A DNA stretch of 39,011 nt from Gemmatimonadota bacterium (lineage in GTDB: Bacteria > Gemmatimonadota > Gemmatimonadetes > Gemmatimonadales > GWC2-71-9): the NCBI GenBank assembly GCA_039588295.1, contig JBDHAB010000038.1, forward strand, positions 1 through 39,011. Reading direction: 5' to 3'. The position numbers were made by a program, and so were the translations under genes. Positions 1 through 39,011 of the stretch are shown piece by piece. The notes beneath the pieces were generated by a model, which was not told where the DNA came from, searched no databases, and saw only the letters and a program-made list of their open reading frames with translations. The first letter of the stretch is position 1. Each line of letters opens with the position of its first letter.

Positions 1-77
1 TCTCTCGGTGCGCATGTAGAAGTCCCAATTCCCGTCGGTGGCGGGTTTCCGCGTCTCACCATATTCCTTGGTCCGCG

Positions 78-581
78 ATGAGACTTCTACGCTCGGCCCT
101 GCTCGTGATGACCGCGGCCGTGTCCGCGACGGGCTGCGGAAACGAAGTTGGTCCTTCCGTATCGATCTTCGGTACGTATGCGCTCCAGACATTGAATGGG
201 CAGTCGGTCCCGTACGTCGTGCACGTTCTCGGGAACCCCGACGGCACGATGACGAGCACACGCGAGTGCATTGGTGGATCTTTTGGCCTCAACGGCGAAT
301 TCGATACTTGGGTTTCTAGCCTTGCCTACCGCAATACCAACAGGGAGACAAGCACCGGGAACGTAACGGCCGTTGGGTATGATACGTTAACGGACTCCGG
401 TACATTCACCACTAGCAACGGCAGCTTTCAGTTCACACGGGACCCCGGGCTTATGCCAGCAGGATTCTTTCCATCTGCAGGTGAGGTCACAGGATCGGTC
501 TCAGGGGATACTCTCACAATCGTGATCCCACGGGCACAGCCAGCCGTGATAAGAGAGCACGTGATGGTGTTCACGAAGTGA
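78..581 (+). CDS. Hypothetical lipoprotein, beta-rich
   Basis: 167-aa ORF with basic N-terminus, hydrophobic stretch and lipobox-like ATGC; no recognisable catalytic motif; more A/T-ending codons than the core genes. Confidence 0.7.
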   Translation: MRLLRSALLVMTAAVSATGCGNEVGPSVSIFGTYALQTLNGQSVPYVVHVLGNPDGTMTSTRECIGGSFGLNGEFDTWVSSLAYRNTNRETSTGNVTAVGYDTLTDSGTFTTSNGSFQFTRDPGLMPAGFFPSAGEVTGSVSGDTLTIVIPRAQPAVIREHVMVFTK

Positions 582-600
582 TACCCCAGACGTTGGCCCC

Positions 601-627
601 GCGCCGGGCGCTGTCGTCTCTGCCCCG
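601..627 (+). repeat. 27-bp direct repeat, left copy (partner at 5714-5740)
   Basis: GCGCCGGGCGCTGTCGTCTCTGCCCCG vs GCGCCGGGCGGTGTCGTCTCAGCCCCG, 25/27 identical by manual alignment. Confidence 0.85.
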
Positions 628-718
628 AGCGTCACGCGGCGTTCGGGGCGTTCTGGTGCTCAGGGGACACGGCCCGTAGGTTCTGCCATTCCCCTCCAAG
701 GAGCGTGCAATGCGCCGC
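622..718 (+). repeat. Leader repeat copy 1 (short form)
   Basis: GCCCCGAGCGTCACGCGGCGTTCGGGGC hairpin, GGGACACGGCCCGTAGG, CATTCCCCTCCAAGGAG, 6 nt, ATG CGC CGC. About 40 nt shorter in the middle than copies 2 and 3. Confidence 0.9.
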
Positions 719-1228
719 ACGATTCTCCCGCTGATGCTGTTCGCTCCCGTGCCGCTCCTGCCCGCTATGTCGCTTGCCCAACAGACGCAGGTTTACAGGC
801 ACCCGTCCTTGAACATCGCGTTCGAGGCCCCGGAGAACTGGCGACAGGTGCCGCGACCGGAGGATGGACTCATCTACGAGGTCGCCGATCCTGACGATGC
901 CGTCCACGTCGTGCTCTGGTCCACGACAACTGAGCAGGGCGCGGCGGATTACCTCTGGAAGATGGCTGATATGAAGGGCCTGATCGTCCCAGATAGGCCT
1001 ACGCCCACTCGGATCGGGGGCAGTGATGCCTGGGTGCTGAATGTCCCTGGCTATGAACGAAACGCTCCCGTTCGGGAGACTTTGGCCGTGATTCCGCACG
1101 GGAAGTCGGTGGAGTGGCCGAAAGAGAACGTCCTCTTCATCGTGATGATCTGGTGTCCAGAGGAGGACTACGAGCAGCACAAGCAACGCATGGAGGATAT
1201 CCTCGGCAGCGTGCGGATTGTGGAGTGA
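710..1228 (+). CDS. Secreted hypothetical protein (possibly PsbP-like fold)
   Basis: AAGGAG RBS, signal peptide ending SLA-Q; YRHPSLNIAFEAPENW and C-terminal MEDILGSVRI resemble PsbP-like proteins (weak). Confidence 0.75.
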   Translation: MRRTILPLMLFAPVPLLPAMSLAQQTQVYRHPSLNIAFEAPENWRQVPRPEDGLIYEVADPDDAVHVVLWSTTTEQGAADYLWKMADMKGLIVPDRPTPTRIGGSDAWVLNVPGYERNAPVRETLAVIPHGKSVEWPKENVLFIVMIWCPEEDYEQHKQRMEDILGSVRIVE

Positions 1229-1759
1229 GCGCGCAAGAAGAACGTCTTGTACCATGCTGGGGGTGAACCCGCACCTGAAGCTGCCGCGCGCCTGAACACT
1301 GCCGCGTAGCCACAGGTCTCGTAGCGCCACACTTCCCACCGCTCATCCAGCACCCCGCACCGAAGCACAGTTGTAGCGCGTAGCGGCCTCGCGCCCAACA
1401 CGTCATCACGCTGCGCACGGAAGGTGCAGATACGGTCCATCGCGGTCTCCGGTGAAGGGTGCGCGACGGTGGGGCAGAACTCTCAACAACACGTCCACAG
1501 CAACTGAAAAACTCTCAAATCGTGAGAGGCATACCGGACTATTTCACTTTGATTGTGGCATTGCTACGACTCTTGTCAGCAATGGCCCCGTGCCGTAATA
1601 CCCACGACACAAACCGAATCATTCCCGTCGGTGGCCCTCTACGGCGGCGGGGGTACCGGCGGTGGGGGAAGTACAGTCTTCTGGCCACGTCCCCGCGCTC
1701 AGGGGTAGGCGACAACTCGAGTGCTTCTATCGCCGCGGATAAGACCTAAAGAGAGGGAC

Positions 1760-4033
1760 ATGCAGGTGCCAAGGTCGAAGAGCGTCTTGACGATCATGAC
1801 CGCGCTGGCCGTGTTCGCCGCGTGCTCGGAGGAGATGGGTACCGAGCCGGTGCTACCGCCGGTACGGTCGGCTCAACAGATCACATGCCAGGCTGACGTT
1901 CATGCGGGGAGACTGCAGTGCAGTGACCCAGCAGCTGCAGCGATAGAGGGCGGCCCTTTGTACTCTGTGGTTCTTGGAGGACAGGGGACCTATGTCCAAC
2001 TGACGTCGAGCAATGTGAGCTACGACGGCGGCACCGAGATCTTTCAGGCCGACGTGACGGTGCAGAGCCGGCTCGGGCAACTCATGGGCACCCCTGACGG
2101 AACCACCGTGACCGGAATCCGCGTCTTCTTCCATACGGGTCCTACAGTTACGAGCGGCACGGGAACGGTTACGGTGGCAAACGCGGCCGGCGTGGGTACG
2201 TTCACCGGTTCCGGCCAGCCGTACTTCGAGTATGACGAGATCCTTGATGCGTACGCGATATCCGCGCCGCTCACCTGGCAGTGGAATGTGCCGCCGACGG
2301 TAACGATGTTCGAGTTCACGGTCCTGCTCGACACCGACATCCCGGTGCCATCCGGCGTTCTCCAGTGGCATCTTGACCGCCCACCGCCCGCAGGGAGTTG
2401 GGAAATCTGGGGTATGGGTGATGAAGTCTATGCCGTGAGTCAGTATTCTACGAACGCAGTCTTCCAGTTCGATGGAGCCGGTTGGCAGCCGCAATCTCTC
2501 CCTCAATATGCACGTCTCTTGGCCATCTCAGGCAGCTCCTTGGACGACATCATTGCGGTCGGGGAAGACGGTGCGATCGTTCACTATGACGGTACGACGT
2601 GGAGCACCCAGGTGAGTCTCACGTCGGAGGACCTCTACGGAGTGTGGAGCGACTCACCGACGTCCGCTTTCGCAGTCGGGTCGAATGGGGTGATCCTGCG
2701 GTACGACGGAGCGTCCTGGGTACCCCAGACGAGCGGTACGAGCGAGGGGCTCTTGTCGGTCTGGGGCACGTCCCCAACCAACGTCTTCGCTGTTGGAGGC
2801 ACGGGAACGATCCTTCACTTCGATGGAACCTCGTGGACGCCACAGCAGAGTGGCACAACCCTGCCCTTGGGTTCAGTTTGGGGGCTTTCCGCGACAGAGG
2901 TATACGCGGTCGGCGACGACGGCACGTTCCTGCGGTTCGACGGCTCGACATGGACAGATGTGGTGGGCGCGCCCAGTGGGGACAAGTACGATGTCTGGGG
3001 TACCGCCACGGACAACATCTACGTCGCGGGCTCCGGCGTCTGGCACTACGACGGCGCGAGCTGGAGCCAAGTGGTCACAGGAGATGAGGTCGAGACCATC
3101 TGGGGTCTCTCGGCGAGCGATGTGTTCGCACTCGGTGATCACGTACACCATTACGACGGTGCGGGCTGGTCGGTGCAGGAGACGAATCTGGAGTTGCAGG
3201 ACGTGTGGGGCTTCGCCTCGGACGATGTGATCGCGGTTGGATCTGATGGCACGATCCTGCGTTTTGACGGGAACAAATGGACGTCTCAGAGCGCGGGCAC
3301 GACCATGGATCTTGCGAGCGTGTGGGGCTCGTCACCACAGGACATCTTTGCCGTCGGCTCAGGCGGGGGCGGTGCCATCTTCCACCATGACGGGAATACG
3401 TGGACGCCTCAGAACAGCGGGACGACCCAGCCGCTGAACGGGGTCTGGGGCTCGTCCGGTAGCGACGTCTTCGCCGTGGGAGACAACGGCACCATCGTTC
3501 ACTACGACGGAGCGTCATGGACCACCCAGTCGAGCGGCACAGCTGAACATCTAGCTGGGGTTTGGGGAAGCTCCGCCACGGACGTGTTTGCGGTCGGGAA
3601 TCATTACACCATCCTGCACTACGACGGCACGAGTTGGAGTCTTCAGATGACAGTGCCCAGCATTCCCAATCGATTCCACAGCGTCTGGGGCAGCTCCGGA
3701 ACGAATGTGTTTGCTGCGGGATTTGGTCCGGTCATCTCCGGCGGATGGGGCGCCGACATCTATCGATATGATGGGAGTTCCTGGACACAGATGCCCGTCC
3801 CGGCCGCCAGCGGGGAACTGGTCAAGATCCAGGGAACATCTGGAACCGATGTGTTCGCGGTTGGCACGACAGGGAGCGGGGGCTACCTGTTCCACTTCGA
3901 CGGCGGGGTCTGGAGGTTTCACCCTTGGTTCCCCTACTTCTCGAGCTCCATTGGTCTCGGGAGTGCCTGGGGCAGCGGACCGGATGACTGGTTTGTGGTG
4001 GGGCGTTTTGTGATCTTGCACGGCACGCGTTGA
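1760..4033 (+). CDS. Lipoprotein with N-terminal beta domain and 14 VWGxSxxDVFAVG repeats (probable double beta-propeller)
   Basis: GAGAGG precedes ATG at 1760; lipobox FAAC; 14 repeats of about 39 aa counted in the translation. Confidence 0.85.
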   Translation: MQVPRSKSVLTIMTALAVFAACSEEMGTEPVLPPVRSAQQITCQADVHAGRLQCSDPAAAAIEGGPLYSVVLGGQGTYVQLTSSNVSYDGGTEIFQADVTVQSRLGQLMGTPDGTTVTGIRVFFHTGPTVTSGTGTVTVANAAGVGTFTGSGQPYFEYDEILDAYAISAPLTWQWNVPPTVTMFEFTVLLDTDIPVPSGVLQWHLDRPPPAGSWEIWGMGDEVYAVSQYSTNAVFQFDGAGWQPQSLPQYARLLAISGSSLDDIIAVGEDGAIVHYDGTTWSTQVSLTSEDLYGVWSDSPTSAFAVGSNGVILRYDGASWVPQTSGTSEGLLSVWGTSPTNVFAVGGTGTILHFDGTSWTPQQSGTTLPLGSVWGLSATEVYAVGDDGTFLRFDGSTWTDVVGAPSGDKYDVWGTATDNIYVAGSGVWHYDGASWSQVVTGDEVETIWGLSASDVFALGDHVHHYDGAGWSVQETNLELQDVWGFASDDVIAVGSDGTILRFDGNKWTSQSAGTTMDLASVWGSSPQDIFAVGSGGGGAIFHHDGNTWTPQNSGTTQPLNGVWGSSGSDVFAVGDNGTIVHYDGASWTTQSSGTAEHLAGVWGSSATDVFAVGNHYTILHYDGTSWSLQMTVPSIPNRFHSVWGSSGTNVFAAGFGPVISGGWGADIYRYDGSSWTQMPVPAASGELVKIQGTSGTDVFAVGTTGSGGYLFHFDGGVWRFHPWFPYFSSSIGLGSAWGSGPDDWFVVGRFVILHGTR

Positions 4034-4116
4034 CCGAAATGGCCCCGGGGGGCCGCAGGAGGACCGGACCACCGAGACCTACACAGCAGACCGTGAAGTG
4101 CTATTCGGTTCGCAAT

Positions 4117-4252
4117 GCCCCGATGCGTCACGCGGCGTTCGGGGCTTTCCAGCCCGTCCCACCGTCATCTCCGACAACGCCTTCGCTGTTTCTCACGGGA
4201 CACGGCCCGTAAGCTTCTCACATTCCTTTTCAAGGAGGGCGCAGTGCGTCGC
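4117..4252 (+). repeat. Leader repeat copy 2
   Basis: GCCCCGATGCGTCACGCGGCGTTCGGGGC, CATCTCCGACAACGCCTTCGCTGTTTCTCACGGGACACGGCCCGTA, CATTCCTTTTCAAGGAG, 6 nt, GTG CGT CGC. Confidence 0.9.
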
Positions 4253-5089
4253 ATGAGAAGGGTTCTGACCTGCGTTTTGATCGCCGGGTTGTTGTCGACG
4301 ACCGCGAGCGCGCAGGCAGTTCCCGGTCAGGGTGGCGACCAGGCGACCGTATGGTACCTGCGCCATGCAGGATGGGCGGTTCGCCTCGGCGACGCGCTAC
4401 TGGTCTTCGATTACCAGGAGTCGCTTGGGATGGAAGACGTCACGGCCGACACTCCGCGCAATCTCGAGAATGGACTCATCGATCCCGAAGAGATCAGCGA
4501 TCTCGACGTGTTCGTCTTCGTGACGCACGCCCACGGTGACCATTACGACCCCGTCATCTTCGAGTGGCAGGATGAGATCGAGCGCCTCACCTACTTCATT
4601 GGTTGGGAAGAACTCCCGGAGTCACACTGTGAACGGCTCACCGGAGCCGACGCCAACTGTCACACCATGGGGGGGCTGCGGGCTACAGCCGAGGTGGGTG
4701 GCATCGAAGTCTACACGATCGATTCCCACCACAACGATATTCCCGAGGTGGCATACCTGGTCCGTCACGGTGACTGGATGGTGTATCACAACGGCGACTA
4801 CATGGCCGACCACGTGGATGATTACGCCTATCTGAAGACGATCAGCGACCGAATCGACGTGGCGTTCGTGGCTGGACTTCCGGGCCACAGCTGGCCCCAC
4901 TTGGCTCGGGCCGTTCACCTTGCTCGCGAGTTTGATGTACCGGTGCTGTTCCCGATGCACTTCCGCGATCGGGAGATGTGCGAGACGTTCGTCGCCGACG
5001 TGGCAGCGGAGGGTGTGAGCGCCGAGGTCACGTGCCCGACGGCGCGGGGGCAGCGGTTCGTGGTGGCGCAGGGTGGTAGCGGGCGGTAG
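4244..5089 (+). CDS. Secreted MBL-fold metallo-hydrolase
   Basis: THAHGDH (HxHxDH), YLRHAGW, YHNGD and FPMH motifs; signal peptide ending ASA-Q; start placed at GTG 4244 by RBS spacing. Confidence 0.85.
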   Translation: MRRMRRVLTCVLIAGLLSTTASAQAVPGQGGDQATVWYLRHAGWAVRLGDALLVFDYQESLGMEDVTADTPRNLENGLIDPEEISDLDVFVFVTHAHGDHYDPVIFEWQDEIERLTYFIGWEELPESHCERLTGADANCHTMGGLRATAEVGGIEVYTIDSHHNDIPEVAYLVRHGDWMVYHNGDYMADHVDDYAYLKTISDRIDVAFVAGLPGHSWPHLARAVHLAREFDVPVLFPMHFRDREMCETFVADVAAEGVSAEVTCPTARGQRFVVAQGGSGR

Positions 5090-5129
5090 GGCGAACCGGC
5101 AGTGGACGGTGGGAAAAGTGGTGGGACTG

Positions 5130-5267
5130 GCCCCGAGCGTCACGCGGCACTCGGGGCGTTCGATTCGGCCACACCTGACACCATCTCCGACAACTCCTTC
5201 TCTGTTTCGCACGGGACACGGCCCGTAGGTTGGGCCATTCCCCTCCAAGGAGGCCCTCATGCGTCGC
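5130..5267 (+). repeat. Leader repeat copy 3
   Basis: GCCCCGAGCGTCACGCGGCACTCGGGGC, CATCTCCGACAACTCCTTCTCTGTTTCGCACGGGACACGGCCCGTAGG, CATTCCCCTCCAAGGAG, 6 nt, ATG CGT CGC. Confidence 0.9.
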
Positions 5268-5675
5268 ATCAGTATCTGTGCTGCTCTCGTCGCCCTCTTG
5301 GCTTCCACCTACGCAGTCGCCCAAGCGCAGACGCTCGTCCTCCAGCAGAACAAGTGCGATATGGGGAAGGTCGGTGAGATTCGCGCCTTCGTCGACTCCG
5401 CATTCGTGCCAATCGCACAGGAGCTTGTCAACGAGGGCAAGATCATGGGATTTCACTCGGCGTTTCACTCCTGGGGCGATGAGTGGAACGTGGTGTACAT
5501 CTACGTGGCCGAGGACATCCCGGCATTCCTCAGCGCATTTGGGGAGGTGTTCTCCCGTATGGTGGAGCGGTATCCCGAAGCCATGCCGATGATGCGGGAC
5601 TGGTGCTTCGAGCACAAAGACAGCTTCCTTAGCATGGGGAAGATGACGGAGCACCCGCCAGCGCCCGACCGCTAG
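5259..5675 (+). CDS. Small secreted hypothetical protein (possibly NIPSNAP-like alpha/beta barrel)
   Basis: AAGGAGG RBS, signal peptide ending AQA; HSWGDEWNVVYIY and CFEHKD segments; two cysteines in the mature part. Confidence 0.75.
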   Translation: MRRISICAALVALLASTYAVAQAQTLVLQQNKCDMGKVGEIRAFVDSAFVPIAQELVNEGKIMGFHSAFHSWGDEWNVVYIYVAEDIPAFLSAFGEVFSRMVERYPEAMPMMRDWCFEHKDSFLSMGKMTEHPPAPDR

Positions 5676-5696
5676 CACTCGCTCGGAATCAGCTAT

Positions 5697-5728
5697 GGCA
5701 CCGCCCGGCCTCTGCGCCGGGCGGTGTC
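5697..5728. terminator. 13-bp GC stem-loop between convergent genes, probable terminator
   Basis: GGCACCGCCCGGC-CTCTGC-GCCGGGCGGTGTC (one G-T pair); no long T tract. Confidence 0.6.
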
Positions 5729-5740
5729 GTCTCAGCCCCG
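5714..5740 (+). repeat. 27-bp direct repeat, right copy
   Basis: Matches 601-627; similarity to the leader stops right after GCCCCG. Confidence 0.85.
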
Positions 5741-5796
5741 CGCCCACTGGTGCGGAACGTTGCGCGAGTCTGGGATGCTGACCTCGGAATCGCCGC

Positions 5797-6324
5797 TCAG
5801 GTGGTCTTCACGTACAGGAACACATCCTGAGCGTCATCACTGAGGTTCGGGAAGGTCATGTACTGCCGCAGCCGCGCCTCCCGCTCCATCCCCGCCTTCT
5901 CCAGCGCACGAGCGGACGCGCGGTTGTCCACGTGACAGCAGGCCTGGAGGCGGACGATGCCCGGGAGGGAGAGGCCGAACTCAACGACCGCGGTCGCCGC
6001 CTCGGTGCCGTAGCCCTGGCTCCAGTACTCTCGCGCAATATTGAATCCGAACTCAGCACGGGGCGGTGTGACCCGTAAGTGCATGGCGCCGATCAGTGTT
6101 CCGTCAGCAGCGAGCGTGATAACCCACGGGTACCCGTCCTCCGCACTGTGCGAGCAGAAATGCTCGAGGAATTGGTGCGTCTCGTCTATCGAGTGATGGG
6201 GGGTCCAGCAGACGTAGCGCGCGACCTCCGGATCCCGTGCGTAGCCGTCGTAGATCGCAACCGCGTCCTCGCGTCGCGGGGGGCGGAGAACCAGACGTCG
6301 GGTGGTCAGGGAGTTGAGCGGCAC
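5797..6324 (-). CDS. GNAT N-acetyltransferase, RimJ/RimL family
   Basis: LTTRRLVLRP, YWSQGYGTEAA and NRASARALEKAGM motifs; GTG start chosen to avoid overlap with the upstream gene. Confidence 0.9.
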   Translation of the reverse strand: MPLNSLTTRRLVLRPPRREDAVAIYDGYARDPEVARYVCWTPHHSIDETHQFLEHFCSHSAEDGYPWVITLAADGTLIGAMHLRVTPPRAEFGFNIAREYWSQGYGTEAATAVVEFGLSLPGIVRLQACCHVDNRASARALEKAGMEREARLRQYMTFPNLSDDAQDVFLYVKTT

Positions 6325-6340
6325 GCCGGTCCGCCAGCTG

Positions 6341-6880
6341 CTAGCCGATGGACGGAGGCTGCCCCGGAACGGCGACGAACGAGCCACGCACCGTGAACGA
6401 GTCCGGGACCCCTGCCGATGACGAGACCACGGTCACCATGAACGAGAACTCGCCGGAGAGTCGCGTGTTGCTGGAGCCGGTGATCGTGAGTGTCCCCGAC
6501 TCGGATGCAAAGAACCCGAACAGGCCGTCGGGACGTTGGAACACGTAGCCGCCGTCAAAATCCTCGGGATCGCAGTTGGCGCACTGGCCGGACACGATCG
6601 TGTACGTGCCCACCGACGGTCGTTGCGCCAAGAAGCGGGCTATCACGACCACGTCCACGTCGAGCGAACTGATCTCGCCGTCCTGCAACGCAATGACGAA
6701 CCCTTGCTGTCCTTGCTGATCTTGGACCGCGAACACCGCAGTACCCTGAAGCGACAGGCCGAGACGCGTGACGGTTGCCGTAAACGACCCTTGGGAGCCT
6801 GGTGGGGGCGGGGCGGTCCCGTCACCGCATGCCAGGCCGATACCGACCATTGCCAACGCGAAGCCCGCAAATCTCCTCAT
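6341..6880 (-). CDS. Hypothetical lipoprotein
   Basis: MRR N-terminus, lipobox GLAC, proline linker, beta-rich body with CxxC. Confidence 0.75.
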   Translation of the reverse strand: MRRFAGFALAMVGIGLACGDGTAPPPPGSQGSFTATVTRLGLSLQGTAVFAVQDQQGQQGFVIALQDGEISSLDVDVVVIARFLAQRPSVGTYTIVSGQCANCDPEDFDGGYVFQRPDGLFGFFASESGTLTITGSSNTRLSGEFSFMVTVVSSSAGVPDSFTVRGSFVAVPGQPPSIG

Positions 6881-6911
6881 GCCGACGCTTCCTCGATCGC
6901 GAGTGGGCCAG

Positions 6912-7673
6912 TCACTGCTGCAGAAACCGCCCCACCGCGTGTTTGAAATCGGGCGTCGCCCGCGCCACGGCGTTCACCTTGGCACCGAGCGCGACGGCGT
7001 CCGCAAACTTCATCCCGTCTATCTCATACAACTGCCGCTTGATGAACGCGAGGGCCGACACGCTGCGGGATGCCAGCTGTCGAACTACCTCACTGGTCTC
7101 CGCGGCGAAGCCATCATCGGGCAGCACGCGCGAGACGATCCCCAGCGCCCGTGCTTCCCCCGCACTCAGTAATCTACCGGTGCCTACGAGGTCGAACGCC
7201 ACTTTCTCCCCGACGGCACGGCGCAGCATGGCCATCACCATCGCGGGGACAAAACCTCGGCCGACTTCAGGATAGCCGAACGTGGCCCGCTCGTGCGCCA
7301 GTACGAGGTCGCACGCCGTCACGAGCCCGCAGCCGCCGGCCAGCGCCCTGCCCTGCACCACCGCGACGACCGGCTTGGGCAACCCTCGCAGGCGGATGAA
7401 GACCTCACCGAGCCGCATCGCCTCCGCTTCATTCTCGCCGAGCGACCGGTCGGCGGAGGCAAGAAGTTCCGCCAGGTCGGCCCCGGCGCAGAAATCCTTC
7501 CCGGCACCGCGTAACGCCACGACGCGTACCGTGGCATCCAACTCGGCTCGTTGCAGCGCCTCGAGCAATGCGGCGACCATCAGCTGGTCGATGGCGTTTC
7601 GCTTCTCGGGACGGTTGAGCGTGAGCCACAACACGCCGTCCGTTGCCTCGGCCGTCAGCCGTTCAGTCGGCAC
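6912..7673 (-). CDS. Enoyl-CoA hydratase/isomerase (crotonase), methylglutaconyl-CoA hydratase-like
   Basis: LNRPEKRNA, FCAGADL, ALAGGCGLVTACD, FGYPEV motifs. Confidence 0.9.
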   Translation of the reverse strand: MPTERLTAEATDGVLWLTLNRPEKRNAIDQLMVAALLEALQRAELDATVRVVALRGAGKDFCAGADLAELLASADRSLGENEAEAMRLGEVFIRLRGLPKPVVAVVQGRALAGGCGLVTACDLVLAHERATFGYPEVGRGFVPAMVMAMLRRAVGEKVAFDLVGTGRLLSAGEARALGIVSRVLPDDGFAAETSEVVRQLASRSVSALAFIKRQLYEIDGMKFADAVALGAKVNAVARATPDFKHAVGRFLQQ

Positions 7674-8040
7674 GGAGTCCTCGTGGTACCGGTATCTCCA
7701 TGCGCAACAGCGCCGTGGAGAACACCTTTCCCTGTGCGTCGGTCTTGAGCGACAGGGTACCGCCCCCGCCGAGCGCGCCGTGCAACAGGAAATTCAACGC
7801 GTTCAGGTTGGGCAGTTCATACCGCTCGACGCCGCCCGTGATGATCCCGCGGAAGTGGCGCGCTACACGCCGCGCCGTCACCTCGCGTTCCAGCACCGGA
7901 TAGTACTCCGGCTCGAGCGCAATGAGGCCGACGTTTGCAGTATCGCCTTTGTCACCACTCCGGGCGTGCGCCAGCCGAACGAGCTGCACCATCCGGGCCT
8001 TGCTGTCGGAAGTCTTCCGCCGGGCGGCCTTTCTACCCAT
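7663..8040 (-). CDS. AtuA C-terminal-like small protein
   Basis: LAHARSGDKGDTANVG, VERYELPNLNALNF and LGGGGTLSLKTDAQGK are characteristic of the AtuA C-terminal domain. Confidence 0.85.
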   Translation of the reverse strand: MGRKAARRKTSDSKARMVQLVRLAHARSGDKGDTANVGLIALEPEYYPVLEREVTARRVARHFRGIITGGVERYELPNLNALNFLLHGALGGGGTLSLKTDAQGKVFSTALLRMEIPVPRGLRAD

Positions 8041-8060
8041 GAACGATCAGTCCCCTCGCG

Positions 8061-9428
8061 TCATGCTGCCAGCACTTCGAGGTGCGGCTGAATCTCGGAT
8101 TTCGGGACGAGGGCCGGCCAGTACGCCACGATCTCCTCGACCTTGGGTCGCCCTCCGGCGAACCCGGTCACCGAGGGCGGGCCGTTCAGAATGAGGGGCG
8201 CGAGCTCCCGCGTGAAGCGCTGGACCGGACGGGACGACCGCGCGCGCACTCCCACGCGAAGCTGCACCTCGGCGATGTCGGGATCGGGCTCACCCGCGAG
8301 CCGCCCGTGGGTCGCGTTCACGCCCACGAACTCCGTGAGTATCTCCTCGAACTCGAGACCCAGGCGAGCAAGACGCTCCCGCAGGATACGGTCCGCCCGC
8401 TTTGCCTTGCGGTACGCATCGGGCCACGCATACGTCAGAGTACCCACGGCCTTGTACCCGTAAAGATAGGAGATGGAGACCTTCAGGAACTCGGTTGCCG
8501 GGTGTCCTTTCATTCCATACACCAGCACGCGGTCCTTCCCGTCCTGCTCGAGCCTGATCGTGGTGAAGTCGGCGATTCCATCGGGAGTGATGTAGTTGCG
8601 AGGGTCACCCATTTCGTAGAGCAGCTGTTCGGTCACACTCGCCACCGTGACCAGCCCGCCGGTGCCAGGGTGTTTCGTGACAACGAAGCTCCCGTCGGCC
8701 CGTGCATCGATGATCGGATACCCCGGGTTTGCCAGACCGGGAATTCGTTCCCAATCCACCAGACAGTTCCCACCGGTGCACTGGGCACCGCACTCGTTGA
8801 TGTGCCCCGCCACGGTGCCTGCCGCAATCCGATCCCAGTCCGTCGGTGCCCAGCCAAACTCATGCATCATCGGCGCCAGCGACAGCCCGGTATCGGTCAC
8901 GCGTCCGGTGATGATGACGTTCGCGTCCCGCCTGAGCGCGTCCACCACGGGCTGCGCTCCCAGATAGGCATTGGCGCTCTGCACGTGCTCGCGCACCACG
9001 CTCAGTGGCTCTCCGGTATCGAGGTTCGCCAGCGAGTTCCCGTGCGCTAGTAGCTCATCGACCCGATCGAGCAGGTCGTCTCCCGTCACTACGCCAATGC
9101 GTACCTTCCCTTGGAGCCCCAGCGCCCGAGCCGTCTCCAATACGCCCTCCGCGCACGCGCGCGGGTTCACGCCGCCCGCATTCGACACGACGGTGATCCC
9201 GCGCTCGGCCGTTTCGGGCAACAGCCGCTCCATGAGTGGCACGAAATCCTTCGCGTAGCCCAACGCCGGGTCGCGGGTTCGCTGTTTCTGCATGATGGAC
9301 ATCGTGACTTCCGCCAGATAGTCCATCATCAGGTAGTCGATCGGCCCGCCGGTGACCTGTTGAATGGGCGCCTCGAGCCAGTCGCCCCAGAACCCCTGAC
9401 CGGAAGCGACCCGGACGATTTCACTCAT
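8061..9428 (-). CDS. Acyclic terpene utilization AtuA family protein (DUF1446)
   Basis: [50 protein letters not shown] motifs. Confidence 0.9.
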
Positions 9429-9463
9429 GCGGTAGTATCACCGATCGTCGGACGACGAGAAAG

Positions 9464-12325
9464 TCACGGCTCCACGGCGGCACGGCGCACGGATGCCGGG
9501 CCGGTCTCGGGAGTCGCCACGACCTCGATCAGGTAGTCGTATCCGATCGGTAGCAGGGGCATATCTGGCGGGGAGATCGGCACGCGCAACCTCTCGCGCG
9601 CCGTGAGGTAACGCTTCGACGCCACCGTGTCGCCAACGAGCGGCAGCTCGATCGCCGCTTCAGCCAGGAATTCCGTGCGCAGTGACGCCGACCAGGAGCG
9701 GGCGGCGTCCCCACGGGCGAACGCCGGGAACAGCTCTACCCGTAGAGTGGCACCCCGATCCGCTGTATCCAGCACAATGCGGTGCCGCCCGAACGCGTAG
9801 TTGAGCGGGCTGTCGCTGATCTTTCGCCCGAGCGAGTCGAACACCGTGACGCCGAAGTCGGTCAGGGACTGCCACAGGTCTCGCGGCAGCGAGGCATCGA
9901 GCGTCATCGACGTAGCCCACTCCGGTACCGTCACTTCGATCGAAGTGGGGTCGCCGCGCTCATCCCCTCGCACGTCGTCGAATCGCACCCCGCCCAGCAC
10001 TACCGCCGAGATCGCCACACGCTGCGGCACGTCCGTCAGATTCTCGACCACGGCAACGGGACCTACCGCAACGGTTTCCACCCGCACCGACGGAACTGAG
10101 GCCGTGAATCGGTAGCTCACAGCCTTCGTGGGAGGGGCGACCACGACGGCTTCGTACACGCCCGGAACGACTTCGTCTGCCATGACGGTAACGGCCGCGC
10201 GGCTCGGCTTCGTCCCTCCGGCGGCGGCGCTGTTCCCGCCCCGATAGGGCTGGCCACTCGGCTCGAACAGGTACAGCGTCGCCTCACCCCCTCGCTCGCC
10301 GAGATCGATCACCACTTCGAGCCCGCCCGCTGCAGCAGGCACCTGGAGGAAGTAGCGCGCCGTCGCTCCCGGGGTAAGCAGACCCTGGGCTCCAAACGCC
10401 GTGTCGAGGGATTGCGGGACGACGACCGTGTTCGTGAGTCCAAACGACGGTCCGCTGATCGTATCCGAGGCCGGCCTGGCCCACACGGTGCCGACGTACA
10501 ATCCCGGCTCCGTCAATGCGCCGGCGTCGTAGGTCAGACGGATGGTGGTGGCTTCGCCACCCGGCTCGATGAGGGCCGGCGCCCGCAGCCATGGCACGTC
10601 AGGCTCGAGCAGCAGTCGCGCCGCGGGCTGTCCCTCGGCGGACGACACCACGAACTCCTGAATCGTGTCCGCCGGCGAAGCCAGTCCGCCGCGCCGATAC
10701 GCCGCCGAGGTCGGAGCGGCCGTGCCCTCGCTCGTCAGTGCCCGGACCCGGTAGATGCCGGTTTGGTGTGCCGCGCGGAGCCACCGGAGCGCGTCACCCA
10801 CGTTGGGCACGCCCGCCCCTTCATCCAATACGGTGGTTCCACCCATCGGGGTCGCGGTCGCCATGAGGGACCGTTTCAAGTCGATCGCGCGCACTGCGCC
10901 CCCGGACTGCAGCATGGCGGACTGCAGCAGTGCCGCCGCGCCTGCGATCACCGGTGCGGCCATGCTCGTTCCGCCCGAAATCTCCTCGCCGGTCCGCCAC
11001 TCCGGCACATTCGAGTACGCGACCCCTGGGGCACAGACATCCGGTTTCGCGACCTCTCCACCCCGAGCACTCCACCAACCCATGACATCGGCGGCCGGAG
11101 GCGTGCCGGGCTGCGGCGCCTGAATGAACGCGCCCGGAAACAGGGCGCACACGGTGAGCGCATGCTCCGCCGACCCCGGCAGGCCGACGGTCGAGACTCC
11201 AGGTCCGTCGTTCCCCGCGCTGATGACCACCAGCACGTTGGGATGCTGGAGTGCGTACGCGTCGATCAGTGAGTCAATAGCGGCTCCACCCTCAACCTCG
11301 TTGCCCACCCCGTAGCTGAGATTCACGATCAGGGGCATCGACCGCCGCGCCGCATAGTCGGCAGCGTACTGCATGGCGCTCAGCATGCTGCCGGTGACGG
11401 AGATACCACCCCGGGTGTTGTTGGCGATCTTGAGCGCGAGCAGTTGGGCGCCCGGCGCGACGCCATGGAAGCCTTCGACGCCAAACAGATCGTGGCCCGC
11501 CGCGATACCTGCGACGTGCGATCCATGACTCGAGTTGTCCAACACCAAGTCGAGCACCGGCCGCCCCTCTGCCTCAGAGAGGTTCACGGCCACGGCGATG
11601 GGTCCTGGTTGCCCGCCGTCGTCACGGAAGGTGAACACGTCGCCCGCGATTCCGTAGTCGCGGATTGGGCGCTCGTCCTCCAGCGAACGGTCACCGTCGG
11701 TGTCGACGATGGCGACCCAGGCATCGCTCGCGCGAGCGACCACGACGAGGAACGCGTCGGTAATCGTGCCACTCCGGTTGACATCCGCTGCCGGCGGGGC
11801 GCCCAGCGTCACCTCGTGGAAGACGCCGCCGTAGTAGGGGCTGCTGGCGATGCCGGCCACCCGACCGAAACCGTGCGCGACGTGTTCGCCGATGCGAACC
11901 GTGCCGTCTGCTCCGGGTCGCACCGGCTGCAGCGCGATGCGTCCTTCACCGGAGAAATCCCTGATGTCCAGGAGTTTGCGTTCGGTAGTGGTGGTCGAGC
12001 GAAGGCCGGGCAAGCTCGGGTCGACGCCACTGTCCAAGATCGCGATCAACACCCCACGACCGTCGTACTCGGGTGCTGCCACACGAAACGCGTCCACGCC
12101 GATCGTGCGAAGCGGCATCAGCCCCGCGAACATCGCAATCCGGGGTGGTAGCGCGGGGTCGGCGGGCGTGACCGCCGTCCGATCGGCAGGCGTCGCGATC
12201 TCGGAGGGCACCGACTCCATCACGGGTGCGGGAACGGTCACGACCGACGATCCGCCGGCACATCCGAGTGCGGAGAGCGCCGCCAGGCCAGCCATCCACT
12301 TGTACGGAGAAGGTGCTCTGCTCAC
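9464..12325 (-). CDS. S8 serine peptidase, tripeptidyl-peptidase II-like, lipoprotein
   Basis: Triad motifs AILDSGVDP, HGSHVAGIAAG, GTSMAAP; SAGNDGP oxyanion Asn; long Asp-His insert; lipobox ALGC. Confidence 0.9.
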   Translation of the reverse strand: MSRAPSPYKWMAGLAALSALGCAGGSSVVTVPAPVMESVPSEIATPADRTAVTPADPALPPRIAMFAGLMPLRTIGVDAFRVAAPEYDGRGVLIAILDSGVDPSLPGLRSTTTTERKLLDIRDFSGEGRIALQPVRPGADGTVRIGEHVAHGFGRVAGIASSPYYGGVFHEVTLGAPPAADVNRSGTITDAFLVVVARASDAWVAIVDTDGDRSLEDERPIRDYGIAGDVFTFRDDGGQPGPIAVAVNLSEAEGRPVLDLVLDNSSHGSHVAGIAAGHDLFGVEGFHGVAPGAQLLALKIANNTRGGISVTGSMLSAMQYAADYAARRSMPLIVNLSYGVGNEVEGGAAIDSLIDAYALQHPNVLVVISAGNDGPGVSTVGLPGSAEHALTVCALFPGAFIQAPQPGTPPAADVMGWWSARGGEVAKPDVCAPGVAYSNVPEWRTGEEISGGTSMAAPVIAGAAALLQSAMLQSGGAVRAIDLKRSLMATATPMGGTTVLDEGAGVPNVGDALRWLRAAHQTGIYRVRALTSEGTAAPTSAAYRRGGLASPADTIQEFVVSSAEGQPAARLLLEPDVPWLRAPALIEPGGEATTIRLTYDAGALTEPGLYVGTVWARPASDTISGPSFGLTNTVVVPQSLDTAFGAQGLLTPGATARYFLQVPAAAGGLEVVIDLGERGGEATLYLFEPSGQPYRGGNSAAAGGTKPSRAAVTVMADEVVPGVYEAVVVAPPTKAVSYRFTASVPSVRVETVAVGPVAVVENLTDVPQRVAISAVVLGGVRFDDVRGDERGDPTSIEVTVPEWATSMTLDASLPRDLWQSLTDFGVTVFDSLGRKISDSPLNYAFGRHRIVLDTADRGATLRVELFPAFARGDAARSWSASLRTEFLAEAAIELPLVGDTVASKRYLTARERLRVPISPPDMPLLPIGYDYLIEVVATPETGPASVRRAAVEP

Positions 12326-13938
12326 GAAGTCACATAGTCCAGCGGTGGCATGACGAATGGTCCCAAGTGCGGTCCGTCGTAGTATTGGGTCGCGCGTAAC
12401 GCAAACGACAGCAACTCCCGCGTTTCCTCCGGTGCCAGGATCGCGTCGACGTACCCCCGTGCCCCGGCGTACTTGGCGTCCAGCTGATGCTCGTAGTCCG
12501 TTCGCATCTTCTCCACCGCCTCGCGCACGCTCGGGTCGTCCACGCGCTCGCCGAACACGGCGTTGATGGCGGCTTCACCCTCCATCACGCCCATCCGACC
12601 CGTGGGCCACGAGAAGATGAAGTCGGGATCGAACCCCTGCCCGGCCATCGCGTAGTAGCCGGCGCCGGATGCGTGGTTCACGGTCAGCACGATCATCGGG
12701 ACGACCGCGGTCGCCATCGCCTCAACGAAACGCGCACCGGCCCGGATGATGCCGGAATGCTCGGCTTCGGGACCCACCATGAACCCGCTGACGTCTTGGA
12801 CAAAGAGCAGCGGCACGCGCTCGCGACTCGCGTTCTCGACAAAATACGCGACCTTGTCCGCACTCTCGGTGTACACGATGCCGCCGACCTTCGGGGCTTG
12901 GCCAGGCTTCCCCCTGATGAGGCCACGCTGATTGGCGATGACCGCCACGACCTGACCCTCGATCACACCATGTCCACAGATCATTTCTTTCGCGATGTCG
13001 GGTTGGAATTCCTCGAGTGTGCCGTCGTCCAGCAGGCAGGCAAGGACATCGTTCATGTCGTACGCCATCCGGTGGTCGTGCGGGAGGATGTCGTACAGTT
13101 CCGCTGGAGGGCGCGCCGGCGGTCGAGCCGCGACATTGGTCGGCGCCTCGCTGGGTCCGCCGGGCAGACGGGCAATGTACTGCCGAATCTCCTCGATACA
13201 CTCTGCGTCATCCTTGGCCCGATAGTGGGCGACGGCACTCGTGGCGGTATGCGTCACCGCCCCACCCAACATCTCCCCGTCCACCATCTGGCCCGTAGCG
13301 CCCTTGACGAGATTCGGTCCACCGAGACCCATGAACGACGTGTGCTCGACCATGAAGATGACATCGGAGAGGGCGGGCAGATACGCGCCACCGGCCACAC
13401 ACGGACCCATGACCGCACTGATTTGGGGCACGTGCAGGTAGCGCCGCATGATCGAGTTGTAGTAGAAGATGCGCGCCGCGCCGTACTGGCCGGGGAAAAC
13501 CCCGCCTTGGTACGGGAGGTTGATGCCGGAGGAGTCCACCAGATACACGATCGGGATGCGCTGCCGCATCGCGATCTCTTGGGCCCGCAAAATCTTCTTG
13601 ATCGTCTCGGGCCACCACGATCCCGCCTTGATCGTACCATCGTTCGCCACGATGACCACGTGCCGCCCTGCAGCCAGACCGACACCCGTGACGACGCCGG
13701 CGCCGGGCGCCTGCCCGTCGTACCGATCGTACGCCACCAATAGCCCGATCTCCATCCATGGCGTGTCGGGATCGCGCAGCCGATCGATCCGCTCGCGTGC
13801 CGTGAGCTTTCCCTGCTCGTGCTGCCGCTGAATCCGCTCGGGCCCACCTCCCTGCCGGAGCCGGAGCGCGAGCTCACGGTATTCTTCCGTCAGCTCGCGG
13901 AGGCGGTCGTGATGGGTGATGGCGTCGCTGACGGTCAC
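12322..13938 (-). CDS. Acyl-CoA carboxylase carboxyltransferase (beta) subunit, MCC/PCC-like
   Basis: [48 protein letters not shown] overlap with the upstream stop. Confidence 0.92.
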
Positions 13939-14378
13939 GCCACGCGGCTCCCCGACCACGAGCGGATGTATTCGATGATCTCCTGCGTCGTCGTGCCGGG
14001 CCCGAACAGCTTCGCGATACCGTTCCGCTCCAGCTCGTCCGCGTCCTCGTCGGGGATGATCCCGCCACCGAGGAGCAGGATGTCGTCGCGACCGGCCTCG
14101 GTCAGCAACTGCTGCACGCGGGGAAACAGCGTCATGTGCGCGCCCGAGAGAATCGAGAGCCCCACCACGTCCACGTCCTCCTGCACGGCCGCCGTGGCAA
14201 TCATATCGGGTGTCTGGTGCAAGCCGGTGTAAATGACTTCCATCCCGGCGTCGCGTAGGGCGGCGGCGACCACTTTCGCGCCGCGATCGTGTCCGTCCAG
14301 ACCGGGCTTGGCGACCAGCACCCTGATCGGTCGCGACCGCTTGGTCCGGTCGGCCTTCTTCGCTGACGATTTCCCCAT
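13935..14378 (-). CDS. Acyl-CoA mutase small (cobalamin-binding) subunit
   Basis: [14 protein letters not shown] (DxHxxG), [14 protein letters not shown]. Confidence 0.93.
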
Positions 14379-14437
14379 GGCTGCGCAGAACCTAGTGGTG
14401 CGTGTGATGGGTGACAAGCAGCGTGTTCATCGCCACG

Positions 14438-15700
14438 TCACCGTTGTTTGAACCGAAGGAGCGCTGCAAGTCCATCGACGTGGGCACGCGCTTCCCCGTC
14501 CTCCACGACCTCAACGTGACTTCCCTGGCGGAGCGCTTCCTCGATCGCCTCGTCGATGACATCGGCGATCGGTTCCGCCTCGCCTCCACTGAGACAGTCC
14601 TCACTACGCACCGCGAGCCCGCCGCTTTCCGGGCATCGGAACCCCGAGCGCTCCGCCGTCGGTTCGACGAGCAGGGTCCGCACCTGCCCGTGCCCCAGGG
14701 CGGCGAGCACCGCGTCGACCCCGTTGACCGCCCACCCCGTACCCAACCCGTCACAGAGCGCCTCGGCTCGTTCGGCTTCCAGCGTTCGCTCCGATCGGCG
14801 GCGTACCTCGAGCACGGTCTCCATCACCTTGGCGGGCGTCACCGACTTCGGATTCAATCGGGCCGTGCCGAGCAGTTGCTTGCCAAGGTACGGATGCATG
14901 TGCGGCTCGACCGCATCGGCATCCTTCCCCATCCCGGCGAGCACGACGCCGCGAACGGCGCGATCGCGCGATAGTTCGAACAGACGCTGGGCGACGGCCG
15001 CGTAATGACGGTGCTTCTCCTCCCGAATGCGTTGGTGGTAGTTGTGCTCCCCGGCCGAACCCGACGTCGCGCCGGTCCCCGAGGCGGCACGCGGACCGTG
15101 GAACCGCCCTGGGCGGGTCGTGTCGCCAGGGGTGAGACCTGGCAGCTCTCGGACGCCGAACGCGGTGATCTCGAAGAACCGGGCACTCGTTCGGTCATAC
15201 GCCCCGCACAGCATCCGGCCGAACTCGTCTTCGAGTGCGGCAAGCTCCCGAATGAGTGGCGAGCGCTCGATGGCGAGACGCGAACGAAACACCCTGGGGA
15301 GCGGAATTGCCTCGAAGAGGCCGAGCGCTTCACACGCAAAGACCGCGATGCCCTGTCCCGTGGTCAGGTTGCCCGGATGCTCCAGGTGTTCGCGTACCCG
15401 ACGGAGATCACGCTCTACCGTGTCCAGTTCCTGGCGGGTCGCGCCGCGGTGTTCGAAGCGTGCCAATTGCTCCCGGATGCGGTTCTTCAGCTTGATGAGA
15501 TACTTGCCGCGACTTCGGTCTCGTGGCTCGAGCTTCAGATAGCACGAGACAACCCAATGCTCCGTCACGCCGATGTCCGCCAGCCATGCAACGATGGACG
15601 CGAAGGACTGCGGTCGACTTGCGTCTAACGATCGCTCGACTACGGCCGGCCTGTGACCCTGGACTCGGCTAGAAGAAGACGGGTTCGCGATATGCACCAT
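14438..15700 (-). CDS. Bacterial archaeo-eukaryotic release factor-like (baeRF/eRF1-fold) protein
   Basis: N-terminal VVSCYL and GIAVFA, central GVVLAG, C-terminal GQVRTLLV and GLAALLRF (eRF1 domain 3 type); GAGGAGG RBS; no GGQ. Confidence 0.8.
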
Positions 15701-17309
15701 AGACCTCCTCGAGGGCGTGGCGAATCTCGAACAGCGTGCAGTAGCGACGGGCGCAATCCAGCATCGCGGGGATCACATTCTCGTCCCGTTCCGCCGCCGC
15801 GCGCAATGCGGTGAGCGCCACCTCTGCTCGACGGCTGTCACGCTGTGCGCGCAACGTGGCCAGCCGGCGGCGCTGGATAGCGTCCGGCTCATCGCTCACT
15901 CTGAGAACCTCCACCTGCTCCCCGTCGCCATCCGTGAACTCGTTTACGCCAACGATGAGTCGGCGTTTCTGTTCTACTTCGTGCTGGAACCGCATCGAAC
16001 TCTGATGGATCTGGCGCTGGAACCACCCCAGCTCAATTCCTCGCACCACACCACCGATCGCCGCGATTTCCTCGAAGATGCGTTCGGCCTCGCGTTCCAT
16101 CCGATCGGTCAGCGCTTCCACGTAGTAGGAGCCGCCGAGCGGATCGATCACGTTCGCGATACCGGTCTCGTACGCCAGGATCTGCTGCGTCCGCAGCGCC
16201 AACTTGACCGAGTCCTCGGTCGGGAGCGCAAGCGTTTCGTCCAGCGAGTTCGTATGCAGCGATTGGGCTCCAGCCAAGGCTGCAGCCATCCCTTGATACG
16301 CAACTCGAACCACATTGTTCATCGGCTGCTGCGCCGTGAGCGAGACCCCGGCCGTCTGGCAGTGGAAGCGCATCTTCCAGGACCGCGGGTCCTGTGCGCC
16401 GTAGCGCTCGCGTAAGTGCCGTGCCCAGATGCGGCGGGCGGCGCGCATCTTCGCGATCTCCTCGAAGAAATCATTGTGCACATCCCAGAAGAACGACAGC
16501 CGCGGTGCGAAATGATCGACGTCGAGCCCTCGCGCGATCCCCCGTTCGACGTATTCGAATCCGTTCGCGAGCGTGAACGCGAGTTCCTGTACGGCGGTCG
16601 AGCCGGCTTCGCGAATGTGATATCCGCTGATCGAGATCGTATTCCACAGCGGGGTGTGCTCCGCGGACCACTCAAAGAGATCGACGATGATCTTGAGCGC
16701 GGGTTCGACGGGAAACACCCACGCGTGCTGCGCCATGTACTCTTTGAGGATGTCGTTCTGCACCGTGCCGCGCAGGGTCGCGATGTCGACGCCTTGCCGC
16801 TCGGCCGCGGCCACGTAAAAGCAGAACAGAAGCGCTGCCGGTCCGTTGATCGTCATGGACGTCGAAACCCGGTCCATCGGGATTCCGTCGAACAGCGTCT
16901 CCATATCGGCAAGCGATGAGATCGCGACGCCGCACTTGCCAACTTCTCCTTCGGAGCGAGCGTGATCGGAATCGTAGCCCATCAACGTCGGGAAATCGAA
17001 CGCGACCGACAGTCCGGTCTGACCCCGATCCAACAGGAACTTGTACCGGAGGTTGGTGTCCTCGGCGGTTCCGAAGCCCGAGAACTGCCGCATCGTCCAC
17101 AGACGGCCGCGATACATCGTGGAGTGGATCCCGCGCGTGTAGGGAAACGCCCCAGGATACCCGAGCTGATCGCCGTACCCGCCCTCCACGTCGCCCGGAG
17201 TATAGAGGGGCTTTACCTCGGCGGAGCTCTGGGTGACGAAGTCCACCTCCCCACGCTGTGGCTGCGCATCATACGTCTTGCGCCACGCGTCGTAGGAGCG
17301 ATCATCCAT
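15669..17309 (-). CDS. Adenosylcobalamin-dependent acyl-CoA mutase large subunit, isobutyryl-CoA mutase-type residues
   Basis: [56 protein letters not shown] upstream of ATG. Confidence 0.92.
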
Positions 17310-18372
17310 CTTCCGTTCCCTCCTGTAGGTCCGCGACGATGTCGTGCGCGAGTTTGTAGGGGCTGATGCGTCCGTGCACGACGTCATCCAGCCCGGCGGC
17401 GAGCATTGCCGCTCCGTTGTGCTGTTCCCATACGAGCTGGCTCAAGGCCCGATCAACCACTTCCCGGGTGTGACGCGCCAGACGATCGCGACGCATCGCC
17501 TGAAGCTGACCGCTGGCCTCGAGGTACGCCCGGTGCGCGTCCAACGCCTCGACGAGCGGCTGCACGCCGTCACCCGTCGACGCCACGGTTGTCATCACAG
17601 GCGGTGACCATGCGTCCGTGTCCTCCACCCCCGCAGCCGTCGGCCGCTCCGCTCCGTCGCCCCCAACCGGGCGGCCGTGGTGCGCGGCGATATCGCGAAA
17701 CGCGTTACCCCGCCGAATGCCGAGCATCACTTCCACCTCCTGGACCAAGCGGTCGGCACCCGGGCGATCGCTCTTGTTCACGACGTAGAGGTCTGCAATC
17801 TCGAGCACGCCTGCCTTGAGCATCTGCACGCCGTCTCCGGATTCCGGAACGAGCACCAACGCGGTGGTATCCGCGCTTCCGGCAATCGCAAGCTCCGACT
17901 GCCCTACCCCCACGGTTTCAATGATCACTCGCTCAAACCCGAACGCGTCCAGGACGTCGCACACTTCTCGGGTGGTGGTGGCCAATCCACCCGTCGCGCC
18001 GCGCGACGCCATCGACCGGATGTACACCCCAGGATCCAACGTGAGCGAATCCATCCGAATCCGGTCCCCCAGGAGCGCCCCGCCCGTGAACGGACTCGTG
18101 GGATCGACCGCGACCACCCCAACGGTCGAGCCATGCCCGCGGTACGTCGCGACCAGTCCCTTGATTAGCGTAGACTTTCCCGCACCCGGCGGTCCAGTCA
18201 CCCCGATCCGGTGCGCCGCCCCGACCATCGGATGGATCTCCGACAGCAGCTCCTCGTACCCGTTTTGTCCGTTCTCGACCAGGGAGATGGCACGGGCCAG
18301 CGCCGAGACCCGATGCTCTCGAATGCCCGCCGCGAGCTGGGCGCCGTTCATGTTCGAAAGTTCATGTCCCAT
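17302..18372 (-). CDS. meaB: Mutase-associated GTPase chaperone MeaB/ArgK
   Basis: [41 protein letters not shown]. Confidence 0.93.
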
Positions 18373-18397
18373 AGTCTCCTGCCGCAACCGGCCGTGA

Positions 18398-19744
18398 TCA
18401 GGCCCCGGGGAGCAGCAGCCACGCCGCAAGACCAAGCAGGAGGAAGAAACCGGCGATGTCCGTCACCGCCGTGACGAATCCCGAACTGGCCACGGCGGGG
18501 TCGATCTTGAGACGCTCGAGCACGAGCGGGACCGCCGCACCCACCGTCGCCGCGACCATGAGACTCCCCCACATCGCCATCGTCACCACCGCCCCCAGCT
18601 GCCATCCGTAGCCCGTGACCACCGTGACGAGGCCCACCACCGTCCCGATGGCAAGCCCGTTGATCAGGCCGACCAACATTTCCTTTCCGATGAGCGCGAG
18701 CCCGCTCCCGGCGGGGATCATTCCCAGCGCGATGCGCCGAACGGTGACCGCCAGCGTCTGCGTGCCTGCACTCCCTCCCAACCCGGCCACGACGGGCATC
18801 ACGGCGGCGAGTACGACTAGCCGGCTGATGGTCTCCTCAAACAGCAGTACGACACTCGCCGCCAGGAGCGCAGTGAAAAGATTCAGGTACAGCCACGGCA
18901 GTCGCCGACGCACCGCGTGATGCCATTCACCGGCCAGCAGCTCGTCACCCGCAGCGCCCCCGAACTTGAGCAGGTCCTCCGTCTGTTCGGCTTCCACCAC
19001 GTCGATGACGTCGTCGAACGTGACGCGCCCGAGCAGCTTCCCCTGTGCGTCGACAACGGGAATCGAGGGCACGTTGTAGCGAGCCATGAGCCGCGCGACT
19101 TCCTCCTGGTCCAGGTCTGGCGTGGCTACCGCTGACGGCGGTTCCATGATCCCGCTGACCGTGACGCTCGGCTGGGACACGACGAGCCGCTGGAGCGGCA
19201 AGATGCCCACCAGGTGGTGCAGCTGGTCGACGCAGTAGACCTGGTAGAAGTCTTCGACTTCTTCGGCCTGGCGGCGGATTTCGTCGATGGCCGCAGCAGC
19301 CGTGGCCTCTTGCGACACGGCCAACACATGGGCCGTCATCAGCCCGCCGGCCGATTCCTCGTCGTAGGTGAGGAGGCGCTCTATTTCCGCCCGGTCGCTG
19401 ACTTCCGAGAGAATTCGGGTGGCGGCGTCCGGCGGCAGATCGGCGATGAGGTCGACCGCGTCGTCGTCCTCGAGCTCGTCGACGATGTCGGCGGCGTCCT
19501 CCGGCCGCAGGGCCGCGAGCAGCTCCTCCGGATGCTCCCCCTCGTCCATCTCCGCCAACGCCTCGGAGACGACCTCGGGTGGCAGCGTCTGAACGAGCTG
19601 GATCCGCAGGTCCTCATCGAGACCCGCCAGCACGTCCGCGAGATCGGACGGATGCAGTTCGCGGGCGCGTGCCAGGAACTGCTCTATCTCACCCGCCTCC
19701 GCGAGTGCCCGTAACTCGACGTGGACCTGGTCGGGTTCGGTCAT
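18398..19744 (-). CDS. mgtE: Magnesium transporter MgtE
   Basis: LHPSDLADVL N-domain, ESAGGLM, CBS pair, RRLPWL, GGSAGTQT, DPAVASSGFVTAVTD; ATGA overlap with DUF502. Confidence 0.93.
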   Translation of the reverse strand: MTEPDQVHVELRALAEAGEIEQFLARARELHPSDLADVLAGLDEDLRIQLVQTLPPEVVSEALAEMDEGEHPEELLAALRPEDAADIVDELEDDDAVDLIADLPPDAATRILSEVSDRAEIERLLTYDEESAGGLMTAHVLAVSQEATAAAAIDEIRRQAEEVEDFYQVYCVDQLHHLVGILPLQRLVVSQPSVTVSGIMEPPSAVATPDLDQEEVARLMARYNVPSIPVVDAQGKLLGRVTFDDVIDVVEAEQTEDLLKFGGAAGDELLAGEWHHAVRRRLPWLYLNLFTALLAASVVLLFEETISRLVVLAAVMPVVAGLGGSAGTQTLAVTVRRIALGMIPAGSGLALIGKEMLVGLINGLAIGTVVGLVTVVTGYGWQLGAVVTMAMWGSLMVAATVGAAVPLVLERLKIDPAVASSGFVTAVTDIAGFFLLLGLAAWLLLPGA

Positions 19745-20397
19745 CCCATGGAGTCCTTGAGCAACGATTCGAGGTCGAGCCCTCGCCTGACGACGAGCGG
19801 CGTTTCTCCGGGGTTCAATGCGCCCGCCGAGATGATGAGCTTCATCGCCTCCTCGACCGTCACGTCGAGCGCGCGGACCTTGGCACGCGGCACCGCCAAC
19901 ATGAATCCCGACGTGGGGTTGGGTGTGGTAGGCACAAACACGTGCACGCACGGCTCGCCCACAACACGGGAGATGACCACGCCGTCTTCGTTCGTGACGA
20001 AGGCAACTGCCCAGATCCCTTCGGTCGGATAGGGCACCAACACGGTTCGCTGAAACAGCTTGCGCCGCTCACCGACGACCGACTGCACGATCTGACTCAT
20101 TGCCGTGTAGATGCGCCCCGTGAGCGGGAATCGCGACATGGCTTCATTCCACCAGTGCAGCAGCTGGCGGCCCGCCGCAAGGTGGACGGCCCAGCCGACG
20201 AGCATGACCGCAGCGACGAGCAAGACGAAGCCCAGTCCCGGAATCCTGATCCCGAGCGCCACCTGCAGCGGCTCACCGAGAATGTTGTCGATGGTCCGGA
20301 ACATCCACACGAGGACGATCGCCGTGACCCCAACCGGAGCCATGACGATCAGCCCCGTGAAGAAGTAGCGTCGCAAGCGACGGCCGGAGACTCTCAC
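19741..20397 (-). CDS. DUF502 family membrane protein
   Basis: LRRYFFTGL, two TM segments, VFVPTTPNPTSGF, EEAMKLIISAG. Confidence 0.9.
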   Translation of the reverse strand: MRVSGRRLRRYFFTGLIVMAPVGVTAIVLVWMFRTIDNILGEPLQVALGIRIPGLGFVLLVAAVMLVGWAVHLAAGRQLLHWWNEAMSRFPLTGRIYTAMSQIVQSVVGERRKLFQRTVLVPYPTEGIWAVAFVTNEDGVVISRVVGEPCVHVFVPTTPNPTSGFMLAVPRAKVRALDVTVEEAMKLIISAGALNPGETPLVVRRGLDLESLLKDSMG

Positions 20398-21581
20398 GTG
20401 ACGCTCCTTCGATCCAGCGAAACGACCCCGACCGGGCCACGACGGATGAGCACACGCTCCAGCCGATTCGGCGTCGACTCCAGTACGTCGAACTCGAGCC
20501 CCGCAAGAAAGAACCGCTCACCAGCAATTGGAATGCGACCGCCCAGGCGCGTCAGCAACCCACTCACGGTTTCGGCTGCTTCGGGAAACTCGACTTCGAA
20601 ACGCTGTGCGATTTCGTCGACCGGCGTCGAACCGTTCGCCTCCACCAACTGCGGGGCGACTTCCTCCGTACCGGGAAGCCCGTCATGCTCATCGAAGATC
20701 TCACCGACGAGTTCCTCCAGCAGATCCTCGAAGGTCACCAGGCCCGCGGTGCCTCCGTACTCATCCAACACCACGGCGATTTGCCGTCGATCGCGCTGCA
20801 TCTCGAAGAGTAGCTCGGCGCAGCGCTTCGAGCCCGGGGCGGTGGCGATAGGTCGCACCGGAAGGTCCGCGCCCGGGGCAACTTTCAGCAGGTCGAACGC
20901 GTAGATCATTCCGACAATATTGTCGAGCGAGTCGCGGTACACGGGGATCCTCGAGTACCCCGATTCGGTGAACATGCGGCCCACCTCCTCGACCGACGCA
21001 CCCTCTGGGGCCGCCACGAGATCGGTCCGCGGTGTCATCACCTCGCGCACCGGTCGTTCGGTGAACGCCAGCACTCCCGACAACACGGTCAGTTCGTCGT
21101 GGTCTACGGACTCCTCCCCATCCGCGTCACCCTCGACGTCACGGCGCATACGGGCTTCGAGCGGTCGCGGGCGCAGCGGCGCCAACACGGCCGACAATTT
21201 GCTCAGCATCGGAACCGTCCGTCCGATGAGGCGCTCCGGCCATCGCCGCCCGATCGCTCGGGGCACCGCATATGCGACCGCGAGCGTCATCGGTACGAGG
21301 ACGAGTACCACGACCGCTGCCTGCATCGGGAGCGGCAGCGCCGCCACGATGCTCGCGGCGGCGGCCCCCGAAACCAGTATGCCGATCGTCGCGCCAGCCT
21401 TGCTCGCCCGCACGATCCTATCGGGAGCCGCGAGCAGGCGCTCCGCCACCTGGGCATCGGGCGCCGGCGTCGCTGCCCACCGGTACAGGTCGACGCGCCG
21501 CACGGCGGATGCCGCCACCCCGCTCAGCACTCCGGCTGCACTCACCAGCGCCCCAAGCACCAGGAACAGCCACGCGCTCAC
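20394..21581 (-). CDS. Hemolysin/CNNM family protein (DUF21-CBS-CorC)
   Basis: N-terminal TMs, VREVMTPRTD, YSRIPVY, VLDEYGGTAGLVTFEDLLEELVGEI. Confidence 0.9.
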   Translation of the reverse strand: MSAWLFLVLGALVSAAGVLSGVAASAVRRVDLYRWAATPAPDAQVAERLLAAPDRIVRASKAGATIGILVSGAAAASIVAALPLPMQAAVVVLVLVPMTLAVAYAVPRAIGRRWPERLIGRTVPMLSKLSAVLAPLRPRPLEARMRRDVEGDADGEESVDHDELTVLSGVLAFTERPVREVMTPRTDLVAAPEGASVEEVGRMFTESGYSRIPVYRDSLDNIVGMIYAFDLLKVAPGADLPVRPIATAPGSKRCAELLFEMQRDRRQIAVVLDEYGGTAGLVTFEDLLEELVGEIFDEHDGLPGTEEVAPQLVEANGSTPVDEIAQRFEVEFPEAAETVSGLLTRLGGRIPIAGERFFLAGLEFDVLESTPNRLERVLIRRGPVGVVSLDRRSVT

Positions 21582-22780
21582 GGTTCGACCTCCTCGGGCT
21601 GAGCGATCTCGTCAGGCCGGCGCTCGAAATACACGCGCTCCACCCGACGCCGGACGACCCGCTCCACGACCACACGGAAACCCGCGATGCGCAGCTCTTC
21701 ACCCGGGCGCGGGACACGCCCCAGCTCGGAGTAGACCAGTCCGCCGACCGTGCTGACGTCTTCCCGCACAATCTCTGTCTTGAGCGTCTCCGACAGCGTG
21801 TCCAACGTCACCGTGCCCTCGATCCAGAACCGGTCGTCCCCTTCACTCATCACCGGAGGTCGTTCGTCGCGGTCGTACTCTCCGTAGATCTCTCCAACCA
21901 CCTCCTCCAGCACGTCTTCCAGGGTGACAAGCCCGGAGGTCCCACCGAACTCGTCGACGACCAGTGCGATGTGGGCGGACCCGCGCTGGAAGTCGCGGAG
22001 TTGGGCCGCCAGCGATTTGCTCTCGGGCACGAATAGGGGTGGCCGGATCAGCGCCTGCCAGTGGTCGGGCCGAGGGCCGAAGCCCGCAATCGCCGGCATC
22101 AGGTCCTTGGCGTAGAGCACACCCACGATATCATCGACGTCCCTGCGATATACCGGGATTCGGGCATGCTCGCTCCGCCGCAAGTGATCGGCAACCGCGT
22201 GCCAGTCCCCGTCAGCTTCGATCGCGGCGATGTCGAGTCGTGGCGTCATCACCTCGGCCACCGTCGTATCGCGGAGCGACACGACCCCGACCAGCATGTC
22301 CCGCTCGTCCTCACCCAGGTCCGGACGGTCCGGCGTGCTGGCTGGCAGTGCGAAGGCCGTGGTCCGCTCCACGGCGCCAACGAGACCGAGTAACGGCCGA
22401 AACGGAAACAGTGTCCCACGTGCGGCTCGCGCCGCCGCCCGTGCGAGTTGTGGGAGAAGGATCCCGACCGCGCGCGGCACTACATCCGCCGCCATGTAGA
22501 GGAATCCCAGCGACACCACGGCGCTCGCCACCCCGCGCAGGGGGGAAACCGTCCACCAGGCCACGGCGACGGACGCAGCGGCGGCAGCCACGAACACCAG
22601 CGCCAGACGGCTGATCTGCAGCGCCCGCTCGAACGGCACGGCATGACCAGGCCGATCCGGAGCCGCGCCAAGCGACCGCGGCACGCTGGGCGCCTCTTGC
22701 GCCAACGCCAGGATGCCCGCCCAGACCGCGAGCACCACGGCAGCTGCGGCACTCCCCAGGGACACGACGGCGTCATTCAC
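21578..22780 (-). CDS. Hemolysin/CNNM family protein (DUF21-CBS-CorC), second paralog
   Basis: VAEVMTPRLD, HARIPVY, VVDEFGGTSGLVTLEDVLEEVVGEI; GTGA overlap with ybeY stop. Confidence 0.9.
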   Translation of the reverse strand: MNDAVVSLGSAAAAVVLAVWAGILALAQEAPSVPRSLGAAPDRPGHAVPFERALQISRLALVFVAAAAASVAVAWWTVSPLRGVASAVVSLGFLYMAADVVPRAVGILLPQLARAAARAARGTLFPFRPLLGLVGAVERTTAFALPASTPDRPDLGEDERDMLVGVVSLRDTTVAEVMTPRLDIAAIEADGDWHAVADHLRRSEHARIPVYRRDVDDIVGVLYAKDLMPAIAGFGPRPDHWQALIRPPLFVPESKSLAAQLRDFQRGSAHIALVVDEFGGTSGLVTLEDVLEEVVGEIYGEYDRDERPPVMSEGDDRFWIEGTVTLDTLSETLKTEIVREDVSTVGGLVYSELGRVPRPGEELRIAGFRVVVERVVRRRVERVYFERRPDEIAQPEEVEP

Positions 22781-23250
22781 GGAGCCGACCGCTCCTCGAG
22801 CGCCGCGACATACCGTTCCTGCAGCGCCCACATGGGTGAACGGACCCGCGAGGCATCTTCGGGATGATCGTGCCCCAGCACATGGAGCACCCCGTGCACC
22901 ACCAGCCGTCGTGTCTCCTCGTAGCTCGTGCACCCCGCCTCTCGCGCGGATCGCCGCGCCTCGTCCGGGCAGATGTAGATGTCACCGGCAGCGCGATCGA
23001 GGTGATCCATGCGAAACGCGATCACGTCGGTCGGCCGGTCCACCCCCAGCACCCGTGCGTTCAGTAGCTGCATTTCTGCGTCGGGAAGAAACGTGATGCT
23101 GATCGTCACACCCCCCACACCCTCTCCCTTCAGGACGAACGCGGCCCAGCGCCGAACGGCCGCTGCGCTCACGCCATCCGCGAGTTCCGGGCAGGCGACC
23201 CGGATATCACGCCTCGGAGGTTGCTTCCCACTCGGCACCGATACCGCCAC
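22777..23250 (-). CDS. ybeY: rRNA maturation RNase YbeY (start uncertain)
   Basis: PTDVIAF, GDIYIC, HGVLHVLGHDH zinc motif. Confidence 0.9.
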   Translation of the reverse strand: MAVSVPSGKQPPRRDIRVACPELADGVSAAAVRRWAAFVLKGEGVGGVTISITFLPDAEMQLLNARVLGVDRPTDVIAFRMDHLDRAAGDIYICPDEARRSAREAGCTSYEETRRLVVHGVLHVLGHDHPEDASRVRSPMWALQERYVAALEERSAP

Positions 23251-25411
23251 TCCCCGCGGGATAGTCGATGCGATTGTGATACGTCCCGCCGATGACACGC
23301 GCGAACTCCTCCTTCACGCGCGCCAACTGCGCCAGCGTAAGCGGCGCTTCTCCCAGTTGGCCAGCGTCAACGCGGTGGCGCACGATGTGATCGATCGCAT
23401 CGCTGATCTTATCCGGGGTGGGCTCGTCGAGCACCCGGATTGCTGCCTCGACACCGTCGGCGAGCATCGCCACCGCCGTCTCAAGGGTCTGCGGCCGTGG
23501 CCCCGGATACCGGTAGTCCTCGAGCTTGATCTCCTGGTCGGATGTCCGATTCCGTGCGCGTTGGAGAAAGTAGGTGATCTCCATCGTGCCGTGGTGCTCT
23601 GCGATGAACGACTTCAGGACGTCGGGGAGCTTCTGTTCGTCCGCCAGCGCCAACCCCTCTCGCACGTGATTGCGCACGATGCCGGCGGAGACCTCCGGTT
23701 TCAGCTTGTCGTGGGGGTTGGCACCCGGAGATTGATTCTCCACGAAGTGCTGCGGTTTCTTGAGCTTGCCGACGTCGTGGTAGTAACACCCCACGCGGGC
23801 GAGCAGTCCCTGCGCTCCGACCGCGTTGCAGGCGGCTTCGCACAGGTTTGCCATGGCGACGCTGTGCGCGTACGTGCCCGGAGCCTCGACGGCCAATCGC
23901 CGCAGCAGCGGTCGGTCGGGATCTGAGAGCTCGAGCAACGTGAGCTCAGTCGTCACCCCACCCATCCATTCGAAGACCGGCAGCAATGTCGACGCGAGCG
24001 CCGCGCAGGCGACGGCATTGAGCCCCCCGCGTACGCCCGTGAGTCCGACATCTGCCCACCCCCCGCCGACACGGAGTTCGATCGCCACACCGGCCATGAG
24101 GTACGCCACGGCAACGACACCCGCCGCGAACAAGAACTGGTTGCGCCGGCGGATCGTCCGCACGCTCACAGCGGCGGCGACACCTCCGACCAGCGCGATG
24201 AACAGTGCGTCGGCCGAACCATAGGCGGCCTGCGAGGCGACCAGCACGGCCAGCACCATCGCCGCTACCATGGCGACCCGCCCGCGAAACATCACCGTGG
24301 TGAGCATCGCCGCGAGTGGGACCGGGATGAGCTCGGGCGCACCGGAGATGAAGCGGGCGTTCATGGCAGCGCCGGCCACGACCAGCGCGAAGAACACACT
24401 GAGCACGAGAATCTGCCGCAGGGTATCGTAGATCCTCGGGCGATACAGCATGAGGAGCAGCCAGAACACCGTAAGCAGCATCCCGTTGGTCAACACCTGC
24501 CCAACCGTGCCACTCACATTCCCCTGGCTCGCGCCGCCGCGGTTCAGCAGCTCCTGGCTCAACGCCACGAGGCGATCGTGAACGTCAGTCGTGACCACCT
24601 CGTTGGCGAAGATGATGCCCTGATTCTCGCGCACCTTGTACTTCACGGAATCCACCCGGGCCAACGTTTCCCGCCGCTCGGCCTCATAGGCGGCGATATT
24701 CGGCACCAGCGTGGGTCGGAACAGCGCACCGAGGAGATTCACGTAGACGCGGCGGCCAATCGTCGAGTTCGGATCGGGATGCCCGCTGGCCAGATCCTGG
24801 AACAGGCGCTCGAACGTCAGGATCGTATCGCGGCGAGCCATACCCTCGCGGCCGTCCCACCGGACCATCACGTCGGCGGCGAGGACCGTGTCCAGATCGG
24901 CTCCCCTCGCCACGCCACGGCGAAGCCGGTCTCCCAAGAACCGACGAACAGCAGTGCGAAACGCGGCAAGCCGATTGCCGCTGCGCAGATACTCCGCCTC
25001 CTCGACGGTGAGCGTCACCTCGAACCGTTGCGCCACGGCCACGAGCGTGTCTGGAACGGCCGCGCCGGCGAGTCCGGCGAACAGCAAGTCCGTCTCGGCC
25101 AGCACCGAGTCGCGGTTTTCGACACGGAAGTCGAAGATGGGACGCAGGGTGCCTTCTCTCGCCGCCCGCTCACGCGCGAGCTCTTCTTCCGACTTGAGGA
25201 CGTCGAAGTCGAACGGTGCGATCACGTCCTCACTCGCCACCTCTCCCTCTTCGAGCAGGGGACTCTCGAAGCCCGTCGCGACGGGGAACAGCGTATAGGT
25301 CAACAGCGCCAACGCCACCAGCAGTCCCCATCGTGTGGCATGGTGCCCCACCGTGCCGGGCACCTCACTCGGCATCAGCTCGAAGCTGAGCGTCGGACGC
25401 GGTCTCTTCAT
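23207..25411 (-). CDS. 7TM-HD (HDIG) phosphohydrolase, PgpH-like
   Basis: N-terminal TM, extracytoplasmic domain, multiple TMs, APGTYAHS, YYHDVGK, EHHGT, MLADGVEAA. Confidence 0.9.
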   Translation of the reverse strand: MKRPRPTLSFELMPSEVPGTVGHHATRWGLLVALALLTYTLFPVATGFESPLLEEGEVASEDVIAPFDFDVLKSEEELARERAAREGTLRPIFDFRVENRDSVLAETDLLFAGLAGAAVPDTLVAVAQRFEVTLTVEEAEYLRSGNRLAAFRTAVRRFLGDRLRRGVARGADLDTVLAADVMVRWDGREGMARRDTILTFERLFQDLASGHPDPNSTIGRRVYVNLLGALFRPTLVPNIAAYEAERRETLARVDSVKYKVRENQGIIFANEVVTTDVHDRLVALSQELLNRGGASQGNVSGTVGQVLTNGMLLTVFWLLLMLYRPRIYDTLRQILVLSVFFALVVAGAAMNARFISGAPELIPVPLAAMLTTVMFRGRVAMVAAMVLAVLVASQAAYGSADALFIALVGGVAAAVSVRTIRRRNQFLFAAGVVAVAYLMAGVAIELRVGGGWADVGLTGVRGGLNAVACAALASTLLPVFEWMGGVTTELTLLELSDPDRPLLRRLAVEAPGTYAHSVAMANLCEAACNAVGAQGLLARVGCYYHDVGKLKKPQHFVENQSPGANPHDKLKPEVSAGIVRNHVREGLALADEQKLPDVLKSFIAEHHGTMEITYFLQRARNRTSDQEIKLEDYRYPGPRPQTLETAVAMLADGVEAAIRVLDEPTPDKISDAIDHIVRHRVDAGQLGEAPLTLAQLARVKEEFARVIGGTYHNRIDYPAGSGGIGAEWEATSEA

Positions 25412-26361
25412 TCCTGGCGGTCCCCGTTGTATGCCCGAATGATCTCACGCACGAGTCGATGACGCACCACATCGCGTTCGTCCAGGTAGCACAACGCCAC
25501 TCCATCGATACCCGGGAGAATGCGCTCGACCTGGATCAGGCCGGACTCCTCATGGTTCGGCAGGTCAATCTGTGTCTTGTCGCCGACCACCACCGCACGG
25601 GAGTTCAATCCGAGGCGCGTGAGGAACATTTTCATTTGCATTCCCGTCACGTTCTGCGCCTCGTCGAGAATGACGAACGCATCCTGGAGCGTCCGTCCAC
25701 GCATGTAGCCGAGCGGGGCGATTTCGATGGTCCGCGTCTCGAGAGCCCGCTGCATCCGATCGTATGGCATCATGTCCTCGAGGGCGTCATACAGCGGGCG
25801 CAGATACGGATCGACCTTCGCTTGGAGATCGCCCGGCAGGAAGCCGAGTCGCTCACCCGCCTCCACCGCCGGACGGGCAAGCACCAGGCGCCGCACCCGC
25901 TTGCGCGTGAGCGCTTCCACCCCCATGGCCACGGCGAGGTAGGTCTTCCCGGTCCCCGCCGGACCGACGCCCACCACGATCTCGTTCTCGCGCATCGCCG
26001 CCACATAGTCGCGTTGACCGGCCGATTTGGGCTGCACCACGCGGCGCATACCCGGCAGGGCAATCTTGAAGTCTCCATTGTTGGCGTTGGCCGCCTGCTC
26101 GCCGCCATCGGAAACGATGCGCCGCACATCGTCCTGACTCAGAGTCTCGCCAAGCCGCGCGAGTTCGACCATTGAGCGTACGACGCGCGCCGCCCGCTCG
26201 ACGGCATCCAGCTCACCCGCGAGTGTGAGGTGCTCGCCGCGCAGCGATACCTGCGCACCCGTCGCCCGTTCCACCTCGAGCAGATTGGCGTCGTTCACGC
26301 CGGCCAACGCCAATGGGTCGGCGCCCTCGGCGGCGATGCGGTGGGTCACCCGCCCGCTCAT
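25408..26361 (-). CDS. phoH: PhoH family ATPase
   Basis: GPAGTGKTYLA, RPAVEAGERLGFLPGD, YMRGRTL, LDEAQN, VVRHRLV. Confidence 0.95.
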   Translation of the reverse strand: MSGRVTHRIAAEGADPLALAGVNDANLLEVERATGAQVSLRGEHLTLAGELDAVERAARVVRSMVELARLGETLSQDDVRRIVSDGGEQAANANNGDFKIALPGMRRVVQPKSAGQRDYVAAMRENEIVVGVGPAGTGKTYLAVAMGVEALTRKRVRRLVLARPAVEAGERLGFLPGDLQAKVDPYLRPLYDALEDMMPYDRMQRALETRTIEIAPLGYMRGRTLQDAFVILDEAQNVTGMQMKMFLTRLGLNSRAVVVGDKTQIDLPNHEESGLIQVERILPGIDGVALCYLDERDVVRHRLVREIIRAYNGDRQE

Positions 26362-28084
26362 GCGTTATCCACGCGCAGCGCCAGCTGGCTCAGCTCGTCC
26401 GGATCGAGCTCGGTCGGCGCATCTTCGAACAGGGCGCGCGCGGCCGTCGTCTTGGGAAACGCGATCACGTCACGGAGGCTACGAGCGCCGGCCAGCAGCA
26501 TGACCACGCGATCGAACCCCACCGCGAACCCTCCGTGTGGCGGCGCCCCTGCCCGCAGCGCGCGCAAGAGAAACCCGAACCGGTGCTGCGCCTCCTCTTG
26601 CGACATGCCCAGCAGGTCGAGCACCGCGAGCTGAACAGTGGGATCGGTGATTCGAATGGAGCCGCTTCCCAGCTCATTCCCTCCAACAACCGCTGCCGGT
26701 CGTCCGGATGCGGAGACGTGAACGGATGGTGCGCCGTGAGCCACTGTCCCGTTCCCGGGTCGTGCTCGAACAGCGGGAACTCGTCCACCCATGCGAAGCA
26801 ATGCCGCTCGGCCGGAGACACCTCGAGCCTGGCGATGGCGGCACGTCGTACGGCGTCCAACGCCGGCCCGGTCACCGTGTCCGGGCCGGCGGTCGCCAGC
26901 AACAACGCGCCGTCCTCGAGGCCCGCGAGGTCCACGCTCATCTCCCGCAGCTTGGCCAGCGGTCCGCTCAGCTTGCCGTCGTGATGTTTGAGCGTCGCCA
27001 GCCCGCCCGCGCCGAACGTCTTGGCCTTATCGGTCAGGGCATCGAGGTCCTTACGCGACAGGGCGGCGCCACCGCGAATCCTGATGCCGCGGACGCGCCC
27101 CCCCGCGGCGACCGCATCGTCGAACGCCCGGAAGCCCCGTCCCCGAAGCAGCTCGGTCAGATCGACCAGCTCCAGGGCATATCGTAGATCCGGCTTGTCC
27201 GTGCCGAACCGCTCCATCGCGTCCCGATACGGCAGCCGCCGAAACGGAGCCGAGATCGACGCGCCCGCCTCGTCCCACAGCGCTACGAACAACGTCTCGA
27301 GCACGCCGTACACGTCCTCCGGGGTCACGAACGACGCCTCGAGATCGATCTGCGTGAACTCGGGTTGGCGGTCCGCCCGTAGGTCTTCGTCGCGAAAGCA
27401 CCGGGCCAACTGGAAGTAGCGATCGAATCCCGAGATCATGAGCAGCTGTTTGTACAGTTGCGGGGACTGCGGCAACGCGTAGAACTGGCCGCGATGCACC
27501 CGCGACGGAACGAGATAATCTCGTGCCCCTTCCGGGGTCGGCTTCGTCAGCACAGGGGTCTCGATCTCGTAGAACCCGAGCGCCGAGAGCGCGGCCCGCG
27601 CCCGCTGGAGCAGTCGGTGACGCAGCACGAGGTTGCGCTGCAGCTCGGGCCGGCGGAGGTCCAGGTGTCGATGCAGCAGCCTCAATTCCTCAGCCGGGAG
27701 ATCTTCGCCCTTGGTCCGCCACACGGGAATCGGCAAGGCGTCGAGTGCTGCCGGACCCACCACCTCGATGCTCTCCGCCTGCAGCTCCACGTCACCGGTG
27801 ACCATCTCGGGATTCCGCGCGTCGTCCGGCCGGAGCCGAACCTCACCCGTCACGACGACCACCGACTCCGTCACGACATCCGTCGCGGTTCCGAGCGCGG
27901 CCTCGGGCGTCCAGCCAGGACCGAACGAGGCCTGAACGATCCCGTCGCGGTCACGCAGGTCGAGGAACACGAGCCCCCCGAGATTGCGCCGACGATGCAC
28001 CCACCCGCCGAGGCGCACGCGCATTCCCGCGTGCTCGGCACGGAGTGCGCCGCAGCGATGCGTCCGCATGTGCGTCGCTGTCAT
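26358..28084 (-). CDS. aspS: Aspartate-tRNA ligase, frame broken at about 26680 by an apparent deletion
   Basis: MRTHRCG, PTPEGARDYLVPSR, LPQSPQLYKQLLM, CFRDEDLRADRQPEFTQID and HHPFTSP in one frame; GNELGSGSIRI, GAPPHGG and DVIAFPKT in another. Confidence 0.93.
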
Positions 28085-28328
28085 ACGTCCCCTGGGGTGC
28101 CGCTGACCTGCGGCGTGAGGCAGGAGCTGTGAACGAGCACCTACCGGCCGAATCCTGGGATCACGGGTCCGGAAAGGTACCGGGGGAAAGCGCTGAGAGA
28201 TGCGTCGCTGGGCGTGCCCTACCGATAGTCAGGATACCTCGCTACGGCGGGAGTTCAGGCTCCCCGCGCGGTTCTCGTCGTCGCACCGGGGGCGGCCTAC
28301 CTGGCCACCCAAGTCTCGTTGCTGGTTG

Positions 28329-28357
28329 AACATAATGGCCCCCAAGAAGGCCAGCAA
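28329..28357 (-). promoter_or_regulatory. Putative sigma70 promoter facing aspS
   Basis: Minus strand reads TTGCTG-17 nt-TATGTT in the divergent intergenic region. Confidence 0.4.
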
Positions 28358-28401
28358 GCCGCTCCTTGACACCTTCAGGGAAGTGCCGCAACCCTTCGAG
28401 C

Positions 28402-29307
28402 GTGCGCCCCGTACTCGCTGCGACGCTCGGGCTTCTCGCCGCCACCGCAGGGTCCACTCGCGCCCAGGCTCCTGCGTCAGCAGATCTGTGGCGAGTGGCC
28501 GCCCTGTCGCTGGCCGTCCCCCCAGCCCTGCAGTCCGGTGCCACGGGGAGCTTCTGGAATCCTGTCGCGGTCGGTGAGCGCCGCGGGATTTCGGTGGGTG
28601 CACACGTCATGCACACGTCTGACATCCTGGGGTTGTCCGGCCTACTGGTCGGGGGAAGCCTTCCCCTACGGCGCCCCCTGCGGGTCGGGATCGTCCTTGG
28701 ACGGATGCAGGTGCGGGATCTGGTCCGCACGACGACGTCGCCAGACACCGAGGAGGGCTCGATTCCGGTCTATGCGCAGCTGGCCGGCATCGGCATCGGA
28801 GTCGGCGGCCGAACGGCCAGCGTGGGGGCGATGGTGCGGTACCACACCGCGCGCCTGGACACCCAAGAAGAGCGTGGTGCCACGATCGACGTGGGAGTGC
28901 GGCTAATCCCGATCGCTCGGCTCACCGTGGCGGCGGCGAGCCACTTCTTTCCGGCCACCTTCACCTCGGACCCGACGACCGAATACTACGCGGGAGCGGA
29001 GTACGCCGTCGTGGAGCGCGGCGCGGGTCAGCCGTCGTCGGTGCGCATCAGCGTGCGATACGGAGCGACTTACCACGACTCAGGAGATCTGGATCACACG
29101 GCGGGGGTTGGACTGAACGCGGGCGACTGGGCCCGGATCGATGCGGCGCTCACGAGCGAGTCCTCGTACGACGCCCACGAGCTTCGCCCGGGGATCGGGC
29201 TGTCGCTGCGCTTCGGCCGCTACGTTGTGGCACTGGCGCACGGGTTGGGACTCAACGGGGTGGGAGGCACCTACCGCGTCGGGCTAGATGTCGAGCTTGG
29301 GCGGTGA
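28402..29307 (+). CDS. Exported beta-strand-rich protein, possible outer-membrane barrel
   Basis: Signal peptide ending TRAQA, FWNP motif near the N-terminus, alternating beta pattern; GTGA overlap with rlmN. Confidence 0.7.
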   Translation: MRPVLAATLGLLAATAGSTRAQAPASADLWRVAALSLAVPPALQSGATGSFWNPVAVGERRGISVGAHVMHTSDILGLSGLLVGGSLPLRRPLRVGIVLGRMQVRDLVRTTTSPDTEEGSIPVYAQLAGIGIGVGGRTASVGAMVRYHTARLDTQEERGATIDVGVRLIPIARLTVAAASHFFPATFTSDPTTEYYAGAEYAVVERGAGQPSSVRISVRYGATYHDSGDLDHTAGVGLNAGDWARIDAALTSESSYDAHELRPGIGLSLRFGRYVVALAHGLGLNGVGGTYRVGLDVELGR

Positions 29308-30368
29308 ACCTGCTCAATGTCACGCCAGCGAGTGCCATCCACCACGTCGCGCAGTGGCTGGTCGCTCGGGAAGAGCCGGCCTACCGACAGCGCCAGATCC
29401 TGCCGCGGCTCTGGCAACGGCCAGTCAACCGGTGGACCGACGCCACTGATCTTCCCAAGCAGTTGAGGGACGGGCTCGAAGCAGCGTTCGCGCTCCCTCG
29501 ACCGACGCTCCGTGCGCGTCAGCAGTCTCGGGACGGCACGATCAAGTTCCTGTGGGACTTCGGCGCAAACGGTTCGGTCGAGTCAGTGCTCATCCCCGAA
29601 GGGCGCCGGCGGACGCTGTGTATCTCGTCTCAGGCGGGCTGCGCGTACGGATGTACCTTCTGCGCCACGGGCCGGATGGGATTCCTCCGCCATCTCGAGC
29701 CATGGGAAATCGCGAGTCAGGTTCGCGAGCTGGTCTTGGACCCGGCGCTGGGACGGCCGACCAACGTGGTGTTCATGGGCATGGGAGAGCCGCTGCACAA
29801 TTGGGCGGCGGTGGATGTCGCGCTGACCTTGCTGAACCATCCGCTTGGCCTTGGCATCGGAGCCCGGCACATCACGGTGAGCACCGTCGGCATCGTACCG
29901 AACTTGCGCAAGCTGGCCGAGCGACCCGAGCAGTTCCGGGTTGCCCTCTCGCTTCACGCGCCGACGAGCGCGATTCGCCGGCGCCTCATGCCCGTGGAGG
30001 GCAAGTACCCGTTGAGCACCGTCGTACAGGCCTTGGAGGGATTCGCACGGCGGGTCACGTTCGAGTACGTGATGATTCGCGGCGTCAACGACCGCGATGA
30101 CGATGCGCTGGCGCTGGCGCAACTCGCGCGGCCCCTCGCGGCGTTGGTGAACCTCTTGCCGCTGCACGCGGGCGGCGACCCGGAATTGCGACCGTCATCG
30201 ACCGATCGCATTCGCCGGTTTGCCGCGACCCTGCAAGCCCAGGGGATCGCCACATCCATCCGGCGGAGCCGCGGCATCGATATCGATGCCGCGTGTGGGC
30301 AGCTACGGACTGCCACCGACCAGACGCGCCGCGTCGAGGCCCAGGTACACGCTGGCATCGAGGAGTAG
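29304..30368 (+). CDS. rlmN: Dual-specificity RNA methyltransferase RlmN (radical SAM)
   Basis: CISSQAGCAYGCTFC, VFMGMGEP, SLHAP, DIDAACGQL. Confidence 0.95.
   Translation: MNLLNVTPASAIHHVAQWLVAREEPAYRQRQILPRLWQRPVNRWTDATDLPKQLRDGLEAAFALPRPTLRARQQSRDGTIKFLWDFGANGSVESVLIPEGRRRTLCISSQAGCAYGCTFCATGRMGFLRHLEPWEIASQVRELVLDPALGRPTNVVFMGMGEPLHNWAAVDVALTLLNHPLGLGIGARHITVSTVGIVPNLRKLAERPEQFRVALSLHAPTSAIRRRLMPVEGKYPLSTVVQALEGFARRVTFEYVMIRGVNDRDDDALALAQLARPLAALVNLLPLHAGGDPELRPSSTDRIRRFAATLQAQGIATSIRRSRGIDIDAACGQLRTATDQTRRVEAQVHAGIEE
30270..30293. repeat. Perfect 24-bp palindrome
   Basis: CGCGGCATCGAT-ATCGATGCCGCG is its own reverse complement. Confidence 0.95.
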
Positions 30369-30405
30369 CCGCGAGTCTTCCTCAGTCACGAGCGTCCCCA
30401 CGCCC
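30277..30405 (+). repeat. 129-bp direct repeat, left copy (rlmN 3' end plus orphan LytR_C 3' end)
   Basis: Aligns ungapped to 37854-37982 with 11 mismatches by manual count. Confidence 0.95.
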
Positions 30406-30434
30406 GGCGTCTTCGCCAACCGGCTCGGAGGCTC

Positions 30435-30463
30435 TTGACAGCGTGAACGCTGATCTGAATCAT
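30435..30463 (+). promoter_or_regulatory. Possible promoter of the island
   Basis: Perfect TTGACA, 17 nt, weak AATCAT; inverted repeat AGCGT-GA-ACGCT at 30440-30451. Confidence 0.3.
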
Positions 30464-30548
30464 ACCAGAAGAGATCGTAGACACCCTAAAGGCCGAACAG
30501 TTTCCTCCCGTTTTTGAGGTCCAACCCTCCCGGACCTCCGGACAAGAT

Positions 30549-31151
30549 GTGCAGGTCTCTCGCCAGGCATTTCACAGCGCCGCAACATTGCGGTCGGAGG
30601 TGCCAGTGATTGAGTGCTCGGTTCACGACTCGCATCGCCACCACACGCGCGCGGGACGCGTGTTCTTCGTGAGCCTCATCAGCTTCGTCGGTGTGGCAGC
30701 CCCGGCGCTCGCGCAAAGCCAACGGGCCCGACCGAAGAACACGACGGGCGTCGCATGCCAGGTGATCACTGGCGGGGAAATCCAAAGTTCGGCGTCGGTC
30801 GCCCTGGCTTTGCGCGGCCGCGCCACAGGCCTCTTCCTGCGCGAGACTAGCGGGCAGGCGGGTGCCGGCAGCCAGATCGCCCTGCGTGGCATCAACAGCT
30901 TGGCGTTCGCTTCACCACTGGTCTTCATCGATGGCCTCAAGATGGCAGCCGCTCCGGGGACCGGTCAGGCGATCGGAATCCTCGACCAGCTCAACCCGAA
31001 CGACGTTCTCCTTATCGAGATCTTTCGTGGCCCCGCGGCCACGACACTGTACGGCACCGACGCCGCTGGCGGCGTCATTCGTCTCTACACGAAGCACGGG
31101 CATCCCCGCGCTGAACTCACGAGCGACGCACATGCTCGGTGCCTTCCGTAG
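30549..31151 (+). CDS. Stand-alone TonB-dependent receptor plug-domain protein (start uncertain)
   Basis: Signal peptide ending ALA-Q, IALRGINS, PLVFIDG, LNPNDVLLIEIFRGPAATTLYGTDAAGGVIRLYTK; stops with no barrel. Confidence 0.8.
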   Translation: MQVSRQAFHSAATLRSEVPVIECSVHDSHRHHTRAGRVFFVSLISFVGVAAPALAQSQRARPKNTTGVACQVITGGEIQSSASVALALRGRATGLFLRETSGQAGAGSQIALRGINSLAFASPLVFIDGLKMAAAPGTGQAIGILDQLNPNDVLLIEIFRGPAATTLYGTDAAGGVIRLYTKHGHPRAELTSDAHARCLP

Positions 31152-31154
31152 GAC

Positions 31155-31186
31155 CCGGCCTCGGGGGGCACCGCCCCCGACGCCGG
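31155..31186 (+). terminator. GC stem-loop between the plug gene and susC-like gene
   Basis: CCGGCCTCGGGGG-GCACCG-CCCCCGACGCCGG, one mismatch, no T tract; may be a stabilising hairpin rather than a terminator. Confidence 0.4.
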
Positions 31187-31220
31187 CAGACCAAGCACTC
31201 CTAGATGCAGGAGGTTGCCG

Positions 31221-34200
31221 ATGAGTCCGCACATCCTTGTCGGAAGCAGACCGAGGCGCCGCTGGCGGGCGTCTGGCTCTGCGACACTTCGCTGCGCGCT
31301 CGCCTTGGGAGCTGCCGCGCTCTGCACCGTCTCGGCCCAGGCACAAACCGGCGAGATCTCCGGTCGTGTCACGGACGCGGTCACGGGCGAGCCCCTGGAG
31401 GCAGCGGCGGTGGTGGTCTTGGGTACGAACATCCGGGCGCGAACCCGGGTGGACGGCCTGTACAACCTGATGGGCGTTGCGATGGGGCAGCATCGCTTGC
31501 GCGTGATGATCATTGGGTACGCGACGCAGACCGCCACGGCAAATGTCCAGTCGGGTCTGACCACGACGGTCGATTTCGCGCTCAACGCCTCGGTCATCTC
31601 ACTCGATGCGATGGTGGTCACCGGGCAGGCGGGCGCGGTCAGCCGTCGCGAGATCGGGAACAGCATCTCGACGATTGGAGCCGAGACCATCGCGAACCTG
31701 CCCATCAGTGACGTGGGCCAGGCGCTGCAGGGCCTGGCCGCCGGCGTCACCGTGATGGACAACTCGGGTCAGGTAGGAGTAGGCCAGCGCATCCGGCTGC
31801 GCGGCATCAACTCGGTCTCGATGGGCAACCAGCCGCTCATCTACGTGGACGGCGTCCGGATCCTCGATCGGGCCCTCAACGACGACCCGGAGACGGGCAA
31901 CCTGGCCCCGTCACCGCTTCACGACATTAACCCCGAGGACATCGAGCGGGTCGAGGTGGTGAAGGGCGCCGCGGCAACCACGCTGTACGGCACCGAAGCC
32001 TCGGCCGGCGTGATCCAGATCTTCACCCGCCGGGGCTCGCAGGGTGCCCCCCGCTGGTCCATATCGATCGATCAGGGGTTCAACAACCAGGGGCACATCG
32101 GGCCGTCCAAAGACATCAATCCGACGGGCCTCGGGATGAACAACTGCAATTTCACGCGACCCCGAGTTCGCGACCGGTGACTGGATGTTCCCCGCCGACA
32201 CCCTGGGTTGCCCGGAGAGCGGGAGCTGGTTCCGGAACGGGCACCTGCAACGCTACAACGTCTCGGTCCGGGGCGGCAGTGAGGACATGAATTACTTCCT
32301 CTCCGCCCGCTGGGGCAGCGAGAACGGCACCGTCGCCCCGCAGAACAGCACCGACTACAGCATCCGCGCGAACTTGGGCAACGATGACGCTGCAGTTCAA
32401 CACCAACTACGCGCGGCGCGATGTCACGTGGATCCCGGACGGGGACAATGCCGAAGGCTTCGCGCTCAACGTCTGGCGCGGCCCAAACGGCTATACGCCC
32501 GACAACGACGACAGTCAAGTGTTCGACCTGTCGCTAGAGCAGCTAAGCAACCACTACACCACCGGGCTCACCTGGAGCTGGAACCCGCTCCCCAGTATGA
32601 CGCACCGGGTCACCGCAGGGATCGACTTCGTGGAGTCGGATTACCGCGAGTTTCGACCCTGGGGGTTCTACTACGACGCCCTTGGCGACCGCGAGGACGA
32701 CGAGTGGCAGCGCCGCACGATGACGCTGGACTACTCGGGTACGTGGAGCACCCGCTTCATGGCGGGCGTGGGATCCTCGTTCTCCGTCGGCGCCCAAATG
32801 TACGAGGAGTACCGTTACGGACTGAACGGCTTCGGCTACGAGTGGGCCGGACCGGGCGAGTTCTTGGTGGACAACGCGGCCCGGACGGAGGCGTTCGAGA
32901 GCCGCAGTACCATCACCAACGGTGGCTTCTTCTTCAACGAGGTCTTGAGCTTCGGCGACCGGGTCTTCCTCACCGGTGGCCTCCGGTTCGACGGGTTCAG
33001 CACCTTCGGTGAGAACTATGGCCTGGCGGCGTATCCGAAGATCTCACTCGCCTATACGATCTCCGACGAGAACTTCTGGCCCTCGTGGTGGGACGGCATG
33101 AAGCTGCGTGCTGCTTGGGGCGAGTCGGGCCGGGCGCCCGGCACGTTCGACGCCGTGCGGACCTGGGAACCGGTCTCCGGCGACGAGGGACAACCGGCGG
33201 TGACGCCGGACAACGTGGGGAACGCCGATCTGGGACCCGAGCGGAGTCGCGAGCTGGAACTCGGGTTCGAGGGATCCATGTTCGGCGGGCGCGTCGGCTT
33301 CGACGTGACCCGGTACATCCAGAAGACCTACGATGCGCTGATCGGCGTGGAACAGGTTCCGTCTCTCGGGTTCGTCGGCACACAGCTCGAGAACGTTGGC
33401 GAGCTGCGCAACAACGGCTGGGAGGTGCAACTCAACGCCGACGTGGTCCGGAGCGCCGCCTTCGGGTGGACCGTCGGACTGCGCTACTCCACGCAGAAGA
33501 GCGAGGCGTGGGACCTCGGTGGGTTCGAGGATATCTACGTGAGTTGGCGGCAACGCCTGCGGCCCTGTACGTCGGCAGGGGGCAACGGTGACCGCATCCT
33601 CTCCGAGGAGGCGCTGCGGCAGCTGGTGCACCAGGGGAGGTACGCCGACGAAGGGGCGATCGACCGCTCCGACCTGGGTCTCCTCAAGCACGTCGAGTGC
33701 CCCATCCCGGGGTACTGGCACAACGTCATCGTGAACGACACGGCCACTGTTGACAACCCGTGGGGCACGACCGCCGCCGGGGTGAGGCCCGAAATGGAGG
33801 AGCGGTATCTGGGCCCGACGTATCCGACGCAGACGCTCGGGTTCAACATGCAGTTCAGCGTCGGCAGCTGGCTCACGGTCGACGCGGTTGGCGAGAGTCA
33901 GCTCGGACACGTGCTCTCCGCGGGTCCGGCGTACCAGAACGCGCGCCGTCAAGTATGGCCTGAGTGCCGCGAGGTGCAGGCGCTGTACAATGAGGTGCGG
34001 GCCCAGTCAGGTACGACGGCCGCACGGGACGCGCTCAACGCGTACCAGCTCGCCAAGTGCATCAGCGGCTTCACGACCTACGGGATGTGGATCGACGACG
34101 CCGACTATTTCAAGTTGCGGTCGTTGTCGCTCTCGTTCCGCCTGCCCGACAACTTATTCCCGGGCTCTCGCTCGGCCATCTTCCAGCTCCAGGGCCGGAA

Positions 34201-34339
34201 TCTCCTCCGGATCACCGACTACGTCGGGATCGACCCGGAGGTCTCGGAGCAGGGTAGCCAGGATTCCCTGTGGCGGCAGGAATACTACAACCTGCCGACA
34301 CACCGGTCGTTCATCGCGAGCCTCCGGCTCGAGTTCTAA
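31221..34339 (+). pseudogene. SusC/RagA TonB-dependent receptor, frame broken at about 32157 and 32380
   Basis: AGGAGG RBS, signal peptide, carboxypeptidase-regulatory-like domain, plug (DINPEDIERVEVVKGAAATTLYG), barrel motifs GNADLGPERSRELELG and DADYFKLR, C-terminal Phe; spread over three frames. May be an assembly artefact. Confidence 0.85.
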
Positions 34340-34358
34340 GGCGAGGAGAGACGAAGCC

Positions 34359-35711
34359 ATGACACGCACACACCTGTTGCGGTGCAGCGGCGGACGGCTC
34401 CTCCCCGGAGTGATCGCCTGCTGCGTGATCCTCGCTGGATGCGACGTGACGAACCCGGGTCGCATCCAAGACGAGGATCTGAACGACGAACTCACCTTCC
34501 GGGCGCTCGTCACGGGTATGTCGAGCGACTTCTCGGAGGGATTCATGGACCTCGACTTCACCATGGCCCGCGCCAATGACGAGATCACTGGGAGCGGCAG
34601 CTACTTCACCACAGGGCTCGTGCGCATCGGCATCTTCGAGCGCGACGACATGAACGACCAGTGGGGCTCGATGCACCGGGCCCGCTGGGTCGCCGAAGCC
34701 GGCCTCGAGCGCATGCGCGAGGCCATGGACGACGCGACGTTCAACGCGAGCCCGCTCACGGCTCGCGCCTACCTCTTGGCTGCGTTTGCCCACCGCGCGC
34801 TGGGCGAGTGCATGTGCTACGCCGTCCTCGACGGCAGCCCGGTGATGAACCACGAAGTGCACTTCGATAGCGCCATCGTCCGAGCGGACGAAGCCATCCG
34901 AATCGGACAGGCAGCCGGCGAAAGCGACCTCGTGACGGCGGCGTATGGTGTCCGAGCGCAGGCCAACATGCACCTGCGGAACTGGGGTGCGGCCGCAGCC
35001 GACGCCAACCAGGTTGCGACGGATTTCGAGTATATCGCCTTCTACGATGCCAACTCCGGTCGCGAGGAGAACACGGTCTACGTGGAGACACACCAACGCG
35101 CGGAGATGTCCGTGTATGGAACGTACGCCGCGACCTTGAACCCGCCCGCCAACCCCGCGACGGACCTCGGAGGCGACCCGCGGGCGCCCTGGTTCGATTG
35201 CACCGACGCGGGCAACCGGCCGCCCGAGTGCAACTCCCATCAGGGCGCGGACGGCCTCACGCCACACTACATGCAGCGGAAGTACGACAACCTCGGTGCC
35301 GACGTCCCACTCGTGAAGGGCACTGAGATGCGCCTCATCGAGGCCGAGGCGGAGCTCAACGGGGCCGCGAACCTCGGCACGTTCGTCGGGTTCGTCAACC
35401 AGGCCCGGTCCAACTACGGCCTGGGCCCGCTCGCCACGCCGGCGACGGCGAACGACGCATGGATCATGCTGGACAACGAGCGGCAGCTCACCCTTTGGCT
35501 GGAGGTTCGCCGGCAGGCCGACGCCCGCCGGTGGGATGAGGACGGCCGAACGTTCATGCCTGCGGTCCAGTACATCATGGGGCTGACGGCAACCCCATAC
35601 GAAAAGGACCCGGGCATCGCGAAGCGGATGACCTGCGTTCCGATCTCGTTCGACGAATGCGCGACGAATGAGAACCTCGCGAGCGCTCCGGAATGTGAGG
35701 GGAATTACTGA
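34359..35711 (+). CDS. RagB/SusD family lipoprotein
   Basis: GAGGAG RBS, lipobox LAGC, EMRLIEAEAEL, VNQAR, ERQLTLWLEVRRQADARRW; directly downstream of susC-like gene. Confidence 0.9.
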   Translation: MTRTHLLRCSGGRLLPGVIACCVILAGCDVTNPGRIQDEDLNDELTFRALVTGMSSDFSEGFMDLDFTMARANDEITGSGSYFTTGLVRIGIFERDDMNDQWGSMHRARWVAEAGLERMREAMDDATFNASPLTARAYLLAAFAHRALGECMCYAVLDGSPVMNHEVHFDSAIVRADEAIRIGQAAGESDLVTAAYGVRAQANMHLRNWGAAAADANQVATDFEYIAFYDANSGREENTVYVETHQRAEMSVYGTYAATLNPPANPATDLGGDPRAPWFDCTDAGNRPPECNSHQGADGLTPHYMQRKYDNLGADVPLVKGTEMRLIEAEAELNGAANLGTFVGFVNQARSNYGLGPLATPATANDAWIMLDNERQLTLWLEVRRQADARRWDEDGRTFMPAVQYIMGLTATPYEKDPGIAKRMTCVPISFDECATNENLASAPECEGNY

Positions 35712-35849
35712 GGACGCCGGCGGTGCTCCGGCGGGCCAAGACCTGCCGGGCACCTCGGCCACCTCCAAGCAGAGCCTAACTCCAGCGGTGGCCGCGGCGG
35801 ATCCCTCGCAGCGGCCACCGCGCGCGCAATGGGCGGACGTGAGGACAAT

Positions 35850-36030
35850 CGACCACGCATCCGCAAGCACGCGTCCTCGCGCACCCTGAAACCACACGGA
35901 AGCCGTGCGACTGGCGCAGGCCGCGCCGTCCACGGCACAGCGCGACCGCTTCTCGCCCAGCGCATATGCAGACATCACCGTCTTCGACCCAAGAACGATC
36001 ATCGACCGCGCAACCCACACCAACTCGGCG
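35850..36030 (+). pseudogene. Remnant of an N-acyl-D-amino-acid deacylase (amidohydrolase) C-terminus
   Basis: QRDRFSPSAYADITVFDPRTIIDRATHTN resembles the family tail (DRGxxxxGxxADxxxFDPxTxxDRAT); no intact upstream ORF. Confidence 0.6.
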
Positions 36031-36160
36031 CCGGAGGAGCAAGATGAGGGCAGAGCGGGCAGAAGAACGGCAGGGCGGCAAGACAGCAGCAGCGGCAGGG
36101 ACGTCGCAATCCATCGCTCCCGCTCGATGTCTCAGTCGTCCGCGCCGTCACAGTCGTCTG

Positions 36161-37798
36161 ATGGTCGTCTTCAGCCTCACCACTGCCTGCGTCTCTGGCC
36201 CCGAGATCGTCGAGCATCCGGCATACGCAACGGGCCAGGTCGTCCGGTCCAACCAGGGCATGGTCGTGAGTGGATCTCCGATCGCAACGGATATCGGCGT
36301 CCAGGTGTTGCAGTCGGGCGGCAATGCCGTGGACGCCGCCGTCGCGACGGCGCTGGCACTCGCCGTGGTCGAGCCCACGATGTCCGGCCTCGGTGGCCGC
36401 ACCCAGGTGTTGGTCCGCACCGTGAGCGGCCCGTTCCACGGCGCCGACGGCACCACCGAGGTGCCGCGCGGCGCACCTGCCGATCCCACGAGCGACGAAG
36501 GCGCGTACGGGTACCACACGATCGGCATTCCCGGAACGGTCGCGGCGCTCGAAAAGGCACTCACCGGCTTCGGCACCCGGTCCTTCGCCCAGCTTCTCTC
36601 TCCCATCATTGCGCTCGCCGATACCGGGTTCTTCTTGCCGCAGGCCGAGGCGGAACGCATTGCGAGGGTCGCTGACCAGCTCAGGGAGTTTCCCGGGTCT
36701 GCGTCGTACTTTCTCAAGCTTGACGGCTCGACGTACCGGGGCGGCGAGCGATTGACACAGACCGAGCTCGCGGAAACGCTCACGGCGCTCGCCACCGGCG
36801 GTGCGGAGATATTCTATCGCGGCTGGATCGCCGAGAGCATCGCAGCCGACCTCGCACGAGGCAACGGGTTCGTCACGACAACGGATTTGGCGCGATATCG
36901 CGCGCCGTGGAGTCGTGTCGTACAGGGGAGCTACCGTGGCTACGACCTGGTCGGCACGTACCTCCCCGCATCGGGAGCGACGACGATCGAGGCGCTCCAC
37001 TTGCTCGAGCGGTTCGACCTGACCGACCGTGCCGGAGGCGCTGCGTGGGCAGCGCTCCTCGTACAGGCGTTGCTCCTGAGCTTTGAGGATCGCGTAGCAG
37101 ACTTGGGGAACCCGGACGAGCACGCTCAGCTACTCGTGTCCAAGGAGTGGGCCGTGACGCGCGCAGCGGACATCATGGATCCCGCGCGACGAGAAGGACC
37201 CGTCGTCGCATCGATGGCACCAGGGCGTAGGGACGAGTCAGCTCACACGACGCATCTCTCCGTGATCGACCGCGACGGCATGGTGGTCGCCCTCACCCAA
37301 TCACTCGGACCGATCATGGGCTCCAAGGTCACCGCGCCGGGACTGGGGTTCGTGTACGCGGCCACGATGGGCTATCTCGGCGGGCAGCAGCCGGGCGACC
37401 GGCCCTTCTCATCGCAGTCGCCACTCATCGTGTTGCAGAATGACGAGCCCGTGCTGGTGCTTGGCGCCGCAGGCGGTCGCCGCATCCTCTCCGCGATCGT
37501 GTCGGTCGTCAGCCGCTGGGTTGACCAGCAGCTCTCGCTGCCAGACGCAATGGCTGCCCCGCGACTTCATCCCGAAGCACGGGTCGTGCACATGGAGTCT
37601 GGCGACGGAACCGCCTGGTCACCGGAAGATCTCACGGATCTCGTGAGCTACGGGTTTGAGGTGGACGTACGAACGGCGTCATCCTACTTCGCACGCATTC
37701 ACGGCATCGAGATCGATCCTGACCACGGGAAGTATTTGGGCGTCGCCGATCCGCGCTGGAACGGGAGCGCGGGGGCGCCCGAACGAAGAAGACGATGA
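36161..37798 (+). CDS. Gamma-glutamyltransferase family Ntn-hydrolase, probable lipoprotein (start uncertain)
   Basis: GGNAVDAAVA, EPTMSGLGG, IGIPGTV, HTTHLSVID nucleophile Thr, SSQSP, GVADPR; TTAC lipobox-like. Confidence 0.9.
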   Translation: MVVFSLTTACVSGPEIVEHPAYATGQVVRSNQGMVVSGSPIATDIGVQVLQSGGNAVDAAVATALALAVVEPTMSGLGGRTQVLVRTVSGPFHGADGTTEVPRGAPADPTSDEGAYGYHTIGIPGTVAALEKALTGFGTRSFAQLLSPIIALADTGFFLPQAEAERIARVADQLREFPGSASYFLKLDGSTYRGGERLTQTELAETLTALATGGAEIFYRGWIAESIAADLARGNGFVTTTDLARYRAPWSRVVQGSYRGYDLVGTYLPASGATTIEALHLLERFDLTDRAGGAAWAALLVQALLLSFEDRVADLGNPDEHAQLLVSKEWAVTRAADIMDPARREGPVVASMAPGRRDESAHTTHLSVIDRDGMVVALTQSLGPIMGSKVTAPGLGFVYAATMGYLGGQQPGDRPFSSQSPLIVLQNDEPVLVLGAAGGRRILSAIVSVVSRWVDQQLSLPDAMAAPRLHPEARVVHMESGDGTAWSPEDLTDLVSYGFEVDVRTASSYFARIHGIEIDPDHGKYLGVADPRWNGSAGAPERRRR

Positions 37799-37853
37799 AG
37801 CTCCCGACTGGATCACGACCGCGGCGGCGCAGCAGTTGCTCTTCACCGCGTTC

Positions 37854-37982
37854 TCGATATCGATGCTGCGCGTGGACAGCTACGGACTGCGACCGACGAG
37901 ACGCGCCGCGTCGAGGCCCAGGTACACGCTAGCATCGAGGAGCAGCAGCGAGTCTTCCTCAGTCACCAGCGTGCCCACCCCC
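37854..37982 (+). repeat. 129-bp direct repeat, right copy (LytR_C 3' end plus orphan rlmN 3' end)
   Basis: Plus frame reads DIDAARGQLRTATDETRRVEAQVHASIEE, a copy of the RlmN tail. Confidence 0.95.
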
Positions 37983-38287
37983 AGGATCTCCAATACACGA
38001 CCCAGGCCAGTCGTGTCATCCGTTCGGGCGAACACGACCGTATGCGCCATCGTGTCGTTATCGGCCGTCCCGAAGTAGACGACGTCGATTCCTTGCGCCC
38101 GAAGGCTGAGGGTCATCGTCCGCGCGAGCCCGTCGATTCCCGTGCCGTTCAGCACTTCGACGGTGATGCGCTCGCCTTCACCGGGAATGGGGAAGCGCGA
38201 CGGGGGCTCGCCAGACCGCTGCCACCACCACCACGAGCCCGCAGCAATGGCCAACGACACGAACCCTGCAACCGCTAGGCGTCGCAC
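37880..38287 (-). CDS. LytR C-terminal domain membrane protein
   Basis: N-terminal TM, ITVEVLNGTGIDGLA, DVVYFGTA, DASVYLGLD. Confidence 0.88.
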   Translation of the reverse strand: MRRLAVAGFVSLAIAAGSWWWWQRSGEPPSRFPIPGEGERITVEVLNGTGIDGLARTMTLSLRAQGIDVVYFGTADNDTMAHTVVFARTDDTTGLGRVLEILGVGTLVTEEDSLLLLDASVYLGLDAARLVGRSP

Positions 38288-38844
38288 ACGAGTGCGTTCC
38301 AGAACCGGACGGTCTCCGGGAGGAGGCGCCGTCCCCGACGGATTTCGTGTTCGATGCGCCGCCGCGCGACCTCGACTAGCGCGGGCTGGGGATCGGCGGG
38401 TACCTGGGACGCCAGCTCGGTCAATCCCTCCCGGGACCCACCGCGGCCGGGATCCAGGTAGTCCGCCAGGTACAGCATGCTGCCGACCCGCTCCCAGTCG
38501 GCACAGCCCACCGAGTGGTACCGAACCGCGTTCAGGATGCCGGGATCCCGTTCCCCGTGCCGGGCGACCATTACCGCTGCCGCCGGCCCATGTCGCAGCG
38601 CTTCGATGTCCCACCCGTCGGGGACCAGCTCGCGCAGGACGTCCGAGGACGCATCCTTCAAGGCATCGTGCAGAGCGGCGGCGCGAAGCCATCGCGCACG
38701 CTCGACGTTCCCGATAGCCATGGCGTCGGCCCAGCGTGACAGGAGCCACGCCACGCGCTCGACGTGCGCTCGACGCTCGTTCGTCATCTGGGCCCACGGC
38801 GGGAACTCGAGCGCCAGCCGCGTCGCCGTATCAGGACTCGGCAC
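38275..38844 (-). CDS. YqeK-like HD-domain hydrolase (symmetrical Ap4A hydrolase family)
   Basis: RRAHVERV, LHDALK, HGPAAA, VRYHSVG, LYLADYLDPGR; GTG start overlapping the folK end. Confidence 0.85.
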   Translation of the reverse strand: MPSPDTATRLALEFPPWAQMTNERRAHVERVAWLLSRWADAMAIGNVERARWLRAAALHDALKDASSDVLRELVPDGWDIEALRHGPAAAVMVARHGERDPGILNAVRYHSVGCADWERVGSMLYLADYLDPGRGGSREGLTELASQVPADPQPALVEVARRRIEHEIRRGRRLLPETVRFWNALVCDA

Positions 38845-39011
38845 TCGCCTCCCGGGGACGGGGCACGGCGGGCTGATTCGTGTAGGGCGCGAGTTCAGCG
38901 AGCTCATCCTGCCAGAACCGGCGATGCTGCAACCCGTCGTGCGGGATGCGAAGATCGGGATCGTCCACGACCCGATCGCCAAACCGCACGATGTCCAGAT
39001 CGAGTGTGCGC
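38831..39011 (-). CDS. folK: HPPK (FolK), 3' part only
   Basis: Manual translation from 39010: RTLDLDIVRFGDRVVDDPDLRIPHDGLQHRRFW, matching the RxxDLDI and IPH motifs; stop at 38831-38833. Absent from the ORF track because the start lies outside the window. Confidence 0.85.
   Translation of the reverse strand, partial: RTLDLDIVRFGDRVVDDPDLRIPHDGLQHRRFWQDELAELAPYTNQPAVPRPREASAES

Follow-up and report, generated by a model that had tools for sequence, protein, structure and literature searches.

The 39,011-nucleotide stretch of DNA analyzed here (the window) derives from a Gemmatimonadota bacterium (GCA_039588295.1; henceforth G000) and carries, ahead of three secreted-protein genes, three copies of a repeat that reads as two separable DNA modules, not as one RNA leader: a 28-bp hairpin (H) and a promoter module (P). 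We judge it probable, on balance, that H and P are terminator and promoter modules, comparable to the PeSL cassettes of phages and the erp leaders of Borrelia, which are shuffled by host recombination. Comparison with the genomes of relatives (G003, G004, G008 and G254) reveals, at the level of sequence, the modularity, copy number and orientation of these modules, leader swaps, exchange across species and breaks at H; that H terminates and P initiates transcription, how recombination proceeds and in which direction capture ran are predictions built on these patterns.

The three copies and their surroundings

In the three copies the hairpins lie at 622–649, 4117–4145 (with a 1-nt insertion) and 5130–5157, and the common order is hairpin, GGGACACGGCCCGTA, CATTCC..CAAGGAG, exactly 6 nt and RTG CGY CGC, with start codons at 710, 4244 and 5259. 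The positions, the order and the 6-nt gap given in an earlier sequence-only reading are thus borne out. The recurrence lies far above chance: profile HMMs, with which the copies were found, recover 58 hairpins on 27 contigs and 16 leaders in G000, as against none of either in the reversed genome. Copy 1 is devoid of the spacer, and its promoter module is missing ~19 nt at the front; a fourth, truncated hairpin occurs at 5735–5743, and hairpin and promoter part are also found apart elsewhere. Two further repeats accompany them, namely a second hairpin family (T1) and a third repeated module (Z). The parts of the window are as follows:

78–581, + strand: secreted lipoprotein-like gene with no Pfam family; H1 lies 40 nt past its stop
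595–615, + strand: T1 remnant (3′ part of the second hairpin family); T1 often lies 11–13 nt before H
622–653, + strand: H1 and short tail; 12-bp stem with two G–T pairs and a 4-nt loop; putative intrinsic terminator of the upstream gene and candidate preferred crossover point
652–718, + strand: P1, 5′-truncated promoter module of predicted activity; −10-like TAGGTT (677–682), AAGGAG (698–703), first codons
710–1228, + strand: gene a, encoding a secreted protein of 172 aa that belongs to no family; its initial ~12 codons agree with those of P-led SnoaL-like lipoproteins (G000 C73:3155)
1270–1640, − strand: Z, a leader region plus a frameshifted small Cys-rich ORF
1760–4033, + strand: repeat-rich lipoprotein gene; H2 lies 84 nt past its stop
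4117–4149, + strand: H2, with the 1-nt stem insertion and a TTTC tail
4166–4252, + strand: P2, full promoter module; −10-like TAAGCT (4210–4215), AAGGAG (4232–4237), GTG CGT CGC
4244–5089, + strand: gene b, secreted metallo-beta-lactamase-fold protein (PF13483); its G004 counterpart has neither H nor P
5130–5161, + strand: H3, 40 nt past the stop of gene b
5182–5267, + strand: P3, full promoter module; −10-like TAGGTT (5226–5231), AAGGAG (5247–5252)
5259–5675, + strand: gene c, 138 aa, secreted, no family; P present in 5/5 homologous loci, H upstream in 1/5
5695–5743, + strand: complete T1 hairpin, then the truncated H (5735–5743); fold z −4.1; right end of the island
5797–6387, − strand: GNAT gene, first gene of the conserved flank

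The conserved flank continues from the GNAT gene with a lipoprotein, an enoyl-CoA hydratase-like gene and the genes following these. Z has up to 16 overlapping matches elsewhere in G000. Genes a and c belong to no Pfam family, and the ESM Atlas returned only unnamed clusters or low-ranked families for them. The claim that the three proteins are unrelated stands for their mature parts, which do not align (best body E 0.6); it needs amending for the signal peptides, where b and c resemble each other (residues 1–25, E 0.004–0.009). We considered and rejected a shared DNA module as the source of this likeness: relatives of b have the same signal peptide.

H as a predicted terminator closing the upstream gene

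H has sharp edges, with 28 conserved bases followed by a decaying TTTCGGTTG tail, and constitutes the most repeated intergenic 16-mer set of the genome. Using our own hexamer-based gene caller (4178 genes in G000), H lies behind a co-oriented gene in 44 of the 54 scored G000 copies and in 80/100 copies of relatives, mostly less than 100 nt past the stop; copies with no upstream gene (3 in G000, 8 in relatives) fall outside these counts. Just one of 165 copies sits inside a called gene. The gene downstream is co-oriented in 32/56 cases in G000 (p 0.35) and in 75/98 in relatives. H folds with z-scores of −2.4 to −3.4, and the 8 nt behind it contain 4.3 T; copies 1 and 3 of the window have GTTC here, which is a poor terminator tail. 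With its GC-rich stem, T-rich tail and preceding co-oriented gene, H presents the sequence features of an intrinsic terminator, and we infer that it closes the upstream gene.

The sequence-only reading took hairpin and leader to be a single fixed element, which the wider set of copies does not support: P follows 6 of the 57 G000 H copies, while H directly precedes 13 of 24 full-length P copies (in G000 and the fetched loci). At least 17 families of downstream sequence follow H, with P being the largest, and in 23 cases a T1-like hairpin comes directly before it. Neighboring H copies (within 5 kb) share one strand in 84 of 89 cases, and 52/57 lie within 10 kb of a contig end as compared to 39% of the genome. 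By a crude rule, signal peptides are predicted for 24/39 genes upstream and 15/28 downstream of H versus 674/3794 overall. The H islands further contain integrase remnants, transposase pieces and toxin–antitoxin genes (148 of the 175 listed proteins were scanned), and several of them are near tRNA genes.

Both modules are nearly confined to one uncultured, marine-sediment genus of Gemmatimonadota. H with up to two mismatches is present in 7/8 other genomes of the genus and in 0/32 genomes of other genera; at three mismatches it is seen in 8/401 genomes of the order, three of which are other genera with 1–3 copies each. A set of 185,579 genomes gives 48 exact matches, all of them Gemmatimonadota, and metagenomes contribute 119 stretches. 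The H pattern has no match among the viral contigs of IMG/VR, nor does the H–P unit in plasmid or phage records. P occurs in 4/121 genomes of the family; one of these, G254, contains H as well. Marine sediment runs include pieces identical to the window, and marine-sediment contigs diverge from it, as loose ends, at 622 and 653. As a side observation, sediment contigs show H/P/Z joints at 85% likeness; these may stem from other organisms and were kept out of the evidence.

At the level of single bases, a position-neutral scan of 155 H copies finds loop bases 13, 14 and 16 changed in 4, 9 and 7 copies, respectively, and base 15 in 34 copies with three alleles. The G–T pairs are mostly kept, except for T21, which is C in 42 copies, and only one double change occurs in the entire set; direct pair counts thus detect no covariation, and the covarying stems expected earlier did not materialize. 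The loops of T1 are variable (12 types in 23), and in linked units H is 91% identical as against 77% for P, being the higher of the two in 75/78 pairs. H is therefore conserved beyond the needs of a terminator, with loop and wobble bases kept without compensatory change, which can be explained either by homogenization through recombination or by recognition of H by a protein. Position 21 is C in 17/24 G004 copies versus 21/123 elsewhere (the copies are not independent); such a genome-specific allele points to copying among H copies within the lineage. The strand bias of substitutions carries no information (26 vs. 24), in a set gathered with patterns that were variable at positions 15 and 21 alone.

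P as a predicted promoter module with exchangeable gene bodies

P spans ~85 bp and comprises a candidate sigma70-type promoter, a ribosome-binding site and the first codons. Our rule recognized the ribosome site and start in 36 of 59 distinct copies; several of the other 23 lose the match soon after the −10 box. In 34 of the 36, the TAnnnT box starts 32–35 nt before the start codon; A2 and T6 of this −10-like box are 98% conserved, and a T is found at −23 in 94%. The box agrees with a promoter-like pattern across the genome, where TAnnTT peaks at −40 to −31 from starts (390 sense vs. 175 antisense), with T at −23 in 47%. By contrast, the match at the −35 hexamer is poor. Folding gives no signal for P (z 0.34 and −0.21), whose small stem is intact in 13 of 48 copies. 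Judging from these features, we take it to be a putative sigma70-type promoter with a ribosome-binding site and not an RNA element.

The proteins of more than 50 aa that P leads, 35 in number, form 19 body clusters (BLAST E 1e-3; remote homology could merge some), namely a 13-member SnoaL-like family, four pairs and 14 singles. In one pair both members are a single gene that overlapping loci cover twice, and some of the P-led proteins are cut by locus ends. Signal-peptide-like starts are seen in 29/35 by the crude rule. These counts support the earlier proposal of a portable expression leader joined to unrelated secreted-protein genes.

Gene b offers a view of one such joint. From 4252 (~codon 4) to the stop, its DNA is 88% identical to a G004 gene that has other flanks and no H or P. 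Its first codons match the start of the P family, with a possible 5-nt microhomology at codons 3–5, and close homologues mostly begin with MRN, not MRR, some with a different front half of the signal peptide. The direction of leader capture at gene b is presumptive. Gene a has ~12 codons in common with a SnoaL-like lipoprotein of G000 before the two diverge; the assertion that similarity stops after codon 3 thus fails for gene a, where it extends to ~codon 12 relative to other leader-bearing genes.

Exchange between islands and species

Among the matches listed, the island blocks are 85–98% identical between species, whereas the conserved flank is only 71–75% identical. G003 and G004 differ in the H-bearing genes at the site beside the GNAT gene, where G008 has no such gene, in line with the prediction that gene content behind the leader varies between relatives. 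When two H copies share their downstream sequence, they differ upstream in 138/141 pairs; when they share the upstream sequence, they differ downstream in 15/18.

Block ends were evaluated in gene pairs at 80–99% identity. Where both members have H, 15 of 25 blocks reach it, and 10 of these 15 end at its far edge; three of the five running past H represent one trio of loci. Several other blocks end where P begins on its 5′ side. H does not always mark the boundary: 10 of the 25 blocks break before it, H is confined to one member in 31 pairs, and of the 30 pairs that lack H, 21 also break near the stop (within 66 nt past it). Where the relative has no H, junctions scatter over the ranges −3 to +131 and −108 to −2. 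The notion of a cassette with a fixed capture point finds no support in this comparison, as junctions vary on both sides. An empty-site homologue was found for 0 of 228 H copies, and a clean H-to-H excision that leaves both flanks in place was not seen; H is at one end of one of three collinear breaks (4552 bp in G003 vs. 375 bp in G008).

Recombinases and mobile elements

None of the enzymes searched for, namely IntI, tyrosine recombinases, IS91-type Y2, Y1, RT, IS110 and resolvase, tracks H copy number across these incomplete drafts. G003, which is 93% complete and has 26–29 pattern matches to H, yields no IntI over the cut-off and no RT, IS110, IS91 or resolvase match; two of its three tyrosine recombinase matches are a strong Xer-like pair present in every genome. 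IntI is found in 5/9 genomes of the genus, and a canonical intI of G000 sits on a contig (C3) without H; H is likewise absent from four other intI loci. An IS91-type Y2 remnant lies 149 nt from one H, with no match in G003 or G008. The only Y1 transposase-like gene of G000 occurs amid core metabolic genes ~30 kb from the nearest H and is without the usual catalytic residues. ComEC is present in 5/5 genomes, a weak signal in favor of shuffling by host recombination, as it also matches in 10/14 controls.

Several known classes of element were tried for H and rejected. Integron arrays are built by IntI on attC sites with RYYYAAC/GTTRRRY ends; H has no such ends, and a 140-copy logo displays no conserved flanks. 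Scanning for CTAAC..GTTAG turned up two sites, one each on C36 and C53, at least 1.9 kb from H. The 28-bp length fits dif/pdif sites, whose consensus has AT-rich XerC and XerD arms, but the sequence does not, and a separate AT-rich dif-like site is found at C18:46591. REP or MITE status was discarded given the 0/228 empty sites and a logo free of flanking tetranucleotides and target duplications. A cis-regulatory RNA of an Rfam family was likewise set aside, there being no family match and no covarying structure.

Competing explanations

H could be a dedicated protein-recognized recombination site for integron-like arrays, with termination as a secondary role, either in the form of 10-bp inverted arms around an asymmetric 8-bp core or as a folded single strand. 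The retention of loop and wobble bases next to the changeable T1 loops speaks for this, as do the sharp edges of H, its co-oriented arrays, the blocks ending at it and its place at the top of the intergenic 16-mer repeats. Yet the freest base, 15, falls within the would-be core, genes gain and lose H with spread junctions to H-less relatives, and no tested enzyme follows H, whether in H-rich G003 or at the H-free intI loci, the dif-like site being separate as well; we hold it to be unlikely. A broader version, in which H is read by a protein as the site of an integrase-independent gene-cassette system across the genus and the leader kit makes captured frames expressed and exported, appears equally doubtful. 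Alternatively, H and P might be passive leftovers of an expanded paralogue family, such as the SnoaL-like lipoproteins and others, with no part in exchange: tandem duplication would have spread them and selection retained them, while new gene bodies would have arrived through random rearrangement. That 13 of the 35 P-led proteins belong to a single family fits this picture, as do the retention of P at all five gene c loci, the frequency of breaks near gene ends without H and the missing H-to-H excision. Against it stand the position-21 allele, which cuts across unrelated genes and implies copying among H copies, the blocks that end on the far side of H or where P begins, and the exchange of islands between species, with up to 98% identity from H onward. 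We accordingly rate this account as quite unlikely.

That H is REP- or MITE-like mobile DNA inserting after stop codons is, in our assessment, very improbable and already largely refuted: it is indeed short, palindromic, lineage-specific and intergenic, with 58 copies, but the lack of empty sites, of a tetranucleotide tag and of target duplications, its strand bias and clustering in islands, and the distance of the Y1-like gene, which has no H beside it, all argue otherwise, as the sequence-only reading had anticipated. Hardly more credible is its suggestion of a cis-regulatory RNA, taken here to mean that the whole 100–140 nt unit acts as a riboswitch or attenuator within the 5′ UTR. H does fold stably 60–103 nt before the start where P follows, and T1 and H can form tandem hairpins. 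However, P has neither a fold signal nor a regularly complete stem, H does not covary, the two separate freely, and the −10-like box between H and the start would leave H outside the transcript. No match to a known Rfam family emerged: window positions 1–7000 in E-value mode gave only two sub-threshold matches (E 4.1 and 5), and the three arrays at the gathering threshold none.

Terminator–promoter shuffling by host recombination, the reading that we favor, has its own difficulties. A length of 28–37 bp is short for RecA-type recombination, and we also count against it that H is more conserved than a terminator needs, that GTTC tails are poor and that no H-to-H excision was seen. Integron or MITE status finds no support, because junctions vary, an empty site was not found and no tested recombinase tracks H.

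A model for leader capture

Under the favored terminator–promoter reading, H and P would form a composite belonging to a small set of modules that is specific to the lineage and used in variable islands, where genes for secreted proteins are found. H would close the upstream gene and insulate the next one, and P, as one of several leader families, would supply promoter, ribosome-binding site, start codon and the front of the signal peptide. Repeated in co-oriented arrays across species, H and P would present short homologies at which host recombination may swap gene-sized units between islands and species. New frames might join a leader by illegitimate joins, probably assisted by microhomology, whose position varies (close to where the transcript starts, on the ATG, at codon 3–5, at codon 12 or midway through the signal peptide), with selection presumably retaining the in-frame, exported fusions.

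In this way foreign frames would acquire both expression and export at once, along a route that can be traced and whose junctions are mappable to the codon. If the conservation of H reflects a binding protein, it hints at a novel recombination or regulatory factor; if H were a cassette site, the islands would be a natural secretome-shuffling machine.

Relation to known systems

Our search, mostly of non-subscription journals, retrieved no literature on this element or its setting. The feature resembles PeSL and, for its leader, erp, but is a member of neither. Excerpts of PMC2839356 and PMC4122927 describe the PeSL cassettes of T4-type phages as a terminator stem-loop, a sigma70-type promoter, a Shine–Dalgarno sequence and a start codon, with promoter activity, termination and mini-circles demonstrated. 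By sequence, the present unit likewise combines stem-loop, promoter (with a weak −35), Shine–Dalgarno and start in one intergenic unit. In both, the stem-loop has G–T pairs and a GGGG..CCCC pattern, copies are repeated between variable genes in plastic regions, and they serve as exchange points with no known dedicated recombinase; here exchanges map to the element, though not obligatorily. The differences are that PeSL belongs to T4-type phages, while the present modules lie in chromosomal islands of a GC-rich bacterial lineage; that terminator and promoter are separable here, H pairing with many leader families; that the cargo is largely secreted, and the leader reaches into the signal-peptide codons; and that PeSL activity and mini-circles were measured, whereas these modules are known from their sequence. 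The system would thus represent T4-phage-like modular terminator–promoter shuffling in a bacterial chromosome, genus-wide and biased to secreted proteins, and furnishes a first predicted promoter and terminator consensus for a poorly studied lineage.

The upstream homology box of Borrelia erp genes (PMC10016077) is comparable in having one promoter/leader before many unrelated exported bodies with frequent recombination, which is also the situation of P. It differs in that erp occupies one allelic site on cp32 prophages and keeps the whole leader peptide, whereas the present modules have variable junctions, are scattered across many islands and include a separate 3′ hairpin as the dominant part.

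Like integron arrays, the islands consist of co-oriented, gene-sized accessory units that are often followed by a common palindrome and swapped between species. Unlike them, the genes have promoters of their own and do not retain H, H is free of attC ends and absent from the intI loci, and IntI was not found in H-rich G003.

Among the literature located on homology-facilitated illegitimate recombination and start-associated sequences, only PMC2568036 was relevant. As described there, the lpl genes of Staphylococcus aureus have a gene-end/spacer/next-start unit shuffled by homologous recombination in a lipoprotein island, much as in the present arrays; lpl genes, however, are paralogues recombining inside the reading frame, while the present gene bodies are unrelated and have only intergenic sequence in common.

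The island edge and the repeats associated with H

The 3′ end of the GNAT gene, the first gene of the conserved flank (window 5797-6387, minus strand), is suggested by sequence comparison to be an integration point, because GNAT and a RecQ-like gene adjoin each other in genome G008 (L051) and an array of H, the 28-bp terminator-like hairpin repeated in secreted-protein islands, lies there in the congeneric G003. The G003 array terminates at a copy of the GNAT 3′ end (L012:10005-10166), beside a gene that we take by resemblance to be RecQ-like.

Further repeated elements accompany H:

Window 5695-5743 and 595-615: T1, second hairpin family
Window 1270-1640: module Z, third repeated module, with a minus-strand ORF and as many as 16 overlapping matches in the rest of the window's genome, G000
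L011, L014, L019 and L021: further leader families 3′ of H

T1 hairpins have variable loops, and H comes 11-13 nt after 23 of them. The ~50-aa Cys-rich ORF of module Z is frameshifted in the window copy and intact in some others; a Pfam search with it returned nothing over the cut-off (DUF7838, E 0.55). In three module Z copies, H lies 5 nt from the position of the ORF's start codon. One leader family precedes lipoproteins that start with MRYLR or MRKL and differ in their bodies, and another precedes Ser/Thr kinase genes. P0017, a close relative of the secreted product of gene a (window 710-1228, plus strand), lacks 11 residues between two signal-peptide Met codons, a gap resembling the outcome of a short-repeat deletion.

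Transposase- and recombinase-related genes and sites

The features found, with C numbers denoting contigs of G000, were:

C5:80387-80845: IS200-like Y1 gene, surrounded by core metabolic genes
L120:1-1721 (C3): canonical integron integrase, located where the contig ends
L101:12786-12965: remnant of an IS91-type transposase, with an H copy 149 nt upstream of it
C18:46591: AT-rich dif-like site

The Y1 gene, in which the second His and the catalytic Tyr typical of this type are apparently missing, is possibly domesticated. The integron integrase adjoins a short cassette-like gene and shows no linkage to H. The dif-like site shares its contig with a Xer-like recombinase gene, and the spacer between H and the IS91-type remnant recurs after H at C7:225266.

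Follow-up and report, generated by a model that had tools for sequence, protein, structure and literature searches.

The window, by which we mean the whole stretch of 39,011 nucleotides that was analysed, carries an insert of 7,448 bp (30406..37853, plus strand, GC 0.659) without a recombinase, set between two convergent genes and flanked by a direct repeat. To its left, rlmN (29304..30368, plus strand) is intact, with the CxxxCxxC and MGMGEP motifs and Cys331 in ACGQL; its product scores 317 bits against TIGR00048, above the cut-off of 290, and no second rlmN is present in the genome. The last 30 codons of rlmN lie within the left copy of the duplicated target (30277..30405). To the right of the insert, the gene for a LytR_C-domain membrane protein (37880..38287, minus strand, presumed GTG start; PF13399, E 2e-10) is also intact and has its 3' end in the right copy (37854..37982). 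Upstream of lytR_C is a YqeK-like HD-domain gene (38275..38796, minus strand, start approximate), a neighbour conserved in relatives. Each copy holds, in addition, the dead end of the other gene. The left copy has an orphan lytR_C 3' end (30303..30405, minus strand), an open frame of 34 codons including the stop and without an upstream gene, and the right copy has an orphan rlmN tail (37854..37945, plus strand).

The two copies are identical at 118 of 129 positions (91.5%, 11 mismatches) at an offset of 7577; by BLAST the repeat is longer, the homology of the left copy extending leftward to 30269 to give 137 nt (30269-30405) at 89.8%. The pair is unique in the 4.5-Mb genome, either copy finding one further copy only. 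As the preliminary description had claimed, both copies translate into an RlmN tail on the plus strand and a LytR_C tail on the minus strand. The plus frame reads ...DIDAACGQL...HAGIEE and stop (30366-30368) on the left and ...DIDAARGQL...HASIEEQQ on the right, where TGT has become CGT at 37871 and TAG has become CAG at 37943; the minus frame ends ...EDSRLLLDASVYLGLDAARLVGGSP and stop on the left and ...EDSLLLLD...VGRSP and stop on the right. The former overlap of about 66 nt that it had reconstructed is exactly that long (30303-30368), with the opposite-strand codons in register, and it was also right that each gene now uses one copy, rlmN ending in the left and lytR_C in the right, and that the orphan rlmN tail has lost its stop and its catalytic residue (Cys331 to Arg). 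Its idea of a rescue by duplication stands for these breakpoints, since a single one of them would leave RlmN truncated ahead of Cys331 or LytR_C short of about 34 codons, with the qualification that the RlmN tail beyond CGQL is replaceable in relatives.

Decay of the two copies is frame-specific. In the overlap there are four differences between them, all at third positions of one frame, and none at the 21 shared second positions; the part coding for LytR only has another four, three of them silent third-position G/C swaps (30390, 30396 and 30402). The copies share an identical run of 32 bp. Since the copies are so much more alike than either is to any of 29 relatives (at most 97 of 129 positions), and the best non-self match to RlmN is 71%, no sampled distant donor was the source of the second copy, and both copies look host-derived.

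The genes of the insert are all on the plus strand. Near its left end is a promoter-like site (30417..30463; TTGACA, 17 nt, AATCAT) homologous to the promoter region of a related cluster that this genome carries on contig C30; because the promoter scan found one site against 0.9 expected, it counts only through that homology. There follow a TonB plug-domain-only protein (30549..31151, start uncertain), a susC-like TonB-dependent transporter (31215..34339) with its frame broken near 32155 and 32380, either by genuine decay or by deletions in the assembly, an intact susD/RagB lipoprotein gene (34359..35711), the 3' remnant of an amidohydrolase gene (35843..36030), which in relatives precedes the gamma-glutamyltransferase (GGT) gene, and GGT itself (36044..37798, starting at 36044 or 36161). 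The last feature is the 5' stub of the post-GGT gene of the source cluster (37795..37853); its ATG overlaps the GGT stop, as in congeners, and we infer its identity from synteny. The preliminary description had not mentioned the two susC breaks, the amidohydrolase remnant, the promoter in the insert or a 24-bp palindrome discussed below. Four terminator-like sites, against 3.6 expected, were set aside, and a suspicion of decayed rlmN homology to the left of 37846 was dropped, as that stretch trails the GGT stop in the same way in congeners.

A Pfam scan found no recombinase family among the ORFs of the insert, in agreement with the earlier statement that no integrase is present; transposase families, sought with Pfam among the ORFs between 25.4 and 39 kb, were not found either. 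The genome as a whole has 13 matches to PF00589 and two to PF00239, none of them on this contig, and no tRNA or tmRNA lies in the window. Neither base composition nor tetranucleotides set the insert apart, its tetranucleotide distance falling at the 52nd percentile.

Relatives retain the empty site that the preliminary description had suggested seeking. The tail-to-tail overlap of rlmN and lytR_C is present in 39 of the 49 relatives examined, across three families and in all eight congeners, with the LytR stop in the same register in 38 of the 39, and G000 is nested among lineages carrying the overlap. The empty site is real and ancient, as seen across species and with no conspecific among the relatives. 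The ten genomes in which the two genes lie apart were dropped as evidence for a hotspot, as they form a single clade and leave no repeat trace in six comparable pairs. This separate clade of the same family opened the overlap independently, long ago, and shows what is probably the final outcome, two separated genes without a remnant of the event. Cargo-free offsets also uncouple the overlap in G039 (44 nt, 18 of 30 nt matching between the two ends) and G711 (60 nt, a weak match of 13 of 30).

No comparable orphan rlmN tail was found in the genomes with an rlmN match from family f1 (0 of 187) or family f2 (0 of 199), in a search that would miss decayed or short scars. Thirteen f1 genomes with two rlmN-tail matches resolved into a frameshift (G008), contig splits (G073 and G127) and ten chance matches (E>1e-3); the seven f2 candidates were five distant paralogues at 38-41%, a contig split (G692) and G570, whose diverged 3.7-kb tandem duplication without lytR_C is not a second scar. 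Because no second such scar was found in the 386 genomes, the insertion looks like a one-off and not an integrase hotspot, and the absence argues against a site-specific element. Of the term island, the insertion remains and the integrase-type mobile element does not, there being no recombinase, no second scar, and ends that are ragged gene fragments. To call the site unusual was an overstatement: scars of this kind are on record, an integrase is reported to target rlmN in one Streptomyces element, and a further clade of the family has opened the same site on its own.

As for the origin of the cargo, the insert is colinear with a plug-susC-susD-amidohydrolase-GGT cluster in G004, G001 and G008 and, judged by this gene order, is evidently a slice of that cluster running from promoter to stub. 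Homologues outside the lineage reach 92-94% for SusD (four proteins) and 82-85% for GGT, far closer than the 71% of the best RlmN match, so the cargo looks horizontally acquired; no RlmN was found between 72% and 99%. It is probably a 7.4-kb nutrient-uptake block from a related sediment bacterium, and from these identities we infer both the horizontal origin and its direction. Among 400 family genomes none had GGT DNA at E<=1e-200, and among 400 phylum genomes three had SusD at E<=1e-130, all congeners at 57-58%; the donor search gave 36 GGT loci, the best 67% identical to the query, and a genome scan with SusD gave no confirmed relatives. A metagenome scan with RlmN returned 80 loci, nearly all distant, the best at 69% identity.

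The left edge of the duplicated segment falls in a perfect 24-bp palindrome within rlmN (30270..30293). Position 30276 is A in the left copy and C in the right copy and in all eight nearest relatives, so at the time of insertion this was a quasi-palindrome with one mismatch, and the A is a later change that perfected it in the left copy. Quasi-palindromes of such quality number 32 in 4.5 Mb, which puts the chance of a junction in one at about 3e-4, a post hoc figure from a single locus. Taken on its own, a role for the palindrome in the insertion is a speculative possibility. Klaric et al. 2020 (PMC7202029) describe template-switch mutation as perfecting imperfect inverted repeats, much as one base change did here at 30276; their paper, so far as it bears on this point, treats point mutations, and the extension to kilobase insertions is ours. 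The palindrome at the junction, later perfected, hints at replication template-switching.

We consider the probable explanation to be an insertion with long target duplication that involved no dedicated recombinase and brought in horizontally gained cargo. The claim of an insertion with a target-restoring duplication is supported by the empty overlap in relatives, by a contig of another sample that links the GGT end to the right copy, and by the use of one copy per gene; neither of the refuting conditions named in the preliminary description came true. On this reading, a piece of a related Gemmatimonadota cluster, reaching from the promoter through plug, susC, susD, amidohydrolase and GGT to the start of the next gene, would have entered the cell horizontally. 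It would have been joined to the chromosome, presumably in a single step, at two positions offset by 129-137 bp, one on either side of the rlmN/lytR_C overlap. Because the joins were staggered around the overlap, the host segment would have been copied to both sides, and because they straddle both gene ends, rlmN would have retained its end in the left copy and lytR_C its end in the right; afterwards, one reading frame in each copy would have been released from constraint. The chemistry would most likely be break repair or replication template-switching, in which a fork might exit at the rlmN quasi-palindrome, copy the foreign piece and re-enter behind its exit point. It is a doubtful generalization that such insertions arise by template-switching at hairpin-forming quasi-palindromes, with no nuclease or recombinase in the cargo, and offer an uncoupling route for overlaps hundreds of millions of years old; if true, this locus would record both the trigger, in its junction within the palindrome, and the proof of an active hairpin, in the later perfection. 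Some observations count against this explanation: the composition does not mark the DNA as foreign, our searches turned up no donor genome, and none of the listed independent contigs bridges the left junction.

Three of the four LytR-only differences are silent even though the left copy has ceased to code for LytR at those positions; small as the numbers are, two alleles that were both functional in the past would explain this better than neutral decay would. Such alleles would be expected if a single crossover by host recombination (RecA-dependent or homology-facilitated) had brought in DNA of a sister strain that already carried the cargo with its own copy of the overlap, part of the divergence then predating the insertion; 129 bp with an identical run of 32 bp is in principle enough homology. 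We nevertheless think this unlikely, as Cys331 and the rlmN stop can only have been lost after the insertion, which makes some of the divergence local, no RlmN at 72-99% marks such a sister, and the illegitimate joins are merely shifted one step back. An integrase-type island now without its integrase, or an island like that of microcin H47, mobilized by the host through long imperfect repeats, would account for the target-restoring geometry, which is that of att sites (PMC4383910), and such repeats, without integrase and with recA-independent excision, are found in H47 (PMC3191183); rlmN is targeted by one Streptomyces element with 11-nt repeats (PMC9513070), and tyrosine-recombinase matches occur elsewhere in this genome. 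That origin seems quite improbable for an insert nearly all of which is explained by one chromosomal cluster, with ragged ends, no recombinase remnant and no second scar; nor was a joined empty form seen in four assembled runs, a weak observation at depths of about 1-5.

Relocation within the genome would have the C30 cluster copied to the rlmN site, with complementary genes then lost at the two loci. The C30 cluster has retained a peptidase-like gene along with both amidohydrolases but is missing plug, susC, susD and GGT, the reverse of the set in the insert; a 15-bp motif upstream of the -35 box is exact in these two places, found nowhere else in the genome and in no congener at the same place; and GGT is about as far from the congeners as these are from one another. 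Both the shared motif and the complementary gene sets suit relocation. In other genomes, however, there are variants of the cluster that lack the peptidase gene and have a -35 context similar to this one, and SusD and GGT have homologues at 82-94% outside the lineage. The amidohydrolase remnant is no closer to the C30 gene (64% nt, 39% at third positions, one of 11 private states shared) than to relatives (62-71%), while the repeat copies differ by only 8.5%, and it is not a copy of the genome's own gene; we put little weight on relocation. Still less credible is a two-step history, in which a short tandem duplication uncoupled the overlap and the cargo entered between the copies later: the offsets in G039 and, weakly, G711 show that cargo-free uncoupling exists, but neither side keeps extra target sequence, so the cargo would have had to hit the new junction itself. 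An assembly chimera joining two strains through the repeat, which the preliminary description had set against its own reading, strikes us as the merest chance. The assembly does contain small deletion errors, at least one of them nearby (aspS); run X1 has about 49 extra letters at 26678, and no independent contig among those listed crosses the left junction. Yet a 206-nt contig from another sample, run X2, connects GGT to the right copy, of which it covers 48 nt, with three differences, and run X3, from a second study, has pieces of both flanks and of the insert with 0-2 differences at similar depth. The dead rlmN frame of the right copy could not, moreover, serve as a functioning strain's sole rlmN end, and there is a single rlmN in the genome.

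The class with which this locus is best compared is insertion with long target duplication, reportedly described by Nobusato et al. in 2000 (Gene 259:99). Furuta et al. 2010 (PMC2853133), whose search took restriction-modification genes as a criterion, report that the repeats often span start or stop sites; the mechanism is given as unproven, with double-strand breakage suggested, both there and by Lim et al. 2012 (PMC3457768), who widen the term to 'other DNAs'. Likeness to the class as those papers present it lies in an insert under 20 kb (here 7,448 bp), a unique direct duplication of more than 30 bp (129-137 bp at 90-91.5% identity), an insert that neither contains nor adjoins an integrase, a transposase or any other mobile gene, a single-copy empty site in relatives (39 of 49, none conspecific), repeats at gene ends and an intact target. 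Because the cargo (plug, susC, susD, amidohydrolase remnant and GGT) is without restriction and modification genes, we regard the locus as the same kind of scar and not as a restriction-modification unit. It differs further in that SusCD/GGT uptake cargo supplies no nuclease to explain a break, that two genes were restored at once, the target being an ancient convergent overlap of 66 nt, that one junction lies within a quasi-palindrome, and that the empty site is shown across species only, not within one.

Two other kinds of system invite comparison. The element e14 in icd is an integrase element that restores its target and leaves a displaced fragment. Integrase islands in the Islander collection likewise restore the target and leave such a fragment (PMC4383910), and AICE03 inserts in Streptomyces rlmN with 11-nt repeats (PMC9513070). 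An intact target at one end, a dead fragment at the other and a gene already used as a target are common to those islands and this locus, but here there is no integrase on board, no repeated use of the site, a repeat ten times longer, and ends that are fragments of a chromosomal cluster. The microcin H47 island of E. coli (Azpiroz et al. 2011, PMC3191183) is also small, with imperfect direct repeats of similar length (148/144 bp, 76% identity) and no integrase on board; experiments showed that it can excise and integrate, in recA cells as well, whereas nothing points to mobility of our insert, and the repeats of the latter are the coding ends of two genes.

There is good support for the view that the locus adds one more case to a type of insertion already on record, the mechanism of which is still unexplained; it reveals neither a new mobile element nor a new gene function. 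What is new is the junction in a 24-bp palindrome later perfected in the left copy, together with the other clade's old opening of the same overlap. The locus offers a snapshot of an order-wide gene overlap coming apart, both ends having been duplicated and each copy then losing one frame. To a class of insertions with an open mechanism it adds a case outside restriction-modification, and it provides a lead to follow in junctions at quasi-palindromes.

The window is an entire contig (C38) of a 160-contig assembly, assigned to Gemmatimonadota by its named homologues, and the 129-bp duplication reported in the preliminary description is present in it: positions 30277-30405 (left copy) and 37854-37982 (right copy) lie 7577 nt apart, align in register and differ at 11 of 129 nt. 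With BLAST the alignment reaches 137 nt (89.8% identity), and the 4.5-Mb genome has no third copy. Each gene does use one copy, as had been claimed: rlmN (29304-30368, plus strand, TIGR00048 above cut-off) ends in the left copy, and the LytR_C-domain gene (PF13399), on the minus strand, has its 3' end in the right. The orphan rlmN tail in the right copy has likewise lost both its stop and the conserved Cys331 (TGT to CGT), which we take from RlmN enzymology to be the catalytic residue. The orphan lytR_C tail in the left copy is a 34-codon open fragment with no gene upstream.

The 3' end of rlmN was examined in 49 relatives: 38 came from a set of 40 (of the two left out, one had no match and one only a fragment), and 11 were best-scoring picks from a family screen. 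The empty arrangement that an insertion would have entered was found in 39, the 3' ends of lytR_C and rlmN overlapping; 24 of these belong to the family of the window and the others, 8 and 7, to two more families of the order. All eight congeners are included, six of them with an overlap of exactly 66 nt. Across the order this antisense overlap spans 45-165 nt with codons in register (for example, loci L002-L022 and L189-L207). The LytR stop coincides with CGQL's Leu codon; 38 of the overlap-bearing relatives share this register, 9 nt beyond the Cys codon, and the overlap is conserved in the three families. In a 49-row RlmN tree (the truncated G008 was omitted), the window's gene is nested among lineages with the overlap, and the ten overlap-less genomes form one clade (support 99/95). 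By this distribution the overlap is ancestral to the order and was opened at least twice, long ago in that clade and once at the window.

We sought lytR_C in eight of the ten overlap-less genomes; it lies convergently on the same contig, 1.4-10.5 kb downstream, in five and on another contig in three. The gap holds other genes, mainly glycerate-kinase-type genes with glyoxylate-related enzymes, and the six pairs that allowed comparison showed no trace of a repeat. The gaps (L177-L187; G015, G013, G024, G010, G012, G022, G023 and G014) carry varying subsets of glycerate-kinase-type, aminotransferase, lyase, CoA-ligase, hydroxyacid dehydrogenase and PEP carboxylase genes. Two further relatives, with no cargo, have local offsets (44 nt at L191 in G039, 60 nt at L249 in G711) that shorten or abolish the overlap; the two ends in G039 still agree at 18 of 30 nt, which points to a short tandem duplication there. 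The rlmN of the congener G008 (L012) has a frameshift near codon 315, probably an assembly error, and its overlap is intact.

The 7,448-bp insert encodes a plug-only protein, a susC-like transporter whose frame is broken at two places, SusD, the 3' remnant of an amidohydrolase, and a gamma-glutamyltransferase (GGT). The relative G004 has the order plug-susC-susD-peptidase-like gene-amidohydrolase A-GGT-amidohydrolase B, the same cluster occurs in pieces in G001 and G008, and in all 6 orthologous loci GGT follows amidohydrolase A; the names "peptidase-like" and "amidohydrolase" are motif-based assumptions of ours. The insert is a slice of this gene cluster, which is native to the group. A promoter-like site begins 11 nt past the left copy and is homologous to one before the genome's own cluster on contig C30, and the right end is formed by an ATG that overlaps the stop of GGT, a feature of congeners too, and by roughly 55 nt after it. 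This cluster content leaves no room for a recombinase and none was found in the insert, in agreement with the earlier claim that no integrase is present; of the 13 matches to tyrosine recombinases and 2 to resolvases in the genome, none is on C38. The GGT start is ambiguous (36040-36165), with in-frame ATGs at 36044 and 36161, and a third ATG, shifted by one base from that frame, would yield a typical lipoprotein signal peptide; the sequence there is confirmed by a contig of run X2.

The cargo might have been relocated within the genome, from the C30 cluster to the rlmN site. C30 (positions 1-4400) has the peptidase-like gene and both amidohydrolases but no plug, susC, susD or GGT, a gene set opposite to that of the insert. 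In addition, the insert's left end and the C30 promoter region share a 15-mer, ahead of the -35 box, that the genome has nowhere else. The two observations together suggest such a move. However, the amidohydrolase remnant has only 64% identity to the C30 gene (third positions, 39%), has 1 of that gene's 11 private states and is equally close to six relatives (62-71%), whereas the repeat copies differ by a mere 8.5%. The protein database contains four SusD homologues at 92-94% and another four near 81%, together with three GGT entries at 82-85%, whereas the best non-self RlmN match is 71% and the RlmN cluster consists of this contig's two entries; SusD and GGT vary more than RlmN among congeners. 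In the 44% of run X5 that was read there are pieces of susC and susD that are about 87-95% identical, the flanks being little covered. From the C30 distance, these close homologues and the X5 pieces, we infer that the cargo was gained horizontally from another Gemmatimonadota lineage, redundant genes then being lost, a direction that is itself deduced. GGT and SusD searches of family and phylum genomes found no donor, and base composition is uninformative on the insert's origin.

The repeat copies are identical at 118 of 129 positions, and neither matches any of 29 relatives at more than 97, so both probably come from the host lineage or from a sister outside the sample. In a less likely rival to simple duplication, sister-strain DNA brought cargo and its own overlap copy and host recombination joined two once-separate alleles. 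Three of the four differences in the LytR-only part are silent (the other is Arg/Leu) although this stretch is non-coding on the left, which is the main hint of two alleles; the sites are few and the hint is not decisive. The rlmN-only part has three differences, two silent and one the Cys loss. The four in the overlap each fall at one frame's third position, with none at the 21 shared second positions, the pattern that would be predicted for release from one frame.

The preliminary description had allowed for a chimeric join of two strains, and we compared the locus with Logan contigs of four runs. At the right junction a 206-nt X2 piece runs from GGT through 48 nt of the right copy with 3 differences; among the pieces listed (522 further exist), none crosses the left junction. 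Pieces from both flanks and the insert occur in X3, from another study, with 0-2 differences, and no contig in the four runs joins rlmN straight to lytR_C. The assembly does carry small deletion errors: aspS (26358-28084) carries a frameshift near 26678, where a contig of run X1 is about 49 letters longer. In susC, 11 nt are missing near 32155 compared with a relative and about 14 nt near 32380; these two breaks may be errors of the same sort, and for this reason we do not call susC a pseudogene. Elsewhere, the window's lower-GC first 5 kb has three intergenic repeats that are related to one another, 32-68 nt long and in part hairpin-like (613-719, 4116-4211, 5128-5268; families D2, D3, D5 and D7).

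A perfect 24-bp palindrome (30270-30293), one of four of at least that length in the genome, contains the left edge of the duplicated segment; its predicted folding is -17.1 kcal/mol (z -3.0), against -6.3 (z +0.7) at the right copy. Base 30276 is A at the left and C at the right and in all eight nearest relatives, so the site was a one-mismatch quasi-palindrome at the time of insertion; the later change perfects the palindrome (codon effect Leu to Ile). Polymerase stalls at quasi-palindromes, and template switching perfects them (PMC7202029). A stall here might also have triggered the insertion. As the genome has 32 sites of that quality, the chance of a junction this close is about 3e-4, a post hoc figure for one locus. 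The boldest reading, that such insertions in general arise when a hairpin triggers a template switch, seems to us unlikely.

Other cargo at the rlmN/lytR_C site, which the preliminary description had proposed to look for, did not turn up. An RlmN-tail query, which retrieves the window's own orphan at E 5e-12 and would miss decayed or short scars, found no comparable scar in 187 genomes with a match (of 200 in the family) or in 199 (of 201 in a second family), and all 13 and all 7 double hits were explained. Unpublished genomes enter tallies only (G156, G091, G218 and G207 in the first family; G748, G655, G487 and G760 in the second; also G021), and no other claim depends on them. One genome (L248, G570:C2:110180-120000) has a 3.7-kb tandem duplication of 76% identity that starts within rlmN and is preceded by near-identical upstream-gene fragments, either a misassembly or a real duplication.

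The repeat, the empty site in relatives and the recombinase-free cluster slice bear out the proposed insertion with target duplication. The locus is a real insertion with long target duplication, probably a single and fairly recent one, and it uncoupled an order-wide gene overlap. Nobusato et al. 2000 is reportedly a cited source on such insertions. Among open-licence papers we found none that treats the rlmN/lytR_C overlap and none that reports a convergent overlap receiving an insertion of this kind, although the supplementary figures of Furuta et al. may contain such a case. PMC11983580 is unrelated. One Streptomyces element targets rlmN, with 11-nt repeats (PMC9513070), and Islander gives the att geometry and requires an integrase (PMC4383910). 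The H47 island likewise has no integrase and similar repeats, although its mobility, unlike that of the window locus, is proven (PMC3191183). Furuta et al. 2010 (PMC2853133) define insertion with long target duplication by a size below 20 kb, more than 30 bp duplicated, no other mobile genes and an empty site; they note that the repeats often span start or stop sites and that the target stays intact, and they suggest double-strand breakage. Lim et al. 2012 apply the term to other DNAs as well (PMC3457768). Set against the account in PMC2853133, the window locus agrees on every point but the RM cargo.
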